Shown: piece after piece, positions 1 through 55,683 of the stretch
How the letters are laid out: each line of letters starts with the position of its first letter
Numbering within the stretch: the first letter of the stretch is position 1
Origin: an uncultured Clostridia bacterium
Lineage (GTDB): Bacteria; Bacillota; Clostridia; TANB77; CAG-465
Length of the DNA stretch: 55,683 bases
Direction: 5' to 3'
Assembly: GCA_944388545.1 (NCBI GenBank)
Contig: CALXJE010000006.1
Location: 1 to 55,683 of the forward strand
Translations under genes and position numbers: made by a program
The notes under the pieces: model-generated
Seen by the model: only the letters and a program-made list of their open reading frames with translations
Database searches by the model: none
What the model was told of the DNA's origin: nothing

Positions 1-794
1 TTTTTCAGTTCAATTCCATAACAAAATTGATACAACTTTTGAATAACAGCTTCTGATAATTCTTCGTCTTCACTTTGATAAAATCTATCTAATAGACTCT
101 CTTTATTAAATCTAGTTGTTACTATAATTGGTAATTTATTTTCATTTCTATTTTCTATAATTGTATATAATTTCTCTAATGCCCAACTACTAATTCTTTC
201 TGTTCCTAAATCATCAATTATAAGCATATCGACCTTAGAATATAATTCTATTATGTCTTTTTCTTTGATTGAAAAATCTTTAAAAGTGTCCTTAATTACA
301 TCTAATAATAAAATTAATCTTCCCATTAAAACTAACATATCTTTTTCAGTTAGTTGATTTAAAACAGCTGTTGCTAAATGTGTTTTACCTACTCCAGATT
401 TTCCTGTAATAATAAGCCCATTTTTTTGATTTTTATTAATACATTTTTCTGTAAAATCTTTTGCAATTTCTACTTCTTTCTTATTAGTTTCTGTTGTTAT
501 AAAGTTATCAAATTTATAATCTTGTATTTGTTTACTAGTATAATTTTGTATATAAAATTGCCTTGTCATTTGCTCCATTTGTTTTCTTTTTTTCTGTTTT
601 TCTTCTTTTAAATCAATTTCATTCCAATAATCCTTTGACTCTTTTCAATTGCATATTTCATACTCTATTGAACTTAATGGCATATTTGCATATAAATAAT
701 CTAAGCCTATTGGTTTTAAATCTTTTCCACAAAATTTACATTTATTGTGGAAAATTTTATCTTTAGAAGTACATTTCGTATTTTCTAAATCCAT
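1..794 (-). pseudogene. DnaC/DnaI/IstB-like AAA+ ATPase (helicase-loader type); 3' end runs off the window; N-terminal Cys-rich segment is cut off by an in-frame TGA
   Basis: Hand translation of the minus strand (absent from the ORF track because there is no stop in the window). ATG at 794-792 gives MDLENTKCTSKDKIFHNKCKFCGKDL...EYEICN, then TGA at 647-645. The same frame continues KESKDYW...MEQMTRQFY...GLIITGKSGVGKTHLATAV (Walker A)...VDMLIIDDLGTE (Walker B)...PIIVTTRFN down to position 1. Alternative reading: an independent CDS starting at ATG 578. Confidence 0.6.
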
Positions 795-1218
795 TTGTGT
801 TCTCTTCTTCCTTTCTTATTTCTTTTCTTTTATTTTCTTTAATCTCTTCTTCTCCGTTACATAACGTTACTTTTTCCATTTTCACAAATTACAAATTTTC
901 ACGATATAGAAAAGTAAAAAACTTTGAGATTTTATATCTCTTTCCCAAAAGTTTTTTACTTGAAGATTTTAATAAAAATCATAAATTTATAGTACATTTT
1001 TTATTGAATTTTTATTAGAATTTCGGGCATTTGAGGTGGTTATTTTACCCAATTTTTACCAAATTCCACATAATATTGCTATTTTTTAGCATTATTGCAA
1101 CCAATTTTCATGCAACAAAAAACCACTAAAGCCGTTACAGTTCTAGTGATATATACTTTGGTTGTGGGGTAAGACTTTGGACTACGTGCCTTCCGGTTAT
1201 GAGTTAACCATATTTTAT

Positions 1219-1815
1219 CTACTCTTTTATTACTGATATAGCAAGACCATCTCCTATATCAAGTATCATTGTTTCTAATTTTGGATTTTCCGTAACTTCT
1301 TTTATATATTCTCTTAATCTAGTTACTGCTGTTCTATGTTTATGCTGGTTATATCCTCCCATAACCATACCTCTTAAAAGTACATTATCTGCTATTATTA
1401 TAGAGCCTTTTTTTGTTAATCTATATGCTTGCTCTAAATATTTCATATATTGCCCTTTTGCAGCATCAATAAATACAACATCAAAGCACTCATTTAAAGA
1501 AGTCATAAATTCATATGCATCTGAGTTAAACACCTGAATATTATTTTTGTCACTTATTTCTTTTATGTTTTTTTTAGCAATCTCACTAATTGATTTATCT
1601 AATTCTACAGTTTTAATTAACGCATTCTCACCAGACAAATAATCTGAAAAACATAAGGCAGAATAACCTACTGCAGTACCTATTTCAAGAATTTGATTTG
1701 GTTTTTTTATAGCTAATATTGTTTTTACAACTTGCATAGACTCATCTTTAAGTATAGGTACATGATTATTTATAGCCTTTTTTTTAAGGTTTTCTAGTTT
1801 TTCTTTATTTAGCAT
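1219..1815 (-). CDS. Class I SAM-dependent O-methyltransferase (family 3, YrrM/TrmR-like)
   Basis: 198-aa ORF. SAM-binding motif ILEIGTAVGYSA, then VFIDAAKGQY, typical of caffeoyl-CoA-type O-methyltransferases. Overlaps the upstream plsC stop. Confidence 0.8.
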   Translation of the reverse strand: MLNKEKLENLKKKAINNHVPILKDESMQVVKTILAIKKPNQILEIGTAVGYSALCFSDYLSGENALIKTVELDKSISEIAKKNIKEISDKNNIQVFNSDAYEFMTSLNECFDVVFIDAAKGQYMKYLEQAYRLTKKGSIIIADNVLLRGMVMGGYNQHKHRTAVTRLREYIKEVTENPKLETMILDIGDGLAISVIKE

Positions 1816-2404
1816 TTTCTTTTATCTCTCCTAATTTATATATTTTATTCATAAGCTCTTCTGTAAGATCCGATAATAGTTTTCTATCTTTTATTTGCTC
1901 TTTATATTCACTTAGGTTATATGGCTCTCCATATATAACTTTAATTCTTCTAAAAAGTGTTCTCTTCCCTTCTTCTATATATACAGGAATTATATCTGCA
2001 CCTGAAGATATAGCTATATGCACTGCTCCACTTTTAGCCTTTACATTCTTCTTTTTAGCTCCTCTTGTTCCTTCTGGAAAGATTACAACATTATTACCTT
2101 CTTCCAAAACTTTTACTGTATGATATATACTTTTAAAATCTTTTTGTCCTCTATTTATAGGATAAGCACCAACTGCTCTAATTAAATGTGACCAGATAGG
2201 AACTTTAAATAATTCTGCCTTAGCCATTATTTTTACTTTTTCAGTTTTAGTCCATAGTATAACTGCATCAATCCAATCATTATGATTAGCACAAACTATA
2301 TTTTTCCCTTGAAGTTGCTTATATTTATCTAAATTTATATATTTAACTCTAAACATCATTTTGCAAATTACAAAGTATACAATGCCTTTTAATATTTTAA
2401 GCAT
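1805..2404 (-). CDS. plsC: 1-acyl-sn-glycerol-3-phosphate acyltransferase
   Basis: 199-aa ORF with the HxxxxD acyltransferase motif (ANHNDWIDA) and the FPEGTR block. Confidence 0.85.
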   Translation of the reverse strand: MLKILKGIVYFVICKMMFRVKYINLDKYKQLQGKNIVCANHNDWIDAVILWTKTEKVKIMAKAELFKVPIWSHLIRAVGAYPINRGQKDFKSIYHTVKVLEEGNNVVIFPEGTRGAKKKNVKAKSGAVHIAISSGADIIPVYIEEGKRTLFRRIKVIYGEPYNLSEYKEQIKDRKLLSDLTEELMNKIYKLGEIKENAK

Positions 2405-2407
2405 ACA

Positions 2408-3082
2408 CTAAATAACATTCCTTTCTTTTAACAATAGAATTACTTTATCAATAACTTGTTGTTTAGTCATATTTGTAGTGTCAATTAATACAGCATCATC
2501 TGTTTTTACTAAAGGAGAAATTGGTTTATTTATATCGTTATAATCTCTTTTTTTTATATCCTCTAAAACTGCATCAAAACTGCAATTAGGATTCTTTATT
2601 TTTAAATCAAGTAATCTTCTTTTTGCTCTTTCTTTTTCATCTGCAGTAAGATATATTTTTAAATCAGCATTTGGAAATACCACACTACCTATATCTCTAC
2701 CATCTAATATTACACTATCATCTTCTGCAAGTTTTCTTTGTCTATCTATCATATCATATCTGACACTTTTTATAGCAGAAACTTTTGACGCCATCATTCC
2801 TATTTCCTCTGTTCTTATTTTACTAGCAACATCTTCATCATTTAAAAATATATGAAGTTCTTCATTTACTCTGTCAAACTTTATATCTATATTATTAAGA
2901 GCATCTTCTACTTCGTTTTTATTTTCTATATTTATATTATTCTCTATAAAATACAACGCAACTGCTCTATACATAGCGCCAGTATCTATATATACTATAC
3001 CTAACTTGTCACTTATTTGTTTTGATAAATATGATTTACCTGCTGCTGAAGGACCGTCTACTGCTATTATATATTTATTCAT
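2408..3082 (-). CDS. cmk: Cytidylate kinase
   Basis: 224-aa ORF. P-loop IAVDGPSAAGKS followed by IDTGAMYRA, the diagnostic Cmk N-terminus. Confidence 0.92.
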   Translation of the reverse strand: MNKYIIAVDGPSAAGKSYLSKQISDKLGIVYIDTGAMYRAVALYFIENNINIENKNEVEDALNNIDIKFDRVNEELHIFLNDEDVASKIRTEEIGMMASKVSAIKSVRYDMIDRQRKLAEDDSVILDGRDIGSVVFPNADLKIYLTADEKERAKRRLLDLKIKNPNCSFDAVLEDIKKRDYNDINKPISPLVKTDDAVLIDTTNMTKQQVIDKVILLLKERNVI

Positions 3083-3157
3083 ATTTCTCCCCCTTTATTT
3101 TTTCCATAATTTATGATATCATATATACGTTAAGTTGTAAAGAATAGGGGTGATTTT

Positions 3158-3679
3158 ATGCCTGATAACTTAGAATTTTTTGATAAAAAATTTGTTATTC
3201 TTTTAGTGTTAAATGAATCAAACTCTCATTTATCACTAGAACAAATTGTTAAAATGTGTTCTGATTTTGATGATATAACATACTTTGATATTTGTGAATA
3301 TATAGATAATTTAAAAGCAAATGGTCATATAGCTGAAAATATTGAAAATAACATAAGATATTATAAACTTACTGAAACTGGATATTCTACACTTGAAGAA
3401 TTAATAGAATTAATTCCAGGAATTAGTATACATAACATCAAAAAGATTCTTTCAAAACAAATAAACAAAATCAAAAAAAATTATGAAATAGGGTCACAGA
3501 TATTACCTATAAAATATGGTGAATATAAAATCGCTTGCTATATAAGAGATGGCAATGATGAACTTCTAAATATAACGTTATATGCTGGTGATATGGAAAA
3601 TGCCAAGAATATTTCAAAAAACTGGGAAAATGATGCAAATAATATTTATATAAAAATAATAGAATTGATGACAAAATAA
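3158..3679 (+). CDS. Hypothetical protein (possibly DUF4364-type small regulator-like protein)
   Basis: 173-aa ORF with RBS-like aggggtga upstream, divergent from cmk. The family assignment is from memory of clostridial cmk neighbours only. Confidence 0.55.
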   Translation: MPDNLEFFDKKFVILLVLNESNSHLSLEQIVKMCSDFDDITYFDICEYIDNLKANGHIAENIENNIRYYKLTETGYSTLEELIELIPGISIHNIKKILSKQINKIKKNYEIGSQILPIKYGEYKIACYIRDGNDELLNITLYAGDMENAKNISKNWENDANNIYIKIIELMTK

Positions 3680-3725
3680 AAGGAGTAATATTAATCTACA
3701 TACAGATAATATTTTCTCCTTTTAT

Positions 3726-4718
3726 TTAATTTTCTCCTTTTATTTTTTCTTCTTTTTCACTAATGATATTCTTATCTAACTCTTTCATTTTTGAACTTAC
3801 ATATTTTCTTTTTATTTGAGCTTTACATTCTCTACTAAATTTTGCTTTTGATACACCTAGTACTTTTTCTATATCAGGATTTTCAAATAATTCTAATATT
3901 TTTCGTACACCATAACTTTGAACTATATATTCAATTATAGCAGCAGCAGACTCTGAAGAATAATTATAATCTGCCATTATAGATTGCTTACTTGAAATCC
4001 CTCCTTGACTTGTGACTCCATTCTCACTAATAAATTCTCCAAAATCTTTTTGGTTTTTAACTCCTTTAAGAATACCCCTTTTATACATAATCCAACCTAA
4101 GTCAAGCCATTCTGGTATAGTTTTACTATCTTCTTCTTTAATCTTTTTTATCTCTAAATCGATTTCTTCTATATCGTCAAGTTTATCTAACTCATCTTCC
4201 TCTTTTACTTCATCATCTAATTCTAATTCATCATCTTCTAGCTCTTCTTCCTCTATTTCTTCTTGTTCTTCTTTAGGTTCTAATTCATCTGTAACTTTTT
4301 CTTGAGCTTTTTTTACTTTTTCATCAAGTCCATATTCACCTAAAATATCTTTAACTAATATCTTAATTATGTTAGTATACGAACTAGCCATTTCTCTTGG
4401 AGATACCATGTGTATTTCTCCTTCGCCTACTACAAATAACATATCCTCCTGTCCTCTATTTCTACTAGTTCTTCTCATGTTTTTTTCAATTTGCATTCCA
4501 AAAATAGAATAAAATATTCTTTTAGTTGGGTAAATATATACTCTTAGCGGTTCTCCTGATGGGATATTATCTAAATTTATATGTAAATTTTTAGCAATAT
4601 TTTTTATTACTTTTTCTATATCTTGTACTACTCTTCTATCCATAGGATTAGAATATATTTCTATCATTCCTATTATTTTAGGATCAGTATGAAATATTTG
4701 TTCTAATTTAGGTGCCAT
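3726..4718 (-). CDS. Hypothetical protein with a central poly-acidic (E/D-rich) low-complexity insert
   Basis: 330-aa ORF. Residues ~145-195 are almost entirely E/D/L/K. I recognised no motif. Confidence 0.6.
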   Translation of the reverse strand: MAPKLEQIFHTDPKIIGMIEIYSNPMDRRVVQDIEKVIKNIAKNLHINLDNIPSGEPLRVYIYPTKRIFYSIFGMQIEKNMRRTSRNRGQEDMLFVVGEGEIHMVSPREMASSYTNIIKILVKDILGEYGLDEKVKKAQEKVTDELEPKEEQEEIEEEELEDDELELDDEVKEEDELDKLDDIEEIDLEIKKIKEEDSKTIPEWLDLGWIMYKRGILKGVKNQKDFGEFISENGVTSQGGISSKQSIMADYNYSSESAAAIIEYIVQSYGVRKILELFENPDIEKVLGVSKAKFSRECKAQIKRKYVSSKMKELDKNIISEKEEKIKGEN

Positions 4719-4750
4719 AAAGTCACTCCTTCTTTCTTTTACTAGCTATC

Positions 4751-5149
4751 TTATTTATCTTTTTTAGTTAATTTTATATGATATACAAACATAGGAAGAG
4801 AAACGACAAATGTTGCCATGCTTGTTATCATGTTAACTATCATTTCATTATCATTATTCTTTTTTTCTAGTTCTTCATCTTTTTTATTACTACCTTCGTT
4901 ATAATATATTTTTTCTTCTGGCAGTAAATATTCCGCAGTTGTATTTACAGAATATATAAAGCTAACTATACTAGCACATAAAAAGATAAGAACTAATGTA
5001 TACGTATAAACACTCCTTATAATTTTTTCAAAATTATCTTTTGAACCATTATTTTGATGTTTTCTACTAACTAATAGAATAATTAATATAACTAAAACTA
5101 TTGGAGATACTAGACAAAGAATAATATATAATATTGAAAATATTGCCAT
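4751..5149 (-). CDS. Small membrane protein, paralogue of the adjacent ORF
   Basis: 132 aa. Hydrophobic N-terminal segment, IRSVYTYTLVLIFLCASIVSFIYSVNTTAEYLLP, then a charged loop, then a C-terminal TM ending PMFVYHIK. Confidence 0.65.
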   Translation of the reverse strand: MAIFSILYIILCLVSPIVLVILIILLVSRKHQNNGSKDNFEKIIRSVYTYTLVLIFLCASIVSFIYSVNTTAEYLLPEEKIYYNEGSNKKDEELEKKNNDNEMIVNMITSMATFVVSLPMFVYHIKLTKKDK

Positions 5150-5154
5150 ATACT

Positions 5155-5463
5155 CTATACCTCCTCTTTTCTTTCAATTTGAATTTTTTTCCAATGATAT
5201 ATAAACAAAGGTGTTCCTATAGCTATGACAGTAAATGATGATATAGCATTTTTAATACTTTCCTTTTTTGCATTTCTTGTTCTAATTGCTATTTCTTCAT
5301 CATAATTATAACTATCTTCTCCATAATAGCTGTAGTAATTCACAATCGGAAAAAAATATGAAGACACTGAATTTACTGTTGTAATAAACCCTATAACAAT
5401 CATTCCTAATGCGATAAATGATACTAAATACAAATATATAATTCTAATATTTTTTGACATCAT
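5155..5463 (-). CDS. Small membrane protein, paralogue of 4751..5149
   Basis: The track ORF runs to 5526, but GGAGGG (5467-5472) sits just upstream of the tandem ATGs at 5463/5460. NIRIIYLYLVSFIALGMIVIGFITTVNSVSSYFFP and the C-terminal PLFIYHWK match the neighbour's architecture. Confidence 0.6.
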   Translation of the reverse strand: MMSKNIRIIYLYLVSFIALGMIVIGFITTVNSVSSYFFPIVNYYSYYGEDSYNYDEEIAIRTRNAKKESIKNAISSFTVIAIGTPLFIYHWKKIQIERKEEV

Positions 5464-5575
5464 TATCCCTCCATTTGTTTTATAGTACCATAATATATTA
5501 TCTAAGTCAAATAATTTAATAAACATAATAAGTATTAAGCAGCATAGATTTTAAATATACGCCGCTTAATACTTA

Positions 5576-8395
5576 TTATAATATTTTTTTTAAAAATTTT
5601 CCTGTATAACTTTCTTTGATTTTTGCAATTTCTTCAGGAGTACCTGTTGCTATAACTGTTCCACCATTTTTACCGCCTTCTGGACCTAAATCAATTATAT
5701 AGTCAGCTGATTTTATCATGTCCAGATTATGTTCAATTATTATAACCGTATTTCCACCATCAGCAAGTCTATTAATTATATTAACTAAATTATGTACATC
5801 TGCTGTGTGAAGTCCTGTTGTTGGTTCATCTAAAATATATAATGTTTTTCCTGTACTTTTTTTACTAAGCTCGGTTGCAAGTTTTATTCTTTGTGCTTCT
5901 CCACCAGATAGTGTAGTAGAAGGCTGTCCTATTTTAATATAACCAAGACCAACATCATATAGTGTTTGTAATTTATTTTTTATTATAGAAACATTCTTAA
6001 AAAATTCTAAAGCCTCTTCTACTGTAAGATTAAGTACATCATTAATAGTTTTTCCTTTATATTTTACTTCTAGTGTTTCTCTGTTATATCTTTTTCCTTT
6101 ACAGATATCGCATGGAACATAAACATCTGGTAAGAAATGCATTTCAATTTTTATTATTCCATCTCCAGAGCATGCTTCACATCTTCCTCCTGCAACATTA
6201 AAGCTAAATCTTCCTTTCTGATATCCTCTTAATTTTGCTTCATTTGTCTGAGCAAATAAATCTCTTATATGGTCAAACATTCCTGTATATGTTGCTGGAT
6301 TAGATCTAGGAGTTCTACCTATAGGAGACTGATCTATATTTATTACCTTATCAATATATTCCAATCCTTTTATTTGTCTATATTTTCCCACTTTTCCTTT
6401 TGTACCATATATTTCTTTTGCAGTAGCTTTATATAACACCTCATTTACAAGTGAGCTCTTTCCAGAACCAGATACACCTGTTACACAAGTGAATACCCCT
6501 ATAGGAAATTTTACATTTATTTTCTTTAAATTATTTTCTTCAGCTCCGATTATTTCTATATACTTATCCGTCTTCTCTCTTCTTGACTCAGGAACAGGTA
6601 TTTTTAATCTGCCACTTAAATACTTTCCTGTAATACTTTTTTCGTCTTTAAGTAACATTTCTGGTGTCCCACTAAATACAACTTCTCCTCCATGAACACC
6701 TGCATTTGGACCTATATCTACAATATAATCTGCCTCTCTCATTGTATCTTCATCATGTTCAACTACAATCAAAGTATTTCCTAAGTCTCTCATCTTCTTT
6801 AATGAGTTTAGTAATTTTTCATTATCTCTCTGATGCAAACCTATACTAGGCTCATCAAGTATATATAAAACACCTGTAAGACCTGAACCTATTTGAGTTG
6901 CAAGTCTAATTCTTTGAGCTTCACCACCAGATAATGTCCCTGCTGTTCTTCCAAGAGTCAAATAGTCAAGACCAACATCAATTAAGAATTGTAATCTTGA
7001 ATTTAATTCTTTTAAAATTTGCTCTGCTATTATCCTATCTTTTTCCGATAAATGAATATTATTTATATATTCTTTTATTTCTACAACAGATAAACTTGTA
7101 AGTTCATGAATATTTAACTTTCCTACTTTTACAGCTAAACTTTCCTTTTTAAGTCTTGTCCCTTTACATTCATCACAATCTATAGTAGTCATAAGTGTTT
7201 CATAATATTCTTTCATCCATTTAGAACTAGTTTCCCTAAACCTTCTCTCTAGTATATTAATTACACCTTCAAAGCTTGCCTCAAACTCTCTTATAAATGT
7301 TTTTGATTCATGCTTAAACTTAATTTTTTCACCTTTACTACCATATAAAAGAATATTATAAAAATCCTTTGGAAGTTTATCTATTCTAGTATTTATATTA
7401 ACATTATAATAATCACATAGTCCTTTTAAATACGTAGTAGTAACAGAATCTACTTTTGATCCTCCCCACCCTTTTATTGCAGATGGATCAGATAATAACT
7501 TGGTTTTATCTGGAATTACTAAATCAGGGTCCATTTTTAGTAATTCTCCTAATCCTGTACAACTAGGACATGCTCCATAAGGTGTGTTAAAAGAAAACAT
7601 TCTTGGTGTTAATTCTTCTATAGATATATTACAATCGACACATGCATAACTTTGGCTAAACATTATATCTTGTCCATTTACAATAGATATTAATACTAGA
7701 TTATTGGCTTGTTTAAGACATAGTTCAACTGAATCTGCTAATCTTTTTCTTATATCAGGGCTAACTGCAAGTCTATCTACTACAAGTTCTATATCATGTT
7801 TTTTTTGTCTGTCCATAACAGGCATCTCTTCTGATAGATCACACATATTACCATCTACTCTTGCTCTTACAAATCCTTCTTTAATTGCATTTTCAAGTAT
7901 TTTTACATGTTCTCCTTTTTTACCTCTGATAACAGGGGCCATAACATATATTTTTGTACCCTTTTTAAATTCTAATATTTGATCTACTATTTGATCTACT
8001 GTTTGCATCTTTATTCTTTTTCCACATTTTGGACAATGTGGAACACCTATTCTAGCATATAACAATCTTAAATAATCATATATTTCTGTTACCGTTCCTA
8101 CAGTAGAACGTGGATTCTTAGATGTCGTTTTCTGATCTATAGAAATAGCTGGTGACAATCCTTCTATTGATTCTACGTCAGGTTTTTCCATAATACCTAA
8201 AAATTGTCTAGCATATGAAGATAAGCTTTCTACATATCTTCTTTGACCTTCAGCATAAATAGTATCAAAAGCCAAGGAAGATTTGCCAGATCCAGAAAGT
8301 CCTGTGAAAACAATAAGCTTATTTCTAGGTAATTCTAAGTTTATATTCTTTAGATTATGCTCCTTTGCTCCTTTAATAATTAATTTATCGTTCAT
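5576..8395 (-). CDS. uvrA: Excinuclease ABC subunit A
   Basis: 939 aa. Two ABC ATPase modules ([35 protein letters not shown] x2) and zinc-finger Cys clusters. Confidence 0.97.
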
Positions 8396-8413
8396 AAAAA
8401 ATCACCAAATAAT

Positions 8414-8442
8414 ATTATATCATATAATGACATAATTTGTAA
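8414..8442 (-). promoter_or_regulatory. Sigma-A-type promoter for uvrA
   Basis: Minus strand reads TTACAA - 17 nt - TATAAT, about 20 nt upstream of the uvrA ATG (RBS GGTGA). Confidence 0.5.
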
Positions 8443-8503
8443 ATTTATTTGATGATGTAAATTTATGGCTTTTTATATTATTTTACTTAATTAATCTTTA
8501 GTA

Positions 8504-9064
8504 TCATATAAATTCAACTATTAATCCAACATAATATTTTCCATTTTTATCAGACTTTACAACCGCCTTTTTTATATTCGATCCTTTAGGTAATGATCTG
8601 TCTATTTTTGCTTTTAAAAGTCCAAGCTTAGGTAGAATTATAGTTTTATTATTGACACGTATACTATTATTTATATTATTTGTATTATATATCTTTTTAC
8701 TTCTATAGTCTTTATACCTAGGAAATCCATCTATTCCAGAAAAATATCTTTCATAAGCATTTATAACAGAAAGTTGCTCGTTATATATTGCTACTTCATC
8801 TATTTTAGAATAATCATTGTTTAATTTTTTAAACATATCAATTTTTTTAGGGGGATTGTGTTTAAAAAATCTTTCCTCATCTATCTTTATTTTATTTATT
8901 AAACATCTTTCTACATAAATAACAAATTTATTATATACATATGCTCTTTCTTTTAATATTAAATTGTGTATTTCGTTACAGACTTTAAAAGTACGATTGA
9001 TTAAATTTTTCTGAGTCTGATTTGGATAAACTCTATAAGTGTACATTAAAACTTTTTTAGACAT
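8504..9064 (-). pseudogene. tnpB: IS200/IS605-family TnpB (OrfB) N-terminal fragment, truncated before the RuvC domain
   Basis: 186 aa. YTYRVYPNQTQKNLINRTFKVCNEIHN is the typical TnpB N-terminus. The ORF ends at ...KYYVGLIVEFI, where the first RuvC motif (GIDLG-type) would normally follow. Only 108 bp remain before uvrA. Confidence 0.7.
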
Positions 9065-9122
9065 AAATTCAACTCCTTAGAAATGAAAAAATATTATATG
9101 ATTAAACCTATATAAATTGATT

Positions 9123-9167
9123 AAAAAAATAATATAGATATGTTATGGCCTTTAACATATCTATATT
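9123..9167 (-). terminator. Rho-independent terminator downstream of uvrB
   Basis: 15-bp perfect stem (9131-9145 / 9153-9167) with a 7-nt loop, followed on the minus strand by a T7 run (plus-strand A-run 9123-9129). Confidence 0.8.
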
Positions 9168-9264
9168 ATAATCCATATATTTCCATATGTCAACAAGAAT
9201 CGCATTTCAAAATTCGACAAAATTTAGATATTTCAGTTGTATTCTAATATTTACACTACATAAT

Positions 9265-11221
9265 TTATAGAATATCAGCATTCAAGTCTTTAATTAAATC
9301 TCTTATCATCGCTGCCTTTTCAAACTCATAGTTTTTAGCATATTCAAACATTTCTTTTGTCAGCCTTTCTATCATTTCTTCAGTAGTTTCATTCTCTTTT
9401 GCTTCTATATCCACTTTCTCTTCTTCCGTAAATGTTACTTTAATACTATCTCTAATATTCTTCTTAATTGTTTTTGGTACAATACCATGCTCTTCATTAT
9501 ATTTTATTTGTATTTTTCTTCTTCTACTAGTTTCTTCAATAGCTTTTTCCATAGAAGGTGTAAGTTCGTCTGCATACATTATAACCTTCCCTTTGTCATT
9601 TCTTGCAGCTCTTCCTATGGTTTGAATTAAAGAACGTTCGCTTCTTAAAAAGCCCTCTTTATCTGCATCTAATATAGCAACAAGTGATACCTCAGGAATA
9701 TCTAATCCTTCTCTTAAAAGATTAATTCCAACTAAAACATCAAATGTTCCTTCTCTTAATCCCTTTATAATTTCTAGTCTTTCTAACGCTTTAATATCAG
9801 AATGCATATACCTTACCTTTATATCTTTATTTTCTAAATAACTTGTCAATTCTTCTGCCATTTTTTTAGTAAGCGTTGTTACTAATACTCTCTCTCCGTT
9901 TGCTACTGTTTCTTTTATATTATCTATTAAATCCTCTATTTGTCCATCTATAGGTTTTACTATTATTTTAGGATCTACTAATCCTGTTGGTCTAATTATC
10001 TGCTCAACTATTTGCTTACTCCTATTTTTTTCATACTCACCAGGAGTAGCACTAACATATATAATGTTCTTTGCTTTTTCTTCCCATTCTGAAAATTTAA
10101 GAGGTCTATTATCAAATGCAGATGGAAGTCTAAACCCATGCTCAACCAGAGATTCCTTTCTTGCTCTATCTCCATTATACATTGCACCTATTTGTGGAAT
10201 TGTAGCATGTGACTCATCAACTATTACTAAAAAGTCGTCTCCTAAATAATCAAATAATGTATATGGTGTACTTCCTTTTTCTCTATTACTCATGTATATT
10301 GAATAATTTTCTATTCCTTTACAAAATCCTGTCTCTTGAAGCATTTCAATATCAAAATTTACTCTCTGCTCTAATCTATATGCTTCTACTATTTTGTCTT
10401 GACTTCTTAATTCTTCTAGTCTAATTTCTAAATCTTTTTTTATTCTAGATATAGCATGATCTATATTTTCTTTTGATGTAACATAGTGAGATTTTGGATA
10501 TATTAATTCATGTTTTACTCTTGCAATTGATTTACTAGTAACAGGATGTATATATGATATTTTATCTATTTCATCTCCAAAAAATTCTATTCTCACAGCA
10601 TGATCGTCATTCCCTATTGGAAATACATCTACTATATCTCCTTTAACTCTAAATTTACCTCTTATAAATTCTACATCGTTCCTTTCATATTGCATTTCTA
10701 TTAATTTCTCTAATATTTCATCTCTACTTTTTTGCATTCCCTCTCTTATTGAAAGCGTTAAATTACTGTATTCATTAGGATCACCTAATGAATATATTGA
10801 CGATACACTAGCTATTATTATAACATCTTTTCTTTCAAATAAAGCTGCAGTGGCACTATGCCTAAGTTTATCTATCTCATCATTAATACTACTATCTTTT
10901 TCTATATAAGTATCTGTTGAAGCTATATATGCTTCTGGTTGATAGTAATCAAAATAAGAGATAAAATATTCCACTGCTGCATCTGGAAAAAACTCTTTAA
11001 ATTCACTATAAAGTTGCCCTGCAAGTGTCTTATTATGAGCCATTATAATAGTTGGTTTATTTACTTCTTTTATAACATTTGCCATAGTAAACGTTTTTCC
11101 GAGATCCTGTAACGCCTAACAATGTTTGTGCATTATACCCCTTATTTAATCCATCTACTAGCTTTTCTATAGCCTGAGGTTGATCTCCAGTCGGCTTAAA
11201 TTCTGATACTAATTTAAACAT
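9265..11221 (-). pseudogene. uvrB: Excinuclease ABC subunit B with a 1-nt insertion in the Walker A codons
   Basis: ATG 11221-11219 (RBS GGAGGA) encodes [40 protein letters not shown]. It then reads [14 protein letters not shown]-stop. Removing one base near 11101 restores [12 protein letters not shown] and joins the 606-aa track ORF (9265..11085). Total length 1957 nt = 3n+1. Confidence 0.85.
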
Positions 11222-11396
11222 TTTTCCTCCTTGCACTTTATCTCAATAAATTTTATTATCAATAATATTTATCTTCCGTTTTATGTAACACAAAATATAT
11301 TATATAGTATCATAAAAGCAAGTAATTATCAACTAACTACTTGCCTTTTAAAATTACAATTTTTCACGCATCACTTAAATTATTCTTTTTATATAA

Positions 11397-12020
11397 TTAT
11401 TTATCTTCTGAAAAAATAATAGAATCAATAATGAACTCTCCTACTGTTTGCCAATCATCCTGTAATTCTTTTGTTACATTAAAACTAACTATTCTTAATT
11501 TTTCTTTATCTGAAAAAATCATCATGTGATTGTATATATCAGTATCTATCGCATGTGAAATAAATTTAATTTCACCAATTTTATGTCCATCTTTTTCATG
11601 CACTTTAGTATCTATTATTTCTCCTACACTATCAAGCGTTTTTTCTAGTGTTGAAATATAACTATCTATATCATTGTTTGTAAAACTAATATCCGTTATA
11701 TTTGCTGCAATATTAATTGTGGTCTGATCATTAGTAAAAGCAAATGTTGGAGGATTTTGATTAGGGTATTTAATTTTTAGTGTTTCTTCGTCCATTAATT
11801 TAAAGCTTGTTGGTATTTTTAATAGAAAACTATCGTCAAATTTATTATATTCTGTTACTATCTTTTCTCCACTTTTAGTTGTTATTTCAAAAATATTCAT
11901 TTTTTCGTTTTCTTCTTTTAGTTTTTCAGTCTCTTTATTAAAGTAATATTGAACACCTAATAACACGGCCACTATTAGTATTACAACTATTGTAAATATA
12001 ATTTTTGTATTCTTTTTCAT
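11397..12020 (-). CDS. Hypothetical membrane-anchored protein
   Basis: 207 aa with an N-terminal signal-anchor (KIIFTIVVILIVAVLLGV). No recognised motif. Confidence 0.6.
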   Translation of the reverse strand: MKKNTKIIFTIVVILIVAVLLGVQYYFNKETEKLKEENEKMNIFEITTKSGEKIVTEYNKFDDSFLLKIPTSFKLMDEETLKIKYPNQNPPTFAFTNDQTTINIAANITDISFTNNDIDSYISTLEKTLDSVGEIIDTKVHEKDGHKIGEIKFISHAIDTDIYNHMMIFSDKEKLRIVSFNVTKELQDDWQTVGEFIIDSIIFSEDK

Positions 12021-12206
12021 AATACTCCCACTTCCTTAAATATCTCTAATCTGTTTACTCTCTTATTTATACCATAAATATTATAAAAATACTAGACTTT
12101 TAAATTACTATTATTAAAGTATTTTTTCATATATTTGTGTTACTATAAGCAAACAATATTAGTTTATTTAACATATATATAATTAATATTTTTAAATTGT
12201 AAATAA

Positions 12207-12235
12207 TTGACATTTTATCTTTTTTTCTATATAAT
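12207..12235 (+). promoter_or_regulatory. Sigma-A-type promoter
   Basis: TTGACA (12207-12212) - 17 nt - TATAAT (12230-12235), upstream of the 12298 ORF. Confidence 0.55.
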
Positions 12236-12297
12236 TTTTTCAATAGTTCTATATATGTATTTTAATAAATACTATTATAGTATGTGGGGAGATTTTT

Positions 12298-12900
12298 ATG
12301 GGATTTTTTTCATTTATGTTGTTTTTTTTAATTTTATTATTACTAATCATAATTATTGGGTCCATTCAGCAATTTACTATATGGGCAGTTACTAAAAAAA
12401 TGCACGAATTTATAGTGATGATTATACCTGCTTTACTTTCTATAGTTTCATTTTTAATAATAATTACAATTACTTATTTAACATTAAATCTATTTGATAT
12501 TAATAGTATAAAAATTGTATACTCAATATTTATGAAATGGGATTATAGTTTTAATAATTATATATATATGATTATTGGGTATATAATAGGAACTATTTTA
12601 TTTATATTATTACAAGCATTATGTTTAAAACTTGTATATATTAATTATAAAAAAATATATGATTTTATTAGAATTAAAATATTTAAAAAAGAAGAAATAA
12701 AAGCTTTAGATTGTTCTGAAGAAGATTTAAAAGATAAAGTATCAATAAATTTAAGTAGATCTATAGCTGTTCCTATAAAAAACAAATTAGCATTTTTTCA
12801 AGCTTTTTCTGCTAGTTTATTTACATTTTCTATATGTTTCTTTTCTATATTACTATTAATATATATCGGAACTTTAATTGGTAAGCATTATATATTATAA
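12298..12900 (+). CDS. Hypothetical polytopic membrane protein
   Basis: 200 aa with several long hydrophobic segments. Consensus promoter upstream and a hairpin terminator immediately downstream. Confidence 0.6.
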   Translation: MGFFSFMLFFLILLLLIIIIGSIQQFTIWAVTKKMHEFIVMIIPALLSIVSFLIIITITYLTLNLFDINSIKIVYSIFMKWDYSFNNYIYMIIGYIIGTILFILLQALCLKLVYINYKKIYDFIRIKIFKKEEIKALDCSEEDLKDKVSINLSRSIAVPIKNKLAFFQAFSASLFTFSICFFSILLLIYIGTLIGKHYIL

Positions 12901-12927
12901 AGGTCTCTTTATTAATTTAAGAGACCT
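12901..12927. terminator. Hairpin shared by convergent genes (membrane ORF / eno)
   Basis: AGGTCTC...GAGACCT stem (12901-12907 / 12921-12927), followed by a T-rich tract on the plus strand. Confidence 0.6.
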
Positions 12928-12947
12928 TTATATTTTTAATATTTTTA

Positions 12948-15837
<2,890 letters not shown>

Positions 15838-15858
15838 AATTTTTTTCTCCTATTCTTA

Positions 15859-16611
15859 TTATATAGCACTATTTACTATATCAATAAATTCTTCTTTTAA
15901 ACTAGCTCCTCCTACAAGAGCTCCATCTATATTTGGCATCATAAGTATTTCTCTAGCATTATTTGAATTTACACTACCCCCATATTGTATTCTGATACTA
16001 TCAGCAATCTCTTTATTATATAAACTACTTACCACATTTCTTATATAATTACACATTTCCTCTGCTTGTTCTGCAGTTGCTGTAATACCTGTACCTATTG
16101 CCCATATTGGTTCATATGCTATCACTATTGAAGATATATGTTTACTATTTATATTATTTAAAGCTTGTACAATTTGCTCTTTAACTATACTAAAATGAGT
16201 ATTACTTTCTCTTTGAGATATATTTTCACCTACGCAAACTACTGGAGTTATTTCATATTCTAGTAACTTTATAAGCTTTTTATTTACATCATAATCAGTT
16301 TCTTTAAAATATTGTCTTCTTTCACTATGTCCAATAATACAATAGTCTATGTCTATATCCTTTAACATTTCTGCGCTTATTTCTCCTGTATATGCACCTT
16401 TATCTTCAAAATACACATTTTGAGCCCCTACTTTTATATTACTACTACTTAGCTCCTCTTTCACACTATTTAAAGAAATATAACTAGGACATACAGCTAT
16501 ATCTACTTGTAATATATTTTCTAAATTTTTCTTTAATGCTTGTATAAAACTTATAGACTCAGAAAGAGTATTATTCATTTTCCAATTTCCAATAATTATT
16601 TTTTTCCTCAT
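15859..16611 (-). CDS. tpiA: Triosephosphate isomerase
   Basis: 250 aa. GNWKMN, IIGHSERR, AYEPIWAIGTG and GGASL motifs. Confidence 0.96.
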   Translation of the reverse strand: MRKKIIIGNWKMNNTLSESISFIQALKKNLENILQVDIAVCPSYISLNSVKEELSSSNIKVGAQNVYFEDKGAYTGEISAEMLKDIDIDYCIIGHSERRQYFKETDYDVNKKLIKLLEYEITPVVCVGENISQRESNTHFSIVKEQIVQALNNINSKHISSIVIAYEPIWAIGTGITATAEQAEEMCNYIRNVVSSLYNKEIADSIRIQYGGSVNSNNAREILMMPNIDGALVGGASLKEEFIDIVNSAI

Positions 16612-16625
16612 AGTTATCCTTCTTT

Positions 16626-17108
16626 CTAATCTAATATTATATGTGTTGCTGCATCTTCGTCATATGCCCATGATGGAATACTATTTTTATTTAAAAAAGT
16701 AAATTTAACTGTTCCTTTATTATCAACACTCCAAGTTCCAACCCAAAAAACAGGAACTTCGATATCTAACATATCCCAACTATTTTTTTTAAGTTCTTTA
16801 TTAATATCATCAATTCTTGCTTTCATAGTTTCTTCATCAACTACATCTTCTGTAAGTAAAGCCATAGATACAGCGTTTTGTACAGTTGAAGCATCATTTA
16901 AAAATTTTTCTTTATTTCCATCTTCTTCATATACTGCTTTAAGTTCATCTGCGTTTTTTTCTGATTTATATCTAGACTTAGTTACATCTGGAGAAAATTC
17001 ACCAGAATTTGGTACAAATATAATTAAAACTATTATAGCAATTAAAACAACTAAAATTATTATATTTCTAATTAAAACATTTAAATCCACTTTCTTTTTT
17101 GCACTCAT
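16626..17108 (-). CDS. Hypothetical membrane-anchored protein inserted between pgk and tpiA
   Basis: 160 aa with an N-terminal TM (IIILVVLIAIIVLIIFV). Tight spacing to both neighbours (17 and 14 nt) implies co-transcription. Confidence 0.6.
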   Translation of the reverse strand: MSAKKKVDLNVLIRNIIILVVLIAIIVLIIFVPNSGEFSPDVTKSRYKSEKNADELKAVYEEDGNKEKFLNDASTVQNAVSMALLTEDVVDEETMKARIDDINKELKKNSWDMLDIEVPVFWVGTWSVDNKGTVKFTFLNKNSIPSWAYDEDAATHIILD

Positions 17109-17125
17109 ATTATTCCCCTTTAATA

Positions 17126-18307
17126 TTACTTATCTTGCAATGCTACTATACCAGGAAGTTCTTTTCCTTCCATAAATTCTAGAGAGGCTCCTCCGCCTGT
17201 TGAAACATGGTTCATTTTATCTGCCAGTCCAAATTTTTCTACGGCAGCGGCACTATCTCCTCCACCTATAATACTTACTGCATTTGATTCTGCTAAAAAC
17301 TCAGCTATTTTTTTAGTTCCTTTTGCAAAATTATCAAATTCAAAAACTCCTACTGGACCATTCCATACAACTGTACCTGCATTTTTAATTATTTCTCTAC
17401 ATTTTTCTATTGTTTCTGGACCTATATCTACACCTTCATATTCATTTGGTATATTATTTGTGTCTACAATCATAGTATTTGCGTCATTAGAAAAATCATC
17501 TGCTACCACAGAATCAGTTGGTAAAACAAATTCTACATTTTTTTCTTTTGCTTTTTTTAATATTTCAATTGCAACATCCAATTTATCATCTTCACAAATT
17601 GATTTCCCAATATTTCCACCCAAAGCTTTAACGAAAGTATATGTCATTCCTCCGCCTATAATTACAGTGTCTACTTTATCTAATAATGCTGTTATCACAG
17701 CTATTTTACTAGATACTTTAGAACCTCCTAATATAGCTACAAAAGGTCTAATTGGATTATTTATACTTTTATCTAATGCATCTAATTCTTTTTGAATTAA
17801 AAATCCAGATACTGCTGGAAGGTATTTAGCTACACCATATGTTGATGCATGAGCTCTATGACATGTTCCAAACGCATCATTTACATATATATCCGCAAGA
17901 CTTGCTAAACTCTTTGCAAATTCCTCATCACATGCTTCTTCTTCAGGAAACATTCTAACATTTTCTAAAAGAACAACATCTCCATCTTTCATTTGATCTA
18001 TATATGCCTTTACATTATCTCCTATTATTTCTTCTAGAAGTTTTACATCCTTTTCTAATAAATCACTTAACCTTTCTGCTACTGGTTTTAATGATAGTTT
18101 TTCTTTAGTTTTACCTATATGAGAACATAATATAATCCTAGCATTATGATTTATAAGATAATTTATTGTTTTCATAGATTCTATTATTCTTTTATCATTA
18201 GTAATTTTACTTTTTGTTTCTATATCTAAAGGAACATTAAAGTCGCATCTTAAAAGTACTTTTTTCCCTTCAACATTTATATCTTCTACGCTTTTTTTAT
18301 TTAGCAT
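17126..18307 (-). CDS. pgk: Phosphoglycerate kinase
   Basis: 393 aa. [18 protein letters not shown] and [10 protein letters not shown] motifs. Confidence 0.96.
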
Positions 18308-18375
18308 AAATAACCTCCTATTTAAATTAGTTTAGGCTCTAAAAATAATAAGAGCCTAAACAAAATAATTCAATA

Positions 18376-19386
<1,011 letters not shown>

Positions 19387-19413
19387 TCATTTACCTCCTA
19401 ATTTATATTTTTT

Positions 19414-19442
19414 ATTTTACATCACATATAGTAGTTTTGCAA
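19414..19442 (-). promoter_or_regulatory. Candidate sigma-A promoter of the glycolytic operon
   Basis: Minus strand reads TTGCAA - 17 nt - TAAAAT, about 30 nt upstream of the gap RBS (AGGAGG). Confidence 0.45.
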
Positions 19443-19485
19443 TATATTATGGATATTTTTTGGAAAAATTATGTATTACACATAT

Positions 19486-19513
19486 AAAAAGAGGCAGGAA
19501 TTTTAATTCCTGC
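19486..19513 (-). terminator. Rho-independent terminator of the SLH protein gene
   Basis: GCAGGAA / TTCCTGC stem (19494-19500 / 19507-19513), followed on the minus strand by a T-run. Confidence 0.65.
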
Positions 19514-19526
19514 ACTCATGAGATTT

Positions 19527-21227
19527 TTAAAAATCTTCGCCACTGTTAATGAAGATTATAACTTCATTAGACTCTGCAGATACATTGCCTGCTACGTCAG
19601 TAGCCACACCTGCATCGATGCAAAGTGCTAAAGAAGATACTTCAACACCCATCAGAGTAATTTCATAAGTATCATCAGATACTTTAGAAATTTTGTTAAT
19701 AGATGCACCACCTGTAAGACCTAAAAGGTCAGACTCAGTGATTTCAAAGTTTTCCAAGTTATCTTCATCAACTTTAACGGTAAGTGTAACTTTCTGACCA
19801 ACTGCTACATTATCAGCACCTGTAATTTCAACTACCGGAGCAGTTGTATCCTCAGGAACTTCGATAATATCTTCAGCTGTTACAGTTACATCAATAGTAG
19901 CAACCACGCCACTACCATCCTCTGCTGATACGGTTACTGTAGTATTACCTACGCCAACCGCTGTAATATTACCATTCTGATTTACCGTGGCAACTGCCGT
20001 ATTGTGAGATTCCCAAATGATGTCTTTGTTGCTCGCATTTGAAGGTGTTACAGTAGCTGTAATAGACTGGCTTTCACCAATTTCTAACTCAACTGCTGTA
20101 GGATTAACTTTGATAGAAGATACATAAACTGTATCATCAACATTGTTATCTTCTTCATCTGTAACAACAACTTTAATTCTTACTGTTTTCTTACTACCAT
20201 CAGTAGCAGAACCAACAATATATGTCTCACCAACTTTATTGCCTTCAACAACTACATAACCATAATTTCCAGAAGTGTAGTAATCAGAAATAAAAACTAT
20301 TCTTTCAGACTGAGCTTCCCAAGACAATGTCTTGTTGCTTGCATTTGAAGGATTAATTTTTACTCTTGTTTCTTTTTCTTCACCAACTTCTACATAGATT
20401 GTAGATTCTTCTGCTGTTAAAGATGTAATTTTTGTCCCTCTATAATAGTCTTCATCTTCTTCAACATTGAAATCAACATCCCAAGTATTTGTGCAACCAT
20501 AGGCTACATCATACTTCTGGAGTCCAAAGTTATCATCAACAAAAGTTGTGAGAACTTTAAACATCTGTGCATAAGTTACAAGACCTTCTGGATCAAACAT
20601 ATTATATCCAACACCATTCATCATACCTGCCGCTACAGTTTCGTTAATTGCTTGTTCTGCCCAATGACCTTGAATATCAGCAAATCTAGAATAACCATAG
20701 TTGCTATAACCATAGCTGATTTTACCAGTCAAATGAGCCAAACGATTAACAACTGCTGTAAACTCTGCTCTTGTTATACTCTGAGGAAGTCTTGCTGTAC
20801 CATCTTCATATCCACGAAGGATACCACGATTATACAGACCAGACGCCAAAGGCATACAACTATAATCCAAATGACCTAAGTCACTGAACATAGCATAACT
20901 TGCTGAAGAAAAGATGATGCCATCACGATCAAATTTGTTTTCAAGCATTCTTGCGATGCTAAAGAAAACATCTAACCGAGATACAGGGCTGTTAGGATTT
21001 ACGTAAAACTCTGCGCCATACTCATAAGCAATATCTTCAAGCCAATCAGGTACAGATTTCACACTGTTTGATGCATAAGGACGAAGTCCACTAAAATTGC
21101 CATTCCTGTAATTATAACCATAGTTATAATTACCCATTGCTGTAGGATCACCATTGTAAGCCGAAGCTACAACAGAACCCATAACGAGCGATATTACTAC
21201 CAACAACATTGCTACTAATTTTTTCAT
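19527..21227 (-). CDS. Secreted cell-wall protein with N-terminal SLH repeats and two Big_2 (bacterial Ig-like) domains
   Basis: 566 aa. Signal peptide MKKLVAMLLVVISLVMGSVVASA. SLH-like units (FSDLGHLDY...ITRAEFTAVVNRL; FADIQGHWAEQAINE...). Two Big_2-like units (...TPSNASNK.I.WES...). Confidence 0.8.
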   Translation of the reverse strand: MKKLVAMLLVVISLVMGSVVASAYNGDPTAMGNYNYGYNYRNGNFSGLRPYASNSVKSVPDWLEDIAYEYGAEFYVNPNSPVSRLDVFFSIARMLENKFDRDGIIFSSASYAMFSDLGHLDYSCMPLASGLYNRGILRGYEDGTARLPQSITRAEFTAVVNRLAHLTGKISYGYSNYGYSRFADIQGHWAEQAINETVAAGMMNGVGYNMFDPEGLVTYAQMFKVLTTFVDDNFGLQKYDVAYGCTNTWDVDFNVEEDEDYYRGTKITSLTAEESTIYVEVGEEKETRVKINPSNASNKTLSWEAQSERIVFISDYYTSGNYGYVVVEGNKVGETYIVGSATDGSKKTVRIKVVVTDEEDNNVDDTVYVSSIKVNPTAVELEIGESQSITATVTPSNASNKDIIWESHNTAVATVNQNGNITAVGVGNTTVTVSAEDGSGVVATIDVTVTAEDIIEVPEDTTAPVVEITGADNVAVGQKVTLTVKVDEDNLENFEITESDLLGLTGGASINKISKVSDDTYEITLMGVEVSSLALCIDAGVATDVAGNVSAESNEVIIFINSGEDF

Positions 21228-21407
21228 GATAAAATCTCCTTCCGCCTACGCTTTATGCGAGGACTTATTATTTTTTATAATTATATATATTAACAGGCCA
21301 TGCCCGAATTATTTTCTTGTTATATATTTATATAACATCTAATCTATTTAAGATATTACTATTATACCATATTTTTTTATTTTTTTCAAGTTTTTAAGAA
21401 ATAATTG

Positions 21408-21436
21408 TTGACTTTGAAAATATTGTCTGATATAAT
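21408..21436 (+). promoter_or_regulatory. Near-consensus sigma-A promoter
   Basis: TTGACT (21408-21413) - 17 nt - TATAAT (21431-21436), upstream of the ClpP-like ORF (RBS AGGAGG). Confidence 0.6.
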
Positions 21437-21493
21437 AATATAATTTTATTTACGGTATTAAAATAATTAATATTATGTAAAGGAGGCCAAATA

Positions 21494-21988
21494 ATGGATA
21501 ATTCCATAATTTTAAAAGGAAGTATCGATTCAAACATGTTATTTGATTTTAGAGAAAAATTAAGCTCTATAAACTCTATTATAACCGTTATAATTCATTC
21601 TACAGGAGGTGACTTAGACTGTGCATTTTCAATTTATGACTTAATAAAAGAATGTAAAGAAAATGTAACAACAATTATATTAGGTAAATGTTGTAGTGCT
21701 GCTTTAGTATTATTTCTTGCAGGAAATATAAGAAAAATGTATAAAAATTCTTTTGTCTTAATCCATGAACCATTTGTAACATTTCCAGATGACAAACCTT
21801 TTACATTATCTGATATAGTTTACGAATATGAAAGATTATACTGGAGAAAAGAAAAATTATTAAACCTCATTCAAGAAAGCACAAATATTTCAAAAGAGGA
21901 AATTACTAAAAAATTTTTCTCAGCCCCAAATACTATTCTCACCGCAGAAGACTGTATAAAATACAGCCTTGCAACTAATATTATTTAA
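21494..21988 (+). CDS. Short ClpP-fold (S14-like) serine protease homologue
   Basis: 164 aa. IHSTGGDLDCAFSIYDLI, GKCCSAALVLFLAG (Ser position) and VLIHEP (His position) align by eye to ClpP. Shorter than canonical ClpP at both ends. Confidence 0.65.
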   Translation: MDNSIILKGSIDSNMLFDFREKLSSINSIITVIIHSTGGDLDCAFSIYDLIKECKENVTTIILGKCCSAALVLFLAGNIRKMYKNSFVLIHEPFVTFPDDKPFTLSDIVYEYERLYWRKEKLLNLIQESTNISKEEITKKFFSAPNTILTAEDCIKYSLATNII

Positions 21989-21994
21989 AAAAAC

Positions 21995-22024
21995 TAGGCT
22001 ATGTAATTAATTTTACATAGCCTA
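21995..22024. terminator. Hairpin between convergent ClpP-like and nuclease genes
   Basis: 12-bp perfect stem TAGGCTATGTAA / TTACATAGCCTA with a 6-nt loop. Confidence 0.6.
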
Positions 22025-22027
22025 ATT

Positions 22028-22612
22028 TCACTTCCATAATCCAACTTTATTTTCTCTAGCTTTACTTTGTATTTCTTTAAAATCATCTACATATTTTACA
22101 TTTGGAGGATAAGTTGATATTTTAGCATATCCAAGTTCAAGCAATTCTTTATTATACATTTTTCCATCAATGTATACATAAGCAAGTATTCTTCCATATT
22201 TATCTCTCTCTTGCACATCTAATTCTAGCTTTACTACTTTCCCAGATAATCTACTCTTGCTATAATCTGATATTTTAAGTCCTTCTTCTGTGTTTTTTGA
22301 TTCGTTAGGATGAACACTTTCAGGAGTATCCACACCAATTAGTCTAACTTTCTCATTTGTTCCGTTATAATCAATTACAAAGGTATCTCCATCTACTACC
22401 CTTACTACTTTATACTCATGTAACTGTAAATCGTTTTCTTTATCATCACTATAATCTTTATTTTCTTTTATGTTATCACTATTTAAGCTTAAGTCTATAT
22501 CATAATTTTGTTTTATATATTTTATTATATTTTCATTTTGTGTACATATACCTATTATACAAACAATAATAATTAATGCAAAAATTATTATATTCTTCTT
22601 TTTTCTTTTCAT
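22028..22612 (-). CDS. nuc: Secreted/membrane-anchored thermonuclease (staphylococcal nuclease family)
   Basis: 194 aa. N-terminal hydrophobic anchor. VVRVVDGDTFVI...VRLIGVDTPES and ...GRILAYVY... SNase motifs. Confidence 0.85.
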   Translation of the reverse strand: MKRKKKNIIIFALIIIVCIIGICTQNENIIKYIKQNYDIDLSLNSDNIKENKDYSDDKENDLQLHEYKVVRVVDGDTFVIDYNGTNEKVRLIGVDTPESVHPNESKNTEEGLKISDYSKSRLSGKVVKLELDVQERDKYGRILAYVYIDGKMYNKELLELGYAKISTYPPNVKYVDDFKEIQSKARENKVGLWK

Positions 22613-22707
22613 ACTTAACCTCTTTAATTATTTCAAAAATTATTTATCTTTTATATTATTTTATAATATAAAAACTCCTAACCGTTAAAGTTAGAAGCTT
22701 TATTTGT

Positions 22708-22789
22708 TGCGGGTAAAAGGACTTGAACCTTCACACCGGTTGGTACCAGATTCTAAGTCTGGCGCGTCTGCCAATTCCGCCATACCCGC
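22708..22789 (-). tRNA. tRNA-Leu (anticodon UAG)
   Basis: Minus strand reads GCGGGTATGGCGGAATTGGCAGACGCGCCAGACTTAGAATCTGG...GGTTCAAGTCCTTTTACCCGCA. It folds as a cloverleaf with a long variable arm and anticodon loop CT-TAG-AA. No encoded CCA. Confidence 0.9.
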
Positions 22790-22801
22790 GATCGTGTTAA
22801 T

Positions 22802-22830
22802 ATGATAACATATGTTTTATAGTTTGTCAA
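22802..22830 (-). promoter_or_regulatory. Sigma-A promoter for tRNA-Leu
   Basis: Minus strand reads TTGACA - 17 nt - TATCAT, about 12 nt upstream of the tRNA 5' end. Confidence 0.5.
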
Positions 22831-22860
22831 TGTTATACATATATTTTTATAATAATTAAT

Positions 22861-23183
22861 AAGCATTTCATAAGCCGGGTTCTGTATTAGATGATCATTA
22901 ATCTTGAATATACATTACTGCATATTTCTTTGCCACCGATTTAAAAGACGCCAAGGCAACTTAATCTTTTATTCTGGTGTTGCACCTGATGGAGTTTACA
23001 CTAAAGGTATGTCACCATACCAGTAAGTGAGCTCTTACCTCACTTTTTCACCCTTACCATTTTCATGGCGGTTATTTTCTGTTGCACTTTTCTTGGAATC
23101 ACTTCCACTAGACGTTATCTAGCATCATGCCTTGTGGTGCCCGGACTTTCCTCACACATAGCGCGATCATCAGAAATACTTAT
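22861..23183 (-). ncRNA. rnpB: RNase P RNA (compact)
   Basis: The minus strand contains the universal P4 elements GAGGAAAGTCCGGGC (5') and ACAGAACCCGGCTTA (3'). P1 pairing AAGTATTTC / GAAATGCTT and P2 GATGATC / GATCATC bracket the molecule. Confidence 0.85.
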
Positions 23184-23189
23184 AATAGT

Positions 23190-23218
23190 ATTATAACATA
23201 TCTATTATTTTTTGTCTA
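23190..23218 (-). promoter_or_regulatory. Sigma-A promoter for rnpB
   Basis: Minus strand reads TAGACA - 17 nt - TATAAT, ending about 7 nt before the inferred P1 5' end. Confidence 0.5.
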
Positions 23219-23291
23219 TAAATAAAAGAAGCTTCCTTTAATATATTTTGTATGATACAAAACAAAAAAGAAACTTCTTTATACTAATAGT

Positions 23292-23456
23292 TTAATTTTC
23301 TTTTATTTTTCCAACTTTAGGATTTTCACATTTTTGATTAGCTACGGTACATGATGTTTTACAAGCACTCTGACATGAAGTTTGACATTCGCCACAGCCT
23401 ACATGTTTGCTGGATACCTTTTTAAATCCATTTGATATGGTTTTAACATTTCTCAT
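23292..23456 (-). CDS. scfA: Six-cysteine peptide SCIFF (ranthipeptide precursor)
   Basis: Contains the near-invariant SCIFF core GCGECQTSCQSACKTSCTVANQKCE. The start is placed at MRNVKT (AAAGGA RBS 8 nt upstream); the track ORF extends to 23474. Confidence 0.85.
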   Translation of the reverse strand: MRNVKTISNGFKKVSSKHVGCGECQTSCQSACKTSCTVANQKCENPKVGKIKEN

Positions 23457-23542
23457 CTTGTCCATTCCTTTCATATTAATGATTGAATAATTTAAATATT
23501 TTTTACAAAAAAATTATATCATATATTTTTTGTTATAACAAT

Positions 23543-25642
<2,100 letters not shown>

Positions 25643-25647
25643 CTAAA

Positions 25648-26262
25648 TTATTTTTCAACATCAATATGTTTCCCAAATTTTACAATGTAATCAAATAGTG
25701 ACCATACTGTAGCAAGAAGTGCAAATGAAATAGAAACTGTCATAAACACATTTATTGTTAATTCAAATAGTCCCATATTTGTTCCTTTTAGTATAAATTC
25801 CCCAAAAGGATTTGTATCAATAATTGCAAAAGCTATACCTACCATTTGGAATATTGTTTTAATTTTGCCAGATTTAACAGCAGCTATAGCAACTCCATTA
25901 TCAGAGCCAAACATTCTTAAAGACGAAGCAAAGAAATCTCTACCTATAATTATAGCAACTATCCAAGCAGGCAAAGTTCCAATTCCTGCAAGCATTATTA
26001 ATCCTGATGCTACTAATAATTTATCTGCAAGTGGATCCATAATTTTGCCAAAATTAGTAACTATACCTTTTTTTCTAGATATTATTCCATCAAACATATC
26101 AGTAAGTGCAGCTATAACAAATATTCCTAAAGCAACATATTTCATATAATCCCATACATTTAATTCTACTAGAACCATAAGTACTATAAAAATTGGAACT
26201 AGTGCTATTCTTAGCATTGTTAACCTATTTGGTACATTCATTTTTTTTAACATTTTAATCAT
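25648..26262 (-). CDS. pgsA: CDP-diacylglycerol--glycerol-3-phosphate 3-phosphatidyltransferase
   Basis: 204 aa. CDP-alcohol phosphatidyltransferase motif DMFDGIISRK...G..MDPLADKL. Polytopic. Confidence 0.88.
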   Translation of the reverse strand: MIKMLKKMNVPNRLTMLRIALVPIFIVLMVLVELNVWDYMKYVALGIFVIAALTDMFDGIISRKKGIVTNFGKIMDPLADKLLVASGLIMLAGIGTLPAWIVAIIIGRDFFASSLRMFGSDNGVAIAAVKSGKIKTIFQMVGIAFAIIDTNPFGEFILKGTNMGLFELTINVFMTVSISFALLATVWSLFDYIVKFGKHIDVEK

Positions 26263-26318
26263 AAATCTCTCTCCTTTTCTTTTTACATTTATAATGCTAA
26301 TAATAGTAAATCAGAAAA

Positions 26319-27710
26319 CTATTTTAAATTATTTACTAATTCTTTAAAATGATTTCCTCTTACTTCAAAATTTTTGTACATATCAAACGAAGCCGAAGCT
26401 GGTGATAATACAACTATATCATTACTTAACGCTACAGAATTTGCATAATTTACACATTCTTCCATAGAACTTAAAGTAATTATATCTAATTTTTCCTTAG
26501 TGCCTCTATTTTCTATTTCTTCTTTTACTGCTTTTTCTATTTTAGAAGCCGTTTTTCCCATTAATATAAGGATTTTAACTTTGTCTAATATATATGGCGC
26601 CATTACGTTATAATCTAGATTTTTATCATAACCTCCGGCTATTAATATAATCTTTTGATTAAACGATTTTAATCCTGCTATTGTTCTAGAAGGACTTGTT
26701 CCTATAGAGTCATTATACCATTTAACATCATTTTTTTCCTTTACTAGTTCCATTCTATGCTCTACGCCGTTAAATTCTCGTATAACTTCTATGATAGGCT
26801 TTATCCCTGTATAAGAAATAACAGCTGATATGGCTGCACATATATTAGCTATATTATGAATTCCAACTAACCTTACATTATCTATATTATCAATTATTGT
26901 TTCTTTATCTATATTAGAAACTATATTATTATTTTCTAAATAAGTACCATTTTCTATTTTTTTATTTAAACTAAAATATCTTATTTGAACTCCTCTTTGA
27001 ACATTTTTCAAATATCTACTTGTCATTTTATCATCTGCATTAAATACAACTATATTTCCTGCTTTTTGATATTTAAAAATATTTGCTTTAGCATCAATAT
27101 ATTCATCATAACTTCTATGATAATCTAAATGATTAGGAGATATATTAGTTATTACGGATATATCAGGACTTTCCTTTAAAGTCATAAGTTGAAAACTACT
27201 TAATTCTAATACTATTATATCGTCTTTTTTTATCTCATCTATTTTGGAGAATATTGCTTTACCTATATTACCACCAAGCCACACTTTATATCCTGCTTTT
27301 TCTAGAAACTTAGATATTAATGTTGTCGTTGTAGTTTTGCCGTCACTTCCTGTAACTGCAAATATTTTACAAGGAGCTAAATGTATTAACATTTCTATTT
27401 CAGAAGTTATTATAGTTCCATTTTCTTTTGCCTTTTCTATTTCAGGATAAAAAGGTCTAACACCTGGCGATCTAAAAATATAATCTAAATCTTCTAAATG
27501 ATTTAAATAATTTTCTCCTAAATAGTATTTTATTTTCATTCCTTTTAAAGAGGGATACTCTGATAAAAGGTTTTCATTTTTATCATAAAGAGTAATTTTT
27601 GCACCTAAATCATGTAAGTATTCTATAGCTGGAAGATTACTAACTCCAATTCCAACTAATCCTATTTTTTTACCTTTTACATTCTGCTTAAATTCAAGTA
27701 GTTTATCCAT
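26319..27710 (-). CDS. murD: UDP-N-acetylmuramoyl-L-alanine--D-glutamate ligase
   Basis: 463 aa. N-terminal Rossmann GLVGIGVSN and Mur ligase P-loop VTGSDGKTTTT. Confidence 0.9.
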   Translation of the reverse strand: MDKLLEFKQNVKGKKIGLVGIGVSNLPAIEYLHDLGAKITLYDKNENLLSEYPSLKGMKIKYYLGENYLNHLEDLDYIFRSPGVRPFYPEIEKAKENGTIITSEIEMLIHLAPCKIFAVTGSDGKTTTTTLISKFLEKAGYKVWLGGNIGKAIFSKIDEIKKDDIIVLELSSFQLMTLKESPDISVITNISPNHLDYHRSYDEYIDAKANIFKYQKAGNIVVFNADDKMTSRYLKNVQRGVQIRYFSLNKKIENGTYLENNNIVSNIDKETIIDNIDNVRLVGIHNIANICAAISAVISYTGIKPIIEVIREFNGVEHRMELVKEKNDVKWYNDSIGTSPSRTIAGLKSFNQKIILIAGGYDKNLDYNVMAPYILDKVKILILMGKTASKIEKAVKEEIENRGTKEKLDIITLSSMEECVNYANSVALSNDIVVLSPASASFDMYKNFEVRGNHFKELVNNLK

Positions 27711-27829
27711 ACTCGATCTACCTCCGCCTCATTATATTACATATATATTTAATTTGCAATATTTTAATATTTTTTTACATTATTTTCACATTAATATATA
27801 TAATATAATCATTAAAACATTATATGTAT

Positions 27830-27856
27830 AAAAAATATCGCATATTAACTATGCGA
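27830..27856 (-). terminator. Rho-independent terminator of hup
   Basis: TCGCATA / TATGCGA stem (27838-27844 / 27850-27856), followed on the minus strand by a T-run. Confidence 0.65.
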
Positions 27857-27883
27857 CATTTTTAAATTTAAATAAACTATTAA

Positions 27884-28162
27884 TTATTTACCATTAACAA
27901 TTTCTTTAAGAGCTTTTCCAGCTTTGAATACAGGTGCTTTTGAAGCAGGTATTTTTATTTCAGCTCTAGTTAAAGGATTTCTTCCTTTTCTAGCTGCTCT
28001 TTGTCTTACTTCGAAAGTTCCAAATCCAACTAATTGAACTTTTTCACCTTTCTTTAAAGCTCCTTCAACTGATGCTACAAATGCATCTAAAGCAGCTTCT
28101 GCAGCTTTTTTTGTTAATTTGCTTTCTTCTGCTATTTTTGCGATTAATTCTCCTTTATTCAT
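27884..28162 (-). CDS. hup: DNA-binding protein HU
   Basis: 92 aa. MNKGELI...[22 protein letters not shown] canonical HU sequence. Confidence 0.95.
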
Positions 28163-28235
28163 CTTAATTTACCTCCTATTTTTTAAGATTACACTTATGT
28201 TATACTTTATTTGTTGAATATTGTCAACACTTTTA

Positions 28236-29852
28236 TTAAACTTTTTTTATTTTTTTAACGAAGTGACATATTTTGTTACCATAAGGAAGTTCCATAATTT
28301 CATCTCTTGATAATACGTTTAAATTAATTATAGCTATTATATATGTAATGACTGCAGCACATATACTAATCAATGTAGATACACTATTTGACGAAGTTAT
28401 GTAACACATCAAGTTATATGATAAAATTGTAATTATTGTCATTATAAAAGAAGCAATAAGAGGTTTTCCCAATATATTTTTATTATCAAATTTTGTATTT
28501 AATGTTGTATATAAACAAAAGGTTGATACTATTACTGCAATTGCCTGATATATTAAAGTAGTTATAGGAACTACAACTTCACCAAAAATTGGTACAAATA
28601 TTATATTTAAAAAGTATTTTGTAACTGCTCCTATAAGTAAAGATAGTCCTGGTATATATAATTTTCCCAAGCCATGTAAAGACCCATAAGCTGTTTGCGC
28701 AAGCACTGAAAATATAACAACAAAAGCTTCTATTCTAAGTAAATAAGCCCCTTCACTAGCATTAGGGAATAACATTTGAATAATAGGTCCTGCAAGAACT
28801 GATAATCCTACTGCGCAAGGAAATGCTATTATAGATGATATCTTCATCGAATAATTAATTTTAGAAATAGCTTCATTTTTCTTTCCTTTTGTTATTGCAC
28901 TAGTTACTATAGGAACAAGAGATGTTGAGAAAGCAACATTTAAAGCAAGTGGTACGGATGTTAGTATGTCAACTTTTCCAAGTATTATACCAAATTTTTC
29001 ATTTGCTTGTTCTACTGTATAGCCAAATTTTTGAAGTCCATCCATAACTGTAACAAGATCTATCATTCCAGCAAGTGCAACTACTATACTTCCAAAAGAT
29101 ATTGGTATCACATAATGTATTATTTTTCTTACAATTTGTCTCCTTCCCTCTTGAGGCAAATCGGCAGAATTTCTAACATTTTCTTTTATTTCTTTTCTAC
29201 TTCTCCTATAGTACATAACTAAATATAACAAAGCTACAAGTGTAGATATAGCTGTAGCCGCTGTTGAACCTGCTGCCATTATTTCAGGAGATTTAGTTAC
29301 AAGCATTAGTACAAATACAATTGATAGTATACTGTTAACTATTTGTTCTATTATCTGCGCTACACTATGTGCAACCATGTTTTCCATTCCCACAAAATAT
29401 CCTCTAAATACTGAAGCAATAGAAACAAATAAAACCGCAGGTGATAGTACCATAAGCGTATACTTTACTCCAGGGTTTGATAATATATTTGTTGAAATAT
29501 ATTCTGATGAAAAAAGTAAAGCTAGAGAGAAAAACAATCCTATTGCTGTAAATACTGTAAGAGCTGTTTTAAAAACTTTATGCGCTCCCCTACTATCTCC
29601 TACTGCAAGCTTTTCTGAAACTAATTTAGAAATAGTATTAGGAATTCCCATTGTAGCTACTGCTAATATAAATGAATATACTTTATATCCTGCTCCATAG
29701 TAGCTATTTCCTATATCACTGAAATTTTCTATATTAGTAAGAACTATTCTATAAATAAACCCAAATATCTTAATAAGTATTTGAGAAATCATTATAACTA
29801 AAACACCTTTCATAAAGGTTTGTTTTTTTATAGCCAATTTTACACCACCCAA
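28236..29852 (-). CDS. spoVB: MOP-superfamily flippase, SpoVB/MurJ-like (stage V sporulation protein B type)
   Basis: About 530 aa, polytopic. N-terminus KKQTFMKGVLVIMISQILIKIFGFIYRIVL matches the SpoVB-type start. The true start may be the TTG at 29837 (GGTGGTG RBS). Confidence 0.75.
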   Translation of the reverse strand: MGGVKLAIKKQTFMKGVLVIMISQILIKIFGFIYRIVLTNIENFSDIGNSYYGAGYKVYSFILAVATMGIPNTISKLVSEKLAVGDSRGAHKVFKTALTVFTAIGLFFSLALLFSSEYISTNILSNPGVKYTLMVLSPAVLFVSIASVFRGYFVGMENMVAHSVAQIIEQIVNSILSIVFVLMLVTKSPEIMAAGSTAATAISTLVALLYLVMYYRRSRKEIKENVRNSADLPQEGRRQIVRKIIHYVIPISFGSIVVALAGMIDLVTVMDGLQKFGYTVEQANEKFGIILGKVDILTSVPLALNVAFSTSLVPIVTSAITKGKKNEAISKINYSMKISSIIAFPCAVGLSVLAGPIIQMLFPNASEGAYLLRIEAFVVIFSVLAQTAYGSLHGLGKLYIPGLSLLIGAVTKYFLNIIFVPIFGEVVVPITTLIYQAIAVIVSTFCLYTTLNTKFDNKNILGKPLIASFIMTIITILSYNLMCYITSSNSVSTLISICAAVITYIIAIINLNVLSRDEIMELPYGNKICHFVKKIKKV

Positions 29853-29934
29853 TTATAATATAATATGATTTAAATAATTATATTCCAAAGAAAAAAATAA
29901 TTCAATACAAAAAGTATTCTTTTTTGAATATTTC

Positions 29935-29963
29935 TTTACACTTTAGTTTTTTAATTGTATAAT
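29935..29963 (+). promoter_or_regulatory. Sigma-A promoter for the tsaE operon
   Basis: TTTACA (29935-29940) - 17 nt - TATAAT (29958-29963). Confidence 0.55.
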
Positions 29964-29980
29964 TGTTATGGTGAATTGAT

Positions 29981-30430
29981 TTGAAAGAATATATATCAAA
30001 AAATGAATTAGAAACTAAGAAAATAGCATACGAATTTGCAAAAACATTAAATAATAACTCTGTAATTGTTCTTAATGGTGATTTGGGTTCTGGTAAAACT
30101 AAATTTGTTAATGGACTTGCTGAATATTTTAAAGTATCTAATCTAGTATGTAGTCCAACGTTTACAATTGTAAATGAATATCCTGTAAAACAATCAGAAA
30201 AGGTATCTTACATCTATCATTTTGATGTATATAGATTAAATGGAAGTGATGATTTCATTGATTCTGTTGGAACTGATTATTTTGATAAAGGCTTATGCAT
30301 TATTGAATGGGGTAATATAATTAAAGATATTTTACCACCCAATACAATATATATATCAATTGAACGTATTTCTTCTAATGATAATTTTAGAAAAATAACA
30401 ATATATGAAAAAGGAGATGTTTTAGTATAA
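29981..30430 (+). CDS. tsaE: tRNA t6A biosynthesis ATPase TsaE
   Basis: 149 aa, TTG start. P-loop GDLGSGKTKFVNGL and the SPTFTIVNEY motif. Confidence 0.88.
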   Translation: MKEYISKNELETKKIAYEFAKTLNNNSVIVLNGDLGSGKTKFVNGLAEYFKVSNLVCSPTFTIVNEYPVKQSEKVSYIYHFDVYRLNGSDDFIDSVGTDYFDKGLCIIEWGNIIKDILPPNTIYISIERISSNDNFRKITIYEKGDVLV

Positions 30431-31188
30431 TGAACATTTTAGGAATTGATACTTCTACTAAAAAAGCAAATGTATGTATTAAAAAAAATAATAATATAAT
30501 TAATAAAACTATTGATAATGAAATCACTCATTCTGAAAAGCTTCTTCCTCTTATAGACCAAACTTTAAAAGATTCTAAACTTTCTTTAAAAGAGATTAAT
30601 TATCTAGCTTGTTCTATAGGACCAGGTTCTTTTACAGGTATAAGAATAGGAATTGCTACTATTAAAGCTTTTGCAAAGGTACTAGATGTTCCTATTTTTG
30701 CTGTTTCAAGTTTAGATATATTAGCATATACAGATATTCATGAATCTGACGATTACATTATATCAATAATGGATGCTAAAAACTTTCGAATATACTATTC
30801 TGTTTACAAAGTAAACAAACTTAAATATTATGGTAAATTAATTCCGGTACTAAGCCCTATATTAGATTATAGTAATGATATAATTGATGATGCTTTAGAT
30901 AACATTAATAATATATTCTTAAAAGAGGATTTATCTACTATACCCAACCTCAAAATCATAGGTGATTGCTCTGAAATATATGAAGAAGTATTTATAAATA
31001 AACTAGATTACCTTTTTAAAACCATATCTATACATAACGCTAATCTTTCTGGTGAATCTTTAATAAATATGTTAAGTAATTATATAAAATTAGGATTTGA
31101 TGATAATCATAAAAAGGATTATCTAACACTTGATGCATTATATGTTAGACCTTCTCAGGCAGAAAGGGCAAAAAATAATGAAGTATAA
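30430..31188 (+). CDS. tsaB: tRNA t6A biosynthesis protein TsaB
   Basis: 252 aa. ILGIDTSTKKANV and GPGSFTGIRIG motifs. Confidence 0.85.
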   Translation: MNILGIDTSTKKANVCIKKNNNIINKTIDNEITHSEKLLPLIDQTLKDSKLSLKEINYLACSIGPGSFTGIRIGIATIKAFAKVLDVPIFAVSSLDILAYTDIHESDDYIISIMDAKNFRIYYSVYKVNKLKYYGKLIPVLSPILDYSNDIIDDALDNINNIFLKEDLSTIPNLKIIGDCSEIYEEVFINKLDYLFKTISIHNANLSGESLINMLSNYIKLGFDDNHKKDYLTLDALYVRPSQAERAKNNEV

Positions 31189-31630
31189 CATAGAAAAAGC
31201 AAGTTTAAAAGATTCTAAAGAAATATTAAATCTTCAAAATGAATATAAACATAATTTAATATCACACACTTCTCTTAAAGAAGATTTAGAAGATAAAAAT
31301 AAAGTTTATTTAGTAGCTAAAATAGGCAGTAAAGAAATTGTTGGAGCTATTGGTATATCACTACTGGTTGACCACGCAGATATAATAATTATAATTACTA
31401 AGAAAAATTATTCTAACCTTGGTATTGCTTCTTCCCTTTTATCAGAATCAATTGATATGCTAAAAAAACTAAATATAGCCAAATTATTTCTAGAAGTAAG
31501 AGAGTCTAATACTCCCGCTATAAATCTATATGAAAAGTTTAAGTTCAAAAAAATATCTATAAGAAAAAATTACTATCCAAATAATAATGAAAATGCATTA
31601 GTGTATAAGATAGACATATCAAAAACATAA
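31178..31630 (+). CDS. rimI: Ribosomal-protein-alanine N-acetyltransferase (GNAT)
   Basis: Start chosen at MKYNIEKA (the track ORF starts at 31130 inside tsaB). GNAT A-motif region NLGIASSLL. Canonical tsaE-tsaB-rimI order. Confidence 0.8.
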   Translation: MKYNIEKASLKDSKEILNLQNEYKHNLISHTSLKEDLEDKNKVYLVAKIGSKEIVGAIGISLLVDHADIIIIITKKNYSNLGIASSLLSESIDMLKKLNIAKLFLEVRESNTPAINLYEKFKFKKISIRKNYYPNNNENALVYKIDISKT

Positions 31631-31652
31631 AAAATTTGATATGTCTATCTTA
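31606..31652 (+). terminator. 18-bp perfect hairpin enclosing the rimI stop codon
   Basis: TAAGATAGACATATCAAA (31606-31623) pairs with TTTGATATGTCTATCTTA (31635-31652). The TAA stop lies in the loop. No clear T-tract follows. Confidence 0.45.
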
Positions 31653-31783
31653 CTTATAACAATCTTTCTATTATTAAAGAATTTCTTGTTTTCATTTTCA
31701 TATTCCTCTTTCATTGTTTTTTTATTTAATAGTATCCTATATTTTTGCGATATCAGGCATTATTTTTTTAATGCTTTTACATG

Positions 31784-32494
31784 TTATTTTATTAATCCTA
31801 TTTCTGTATAATCATCAATTACTTTATCTATTGCCTCTTCTATATATGTTACAACTTCTGTATTAGATAGGAGTTCTAATGTTTCATTTACTTCTTCATT
31901 TTCTTCATCTATCTCTATAGATGCTTTTTCTATAGTATCCTCTGTATATTCTAGAAAATATGATATTTGCTCAATTAGCCTATGGATTTCTTCAAATTCA
32001 AATTCCTCCATATTTGGATTATCTATATCCATATTATCAAATTTTTTTAGATTTATTTTATACATTTCAAAAAGATATTTATTTAATTTAGAATAGTCTC
32101 TATACATAGTTTTTTTAAAATCATCATATGGTATATAATCATCTATATCTCTTAATAGTATTTGTTTTTTATCTTCAGTTATTGCTACAACATGATTAGG
32201 TATATAATTTCTAAACCAAATATCATCTGAAATCAAATGACATAGATATCCTTGAATAAAAGGTTCATTTAACCTATTTTTGTATTTTTTTATAAATTTG
32301 TCTAAATCTGGAACTTCTCTTTCTGTACCATTTATATTTACTTTTTTTAAAAAGTGTGAAACATATCTTGATAAATTTGTTAACTTACTTAAATCTGGAG
32401 CAAGATTTCCTATCAAAAATTCTTTTCTATCTGAATTATTTAATTTTTGAGATACTTTTTTCCCTATACATAAATGCATAACTGCTGATCCCAT
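31784..32494 (-). CDS. Hypothetical protein (possibly zinc-dependent phospholipase C-like fold)
   Basis: 236 aa. The N-terminal AVMHLCIG...GNLAPDL...SHF pattern resembles His/Asp metal ligands of that fold. Weak, from memory. Confidence 0.45.
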   Translation of the reverse strand: MGSAVMHLCIGKKVSQKLNNSDRKEFLIGNLAPDLSKLTNLSRYVSHFLKKVNINGTEREVPDLDKFIKKYKNRLNEPFIQGYLCHLISDDIWFRNYIPNHVVAITEDKKQILLRDIDDYIPYDDFKKTMYRDYSKLNKYLFEMYKINLKKFDNMDIDNPNMEEFEFEEIHRLIEQISYFLEYTEDTIEKASIEIDEENEEVNETLELLSNTEVVTYIEEAIDKVIDDYTEIGLIK

Positions 32495-32554
32495 ATTACC
32501 ACCTCTTTAAGTGATAATACCATAACATTATTAATTTTGCAACATAAATAAAAA

Positions 32555-32580
32555 TAATGCCGGGAATTTTCCCGGTATTA
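32555..32580 (-). terminator. Rho-independent terminator of the sigma factor gene
   Basis: CCGGG / CCCGG-cored stem (32555-32564 / 32571-32580), followed on the minus strand by a T-rich run. Confidence 0.65.
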
Positions 32581-32583
32581 TTT

Positions 32584-33612
32584 TTACTTGTTATTTATGA
32601 AATTCCTAAGGTGTTTACTAGGTGACCTAAGCTTTCTTAGAGCTTTTGCTTCGATTTGTCTTATTCTTTCACGAGTTACATTAAATTGATTCCCAACTTC
32701 CTCTAAAGTTCTAGGTATCCCGTCTTCAAGTCCAAATCTTAATTTAAGAACTTTTGCTTCCCTTATAGACAAAGTGCCTAGTGCTTTATTTATAGCATCC
32801 TTTAATTCCCATTTTTCGGAAATTTCTTCAGTGCTTTCTGTTTCTGCGGCTATAAAATCTCCTAATGTAGAATCTTCCTCTTCACCTATAGGTGTTTCAA
32901 AAGATACTGGCTCAATTGACGCAATTTCTATTTCTTTTGCTTTCTCTACAGTAATATTCATTAATAAAGCAACTTCCTCGTTATTGGGATTTCGACCGTT
33001 TTCTTGAAAGAACATTTTACATATTCTTTTATATCTGTTTATATTTTCAGACATATGAACTGGTATTCTAATAGTTCTTGATTGATCAGCAATTCCTCTT
33101 GTTATAGCTTGTCTTATCCACCAAGTAGCATAGGTACTAAATTTATACCCTTTAGTTATATCAAATTTTTCTATTGCCTTCATAAGTCCAATATTACCTT
33201 CTTGAACAATATCTTGTATTTGCATCCCTCTATTTACATATCTTTTTGCAATACTAACAACAAGACGCAAATTTTTAACTGCAAATTCTTGTTTTGCTTT
33301 TTCATCTCCATTCCTTATCCGATTACAATAGTAAATTTCCTCCTCAGGTGTGCATATAGGGATTTCTCCTAACTGATTAAGATATATTTTAAATGTATCT
33401 TTGCTTGTTTCATTATTGTCAGTTTCAGAAAAATCATAATCGTCTTTATTTTCTTCATCTTTTTCTTCTTCAAATTCATCAAATGCAAAATCTTCTTCTA
33501 TATGCTTAAGATCTTCTTCAGTAGGTTCTTCACCAGCAGTGTTTTCCTGTAAAATATCCTCATTATATTCATATTCTTTTAAGTAAATATCATCTTTTTT
33601 TATATCAGGCAT
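32584..33612 (-). CDS. sigA: RNA polymerase sigma-70 family factor, SigA/RpoD-type
   Basis: Start set at MPDIKKD (GGAGG 8 nt upstream); the track ORF extends to 33681. Acidic region 1, then [27 protein letters not shown] (region 2.4/3) and region 4 [20 protein letters not shown]. Confidence 0.88.
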
Positions 33613-33945
33613 AGAAGATACCTCCTTTTCAATCTTAATATAAAGGGTTTGATTTACAACTATATTAGAACTTTGATACATGTAATTACATCCTTTCTTA
33701 ATGTTTTTGCAGATAAATTATTACTACAACTTAAAAATCAAATCTAATTGATTATACCATAATTATGTAAATTAGTCAATTATACTTTTATATATACTTT
33801 AGTTTTATGTTACATTTATATTACAATGCTAATTTTAATACTTTTTTTACTAATATTAGTTGAATATTTTTTAATTTTATTATATATATTAATTGAATAT
33901 TTATGCATATAAATAAATTTTAAAATATATTTTAGAGGTTAACAT

Positions 33946-36342
33946 ATGAAAAAAATTAAAGAATTAAAATACACAGATTTAAAAAATGAATGTCCATTAA
34001 GTATGTTTAAATTCAAGACCTCATCTGAGCTTGAGACATACAATGGAATTATAGGTCAAGAAAGGGCTTTAGAAGCTGTTAAAACAGCAATGCAAATATA
34101 CCAAAAAGGATTTAATCTTTATGTTTGTGGAAATGTAGGAATGGGAAAAACTGCTTATGTATTATCTGTTGTAAATAAACTTGCTAAAAACAAAAAAATA
34201 CCAAACGACATTTGCTATATATATAACTTTGACAATCCAAACGAACCTTTAGCGCTCTCTCTTCCTGCTGGTCAAGGAAGAGAACTTAAAGAAGATATGA
34301 ATAAATTTATATCTTCAATTCGTGACGAACTTATGAGATGTTTTAGCTCAAGTGACCTAGAGAAAGAAAAGAAAGTTATACTTAATCAATATGAACAAAA
34401 AAAAGATGAAATAATTAAAAAATTTGATGAATATACCTCTTCTGAAGGATTTAAAATAAAAACTACTGAAACTGGTATATATTTTTCTCCTATATACAAC
34501 GGAAATATATTAAATGAACAGGAATTTAACTCATTAGATGATTCTATCAAAAAGAAATTTGAAGAAAAATCGCCTAAAATACAAGCTGAGACTATGGAAG
34601 TGATGAAAAAAATAGAAATGCTTGAAAAAGAATGTACTATTAAAGTATCTGAATGGCAAGCCAATTTTACTACATATATTGTATCTAGAAATATAAATAA
34701 CCTGAAAATTAAATATAAAAATAACCTGAAAATTCAAAACTTTCTATTTAATGTTCAATCTGATATTGTAAAAAACATTGAGCATTTTAAACCTAAAAAT
34801 CCATCTTCTAACATGATACCTCTTCCTAATCAAATTCGTTTAGAACAAAGACCTTGGGAAAAATATAGAGTAAATTTGTTAGTCAATAATGATAATTTAA
34901 AACAAGCTCCTGTTATAATTTGTACAAATCCTAGCTACTATGATTTATTTGGAAAACTAGAATACGAAAATCAAATGGGAAGCTTAAAAACTGATCATAC
35001 CATGCTTAAAGCTGGTCTTCTTCATAAAGCAAATGGAGGTTATCTTTTAATAAATGCAAGAGATTTAATGTGTAACATGACTTTATGGGAAGCTTTTAAA
35101 AGAGTTTTAAGAAATAATGAAATTACAATTGATAGTTCTCGTGATATGACAACAGGAAGTACTATTATCAGTTTAAAACCTCAAATTATTCCACTTGATA
35201 TTCAGGTTATACTTATAGGAAGTGAATCTATTTATATGCAACTTTCTAATGTTGATTCTGATTTTAAGAAACTATTTAAAATGAAAGCTGATTTTGACGA
35301 TTCAATTCCAAGAACTGCTGCAAATGTTCAAAGAACTGCTGAATATGTAGCTTATGTCGTAAAAAAAGATAATTTAATACCATTTAAAAGAGAAGCTATA
35401 AAAGAAATTGTTGAATATAGTTCAAGATGTGCAGGTGATAAAAAGAAGCTTACTGCTATGCAAGTAGATCTTACCGACATAATAATAGAATCTTCTTTTG
35501 TAGCAGAAAAATCAAACAAAAAATTAGTAGATGCAGAACAAGTAAAAACTGCTATAAAAAATCGTATAACTCGTTATTCAAAATATGATGATAATTTAAA
35601 AGAAATGATTAAATCTGGTACTGTTATTTTAAAAACAGACGGAGAAGCTGTTGGTAGAATTAATGGTTTAACTATTATCAATACTGGTGATGCTACATTT
35701 GGTAAACCTGTACTTATAACGGCAAATACTTACCTAGGAAATGCTGGTGTAATAAATATAGAACGAGAAGTTTCTATGAGTGGTACTACTCATTCAAAAG
35801 GTGTTTATATACTTGCAAGTTATATAGGTCAAAAATTTGCCCAAAATATTCCTTTAAGTTTAACTGCAAGTATATGCTTTGAACAATTATATAATGGTGT
35901 AGATGGTGATAGTGCTTCTTCTACAGAATTATATGCTATTCTATCTTCTCTTTCTGGAGTCCCTATAAAACAAGGAATTGCTGTAACAGGTTCTGTTAAT
36001 CAAAAAGGAGAAATTCAACCAATTGGTGGTGTTACGGAAAAAATAGAAGGTTTCTTTGAAATATGTAAACATCAAGGTCTAACAGGAAGCCAAGGTGTTA
36101 TAATCCCTTATCAAAATATTGGGAATTTAGCTTTAAATGATGAAATTATCGAAGCTGTAAAAGATGGCATGTTTCATATATATCCTGTTTCTAATATTGA
36201 TGAAGGAATAGAAATTTTAACTGGTGTGTCTGCTGGTAAATACATAGAGGAAAATGAATCTTATGAAAGAGGAAGTATCAATTATTTAGCATACAATAAG
36301 CTTAAACATTACGCAAAAAAAGCAAAAGAATATAATAAATAA
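33946..36342 (+). CDS. Lon-related ATP-dependent protease (COG1067/LonC-like)
   Basis: 798 aa. Walker A GNVGMGKTAY and a C-terminal Lon protease domain with DGDSASSTELYAILSSL (catalytic Ser region). Confidence 0.8.
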   Translation: MKKIKELKYTDLKNECPLSMFKFKTSSELETYNGIIGQERALEAVKTAMQIYQKGFNLYVCGNVGMGKTAYVLSVVNKLAKNKKIPNDICYIYNFDNPNEPLALSLPAGQGRELKEDMNKFISSIRDELMRCFSSSDLEKEKKVILNQYEQKKDEIIKKFDEYTSSEGFKIKTTETGIYFSPIYNGNILNEQEFNSLDDSIKKKFEEKSPKIQAETMEVMKKIEMLEKECTIKVSEWQANFTTYIVSRNINNLKIKYKNNLKIQNFLFNVQSDIVKNIEHFKPKNPSSNMIPLPNQIRLEQRPWEKYRVNLLVNNDNLKQAPVIICTNPSYYDLFGKLEYENQMGSLKTDHTMLKAGLLHKANGGYLLINARDLMCNMTLWEAFKRVLRNNEITIDSSRDMTTGSTIISLKPQIIPLDIQVILIGSESIYMQLSNVDSDFKKLFKMKADFDDSIPRTAANVQRTAEYVAYVVKKDNLIPFKREAIKEIVEYSSRCAGDKKKLTAMQVDLTDIIIESSFVAEKSNKKLVDAEQVKTAIKNRITRYSKYDDNLKEMIKSGTVILKTDGEAVGRINGLTIINTGDATFGKPVLITANTYLGNAGVINIEREVSMSGTTHSKGVYILASYIGQKFAQNIPLSLTASICFEQLYNGVDGDSASSTELYAILSSLSGVPIKQGIAVTGSVNQKGEIQPIGGVTEKIEGFFEICKHQGLTGSQGVIIPYQNIGNLALNDEIIEAVKDGMFHIYPVSNIDEGIEILTGVSAGKYIEENESYERGSINYLAYNKLKHYAKKAKEYNK

Positions 36343-36345
36343 TAC

Positions 36346-36382
36346 AAAAAGGACCGATATTGCTATAATATCGATCCTTTTT
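36346..36382. terminator. Bidirectional hairpin between lon-like and spoVT
   Basis: AAAAAGGACCGATATT / AATATCGATCCTTTTT, one mismatch, 5-nt loop. Confidence 0.65.
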
Positions 36383-36386
36383 ATTT

Positions 36387-36929
36387 CTATTCCATTTGTT
36401 TACTCAAAAGTGATGTTGCAAGCTGAACAATTTTTATATCTGAATCAGTTATACTCTTTTGAGGATCAAGAGAAAACATTATTATACTACCTATTAAATC
36501 TCCATCATCTATAATAGGTACTATTATTTGAGAAATATATTTACTCTTTATATCATCTTTAATTATCTTAATAGCTGCGTCGTTTTTAGTAGACCATGTT
36601 ATTCTTTCAGATAAAATGTCTATAGTATCATTACTTAAATCTTTTCTTAAATAATCTTTTTTTGATGGTCCAGCACAAGATATAATATAGTTATCTGTTG
36701 TAGCACACACTGTATGACCGGTTAAATTTGATATTACTTCTACATATTGGTCCGCTAATTTAGCCAAACTATCCATAGGTTCATATTTTTCTAGTAATAT
36801 TATTCCGTTATCTTGTACATATATTTCTAGCATGTCTCCTTCTTTTATTTTTAAATTTTTTCTTATTTCTTTTGGCAAAACTATTCTTCCTAAATCATCA
36901 ATTCTTCTAATAATTCCTGTAGCTCTCAT
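36387..36929 (-). CDS. spoVT: Stage V sporulation protein T (AbrB-family regulator)
   Basis: 180 aa. MRATGIIRRIDDLGRIVLPKEIRKNLKIKEGDMLEIY is near-identical in pattern to Bacillus SpoVT. C-terminal GAF-like domain. Confidence 0.92.
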   Translation of the reverse strand: MRATGIIRRIDDLGRIVLPKEIRKNLKIKEGDMLEIYVQDNGIILLEKYEPMDSLAKLADQYVEVISNLTGHTVCATTDNYIISCAGPSKKDYLRKDLSNDTIDILSERITWSTKNDAAIKIIKDDIKSKYISQIIVPIIDDGDLIGSIIMFSLDPQKSITDSDIKIVQLATSLLSKQME

Positions 36930-37002
36930 TTTTTCCCTCCAATATTATTACAAATATATTATTGGTAGTTTTTAACTTTTTATACAAAAATTATTATATA
37001 AT

Positions 37003-37050
37003 AAAAAACAAGATATAGTTTTTTAATAGAATTACTATATCTTGTTTTTA
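37003..37050 (-). terminator. Terminator downstream of the KAP NTPase gene
   Basis: ACAAGATATAG / CTATATCTTGT stem extended by A/T pairs, with a 16-nt loop and T/A runs on both sides. Confidence 0.6.
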
Positions 37051-37063
37051 CAGCTATACTAAA

Positions 37064-39037
37064 TTATTGCTTTAAAGCACCTCTTCTTGCTGGAGCACAA
37101 AGTACATTAATTGTATCTTTGAGTTTATTTAATAATGCTGTTTTTATTGTAACTTGAGTTTCTTTATTCTTTTCATTTATTATAGTTGCTAAACGCTTTA
37201 AATTCTTTTTATCAAATTTAAGAAGTTTTTTATTGTCATCATATCTAGAATTTACTATACTTATAAAATTGTACATGTCATAATTGGATATTTGTGTTAA
37301 CTTATCATATAAAAGTTCCATATCATATTTTTCAAATATAGCTATGTTTTTAAAATCAGACACTACTTCTTTGTAAAAAGCATCTACATTCTCTATTAAC
37401 TTTTTAAACAGATCTGCAACTTTATTTTTCTCTATATCTTCAGAGTATTGAATTTTTGCATCTCTACATTGCTCTGCAAAAGACCTTATTGCTTCATCTA
37501 CACTATCCAAGCCTTCATAATCATCTATTCCAAGTTCTATTTGTTTAGTCAATGCAATTTTAAATCCAAGCAAAAATCTATTAGAAAGTTCTTCAACAGA
37601 AATACCATCTATAAGTCTTAAATCATGTAGTTGTTTATATACAGCAAAAAGTCTAGTATACTCTGTACTAGGTACGTTACCTTCTTTAACATTATCTAAT
37701 ACCTTTGTAGAAGTTATCTCAAAATCTATATCTGACATCTTCCAGTAACTACCATCTATAATTTTTAAATATAAAGGATCATTTTTTCTTTCCTTCTTAT
37801 TTATAGCTTTCTTCATATCTTCTTTAAATTGTTTTTCATCAAACATTCTAGTTCTTACATACATTTCAACAAATTTAAAAAATCTATAATCTTCTTTAGA
37901 ATTTAAAAAATATCTTGTATCAAATTCTCTTAAATAATATTGACTAGATCCATTAAGTATGTTAGAAGTAAATATTATTGATTTATATTCTTCATTAGAC
38001 TTTACACTACTAAATTTAGCTTTTACAACATTACCTACTTTTATTTCAAAAGATATGGCTATCGTAAATATTAATACAATCCTTAAAAGTTCATTTGAGA
38101 CATCAGGATATTCTCTTGTTATATTATCATAAACTCTTTCAAAATCATTCAATGCATGTTTTAAAACTCTTAAATTTCTAGTATTAGTTTTATTAAACGT
38201 ACTAATTATTGTTCCTATTTCCATCTTTAAGAATTTTTCAAAAGGTTTATTATAATCATACCTCATAATCATACCACTTAATATATATGAATATTCTGGC
38301 ACATATTCAAAACATTCTCCTACTAGTTTTTCTTTTATTCTTTCATAAGCATTAGCCCTATCAAAAATACTTTCTACCTTTTCTTCTAATTTATTTGCAA
38401 CCGGTTCTTCTAATGTATCTACTAATTCCGATTTTTTGCCCTTTCCTTCTTTTTCTAACATTAGTGTTGCTATTAATGTTTTTATTTCTATATTATTATT
38501 TTTAAACTTAATGGCTAATTCTTTTTCATTACATATAAGTATGGTTTTTATCCCATCATGCTCTACAAAGTTATTTATATATCCTAATATATCTATAATA
38601 TCTATATTAGCTCTCTCTAAATCATCAAAACATAATACTTTATCATCTGTAGTAAACATTTTTGCAAAGTCTATTCTACCACCATCTACTTGCATGGTAC
38701 CATATAAATTGGCAATATCAACACCTGTTTTTACATACTCTGGTATTACATTTCCATCTGTATTCTCTGCAAATTTTTTAAGAGTCTTTGTTATAACAGG
38801 ATTGGTCTCTAAAAATATCTTTTTACTTATTTCTTCTATGCTATTTATTCCATATAAAGAAATATATATTGTTTTATATGTTTTTCCTGATTTATTTTTT
38901 ATTACTTCTATTCTTTTTCTTAATTTATTATTCCAAAAATGTGTCTTACCACTTCCCCACTCTCCATTAATCATAACAGCGTAATCTGTATACGGTTTTC
39001 TTATGTACTCCTCTATACTTTCAATTAATTCTTTCAT
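37064..39037 (-). CDS. KAP-family P-loop NTPase
   Basis: 657 aa. N-terminal YAVMINGEWGSGKTHFWNN P-loop and Walker B-like VLCFDDLER, typical of the KAP family. Confidence 0.8.
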   Translation of the reverse strand: MKELIESIEEYIRKPYTDYAVMINGEWGSGKTHFWNNKLRKRIEVIKNKSGKTYKTIYISLYGINSIEEISKKIFLETNPVITKTLKKFAENTDGNVIPEYVKTGVDIANLYGTMQVDGGRIDFAKMFTTDDKVLCFDDLERANIDIIDILGYINNFVEHDGIKTILICNEKELAIKFKNNNIEIKTLIATLMLEKEGKGKKSELVDTLEEPVANKLEEKVESIFDRANAYERIKEKLVGECFEYVPEYSYILSGMIMRYDYNKPFEKFLKMEIGTIISTFNKTNTRNLRVLKHALNDFERVYDNITREYPDVSNELLRIVLIFTIAISFEIKVGNVVKAKFSSVKSNEEYKSIIFTSNILNGSSQYYLREFDTRYFLNSKEDYRFFKFVEMYVRTRMFDEKQFKEDMKKAINKKERKNDPLYLKIIDGSYWKMSDIDFEITSTKVLDNVKEGNVPSTEYTRLFAVYKQLHDLRLIDGISVEELSNRFLLGFKIALTKQIELGIDDYEGLDSVDEAIRSFAEQCRDAKIQYSEDIEKNKVADLFKKLIENVDAFYKEVVSDFKNIAIFEKYDMELLYDKLTQISNYDMYNFISIVNSRYDDNKKLLKFDKKNLKRLATIINEKNKETQVTIKTALLNKLKDTINVLCAPARRGALKQ

Positions 39038-39121
39038 AAACTACACCTCTTTTTTTAGCATTATATACCATTAATTATAATTATTCAAGTAAATGTATGC
39101 CGTAAACTATTTTAAATATGT

Positions 39122-39152
39122 AAAAAAAGATATATAAAATTTTTTATATATC
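39122..39152 (-). terminator. Rho-independent terminator of recD2
   Basis: GATATATAAAA / TTTTATATATC stem, followed on the minus strand by a T7 run. Confidence 0.6.
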
Positions 39153-39170
39153 CTTAATTTTTATGTTTTA

Positions 39171-41357
39171 TTATGTTTCCTCTATGAGTTTATGTTTTAG
39201 GCCTGTTCTACGAACATTTTCATGAGTATTACTTATCATATAATTTAATACTCTTTTACTTCCTACAAATATAAGCATATTCTTTGCCCTTGTCATTGCT
39301 GTATATATTAAATTTCGATTAAACAATTTTTCATAACATACGTAAAGTGGTATTATAACTACCTTAAATTCACTTCCCTGACTTTTATGCACTGTTATAG
39401 CATAAGCATGTTCAAGTTCATCTAACATGTCAAAATCGTATTTTATTTTTTTTCCGTCATCAAATTTAACTACAAGTTCTTTTTGTATATTATCAATACT
39501 ATTAACTATTCCAATATCACCATTATATACTCCTTTATATGTTACACCATCTACGTCATACTGTATATCATAATTATTTTTTATTTGCATTACTTTATCG
39601 CCTTGTCTAAAAATTCTTTCTCCTACTTTTTTCTCAGGTTTAAAACTATCTTCTTTATTTAGTATCTTTTGAATTTCTCTATTTAGACTATATGTTCCAA
39701 GTTCTGTTTTTTTAATGGGAGTAATGACTTGTAAATCTTCTACTATATTATAATTAGCAAAATTTTCTAATCTACCGTCTAAAAGCGATAGAACTTCTTT
39801 TTTTGTTTCCTCTATAGAATTAGTTTCAATAAAATACATATCTGTATTTTTATTACTAAATTCTATATTATCTCCTGATTTTACTCTATGAGCGTTTATA
39901 ACTATATCACTTTCTTGACTCTGCCTATATATTTCATTTAATTCTACCACATTAACGACTTTTGATTCTATTATATCTTTTAGAACACTACCTGGGCCTA
40001 CTGATGGAAGCTGATATGAATCACCTACTAATATGAGATTGGTACTATCTTTTAGAGCTTTTACTAAATTATTCATTAATATTGTATCTATCATAGATGC
40101 TTCATCCACAATTACAACATTATGGGGAAGTACTTCTGGCATAAAGTCTATAATTGAATCTATATCATTATCATTTATTTTTGTTATTTCTAGTAATCTA
40201 TGTAAAGTTTTAGCCTGCTTTCCTGTCGTTTCTGTTATTCTCTTAGCTGCTCTACCCGTTGGAGCACAAAGTACATAGGATTTCTTTTCATTTTCAAGTA
40301 TATCTATTATACATTTTATAATAGTTGTTTTTCCTGTTCCTGGTCCACCAGTTATAACAGAAATATTACTATTTAAGCAAGTATTTATAGCTTGTCTTTG
40401 TGTTTTAGACAATACTATATTTTCAAGCTTACTCACTATATCTATTTTATTATCATATGACTTTTTTGAAACTTTATCTTTATTTCTAGAAGCTATATAC
40501 CTTGCTATATTAGTCTCTGCTACCGATAAACTTTTTCTATATACATACTTTGCATTTTCTCGTATATCTATTACTACTTTGTCTGACATAACCAAATTAA
40601 CAAGTACGTTTTCTATACTTTCCAATCCTACTTCTAAAAATTTACAAGCATATTCTATTAATATATTTTTTTCTATGCATGTGTGCCCTGCTTGCATTAT
40701 TTCATTTAAACAAAACAATATTCCAGCCTTTAATCTTGACTCATTAGAATTATCTATATTTAACTTTTTCCCAAGTTCATCTACAACCTTAAAACTAATA
40801 TTATTTATAAAGTCAAGTAATGCGTATGGATTTTCTTTTATTATATTAATAGCATTTATACCAAGAGTATCATATATTTTATTTGAAATAGTGATAGAAA
40901 CTCCATATCTTGCTAAAAAACTAGTTAAATTCCATCTCTCCCATTCTTCATTTATATATTCACTTATAGCAAGTGCTTTTTCTTCATTTATTCCTTTTAC
41001 TTTTACAAGATCATATGGTCTATTTTTTATTACATCAAATACATCATCTCCAAAAAACGTTACTATTTTTTCAGCAGTTTTAATACCAACTCCTTTTATG
41101 TCTGATTTTGCTATATATTCTATTAATGTATCTGTATCTTCAGGCATAACTTTAGATATATATTTAAATGCCAACTGTTCACCATAATTTTTGTGATAAG
41201 TTATATCTCCTTCTACTTCTACAGTATCTCCTTCTTCTATGTTACAAGTTTCACCTACTGCAGTTATATATCCATCTTCTGAATCAAGTACAAAAACTGT
41301 ATATCCATTTTTTTCGTTTTTGTATATTATAGTTGATACTTTTCCTACTGCTTTCAT
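39171..41357 (-). CDS. recD2: ATP-dependent RecD2-type SF1B DNA helicase
   Basis: 728 aa. ITGGPGTGKTT (motif I), VVIVDEASM (motif II), and AITVHKSQGSEF and TAMTRAK (motifs V/VI). Confidence 0.9.
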   Translation of the reverse strand: MKAVGKVSTIIYKNEKNGYTVFVLDSEDGYITAVGETCNIEEGDTVEVEGDITYHKNYGEQLAFKYISKVMPEDTDTLIEYIAKSDIKGVGIKTAEKIVTFFGDDVFDVIKNRPYDLVKVKGINEEKALAISEYINEEWERWNLTSFLARYGVSITISNKIYDTLGINAINIIKENPYALLDFINNISFKVVDELGKKLNIDNSNESRLKAGILFCLNEIMQAGHTCIEKNILIEYACKFLEVGLESIENVLVNLVMSDKVVIDIRENAKYVYRKSLSVAETNIARYIASRNKDKVSKKSYDNKIDIVSKLENIVLSKTQRQAINTCLNSNISVITGGPGTGKTTIIKCIIDILENEKKSYVLCAPTGRAAKRITETTGKQAKTLHRLLEITKINDNDIDSIIDFMPEVLPHNVVIVDEASMIDTILMNNLVKALKDSTNLILVGDSYQLPSVGPGSVLKDIIESKVVNVVELNEIYRQSQESDIVINAHRVKSGDNIEFSNKNTDMYFIETNSIEETKKEVLSLLDGRLENFANYNIVEDLQVITPIKKTELGTYSLNREIQKILNKEDSFKPEKKVGERIFRQGDKVMQIKNNYDIQYDVDGVTYKGVYNGDIGIVNSIDNIQKELVVKFDDGKKIKYDFDMLDELEHAYAITVHKSQGSEFKVVIIPLYVCYEKLFNRNLIYTAMTRAKNMLIFVGSKRVLNYMISNTHENVRRTGLKHKLIEET

Positions 41358-41396
41358 AACTCCTCCATCTACTGCTATATAATATTAATTTAAGTT

Positions 41397-42491
41397 TTAT
41401 CTTTGAACTCTTGCAGAAGCTCCATTCATTAAATTTTCTACTTCTTTTAAATTTGCCATAGTTGTATCCCCTGGCGTTGTCATAGCAAGAGCACCATGAG
41501 CTGCTCCGTAATTTACTGCTTTTTCAGCATCTTGTGTGGTCATTAATCCGTATATTAATCCAGATGCAAAACTATCTCCTCCACCTACTCTATCTAATAT
41601 TTCTAAATCTTTATAATCATTTGCTTTATATATATTCCCTTCAGAATAACATAAAGCACTCCAATCATTTATACTAGCTGTCTTTACTTCTCTTAAAGTA
41701 GTAGCTACTACTTTAAGATTTGGATATTCTTTTACAACGTTATCTATCATTTTTTTGTATCCGTCTATATTTAGTTTCTTTAGATTTTCATCATTTCCCT
41801 CAATTTCAAAACCAAGACATGCTGTAAAGTCTTCTTCATTTCCTATCATTACATCAACACATTTAGCTATTTCTTTATTAACCTCTCTTGCTTTTTCCTT
41901 TCCACCAATAGCTTTCCAGAGTGATGGTCTATAATTTAAGTCATATGATACTATTGTTCCATATTTTTTAGCCACTTTTATTGCTTCTATTACAGTTTTA
42001 GATGCCTCTTCTGAAAGTGCAGCATATATGCCTCCTGTATGAAGCCATCTAACTCCTAGTGTTCCAAAAATATATTCAAAATCAAAATCTTTTGCAGTAG
42101 CTTTAGATATAGCCGTATTTGCTCTATCTGAAGTGCCTACTGCACCTCTCATTCCATATCCTCTTTCTGTAAAATTTATACCATTTCTTGCACTTCTTCC
42201 TATTCCATCATATGGCATCCATTTTATTAAAGATGTATCAACTCCTCCTTGCATAATAAAGTCTTCTAAAAGGTATCCGACTTCGTTTTCTGCAAATGCA
42301 GTTATAACGGCAGTATCCATTTTAAAGCATTTTTTTAATCCTCTTGCTACATTATACTCTCCTCCACCTTCCCATGCTTTAAATTCCCTTGCACATCGTA
42401 TTCTTCCTTCACCAGGATCTAATCTTAACATCACTTCTCCAAGTGATATTTCATCATATTTACAATCTTTTTTATCTTTTATATTTAACAT
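41397..42491 (-). CDS. kdgK: PfkB-family sugar kinase, probably 2-dehydro-3-deoxygluconokinase
   Basis: 364 aa with the PfkB signature GGGDSFASGLIYGL. Immediately downstream of the KDPG aldolase gene. Confidence 0.7.
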   Translation of the reverse strand: MLNIKDKKDCKYDEISLGEVMLRLDPGEGRIRCAREFKAWEGGGEYNVARGLKKCFKMDTAVITAFAENEVGYLLEDFIMQGGVDTSLIKWMPYDGIGRSARNGINFTERGYGMRGAVGTSDRANTAISKATAKDFDFEYIFGTLGVRWLHTGGIYAALSEEASKTVIEAIKVAKKYGTIVSYDLNYRPSLWKAIGGKEKAREVNKEIAKCVDVMIGNEEDFTACLGFEIEGNDENLKKLNIDGYKKMIDNVVKEYPNLKVVATTLREVKTASINDWSALCYSEGNIYKANDYKDLEILDRVGGGDSFASGLIYGLMTTQDAEKAVNYGAAHGALAMTTPGDTTMANLKEVENLMNGASARVQR

Positions 42492-42506
42492 ATTTTTTCC
42501 CCTTTC

Positions 42507-43151
42507 CTATTCATTAAAATTTTTTACCGCATTAACAAATTCTATAGCAGTCTTTGTTATTAATTCATAATCATTTGTTTTTGCTCCAGCAGTTAAATTA
42601 CTTCCTGTTCCAAGTGCTACTGCTCCTGCTTTAAGCCATTTATCCACATTATCAATATCAACTCCGCCAGTTGGCATAAAATTCGCTTGTGGAAGTGGAC
42701 CTTTAAAAGCTTTTATTATATTAGGGCCAAATGCATTACCTGGAAATATCTTTAATATATCAACTCCCATTTCTAGAGCTTCTACTGCTTCTTTCACCGT
42801 CATAACTCCCGGCATAACAGCTATTCTATATCTATTACACATTTTTATAGTGTCAACATTTAATGATGGACTTACTATATATTTAGCTCCAGAAAGTATA
42901 GCCATTCTAGCTGTTTCAGAGTCAAGTACCGTACCTGCTCCTATCACAATATTTTTATCATTTTCATATTTTTTAGTTAACTCTTTTATTATATCAATCG
43001 CACCTGGTACTGTCATTGTAATTTCTATAAAATTAATACCACCTTTTACAATTGCATCTATTATTTTCTCTCCTTGTTCTTTATTTTCAGCTCTGACTAC
43101 AGCAACTAACTTTTCTTCTTTTAATCTAGAAATAACATCTAATCTATCCAT
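42507..43151 (-). CDS. eda: KDPG / 4-hydroxy-2-oxoglutarate aldolase
   Basis: 214 aa. KLVAVVRA..., EITMTVPGA and KIFPG motifs of the Eda family. Confidence 0.85.
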   Translation of the reverse strand: MDRLDVISRLKEEKLVAVVRAENKEQGEKIIDAIVKGGINFIEITMTVPGAIDIIKELTKKYENDKNIVIGAGTVLDSETARMAILSGAKYIVSPSLNVDTIKMCNRYRIAVMPGVMTVKEAVEALEMGVDILKIFPGNAFGPNIIKAFKGPLPQANFMPTGGVDIDNVDKWLKAGAVALGTGSNLTAGAKTNDYELITKTAIEFVNAVKNFNE

Positions 43152-43258
43152 AAAATACCTCCTACATATTTTTATATTTATTATATCATTTAAGTATAAT
43201 TATGCAAGTAAGAATAATATGTAATTAAACACAATATTCCTACTTACATTTATTAAAA

Positions 43259-43419
43259 ATTGCTATAAATCTAATGTAAAAGTTTCATAAATAAAAGAAA
43301 CAGCTATAGCACAAGCAAAGCAATTTAAATACATCTAATGTTATAGTTTTACAAAAAGTAACAAAGATATTCCACTTAGACCAGTTAATATTTAAATACA
43401 TCTAATGTTATAGTTTCAC
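43259..43419 (-). CRISPR. Leader-distal segment of the type I-B array: 3 repeats (one perfect, one with 1 mismatch, one 23/30 relic) and 2 spacers
   Basis: Perfect repeat at 43390-43419. The repeat at 43323-43352 differs at one position (43350, t for c). The copy at 43259-43288 is degenerate. Spacers are 37 nt and 34 nt, so in-register spacing is maintained. Confidence 0.8.
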
Positions 43420-43439
43420 TATCGCTAATCTCTTGCATA

Positions 43440-43465
43440 TTAAAAGACACCTTTTGAGGTGTCTT
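43440..43465 (-). terminator. Rho-independent terminator after the acidic small ORF
   Basis: AAGACACC / GGTGTCTT 8-bp stem (43444-43451 / 43458-43465) with a 6-nt loop. TTTTAAT follows on the minus strand. Confidence 0.6.
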
Positions 43466-43474
43466 AATTAACTA

Positions 43475-43696
43475 TTATAAATTATTTTCTATTTCTACTA
43501 TTATATCTAATATCTTTTCGTATTCTTCTGCAAGCGGAGTAAAATCTTGTTTTTTATCAAGATTATCCATCATAGTATCATATACAGTATCTTCAAGCTC
43601 TTCTAATGTATTTTCATCGTAATTTTTATTGACATCAACATTAATTTTCTCTAACAATTCAATTTGCCTTTCATCAAATTTTTTATTAATTTTCAT
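43475..43696 (-). CDS. Small highly acidic hypothetical protein (candidate immunity-type protein)
   Basis: 73 aa. By my count 21 D/E versus 9 K/R. GAAGGAA RBS 8-9 nt upstream of the ATG. The ATG lies 4 nt after the TGA of the upstream toxin-like reading frame. Confidence 0.6.
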   Translation of the reverse strand: MKINKKFDERQIELLEKINVDVNKNYDENTLEELEDTVYDTMMDNLDKKQDFTPLAEEYEKILDIIVEIENNL

Positions 43697-43700
43697 AACT

Positions 43701-44483
43701 TCATTCCTTCTTTGTCTTTTTAGGAAAAACTGTTATAAGTTTTCCTGTTTCAGTATTAATTTCTATTGTACAATTTTTTCCTTTTATTTGTTGGCTTTTA
43801 TCTTTTCTAATTTTACCATATTTTATAGGATTTTTCAATGTATCTTGTACATCTTCAAAACTTACATCTCTAGCATATGTTCTCGATATTATATGTTCTC
43901 CAATCTCTGTTATTTCTATACCGTTTACTCTACTTCCTACAATATCACTATTATTGTATTTATTAGCAATTTTAGTTACATTTGCTACTTGTGTACTAAT
44001 ATTCTTGTCTTGTTTTCCTACATATAATCTTGTATTGTCCGTTTTTAATGAAGTTTGCTTTATAAAGTCATCTAATTCATTTTAATGTGTTTTATATATT
44101 AAAGAACGTCTGCTAAATTCAGTCTTAGTACTCTCTATTAGTTTATTATCTTTTGTATTAGATTTTAGTATTCCCTGCAAGCCAGCTAGTTCTTTTTTAT
44201 CTGCTCTAATTCTTCTTTCCATTTTTCTTTGTATTTGTGTTGCTTCATATTTACTTATTTTTTGTCCATTATATGTAACTTTTTCGTTTTTCCATGCATT
44301 TAACTGTTCTTGTGTATACGTTCTAGCACTACCTTTATAATAAGAATACCAATCATGTCTACAGTTCACTCCTTTAAATCCAGTTGCTTCTCCATATCCT
44401 ATATCATCTAAACTTAAATATCCTTTTCGTTCACTTCTACTAACAATCTTTCCTTGCCAACTTGCATGACTAGGTCTAGCTCC
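43701..44483 (-). pseudogene. 3' fragment of a phage head-morphogenesis gene (MuF / SPP1 gp7 family) with a C-terminal toxin-like extension; in-frame TAA at 44082-44084
   Basis: ARPSHASWQGKIVS...GFKGVNCRHDWYSYY...VTYNGQKISKYEATQIQRKMERRIR are MuF hallmarks. After TAA the same frame continues NELDDFIKQTSLKTD...EHIISRTYARDVSFEDVQDTLKNP...GKLITVFP to TGA at 43701-43703. The 5' end is truncated at the CRISPR repeat. Confidence 0.75.
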
Positions 44484-45295
44484 ATTTAAATACATCTAAT
44501 GTTATAGTTTCACCTACTGTTTCCTCTGTATTCTCTATATTTACAAATATTTAAATACATCTAATGTTATAGTTTCACCACAAGGCTGAAAGACGTACAC
44601 CAAACAAAAGACGGATTTAAATACATCTAATGTTATAGTTTCACGAAAAAGGCGACACAATAGATATAAGAGTAAGTAGATTTAAATACATCTAATGTTA
44701 TAGTTTCACCTGCTTCTGATTTAAAAGAAAATGTATCAAGTATGATATTTAAATACATCTAATGTTATAGTTTCACCAAAATATAATAAAAGTACAGGAG
44801 AGCTTTATTATAATTTAAATACATCTAATGTTATAGTTTCACAATGTTAAAGTAACAGCAAATTCACCAGGTGTATTATTTAAATACATCTAATGTTATA
44901 GTTTCACATGGATTTATATCTATCAATACTATTTGCTAAAATATTTAAATACATCTAATGTTATAGTTTCACCTGATTTTAGAATTAAGGAACGTGTTCC
45001 TGAAACATTTAAATACATCTAATGTTATAGTTTCACAGAAAAAGTTATGAAACTTATAATACTGAACAAGAATTTAAATACATCTAATGTTATAGTTTCA
45101 CAACTCAAATGTAGTAGCTAGGGACAACTCAAGTGTATTTAAATACATCTAATGTTATAGTTTCACGAAAATAAGTCAATGAATGAAATAACTCATGAAG
45201 AATTTAAATACATCTAATGTTATAGTTTCACGCTTTACCCATTTTGTTTGCTAACTCTTCTAAAAATTTAAATACATCTAATGTTATAGTTTCAC
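44484..45295 (-). CRISPR. Type I-B CRISPR array, 13 identical 30-nt repeats and 12 spacers
   Basis: The repeat is ATTTAAATACATCTAATGTTATAGTTTCAC on the plus strand, i.e. GTGAAACTATAACATTAGATGTATTTAAAT on the cas strand. Spacers are 34-37 nt. Repeat starts: 44484, 44549, 44615, 44680, 44747, 44813, 44878, 44943, 45007, 45072, 45137, 45202, 45266. Confidence 0.97.
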
Positions 45296-45436
45296 CCAAG
45301 ATAAATAAAACATTTTTAAATATGCATAATTGATTATATTGCTGTAACTATGCATATTATAATAATTTTTTTCCAGCAAATCAATAAATTACTAATTTGT
45401 CTAAAATACTAACGTTTAAGAGACTACCTGGAAAAA
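45296..45436 (-). promoter_or_regulatory. CRISPR leader with candidate promoter (TTGATT-17-TATAAT at 45356-45384)
   Basis: AT-rich 141-bp segment between the cas2 stop and the first repeat. The minus strand reads TTGATT - 17 nt - TATAAT about 55 nt upstream of the first repeat. Confidence 0.6.
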
Positions 45437-45727
45437 TTATAAAAATATTTCTTCTGTATTTTTCTTATATACTCCAATATTAGTTTCTCCTATACTCTTA
45501 AAGTTAATTATTTTTATTATAGATACAAAGTCTTCTTTTTCATTTATAACACTTTTTATTTCATTTTCCAACCTAATAATTTCTGATGTTGTTATAGCTC
45601 CTCTGAAAACAGAATTTTGCCAATGATTAAGATATTTTTTACATTTTTTAAACACTTTATTTACTCTCTTTTCATGAACATCATAAAATAGAAAAACATA
45701 ATTATAGTTTTTAATATCTTTTTTCAT
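45437..45727 (-). CDS. cas2: CRISPR-associated endoribonuclease Cas2
   Basis: 96 aa. YVFLFYDVHEKRVNKVFK...WQNSVFRG pattern. 4-nt overlap with cas1. Confidence 0.92.
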   Translation of the reverse strand: MKKDIKNYNYVFLFYDVHEKRVNKVFKKCKKYLNHWQNSVFRGAITTSEIIRLENEIKSVINEKEDFVSIIKIINFKSIGETNIGVYKKNTEEIFL

Positions 45728-46725
45728 TGCTTATCCTCCATGCAAAAAGGTTTAAACTCTTTACCTTCCAATATTGTTTTAATCAATTTATATCCATCAA
45801 GTTTTATTGCTTGTTTATAACTTATCATTCTATTAAGTTTTTCATGTTTAAAAGTTGTATTAATTCTATTTTCTAAAGCATTTATAAATATTTTCTTTCC
45901 TTCATCATTTAATAAGGAATAATTATATTTTTTGTCAAAATGTTTTTCTACTTTAATTTTATTATTGTTTACAAGTTCAAATATTGTTTTAAAAACTATT
46001 ATAGGCTTAAATACTTCACTTAAATCAAGAGATAATGAAAATCTGGCTTCACTTGGTTCATGCAAAAAAGAAATAGTTTGATCAAGATGAGTCATATATA
46101 TTTCTGTTATGGTTTTAGTATAAAGTAATGTATTTCCAAAGGATATCATTGCATTCATTGGATTATCTGGAGGTCTCTTTACTCTATTATTTAATATAAA
46201 ATCTTTTGGCAAAAAAACTTTAAAACTATTATAAAATTCAGCCCATATTTTCCCTTCTATAGATAATATTTGTTTTATATTATCTACTTTGTTTAACAAT
46301 TTAATTACATCCTTTTTATAAAAATCCAATATATCTTTCAAATTTTCTTTCCCATGTCTATAATAATGATATAAGACACTATGAATATTAAGAGCTATTC
46401 CATTTACTATCGCCTTAGCTATTTCTAGTCTATTTTTCGTAAATAAATTAACTTGCTCTACTACAAGACTACCGCTGATCAATGATTTTTTAGGATAGAA
46501 AGTTCCAACATAATTACCAAAATAATTAAAATAATGTATTAAAATACCACTTTTCGCTATAATTTCTAAAAATTTTGTAGACATTGTAATTTCATTAAAA
46601 CAATATATTTCTTTTATTTTTTCTATAGGAATATAAAAGTTTCCTTTTTCATTTTTATATTTTATTGAAAAGTCACTTCTACTAAGATCTCCTCTTGAAA
46701 AAATATATTTACTTTCTTCTTTCAA
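45724..46725 (-). CDS. cas1: CRISPR-associated endonuclease Cas1
   Basis: 333 aa, located between cas4 and cas2. Typical Cas1 size and C-terminal acidic catalytic region. Confidence 0.9.
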   Translation of the reverse strand: MKEESKYIFSRGDLSRSDFSIKYKNEKGNFYIPIEKIKEIYCFNEITMSTKFLEIIAKSGILIHYFNYFGNYVGTFYPKKSLISGSLVVEQVNLFTKNRLEIAKAIVNGIALNIHSVLYHYYRHGKENLKDILDFYKKDVIKLLNKVDNIKQILSIEGKIWAEFYNSFKVFLPKDFILNNRVKRPPDNPMNAMISFGNTLLYTKTITEIYMTHLDQTISFLHEPSEARFSLSLDLSEVFKPIIVFKTIFELVNNNKIKVEKHFDKKYNYSLLNDEGKKIFINALENRINTTFKHEKLNRMISYKQAIKLDGYKLIKTILEGKEFKPFCMEDKQ

Positions 46726-46734
46726 AATTTCCTC

Positions 46735-47226
46735 CTATATATAACAATATGTATAGTATGCACACCTTTTACATCCTTTAAGTTTATATGTTTCTGGAAC
46801 TTTATTATTATTTATTAGCTTATCTATATCATTTAAAATTTGCTCTAATTCTTTTTCTGTATTTTCATTTAATTCTATTATTTCTATTTTTTGATTAGTA
46901 TTTTTTTCATTACATATAAGTTTCCCTTTTTTATATATTCCCTTATCTTTCAATATTTTTAAATAAAATAATAATTGCATCCTTGCTGCTTCTATATCTG
47001 CATCACTCTTTTTATATTCTAAAACAAAATCTTTAGAAATTCTATCTATAAATGCATTCTCTAATTTTACTTCACTATCTTTATCATCCATGCTTTTAAT
47101 TTCATGTAATATTTTACCAATTCTAACATCTTCTGAATTATCTTCTAAATTAATTTTCTTAGAAAACAAATAACACTGTCTTTTACAATGTATATAATAA
47201 TTTATCATTACTCCGGTTATTTTCAT
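46735..47226 (-). CDS. cas4: CRISPR-associated exonuclease Cas4
   Basis: 163 aa. N-terminal Cys (YIHCKRQCYL) plus a C-terminal CKRCAYYTYC cluster. The ATGA overlap with the cas3 stop shows TGA is read as stop here. Confidence 0.9.
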   Translation of the reverse strand: MKITGVMINYYIHCKRQCYLFSKKINLEDNSEDVRIGKILHEIKSMDDKDSEVKLENAFIDRISKDFVLEYKKSDADIEAARMQLLFYLKILKDKGIYKKGKLICNEKNTNQKIEIIELNENTEKELEQILNDIDKLINNNKVPETYKLKGCKRCAYYTYCYI

Positions 47227-49652
47227 AAAAATAAACCTCCATTATAATCACTGTTAAATTTTCTCCTATCTAACTTCCCATTTTGAACATAATTACCACC
47301 ATTTTCAATATAGTAAATACCATATATCTGAGGAATACTATCTAAAATATCATTATTCCTAATATTAAAATTAAACGAAAATAAGTTCATATGTTTTCTT
47401 AGTTTAGATAACTTGATTTTAAATTTAGCATAACTTAATGTTCTATCCTGACAAACTTTTATATATTCTTCTAACACCTCTTTACCATCATATATATTAT
47501 TATAATCTTGAAATTTAAAGCAAAAGAATATCTGTATTGTATTTGTATCTATTAATTTAACATTTTCATATATTTTACTATAATTTAAATATTTACAATA
47601 TTCCATGAATTTATTATTGTTATATTTAGTAATATACTTATTTGAAATATTTTTACTTAATTTAAATACTCTTTCATAGTAGCTATAAAAATCTTTAGTC
47701 TCTAAATACTTTCTATTTTCTTTATTTAAAATTGTATAATTAAGTCTTACATCTCCCTTATATACATTTTGGGGATCGACTATTTTAAAAAAGTATACTT
47801 TTGCATATGCTCCTTTTTTAAATGAACGATTTATTCTTCCTTGAAATTGTTCTTCACTTTCAATAGTAGATACATTTTTAAATCCTACATCCATATCTAT
47901 ATCTGTTCCTGCTTCTATTGTTTGAGTACAAACAAGTAATACATCATTTAATTTATTTACTTTTTTTAGAACATTTTTTCTTATAAATGCATTATCATCA
48001 CCTGTTATTTCAAATATATTATTGAAATAATTGCTTGCTAAATCGAAGAATTCTCTTGCGCTTTCTTTAGTTATAAATTCAACAAGTATTTTTTTACCCT
48101 TGTATTCCTTTACTTTATTTAACAAATCACTATATTTAAAATTCTCTATATCAAGTAATGTAAAATCAGGTTTTGTTCTATTTTTAAACTCTTCCTTGCT
48201 ATAATAAATAGAACTATCTTGTAGCAAATTACAATATCCTGATACTGATACGTCAAGTAATCTATCTAATTTAGGTAACGTTGCTGACATTATAACAAAC
48301 TTAACATTTAATAACTTTGCATATTTATCTAGTAGTTTAATAATGTTTATCCACTTAGAGCTCGTATATGCTTGAATTTCATCTATTATAATTATACTGT
48401 TAATATAATCATATAAATTTACGTTACTTTCCTTATTGCATCCAAAAAGGCTTTCAAAAAGATTTACATGCGATGTTATTTTGATTTCATAATCTCTCAA
48501 TAAAAATTTCATATAACTTAATTCATAATCAGTATCATTTTTATCTAGAATCATATTGTTTATTGGAATCTCATTTAAAGAATTAATAACTACGAAATCT
48601 TTATCCTCTTTAAAATCTCTTTTAAACACTTCTGCTGTTTGTTCTACTAATGTATTAAATGGAAATATATAATTTATACTTCGTATATCTTTAATATTTT
48701 TATATAAAATTCTAGCTATATTAATAGATACATTAGTTTTTCCAGAACCTGTTGGTGCTTCTAAATAAAATATGTTTTTGTTTAAATTATCTATTAAATT
48801 ATTCTCTACTTCTAAAAACATATCACTTCTTGATTTATTTATACCATCTAGTTCTTGTAGTCCTTTTTCATATTCTCTAATAATTTTATTTATTTTATTA
48901 TTTTGATAACTATTAAATAGTTCTTCATTTCTATACTCTCTTAACTCTATTTTTTCTCCTGTCATATATTCTGTTGTTGATAAATAATCACAAGTTACTA
49001 ATAATGAATATAATAATTTTGTTAAAATATATAAAGAAATACTATCCACTTTGTCTTCTGCATTTAAACAATAATCTAAAACACCCTCGTATTTAGTCTT
49101 ATCTATCTTTAAAGAATATATCTTATTCATTCCTATAATTTCGTATTTATCTAACATTGTTATAAAAAATTCTTTTATACTGTCTAATTTTGAGTGATGT
49201 CTTGAAATTATATAAGCAAACCTTGATACTACATATATATTAAGTATTTTCTCTTTTTCAGAAAGTTTACTATTTAGAATTTTATCCAGACAAATATCAA
49301 AATATATCATAGCTGATATTATTGAATGTTCACTATCTGTTCCATTTTTCTCTCCCTCTTCTAAGTTGTTCATTTTATATGCCTGAAATGAAGGATTTAT
49401 TTTTCCAATATCATGTGAATAGATTGCAAAAGTAAAAAAATCATATGTTTCATTAATACTCAATTCTGATTGTTCAAAGTAAACTTCCTTAATTATATTT
49501 TTAACAACTTTTTCTAAATTGTATATTTTATCTAATTTTATATAATACTCTTCTGTAAGCAGTAAATGATCTAACAATAATTCTTTATTGCTTCCTTTAG
49601 TATGAGCGTAATACTTCTTATTTTTTAATATTTCATTTATTCTATTTTTCAA
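47223..49652 (-). CDS. cas3: CRISPR-associated helicase/nuclease Cas3 (HD + DEAH helicase)
   Basis: 809 aa. HD motif (IYSHDIGKINPSFQ), LEAPTGSGKT Walker A and IIIDEIQAY DExx box. Confidence 0.93.
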   Translation of the reverse strand: MKNRINEILKNKKYYAHTKGSNKELLLDHLLLTEEYYIKLDKIYNLEKVVKNIIKEVYFEQSELSINETYDFFTFAIYSHDIGKINPSFQAYKMNNLEEGEKNGTDSEHSIISAMIYFDICLDKILNSKLSEKEKILNIYVVSRFAYIISRHHSKLDSIKEFFITMLDKYEIIGMNKIYSLKIDKTKYEGVLDYCLNAEDKVDSISLYILTKLLYSLLVTCDYLSTTEYMTGEKIELREYRNEELFNSYQNNKINKIIREYEKGLQELDGINKSRSDMFLEVENNLIDNLNKNIFYLEAPTGSGKTNVSINIARILYKNIKDIRSINYIFPFNTLVEQTAEVFKRDFKEDKDFVVINSLNEIPINNMILDKNDTDYELSYMKFLLRDYEIKITSHVNLFESLFGCNKESNVNLYDYINSIIIIDEIQAYTSSKWINIIKLLDKYAKLLNVKFVIMSATLPKLDRLLDVSVSGYCNLLQDSSIYYSKEEFKNRTKPDFTLLDIENFKYSDLLNKVKEYKGKKILVEFITKESAREFFDLASNYFNNIFEITGDDNAFIRKNVLKKVNKLNDVLLVCTQTIEAGTDIDMDVGFKNVSTIESEEQFQGRINRSFKKGAYAKVYFFKIVDPQNVYKGDVRLNYTILNKENRKYLETKDFYSYYERVFKLSKNISNKYITKYNNNKFMEYCKYLNYSKIYENVKLIDTNTIQIFFCFKFQDYNNIYDGKEVLEEYIKVCQDRTLSYAKFKIKLSKLRKHMNLFSFNFNIRNNDILDSIPQIYGIYYIENGGNYVQNGKLDRRKFNSDYNGGLFL

Positions 49653-49662
49653 TTAATTCCTC

Positions 49663-50427
49663 CTAAAAGAAGAATATATTTTTATTATCAACGTGATATA
49701 TCTCATCCTGGTCTGAAATTTCTATATTTTTATTTGTAAAGCAAAATTTTTTAAAATCAATATAACCTATCTTTTCATTAAGTCTCATTGGCATTATTTC
49801 TGCATAAATAAACTCTTTTTCATTATCATTTGAATTTAATATATCTAAATAATTTTTATCTATAACCTTTGATTTTATATCATCTAAATAAATTGAATCT
49901 ATCTTATCAGTAACTTTACTAATTTTAGATACATTATTATATATTTTTACATCAGATATTGAGCCAAAATGTTCATTCTTACCTATATACGGTATATATT
50001 CACATTTTGAATTTAACATATATTCTTTTATTTTTTCATATTTATCTGATGAATTTGATAGAACATATATGTTCCATTTTGGGTTTTCAAGAAGTTCCTC
50101 ATTAACTATAAGATTATTCCCTTCTTCTTTAGAAGCATATCCTACTGAATTATTGAATTTTTGCCATTTTTTATTAAATATTCCTTTATTTGTAATTGGC
50201 TCTATACCAATCTTTATATCTTTTAAGTTTTGATAAAATTCAGGTAATTCATATTCTTTATTCATTAATAAATTGTAATTATATCCATTCTCACCAATTA
50301 TACTCCCTAAAATACCAAGTATTGCTATTTTGTGAATATTATTATATGTAAAATATCTATCATTACTCTCTGGTTTTCGTATAATTGCAAGTCTAGATTC
50401 TAATTTAAATTTTAACACTTCACTCAT
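49663..50427 (-). CDS. cas5: Type I-B Cas5
   Basis: 254 aa. N-terminal FKLESRLAIIRKPESN...ILGILGSIIG pattern of the Cas5 RAMP. Position between cas7 and cas3. Confidence 0.85.
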   Translation of the reverse strand: MSEVLKFKLESRLAIIRKPESNDRYFTYNNIHKIAILGILGSIIGENGYNYNLLMNKEYELPEFYQNLKDIKIGIEPITNKGIFNKKWQKFNNSVGYASKEEGNNLIVNEELLENPKWNIYVLSNSSDKYEKIKEYMLNSKCEYIPYIGKNEHFGSISDVKIYNNVSKISKVTDKIDSIYLDDIKSKVIDKNYLDILNSNDNEKEFIYAEIMPMRLNEKIGYIDFKKFCFTNKNIEISDQDEIYHVDNKNIFFF

Positions 50428-50437
50428 AAGGTCACCT

Positions 50438-51379
50438 CTAGTACAATTCTTTTAATATGCAATTTTCATTTGCCCCTTTTATATTTAAAGTATATGTATT
50501 ATAATATATTTCAACTTCTTCTATTTCGGATCTATGCTTTTCTACAATATCTATTAATTCAGAAATATCAATTATATCTTTATCATTTTCTACTTTTTGA
50601 AATTTTATGTATTGATCTAAATTAGCTAAATATAACTTACTACATTCTTTACATTTTACAAACGCTGCAAATTCATTTTCACATCCTAATTTACTATTTG
50701 TATTATATGCAGTTGCTGCCTTTAAGCAACCTTCTTTAAATTTATTATATGCATCTTCCGTATAGCCCTCAAAATCAAGGCCTAATTTTTCATCTTTATA
50801 TATATCATAATTAGAAGGATTTACGGAAAATGGATAATAATAGTGAGCTTCGTCTGATACTATTTTAGTTCCAAGCGAACTAGTCATAGCACTTTCTTTA
50901 TTAGAATTTCTAAATGGAGACAATATATCAATTATCTCAATACTTGTTCCTTTATATTTGTTAAAACCTTGTCCTACTTGCACAGCACCTGTTATGGAAA
51001 TATTACATTTACTTTCAGCAAATGTTGCTCCAAAATTCATAACATCTATAGCTTTAAATAAATTACCTATTACTTTATTTTGATCTTTTCCTACACTTTC
51101 TCCAAATAAAAATTCATATCTTTCACTTAAATCTCTAGGTATTATATTTTTTTCACCTTTTTCTTCTTTTTTCTTATATGATCTAACGTACATCACTTTG
51201 TTTTTAGAATCTAACTCCCACATCTTTTTAATAGGAAATTTAAATGCTTTATCGCTTCCATATATTTCATCATTACTAGTCGTTCTTGGTCTTCCTGAAA
51301 AATCTGCATTAAAATTTGACATTATACTTTTTATTCCTACTACTCCATAAACTCTGTTATTAAATAAATTTTCACCCAT
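50438..51379 (-). CDS. cas7: Type I-B Cas7 (Csh2-type backbone subunit)
   Basis: 313 aa. YGVVGIKSIMSNFNADFSGRPR is a typical Cas7/Csh2 N-terminus. Confidence 0.88.
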   Translation of the reverse strand: MGENLFNNRVYGVVGIKSIMSNFNADFSGRPRTTSNDEIYGSDKAFKFPIKKMWELDSKNKVMYVRSYKKKEEKGEKNIIPRDLSERYEFLFGESVGKDQNKVIGNLFKAIDVMNFGATFAESKCNISITGAVQVGQGFNKYKGTSIEIIDILSPFRNSNKESAMTSSLGTKIVSDEAHYYYPFSVNPSNYDIYKDEKLGLDFEGYTEDAYNKFKEGCLKAATAYNTNSKLGCENEFAAFVKCKECSKLYLANLDQYIKFQKVENDKDIIDISELIDIVEKHRSEIEEVEIYYNTYTLNIKGANENCILKELY

Positions 51380-51381
51380 TT

Positions 51382-53157
51382 TTATTCCTCCTCTTTTACA
51401 TCTTTTATAGATGTATAAAATATATTATCTGTTAAAACACCTGCAATAAGCATCTGCATAGCTTTTGTTTTATCAAACTCTGGTTCTAATGTCATCAACT
51501 GACTAAATACATTGTTAAATCTTTCATAATTAATACCTAAATTATAATTATATTTATTATATATATAAGTTAGTTCTTTCTTTATCTTTTCTACACTGTT
51601 TGCAGAAAACAAAGCATTTAACTTATCTTGGGTAATTCTTGATGCATTACTTAAACTTAAAAGATATTGTGCTACTTGTCCAGCAACAAAGTAATATAAA
51701 TCATCTGTATTAATTTTACCTTTTTCTATAATAACTTCTTTTGCTTTTTCAGTCACTTCACTTCTTCTCATATTAATACTCCCTTCCTTCCCTTTTAAAT
51801 ACTCATCTAATGCTAAATATAAATTCATAACTTTAATTACATTAAATGGAATTTTTCCTGTTTCTTTATTGTTTAAAAAGTCATAATATGAATTAATAAC
51901 AATTTCTATTCCTATATTATCAAGGTTCTGTATAAATAATAGTTTATTGTTTCTATTAAAATAATTAAAAAAGACCTTTCCATATCTTTTTATTATTTGC
52001 TTTTTCCACATTGTAAGTATTTTAGCTTCTTCTATTATTTTAAAATCAAAATAGCCTCTTTCTAAATATCCTGAAAACCAAATATTACTAACAAATTTTT
52101 CCATTAATTCCAACTTGTTTGTTATTATGTTATTCTCTTTAATCTCTATATTTGGCATAATATAGTTATTACATACAAAACTATCCTTTAATACATTAGA
52201 ATAATTAGGTACTATTTCAAAATGTTCTATTTTTGCATTTCCATTATCATTAATAGCTCTTAATATATATACATTTTTATTTTCTATTAATTCCGGATTT
52301 ATTTTTAATTCCTTCTCTATAGGAATTTTAACATAATTTTTTGTTGCTACATTTTTAATAAGCCAAATATATAAATTCCTAGTTTGTCTTATTTCTTCTT
52401 CAGACACCAAACTTCCTACTTTATATGATGTAGATTTCAATTCCAAATACTTCTTTTTAGAATTTAATCCAAAATTATAATTATTGGCTCCATATAATTT
52501 ATTATTTAGTACTACGTTATAATCAACTGTATTAAAAATTTTTTCACTTAAATAATAATTAGATTCTTTATCGTATTCCTCTATAGCATAATCTAAAAAT
52601 ATTTTTATATATGTATCTTTTTTTAGCTCTTTCCTTTTTACATCTTCTATAATAGCATTAAAAGCTCTTTTCATCTTTTCTTTTATAATTATATACTCTT
52701 CTAAAACCTCTTCATATTCCTTTTCTAAATAATTTGATTTTAATTTAGCTAGTGATTCATAATATTTATCTATACATTTATCCCAACGATCTAAAGAGTT
52801 TTCTTCTTTGCTATCTTTTAATAGTCCTTGAACAAATCTAGCCTTAAAAAATAATGAGTATATATTATTACTTACTACTTTTTTCCCCATCACAGATTTG
52901 TTACTATTTTCATTTTCCTTAAAACTTGTATCTACTGATTTATTATTATCTAAATATTTACTATAATAATCTCTAATCGCAAAATAATCATATAACTCAT
53001 TTGTCATATTTTGATGCTCTTTATTTATACTTAAATTTATATATTTTCCCGACTTATCTACTAAATAATATTCTCCATTTTCTAAAGTATAAATATCCTT
53101 AATAAAATCACTATTTTGAAATATCTCTCCAAAGCTATTTAATAGATCTTTTATCAT
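51382..53157 (-). CDS. cas8b: Type I-B large subunit Cas8b
   Basis: 591 aa, poorly conserved. Assigned from size and position between cas6 and cas7 in the canonical I-B operon order. Confidence 0.8.
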   Translation of the reverse strand: MIKDLLNSFGEIFQNSDFIKDIYTLENGEYYLVDKSGKYINLSINKEHQNMTNELYDYFAIRDYYSKYLDNNKSVDTSFKENENSNKSVMGKKVVSNNIYSLFFKARFVQGLLKDSKEENSLDRWDKCIDKYYESLAKLKSNYLEKEYEEVLEEYIIIKEKMKRAFNAIIEDVKRKELKKDTYIKIFLDYAIEEYDKESNYYLSEKIFNTVDYNVVLNNKLYGANNYNFGLNSKKKYLELKSTSYKVGSLVSEEEIRQTRNLYIWLIKNVATKNYVKIPIEKELKINPELIENKNVYILRAINDNGNAKIEHFEIVPNYSNVLKDSFVCNNYIMPNIEIKENNIITNKLELMEKFVSNIWFSGYLERGYFDFKIIEEAKILTMWKKQIIKRYGKVFFNYFNRNNKLLFIQNLDNIGIEIVINSYYDFLNNKETGKIPFNVIKVMNLYLALDEYLKGKEGSINMRRSEVTEKAKEVIIEKGKINTDDLYYFVAGQVAQYLLSLSNASRITQDKLNALFSANSVEKIKKELTYIYNKYNYNLGINYERFNNVFSQLMTLEPEFDKTKAMQMLIAGVLTDNIFYTSIKDVKEEE

Positions 53158-53166
53158 ATATACCTC

Positions 53167-53856
53167 CTATTTTAGCATTGCATATCCTCCACCCAACGAA
53201 GAATTTTTTTCTCCAATTCCTGTAGCCATTAATATATATGCTAATTTTTGACTTATTTCATCTTTTTTTACTTTAATCTCGTACTTATAGCCAAGTAAAT
53301 ATTTACCTTTATATTTAATTTTTATAGCTTTATTTGTTTTACATTCTATACTATCTATAAACTTGCAATGAATTTCCTCATTATATATTTGTTTATATTT
53401 TTTCTCCGCATTCGCTATTATTCTATCTTTAACAAAGTCCAGATCATGTCCTTTATTATATCCTGTATCTGCTGTAATAATTACAGGAGTTAAACTTGTC
53501 ATTATATTAAATGGTTTATAGTTATATGTTGCTATATTTGTCATTATAACCTTAAAATCATAGTTTCCTTGTGATATATAATTTTTGATTTTCATGGCAA
53601 ATTTTATATCTATACATCTTATATCAAAAGTATATATTCTCCCTACTTTATATATTCCGTCCTTTTCTATAGGGTAAAAACTAGAAAAAACATAATTTTT
53701 ATACTTATTCTCCTTATGAAACATCTTTAATTCTTCGTCCTTTTCCATAGTAAAAAATATAAGTTTAGATATTTTTTCAAAGCTTTCTTCATACTTTATA
53801 TCACTACTTACTGGCATAAGTACTATTTTTAAATCATAATACTGCACTATATTCAC
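53167..53856 (-). CDS. cas6: CRISPR repeat endoribonuclease Cas6
   Basis: 229 aa. First gene of the operon, with the C-terminal Gly-rich loop GIGEKNSSLGGGYA typical of Cas6. Confidence 0.85.
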   Translation of the reverse strand: MNIVQYYDLKIVLMPVSSDIKYEESFEKISKLIFFTMEKDEELKMFHKENKYKNYVFSSFYPIEKDGIYKVGRIYTFDIRCIDIKFAMKIKNYISQGNYDFKVIMTNIATYNYKPFNIMTSLTPVIITADTGYNKGHDLDFVKDRIIANAEKKYKQIYNEEIHCKFIDSIECKTNKAIKIKYKGKYLLGYKYEIKVKKDEISQKLAYILMATGIGEKNSSLGGGYAMLK

Positions 53857-54196
53857 CTCTTTTCTTTTATATATTCTCTTTACTTCATTTGCTCTATTAT
53901 ACTATTTTTGTTTGTCTATAATTGTAAAAAAATGTCATAAAATATGATTATTATATTAATAATTTTCATAAAAATTTCAATTAAATTATTTATTCTTTAG
54001 AATGAAATTGCCTAAAAATATTAAAATATGTAATTTAATTGCATATCCGCGATATATAACTTTATTTGATTTACAGAAAAACTTCTAAAAATATTTTTTC
54101 TATAGACTTTTTTCAGTTTTAGGTTAAATATCTTCTTGCAGTAGTTTTTAAAACCAAATTATCTTTTAATTTTAGTGTAAGCAACCTTCCATAATA

Positions 54197-55270
54197 TTAT
54201 ATAAAGCTTTCTGGAACTAATTCTAGATTATTAATTATCTCATTAGATCTTTCCAAACAATCATGCATTTCCATAACTTCTAAATAATTCCATGTTTTTA
54301 ATTTGGTTTCTATATTATGTATTCCTTTTGATTCTTTTTTTATTTTTTCAATTTGCTTTTCATCTGATACAGCCACTATAGCTTGTACTGCAAAATTATT
54401 TGTTGCTTTTTGTAAATTCAATATTAAACTATCTATACTACCATGTGTTTGAACTTCAAATGCGTATATAACTTTTCCCATATTCCCAATCTGTGCTTGC
54501 CATATCGCATCAACAATGGCTCCATCAGCTATCTTTACTTCTGATTTACTTTCAAATCCTAGCCACTGCCCTATTTCTACAATTTGATTAATTATATCAT
54601 TATGTATAAATTTCTTATCATCTTTTTCTATTATAAGTTCTTCCTCATTATTTTTTAACTCATTATCTTTTTTTGAAGCCGGATAAACTATATCCCAAAA
54701 TATATAATCTACAATTAATAAATCTACGTTTTTTATTCCCTCTTCATACATTTTACTTTTTATCTCTTTTGCTTCATTACATAATCTTTTATAGTTTTTT
54801 CCTGTATATTGATAATTGTATACTGGGACTTTAGGGACTTCTAAATATTTAAAACATGCACATGTTACCTTATTACATACAACGTACTCATTAGGATTTA
54901 TATAACTTAATAGTTCACTCATACTTGATGGCCCTATTTGCTTAATATTTTTATAAAATCTATCCCATCTTTTTTCTATATCTTCTGTTCCATATAATAA
55001 GTCAATAAGCATATTTTTGATATTTTCAAATCCATTAAGTTTAATAATTTTATCAGCAATGTATTTTTTATTTCCCCAAACGATCATTGACCATAGCTTT
55101 CCAATATATTCTACAAATTCATCTTCAGTCATATTTTTTATTCTTTCTTTTGACCAAGACTGGTAATATTTTTTTCTCTCTTGTCTTTCATTTATTACCT
55201 CTATATCTACTAATCTTTCAATTCGTTTTTTATATTCTTTAATTGAAACATTTAATTTTTCTTTATTCAT
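54197..55270 (-). CDS. Uncharacterised protein with an HhH-like central motif and a C-terminal PD-(D/E)xK-like nuclease motif
   Basis: 357 aa. LLYGTEDIEKRWDRFYKNIKQIGPSSMSELLSYINPNEYVVCN, then C-terminal GFESKSEVKIADGAIVDAIWQ...VIYAFEVQTHGSI. Motif reading by eye only. Confidence 0.55.
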   Translation of the reverse strand: MNKEKLNVSIKEYKKRIERLVDIEVINERQERKKYYQSWSKERIKNMTEDEFVEYIGKLWSMIVWGNKKYIADKIIKLNGFENIKNMLIDLLYGTEDIEKRWDRFYKNIKQIGPSSMSELLSYINPNEYVVCNKVTCACFKYLEVPKVPVYNYQYTGKNYKRLCNEAKEIKSKMYEEGIKNVDLLIVDYIFWDIVYPASKKDNELKNNEEELIIEKDDKKFIHNDIINQIVEIGQWLGFESKSEVKIADGAIVDAIWQAQIGNMGKVIYAFEVQTHGSIDSLILNLQKATNNFAVQAIVAVSDEKQIEKIKKESKGIHNIETKLKTWNYLEVMEMHDCLERSNEIINNLELVPESFI

Positions 55271-55443
55271 TGATTTCCTCCTATTAGTTATGCTTTATAA
55301 AATAACTTGTCATATCTTTTCGATATTTTATACTATATATATCATATGCATATACTTTTGTCCATGAGTTTAAAATTTTTTTTAATTTTCAAAACAGAAT
55401 TTATTTTTTTTATTAATATTTTTAATAAAATTGACATAAACTA

Positions 55444-55473
55444 TTGACAAACATCATATAAATATATTATACT
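55444..55473 (+). promoter_or_regulatory. Sigma-A promoter for tRNA-fMet
   Basis: TTGACA (55444-55449) - 18 nt - TATACT (55468-55473). A second TTGACA lies at 55431-55436. Confidence 0.5.
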
Positions 55474-55490
55474 ATTTAAGTATTAAATAT

Positions 55491-55566
55491 CGCGGGATAG
55501 AGCAGTTGGCAGCTCGTCGGGCTCATAACCCGAAGGTCGATAGTTCGAGTCTATCTCCCGCAACCA
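55491..55566 (+). tRNA. Initiator tRNA-fMet (anticodon CAU), CCA encoded
   Basis: CGCGGGATAGAGCAGTTGGCAGCTCGTCGGGCTCATAACCCGAAGGTCGATAGTTCGAGTCTATCTCCCGCAACCA. The C1-A72 mismatch and three consecutive G-C pairs in the anticodon stem are initiator hallmarks. Confidence 0.93.
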
Positions 55567-55571
55567 ATTTT

Positions 55572-55594
55572 GAGGCTTTTAGCCTCTTTTTTTT
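55572..55594 (+). terminator. Rho-independent terminator after tRNA-fMet
   Basis: GAGGCT / AGCCTC stem with a TTT loop, followed by a T8 run. Confidence 0.75.
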
Positions 55595-55683
55595 ATTTTA
55601 AAATATTTTATATTATTTTATAAAATGCCCTAGTATCAAGCATTTTATCTAAAAATAGTTTTACTTAATTTATTTTATTTTTT

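Follow-up and report, generated by a model that had tools for sequence, protein, structure and literature searches.

Bacterial hosts can keep the immunity gene of a polymorphic toxin system, with a toxin remnant or without one, in the absence of the toxin delivery part; examples are orphan immunity genes and acquired defence islands against other bacteria. CRISPR arrays, for their part, can be split by long insertions of IS elements and transposons. Recombination between array spacers and phage protospacers has been described experimentally (Varble et al. 2019, as related in PMC8616872), and according to that account the outcome was phage particles that transduce the CRISPR loci of staphylococci carrying type II/III systems. 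In temperate phages that carry MuF polymorphic toxin-immunity modules, a small ORF (<150 aa) placed directly after the MuF toxin gene is taken as a candidate immunity gene (PMC5576092). Here, we describe a type I-B array in which one spacer position is occupied by about 1 kb of phage DNA with a gene of this kind. The preliminary description of the locus knew of no example with this architecture, and our literature search likewise found no published description of such a phage-gene insert.

The analysed stretch of 55,683 nucleotides, referred to as the window, comes from an uncultured Clostridia bacterium; its features are listed in Table 1. The CRISPR-Cas locus is of type I-B. Matches to Pfam families were obtained for Cas6, Cas7, Cas3, Cas4, Cas1, and Cas2, and Cas5b was recognized by the NCBIfam model TIGR02592 (type I-B) with 174 bits against a cut-off of 97. 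The 591-aa protein at the cas8b position gave no family match in Pfam or NCBIfam. The array consists of 16 repeat copies, its leader adjoins cas2, and the oversize unit occupies spacer slot 13. The repeat, GTGAAACTATAACATTAGATGTATTTAAAT in the minus-strand reading, is present in 13 mismatch-free copies on the leader side, and further copies are found at 43390-43419 (no mismatches), 43323-43352 (one mismatch), and 43259-43288 (a 23/30 relic). The ordinary spacers are 34-37 nt long, most commonly 35 nt, and the oversize interval, at 1,064 bp, lies outside this canonical range. Our recount agreed with the repeat census given earlier (13 plus three copies in register, with 34-37-nt spacers). The position and strand of the cas operon place the leader between cas2 and the first repeat and identify the degenerate repeat at 43259 as the trailer end. 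The leader contains a promoter-like site, and the frequency of such sites across the region was not above that in shuffled sequence. The same leader and first repeat are carried by L045, and the trailer end is identical in L002, L047, L048, and L049. No leader-like sequence was found in front of the distal repeats. The alternative named at the outset, in which the distal repeats would form a separate array with a leader of their own and ordinary chromosomal DNA would lie in between, is contradicted by this result and by the phage gene order of the 1,064 bp. Contiguous phage DNA and the lack of a distal leader agree with the original view of a single array holding a phage fragment in one spacer position.

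Table 1. Features of the CRISPR locus and of the phage-derived unit in spacer slot 13 (coordinates refer to the window).
Feature	Position	Strand	Basis
Type I-B operon cas6-cas8b-cas7-cas5b-cas3-cas4-cas1-cas2	45437..53856	-	Pfam, NCBIfam
Leader	45296..45436	-	between cas2 and first repeat
Promoter-like site TTGATT-17-TATAAT in leader	45384->45356	-	consensus scan 10/12
Leader-proximal array part, 13 perfect repeats and 12 spacers (34-37 nt)	44484..45295	-	
Spacer 6, targeting the same phage family	44908..44942	-	
Insert, contiguous phage segment in slot 13	43420..44483	-	phage collinearity
Putative spacer X, first 35 nt of insert; PAM outside insert, in donor	44449..44483	-	
C-terminal third of MuF2 (Phage_min_cap2) minor capsid domain, cut at repeat	44169..44483	-	
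In-frame TAA breaking the MuF-toxin frame in the window strain	44082..44084	-	translation
Linker and candidate C-terminal toxin domain (DUF4258-like, predicted RNase-toxin fold)	43701..44081	-	profile, predicted structure
Intact 73-aa ORF at immunity-gene position; GAAGGA ribosome-binding site 5'	43475..43696	-	
Terminator-like hairpin of phage module, 9-bp core stem then UUUU	43439..43472	-	
TCA, PAM of putative spacer Y, kept within insert	43455..43457	-	
Putative spacer Y, last 35 nt of insert, phage DNA up to repeat	43420..43454	-	
Trailer end, three repeats (0, 1, and 7 mismatches)	43259..43419	-	
Two trailer-end spacers	43353-43389 and 43289-43322	-	

The insert is collinear over its full length with one stretch of a siphovirus family. 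Its nucleotide identity is 86.8% to the phages L086-L088, 84.6% to L042/L043, and 82.6% to L005/L006. Phage L087 occurs in the same sample as the window, and the final 75 nt of the insert are 95% identical to it. The exact donor was absent from the collections searched, in which the best match was the 86.8% nucleotide identity given above. A DNA search of INPHARED with the insert and 14 ordinary-length spacers gave no match, and the best identity in the protein search was at most 40%. Neither an integrase nor an attachment site nor any further prophage gene is present in the interval 43420-44483. As had been noticed at first sight, the insert is bounded by intact repeats and truncated mid-gene on the leader-proximal side; it is not an IS insertion, since no transposase is found among the ORFs and the interval consists entirely of phage DNA that keeps the order of the phage. 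In strain L002, a toxin part 16% diverged from that of the window is followed by 430 bp and an array that are identical to it. Judged from this mosaic, phage recombination does occur at this locus.

The insert carries the C-terminal domain of MuF2, a candidate toxin domain, a 73-aa putative immunity ORF, and a hairpin. In phages of the donor family, the gene order is terminase-portal-MuF. The ORF 44082-44495 matches PF06152 over profile positions 229-341 of 366 (E = 7e-30); because the match starts at position 229, about 228 N-terminal positions are missing. The MuF2 segment also matches the minor head protein phrog_581 (E = 2e-33). The MYLN start of this ORF lies in the repeat, as proposed earlier, and the remainder is the C-terminal part of PF06152, which, together with the collinear phage relatives, bears out the assignment of the insert as phage structural DNA. 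The TAA codon that breaks the frame in the window reads CAA in strain L002 and in all phages. In the case of the C-terminal extension, the DUF4258 match is below the threshold in the window (E = 0.002-0.005), and the family was matched in 11 of 15 homologues, with a best E-value of 9e-5. An AlphaFold model of this domain had a pLDDT of 78, and its best matches in the PDB, all with weak E-values, were CdiA-CT of E. coli NC101 (E = 6.5e-3, TM 0.41/0.55), colicin E5, and RelE. A sequence search of the PDB with the toxin profile gave nothing meaningful. On the model, the extension resembles a toxin domain and is a candidate for one. The 73-aa ORF begins 2 nt past the stop codon of the toxin frame, and its conservation extends to all related phages; it is identical in L002 and L003, and 66 of its 73 residues are identical in the same-sample phage L087. 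By the small-ORF criterion of PMC5576092, it is a candidate immunity gene. The hairpin (-13.1 kcal/mol, z = -3.65) is conserved in phages and was left unflagged by a strict terminator scan. Proteins of 172-173 aa beginning with 'MERQIR...' were considered as array-embedded fragments and rejected, since they derive from split MuF ORFs and are normal genes of phages.

The PAM was derived from spacers with phage matches, mostly from related arrays, to which the window contributes spacer 6. Among spacers with a phage match of at least 80%, the best match is preceded by 5' TCA or CCA in 7 of 12 cases (P = 6e-9, against a background of 1.5% for TCA and 1.1% for CCA). At a match of at least 75%, TCA or CCA is found in at least one homologous phage for at least 10 of 14 spacers, including spacer 6. 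On these alignments, the PAM of this I-B family is 5'-TCA/CCA. The protospacer of spacer 6 lies in the phage about 1.4 kb upstream of the insert start, on the same strand; it agrees with the spacer at 24-29 of 35 positions (28-29 in the three closest loci), and its 5' flank is a Ser codon that reads TCA in 6 of 16 phages. AGT, seen next to spacer 6 and at the insert start, was considered as a separate PAM and rejected, since it is a Ser codon that alternates with TCA and TCT among the phages.

TCA occurs only four times in the insert (positions 15, 433, 852, and 1027), compared with about 12 expected. Measured from the distal end, the copy at position 1027 lies at exactly 35 nt plus 3; neither TCA nor CCA is found there at offsets 33, 34, or 36-38. 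The terminal 35 nt, which would represent a spacer Y, are identical to L086-L088 at 33 positions, and the homology stops at the repeat. The same-sample phage has TAA at the site of this TCA. On the proximal side, phage homology begins at insert base 1, directly past the repeat, so to speak at the first base of a putative spacer X. The phage codon just outside this end encodes Ser in L021/L022 (TCA) and in L086-L088 (TCT), which are the closest phages; in 18 further phage loci it is AGT (Ser), GGA or GGT (Gly), or ATA. As the exact donor was not found, the proximal PAM of the window insert can be read only in its relatives, most of which have AGT, GGA, or GGT. Aligned with these phages, both ends of the window insert coincide with the ends of predicted PAM-defined, spacer-sized units.

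A second insert was found in another species (L062:10082-11152). It measures 1,071 bp and derives from the same phage region, but compared with the window insert it has the opposite orientation, another repeat variant, and different end points and toxin/immunity pair. At its proximal end, TCA stands just outside in 9 of 10 related phages (13 of 14 when the search was widened), and at its distal end TCA is exactly 35 nt away. For the distal protospacer, a TCA PAM is seen in 13 of the 25 matches listed, which comprise 23 phage loci and two copies of the window contig. These comparisons indicate that the L062 insert arose independently of the window insert and that its ends, too, agree with both PAM rules. 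The two inserts each contain a complete candidate toxin domain and an intact putative immunity ORF. The L062 cassette is antisense to its array, and no promoter was identified for it. This type was assembled in 13 contigs from several studies; most of them were retrieved via the insert's own ORF and represent an ascertainment bias. The insert is identical at 1071 of 1071 positions in three strains. None of its 24-27 leader-side spacers is common to the two lineages seen in full, L075 has 29 additional unrelated leader-side spacers, and the neighbouring trailer spacers are variably deleted. The L075 array also holds three nearby spacers against this phage family. The cas operons of L075 and L062 are only 82.6% identical, whereas the leader tail (40 nt before the first repeat) is identical, as is the insert at the same junction (202/202). 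This identity despite the diverged cas genes indicates that array or leader segments have been exchanged between lineages.

Among roughly 100 related arrays, these two were the only clean cases, along with one 192-bp candidate, and none of the 70 metagenome arrays of the repeat family that were scanned added another clean insert of kilobase size. The other long intervals were rejected: that of L078 (3,312 bp) holds an aspartyl-tRNA synthetase, those of L116 and L160 (250 bp) are, in our reading, probably an internal leader that separates tandem arrays, that of L065a matches the trailer flank of L055, that of L080 is a run of N, and those of L154 and L158 contain degenerate repeats.

Both ends fall on the ends of PAM-defined protospacers, which makes recombination guided by spacers the best supported of the three origins proposed initially. 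We give roughly even chances to a recombination of phage DNA with two spacers, X and Y, that were resident in the array. The ancestral array would have held two spacers against the phage, X leader-proximal and Y distal, on the same strand and with protospacers about 1 kb apart. Phage DNA would then have recombined with the array via two 35-bp homologies, by a double crossover, by gap repair, or by integration at one spacer and a subsequent deletion at the other, perhaps with the help of a phage recombination system; a Holliday-junction resolvase is encoded by a related phage. The phage DNA between the protospacers would have replaced the repeat(s) separating X and Y. The product would be repeat-X-(phage DNA)-Y-repeat, from which X and Y crRNAs could no longer be processed. 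Several spacers against this phage family are present in related arrays, and the window has one as well. Two crossovers within homologies of 35 bp are expected to be rare. The pre-insertion allele, repeat-X-repeat-Y-repeat, was not found among the strains retrieved, so we infer X and Y as prior separate spacers rather than see them. The immune memory of the array seems to have guided the capture of the phage gene.

In the window, the product of such recombination would place the intact immunity gene in sense within the leader-driven transcript. More speculatively, the recombinant may have been kept as the immunity protein would neutralize the MuF toxin carried by virions of this phage family, a protein that would be beyond the reach of CRISPR interference against DNA. 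It is plausible, as far as the sequences go, that the putative immunity gene was retained by selection. In favour of retention are the identity of the L062-type insert in strains with unrelated leader-side spacers, the variable deletion of its trailer neighbours, and the presence of a complete candidate toxin domain with an intact putative immunity ORF in both inserts. The argument from selection is weakened by the stop in the toxin frame of the window, and also by the retrieval bias and by the antisense cassette of the L062 type, for which no promoter was identified. As a wider and tentative proposal, which we hold to be rather doubtful at present, arrays might serve as gene-capture sites in which spacer pairs guide insertion, selection keeps MuF immunity genes, leader-driven expression provides defence at the protein level, and the cassette spreads between lineages with the trailer end.

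A possible, though in our opinion less likely, alternative to recombination is aberrant adaptation, in which Cas1-Cas2-Cas4 would have bound one long phage fragment at two TCA sites separated by 1 kb. The downstream unit Y would have joined the leader side by its trimmed non-PAM end and the upstream unit X the spacer side by its Cas4-processed PAM end, with the DNA between them left uncut. Such a double prespacer requires no pre-existing spacers and predicts the PAM geometry at both ends of both inserts equally well, and the system encodes Cas4, Cas1, and Cas2. The L062-type insert appears to be the newest element of the ancestral array, since the spacers on its leader side are not shared between lineages, and in this respect it is like a freshly acquired spacer; however, the same pattern is expected if X and Y had been the two latest spacers. 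Given the ruler mechanisms of Cas1-Cas2, we know of no adaptation complex that holds ends 1 kb apart, and the literature search gave no report of kilobase spacers; both points count against this origin. The capture of a giant spacer suggested in the preliminary description could stand only as two prespacer complexes on one fragment, and not in its original form.

It is improbable that the cassette arose outside this array and entered it by homologous recombination between repeats, the window array being only the recipient. The source could be a phage- or plasmid-borne array, or the array of another strain via transduction, and the exchange of segments between the L075 and L062 lineages is in favour of such transfer. 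However, the exact repeat of the window was absent from IMG/VR (searched with an exact 27-mer), GTDB species representatives, and JGI metagenomes, and for this reason there is no sister array with the same repeat for comparison. In 37 related phage loci, no repeat-like sequence (up to 8 mismatches) was present at either insert boundary. The phage-borne array considered initially is disfavoured by these results. Moreover, import merely shifts the origin of the cassette and leaves the PAM-defined ends unexplained.

We regard as very improbable that there are two unrelated arrays, or one array split by a decayed prophage, with ends that abut the repeats by chance or through illegitimate deletion. 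Prophage remnants are common, and the stop codon in the toxin frame of the window would fit decay, but both ends lie exactly at repeat borders and obey the PAM-plus-35-nt rule in two independent cases, the distal repeats have no leader, and the interval is free of prophage genes as described above. A chimeric assembly of the host array and a co-occurring phage can practically be dismissed, for although the source is a metagenome contig with about 7.7x coverage and a related phage is present in the sample, the distal junction is common to five independent assemblies (window, L002, L003, L048, and L049; at least four samples and two studies), a 137-aa ORF spans the proximal junction on three contigs, the L062 type was assembled many times over, and the insert differs by 13% from the same-sample phage, whose reads, at 86.8% identity, could not have produced it.

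If recombination with resident spacers is the true origin, these loci would provide evidence from nature that CRISPR spacers act as recombination handles and that arrays take up whole phage genes, beyond 35-nt memories. Genes would then pass from phage to host by a new route, with immune memory as the guide, and CRISPR immunity would be linked to phage polymorphic toxins; a recombinant could sweep through immunity to a toxin that arrives as a protein. Programs that find arrays and catalogues of spacers either drop such loci or break them up. Their signature is searchable in all public arrays: an over-long 'spacer' with its distal end one spacer length past a PAM and its proximal end abutting a PAM in the source.

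The locus resembles IS or transposon interruptions in that a long insertion splits the array, but there is no transposase, the DNA is collinear with phage, the bounding repeats are complete, and no repeat or spacer is interrupted. In the case of orphan immunity genes the gene is likewise kept by the host; unlike them, capture here would be spacer-guided, and the gene sits in a spacer slot. With canonical Cas1-Cas2-Cas4 acquisition the locus shares intact flanking repeats, a predicted leader-proximal PAM in donors, and a distal end one spacer length past a PAM; unlike a canonical spacer, it is 1,064 bp long, keeps an internal PAM, and carries an ORF and a hairpin. Like the MuF modules that temperate phages carry (Jamet et al. 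2017, PMC5576092), it combines MuF2 (PF06152), a toxin-like extension, and a small ORF, but only the C-terminal third of MuF is present, inside a bacterial CRISPR array instead of a phage packaging module, and with the toxin frame interrupted in the window. Spacer-protospacer recombination, as presented in PMC8616872, has in common with this locus short spacer homology as the substrate and array-phage junctions at spacer borders, whereas here we deal with a stable chromosomal type I-B array of natural gut Clostridia that contains 1 kb of phage DNA, including a gene.

The repeats, leader and cas genes of the window (see table) constitute a single array on the - strand. In this array 14 inter-repeat intervals are 34-37 nt long, and one, in slot 13 of 15, is 1,064 bp (43420-44483). 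The location and strand of the complete type I-B cas operon define the leader next to it and make the degenerate repeat at 43259 the trailer end. Cas5b scored above the NCBIfam I-B cut-off. The repeat positions agree with the preliminary description in repeat count, register and the length of the long interval. A few kb beyond the array trailer (37064-41357, - strand), genes for a KAP-family NTPase (657 aa) and a RecD2/PIF1-like helicase (728 aa) were observed, which may be defence-related neighbours.

Features of the CRISPR locus and of its phage-derived insert
Feature	Position or sequence	Strand
Array repeat, 30 nt	GTGAAACTATAACATTAGATGTATTTAAAT	-
13 mismatch-free repeats	44484-45295	-
Further mismatch-free repeat	43390-43419	-
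Repeat with one mismatch	43323-43352	-
Relic repeat, 23/30	43259-43288	-
Leader	45296-45436	-
Complete type I-B cas operon	45437-53856	-
Intact 73-aa ORF with ribosome-binding site	43475-43696	-

Translation in the sense of the array revealed a reading frame that runs from the first base past the repeat to a stop at 43701, with a single interruption, a TAA at 44082-44084. Residues 1-105 match positions 229-341 of the 366-position Phage_min_cap2 profile (PF06152; E = 7e-30) and also phrog_581, a minor head protein. Because the PF06152 match starts at profile position 229, the gene is cut mid-domain by the repeat. The truncation at the leader-proximal junction had been proposed from the sequence, and the MYLN "start" of the junction ORF was confirmed to be repeat sequence. 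Temperate phages encode MuF polymorphic toxins, whose MuF2 domain is PF06152 and whose variable C-terminal toxin domains are followed by a small immunity ORF (PMC5576092). The last ~125 residues of the frame gave a sub-threshold match to DUF4258, which recurred in 11 of 15 homologues. The AlphaFold model of the C-terminal domain (pLDDT 78) had its best PDB matches, all with weak E-values, in the CdiA-CT toxin of E. coli NC101, colicin E5 and RelE. A stable hairpin (-13.1 kcal/mol, z = -3.65) is located 3' of the 73-aa ORF.

No DNA match to the insert was found among INPHARED phages. Related sequences were found in IMG/VR and ENA metagenomes, on siphovirus-like contigs that form one family and encode, in this order, terminase, portal, MuF, MuF-toxin, 73-aa ORF, scaffold and capsid. 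The insert is collinear with these phages along its whole length, from the base next to the proximal (leader-side) repeat to the last base before the distal (trailer-side) one, which bears out the earlier reading of its content as phage DNA. Its nucleotide identity is 86.8% to phage loci L086-L088, 84.6% to L042/L043 and 82.6% to L005/L006; in its final 75 nt it matches L087, a phage from the window's own sample, at 95%. A repeat-like sequence (up to 8 mismatches) occurs at neither insert boundary in any of 37 phage loci. In most related phage contigs (L042, L086, L089, L091) gene calling split MuF into two ORFs (181+300 aa or 250+173 aa) where one of ~450 aa would be expected, which may be due to a frameshift, a programmed split or an assembly error.

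A second insert, independent of the first, was found in another species of gut Clostridia, again in an I-B array (L062, MAG BRZ_KF bin28; repeat ATTGAACTTTAACATAAGATGTATTTAAAT), where 1,071 bp lie between perfect repeats (L062:10082-11152); it is also present in L163-L170. It derives from the same phage family and region, in reversed orientation and with shifted end points, one at the conserved "QIQRKMERQIR" stretch in MuF and the other ~150 nt inside the scaffold gene. Its toxin domain and 76-aa immunity-like ORF (phrog_34144) both differ from the window pair. The junction ORF was present in 13 contigs from several studies. In L062, L163 and L165 the insert is identical (1071/1071) and trailer-side spacers are in common, and none of the leader-side spacers, 24 in L062 and 27 in L163/L165, is shared between these two lineages. 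Therefore, the insert was the newest element of the ancestral array when the lineages split and has been kept since. The adjoining trailer spacers were variably lost. A further contig, L075, has 29 more unrelated leader-side spacers and covers no more of the insert than its first 202 nt (L075:7287-7488; 202/202 identical, same junction). The cas operons of L075 and L062 are 82.6% identical, whereas the 40 leader nucleotides directly ahead of the first repeat are 100% identical, as is the insert start. This points to an exchange of array segments between the two lineages and to a mosaic CRISPR locus.

Related I-B arrays were identified via Cas1 (70-77% identical) in uncultured gut Clostridia, and 636 spacers pooled from these arrays and the window were matched to the phage loci. 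For the 12 spacers with a match of at least 80%, the 5' flank of the best match was TCA in 5 and CCA in 2 (P = 6e-9 against a background of 1.5% and 1.1%). Spacer 6 of the window matches the phage family of the insert on the same strand, 1.4 kb upstream of it; its protospacer is flanked 5' by a Ser codon, for which 6 of 16 phages have TCA. On the array-sense, coding (-) strand of the insert, TCA occurs four times (positions 15, 433, 852 and 1027) against ~12 expected from base composition, a depletion that could reflect PAM avoidance by the phage. The TCA at 1027 is exactly where the PAM of a 35-nt terminal spacer would lie, and 35 nt is the commonest spacer length in the array. Directly outside the proximal end, the phage codon is Ser or Gly; L021/L022 have TCA there and the three closest phages TCT, and the same-sample phage has TAA at the internal TCA site; TCT and TAA look like PAM-escape variants, on statistically weak grounds. 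In L062, TCA stands exactly 35 nt before the distal end. Of 10 related phages, 9 have TCA directly outside the proximal end, as do 13 of 14 when the search is widened. Its distal protospacer has the TCA PAM in 13 of the 25 matches listed (23 phage loci and 2 copies of the window's contig). By chance, both inserts would have TCA at exactly -35 with a probability of ~2e-4, or ~4e-3 if spacer lengths of 34-37 nt are allowed. The ends of both inserts fall where the adaptation ruler would put spacer ends, with the proximal PAM of the window read from related phages.

Other long intervals were also observed. In a third array (L052, on the same contig as L111), consecutive near-trailer slots are 525 bp (10780-11304) and 192 bp (11335-11526). 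The 192-bp interval fits both TCA rules, on weaker evidence, and the 525-bp one does not satisfy the distal rule. The longer piece contains the C-terminal part of a phrog_5057 phage protein and a small ORF, and the shorter is a 76%-identical homologue of its end. The segments of ~590 and ~690 bp between trailer-end repeat relics in L065:13257-14566 and L120:2269-3563 look more like old array remnants than captures, as the L065 segment matches ordinary trailer flank in L055. An identical interval of 250-251 bp between a degenerate repeat and a new repeat run (L116:6388-6637 and L160, two metagenome contigs) looks like an internal leader between tandem arrays.

Strain L002 is ~16% diverged from the window where the toxin is encoded (L002:1-320 against 43850-44170) and has CAA in place of the TAA stop (44082-44084). 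From ~43850 on it equals the window, first over the next 430 bp with the immunity gene, and then on through the distal array and into the aldolase gene, which is identical too. This mosaic indicates exchange with phages during or after insertion.

We favour, at an even chance, a model in which phage DNA recombined with two resident same-strand spacers, X at the proximal and Y at the distal end, so that the DNA between their protospacers would have replaced the repeat or repeats separating them. It is favoured because recombination between spacers and protospacers is already established (Varble et al. 2019, as summarised in PMC8616872), because the arrays of this group carry multiple spacers against the phage family of the insert, because of the exchange in L002, and because no new enzymology is required. 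A Holliday-junction resolvase is encoded by a related phage. A possible but rather doubtful alternative is a single aberrant acquisition, in which two PAM-positioned prespacers 1 kb apart on a single fragment would have been integrated together, the downstream one by its non-PAM end and the upstream one by its PAM end; it predicts the same end geometry. No pre-insertion allele was found among the retrieved strains, so both models fit the data. It is unlikely that a ready-made cassette was imported by repeat recombination, as searches of IMG/VR, GTDB species representatives and JGI metagenomes found no copy of the exact repeat. The same holds for a decayed prophage between two arrays: the preliminary description had considered an independent distal array with its own leader, but no leader-like sequence precedes the distal repeats and the stretch there is phage DNA. 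An assembly chimera is unlikely given that the distal junction recurs in four further contigs (L002, L003, L048, L049) from other samples and another study, that the ORF spanning the proximal junction is on 3 contigs, and that the insert differs by 13% from the same-sample phage. The insert is not an assembly artefact or a gap between two arrays. Two independent assemblies end at the same base directly past the immunity-gene stop (L048:1 and L049:1, ~43476 of the window), where an assembly-graph branch is expected if the immunity gene is common to a co-occurring phage.

The cassette of the window is sense to the array. A leader-driven transcript would cross 12 spacers and then, within the insert, reach the truncated, TAA-stopped toxin frame, the immunity ORF and the hairpin, which probably lowers expression of spacers 14 and 15. 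Translation of the 137-aa junction ORF is unlikely, because Cas6 processing, if it leaves the usual 8-nt 5' handle, would take off the repeat-borne ATG. Both inserts carry a complete toxin domain and an intact immunity ORF. This content, together with the unchanged L062 insert, suggests possible selection for immunity to the virion-borne toxin, a reading weakened by ascertainment bias and by the antisense L062 cassette.

Full-text literature searches turned up no account of phage inserts of kilobase size that fill a spacer slot between repeats. Among known processes, spacer-protospacer recombination comes nearest; its known outcome is transduction of CRISPR loci. The product seen in the window and L062 is stable, gene-carrying and PAM-delimited, and is new relative to that outcome.
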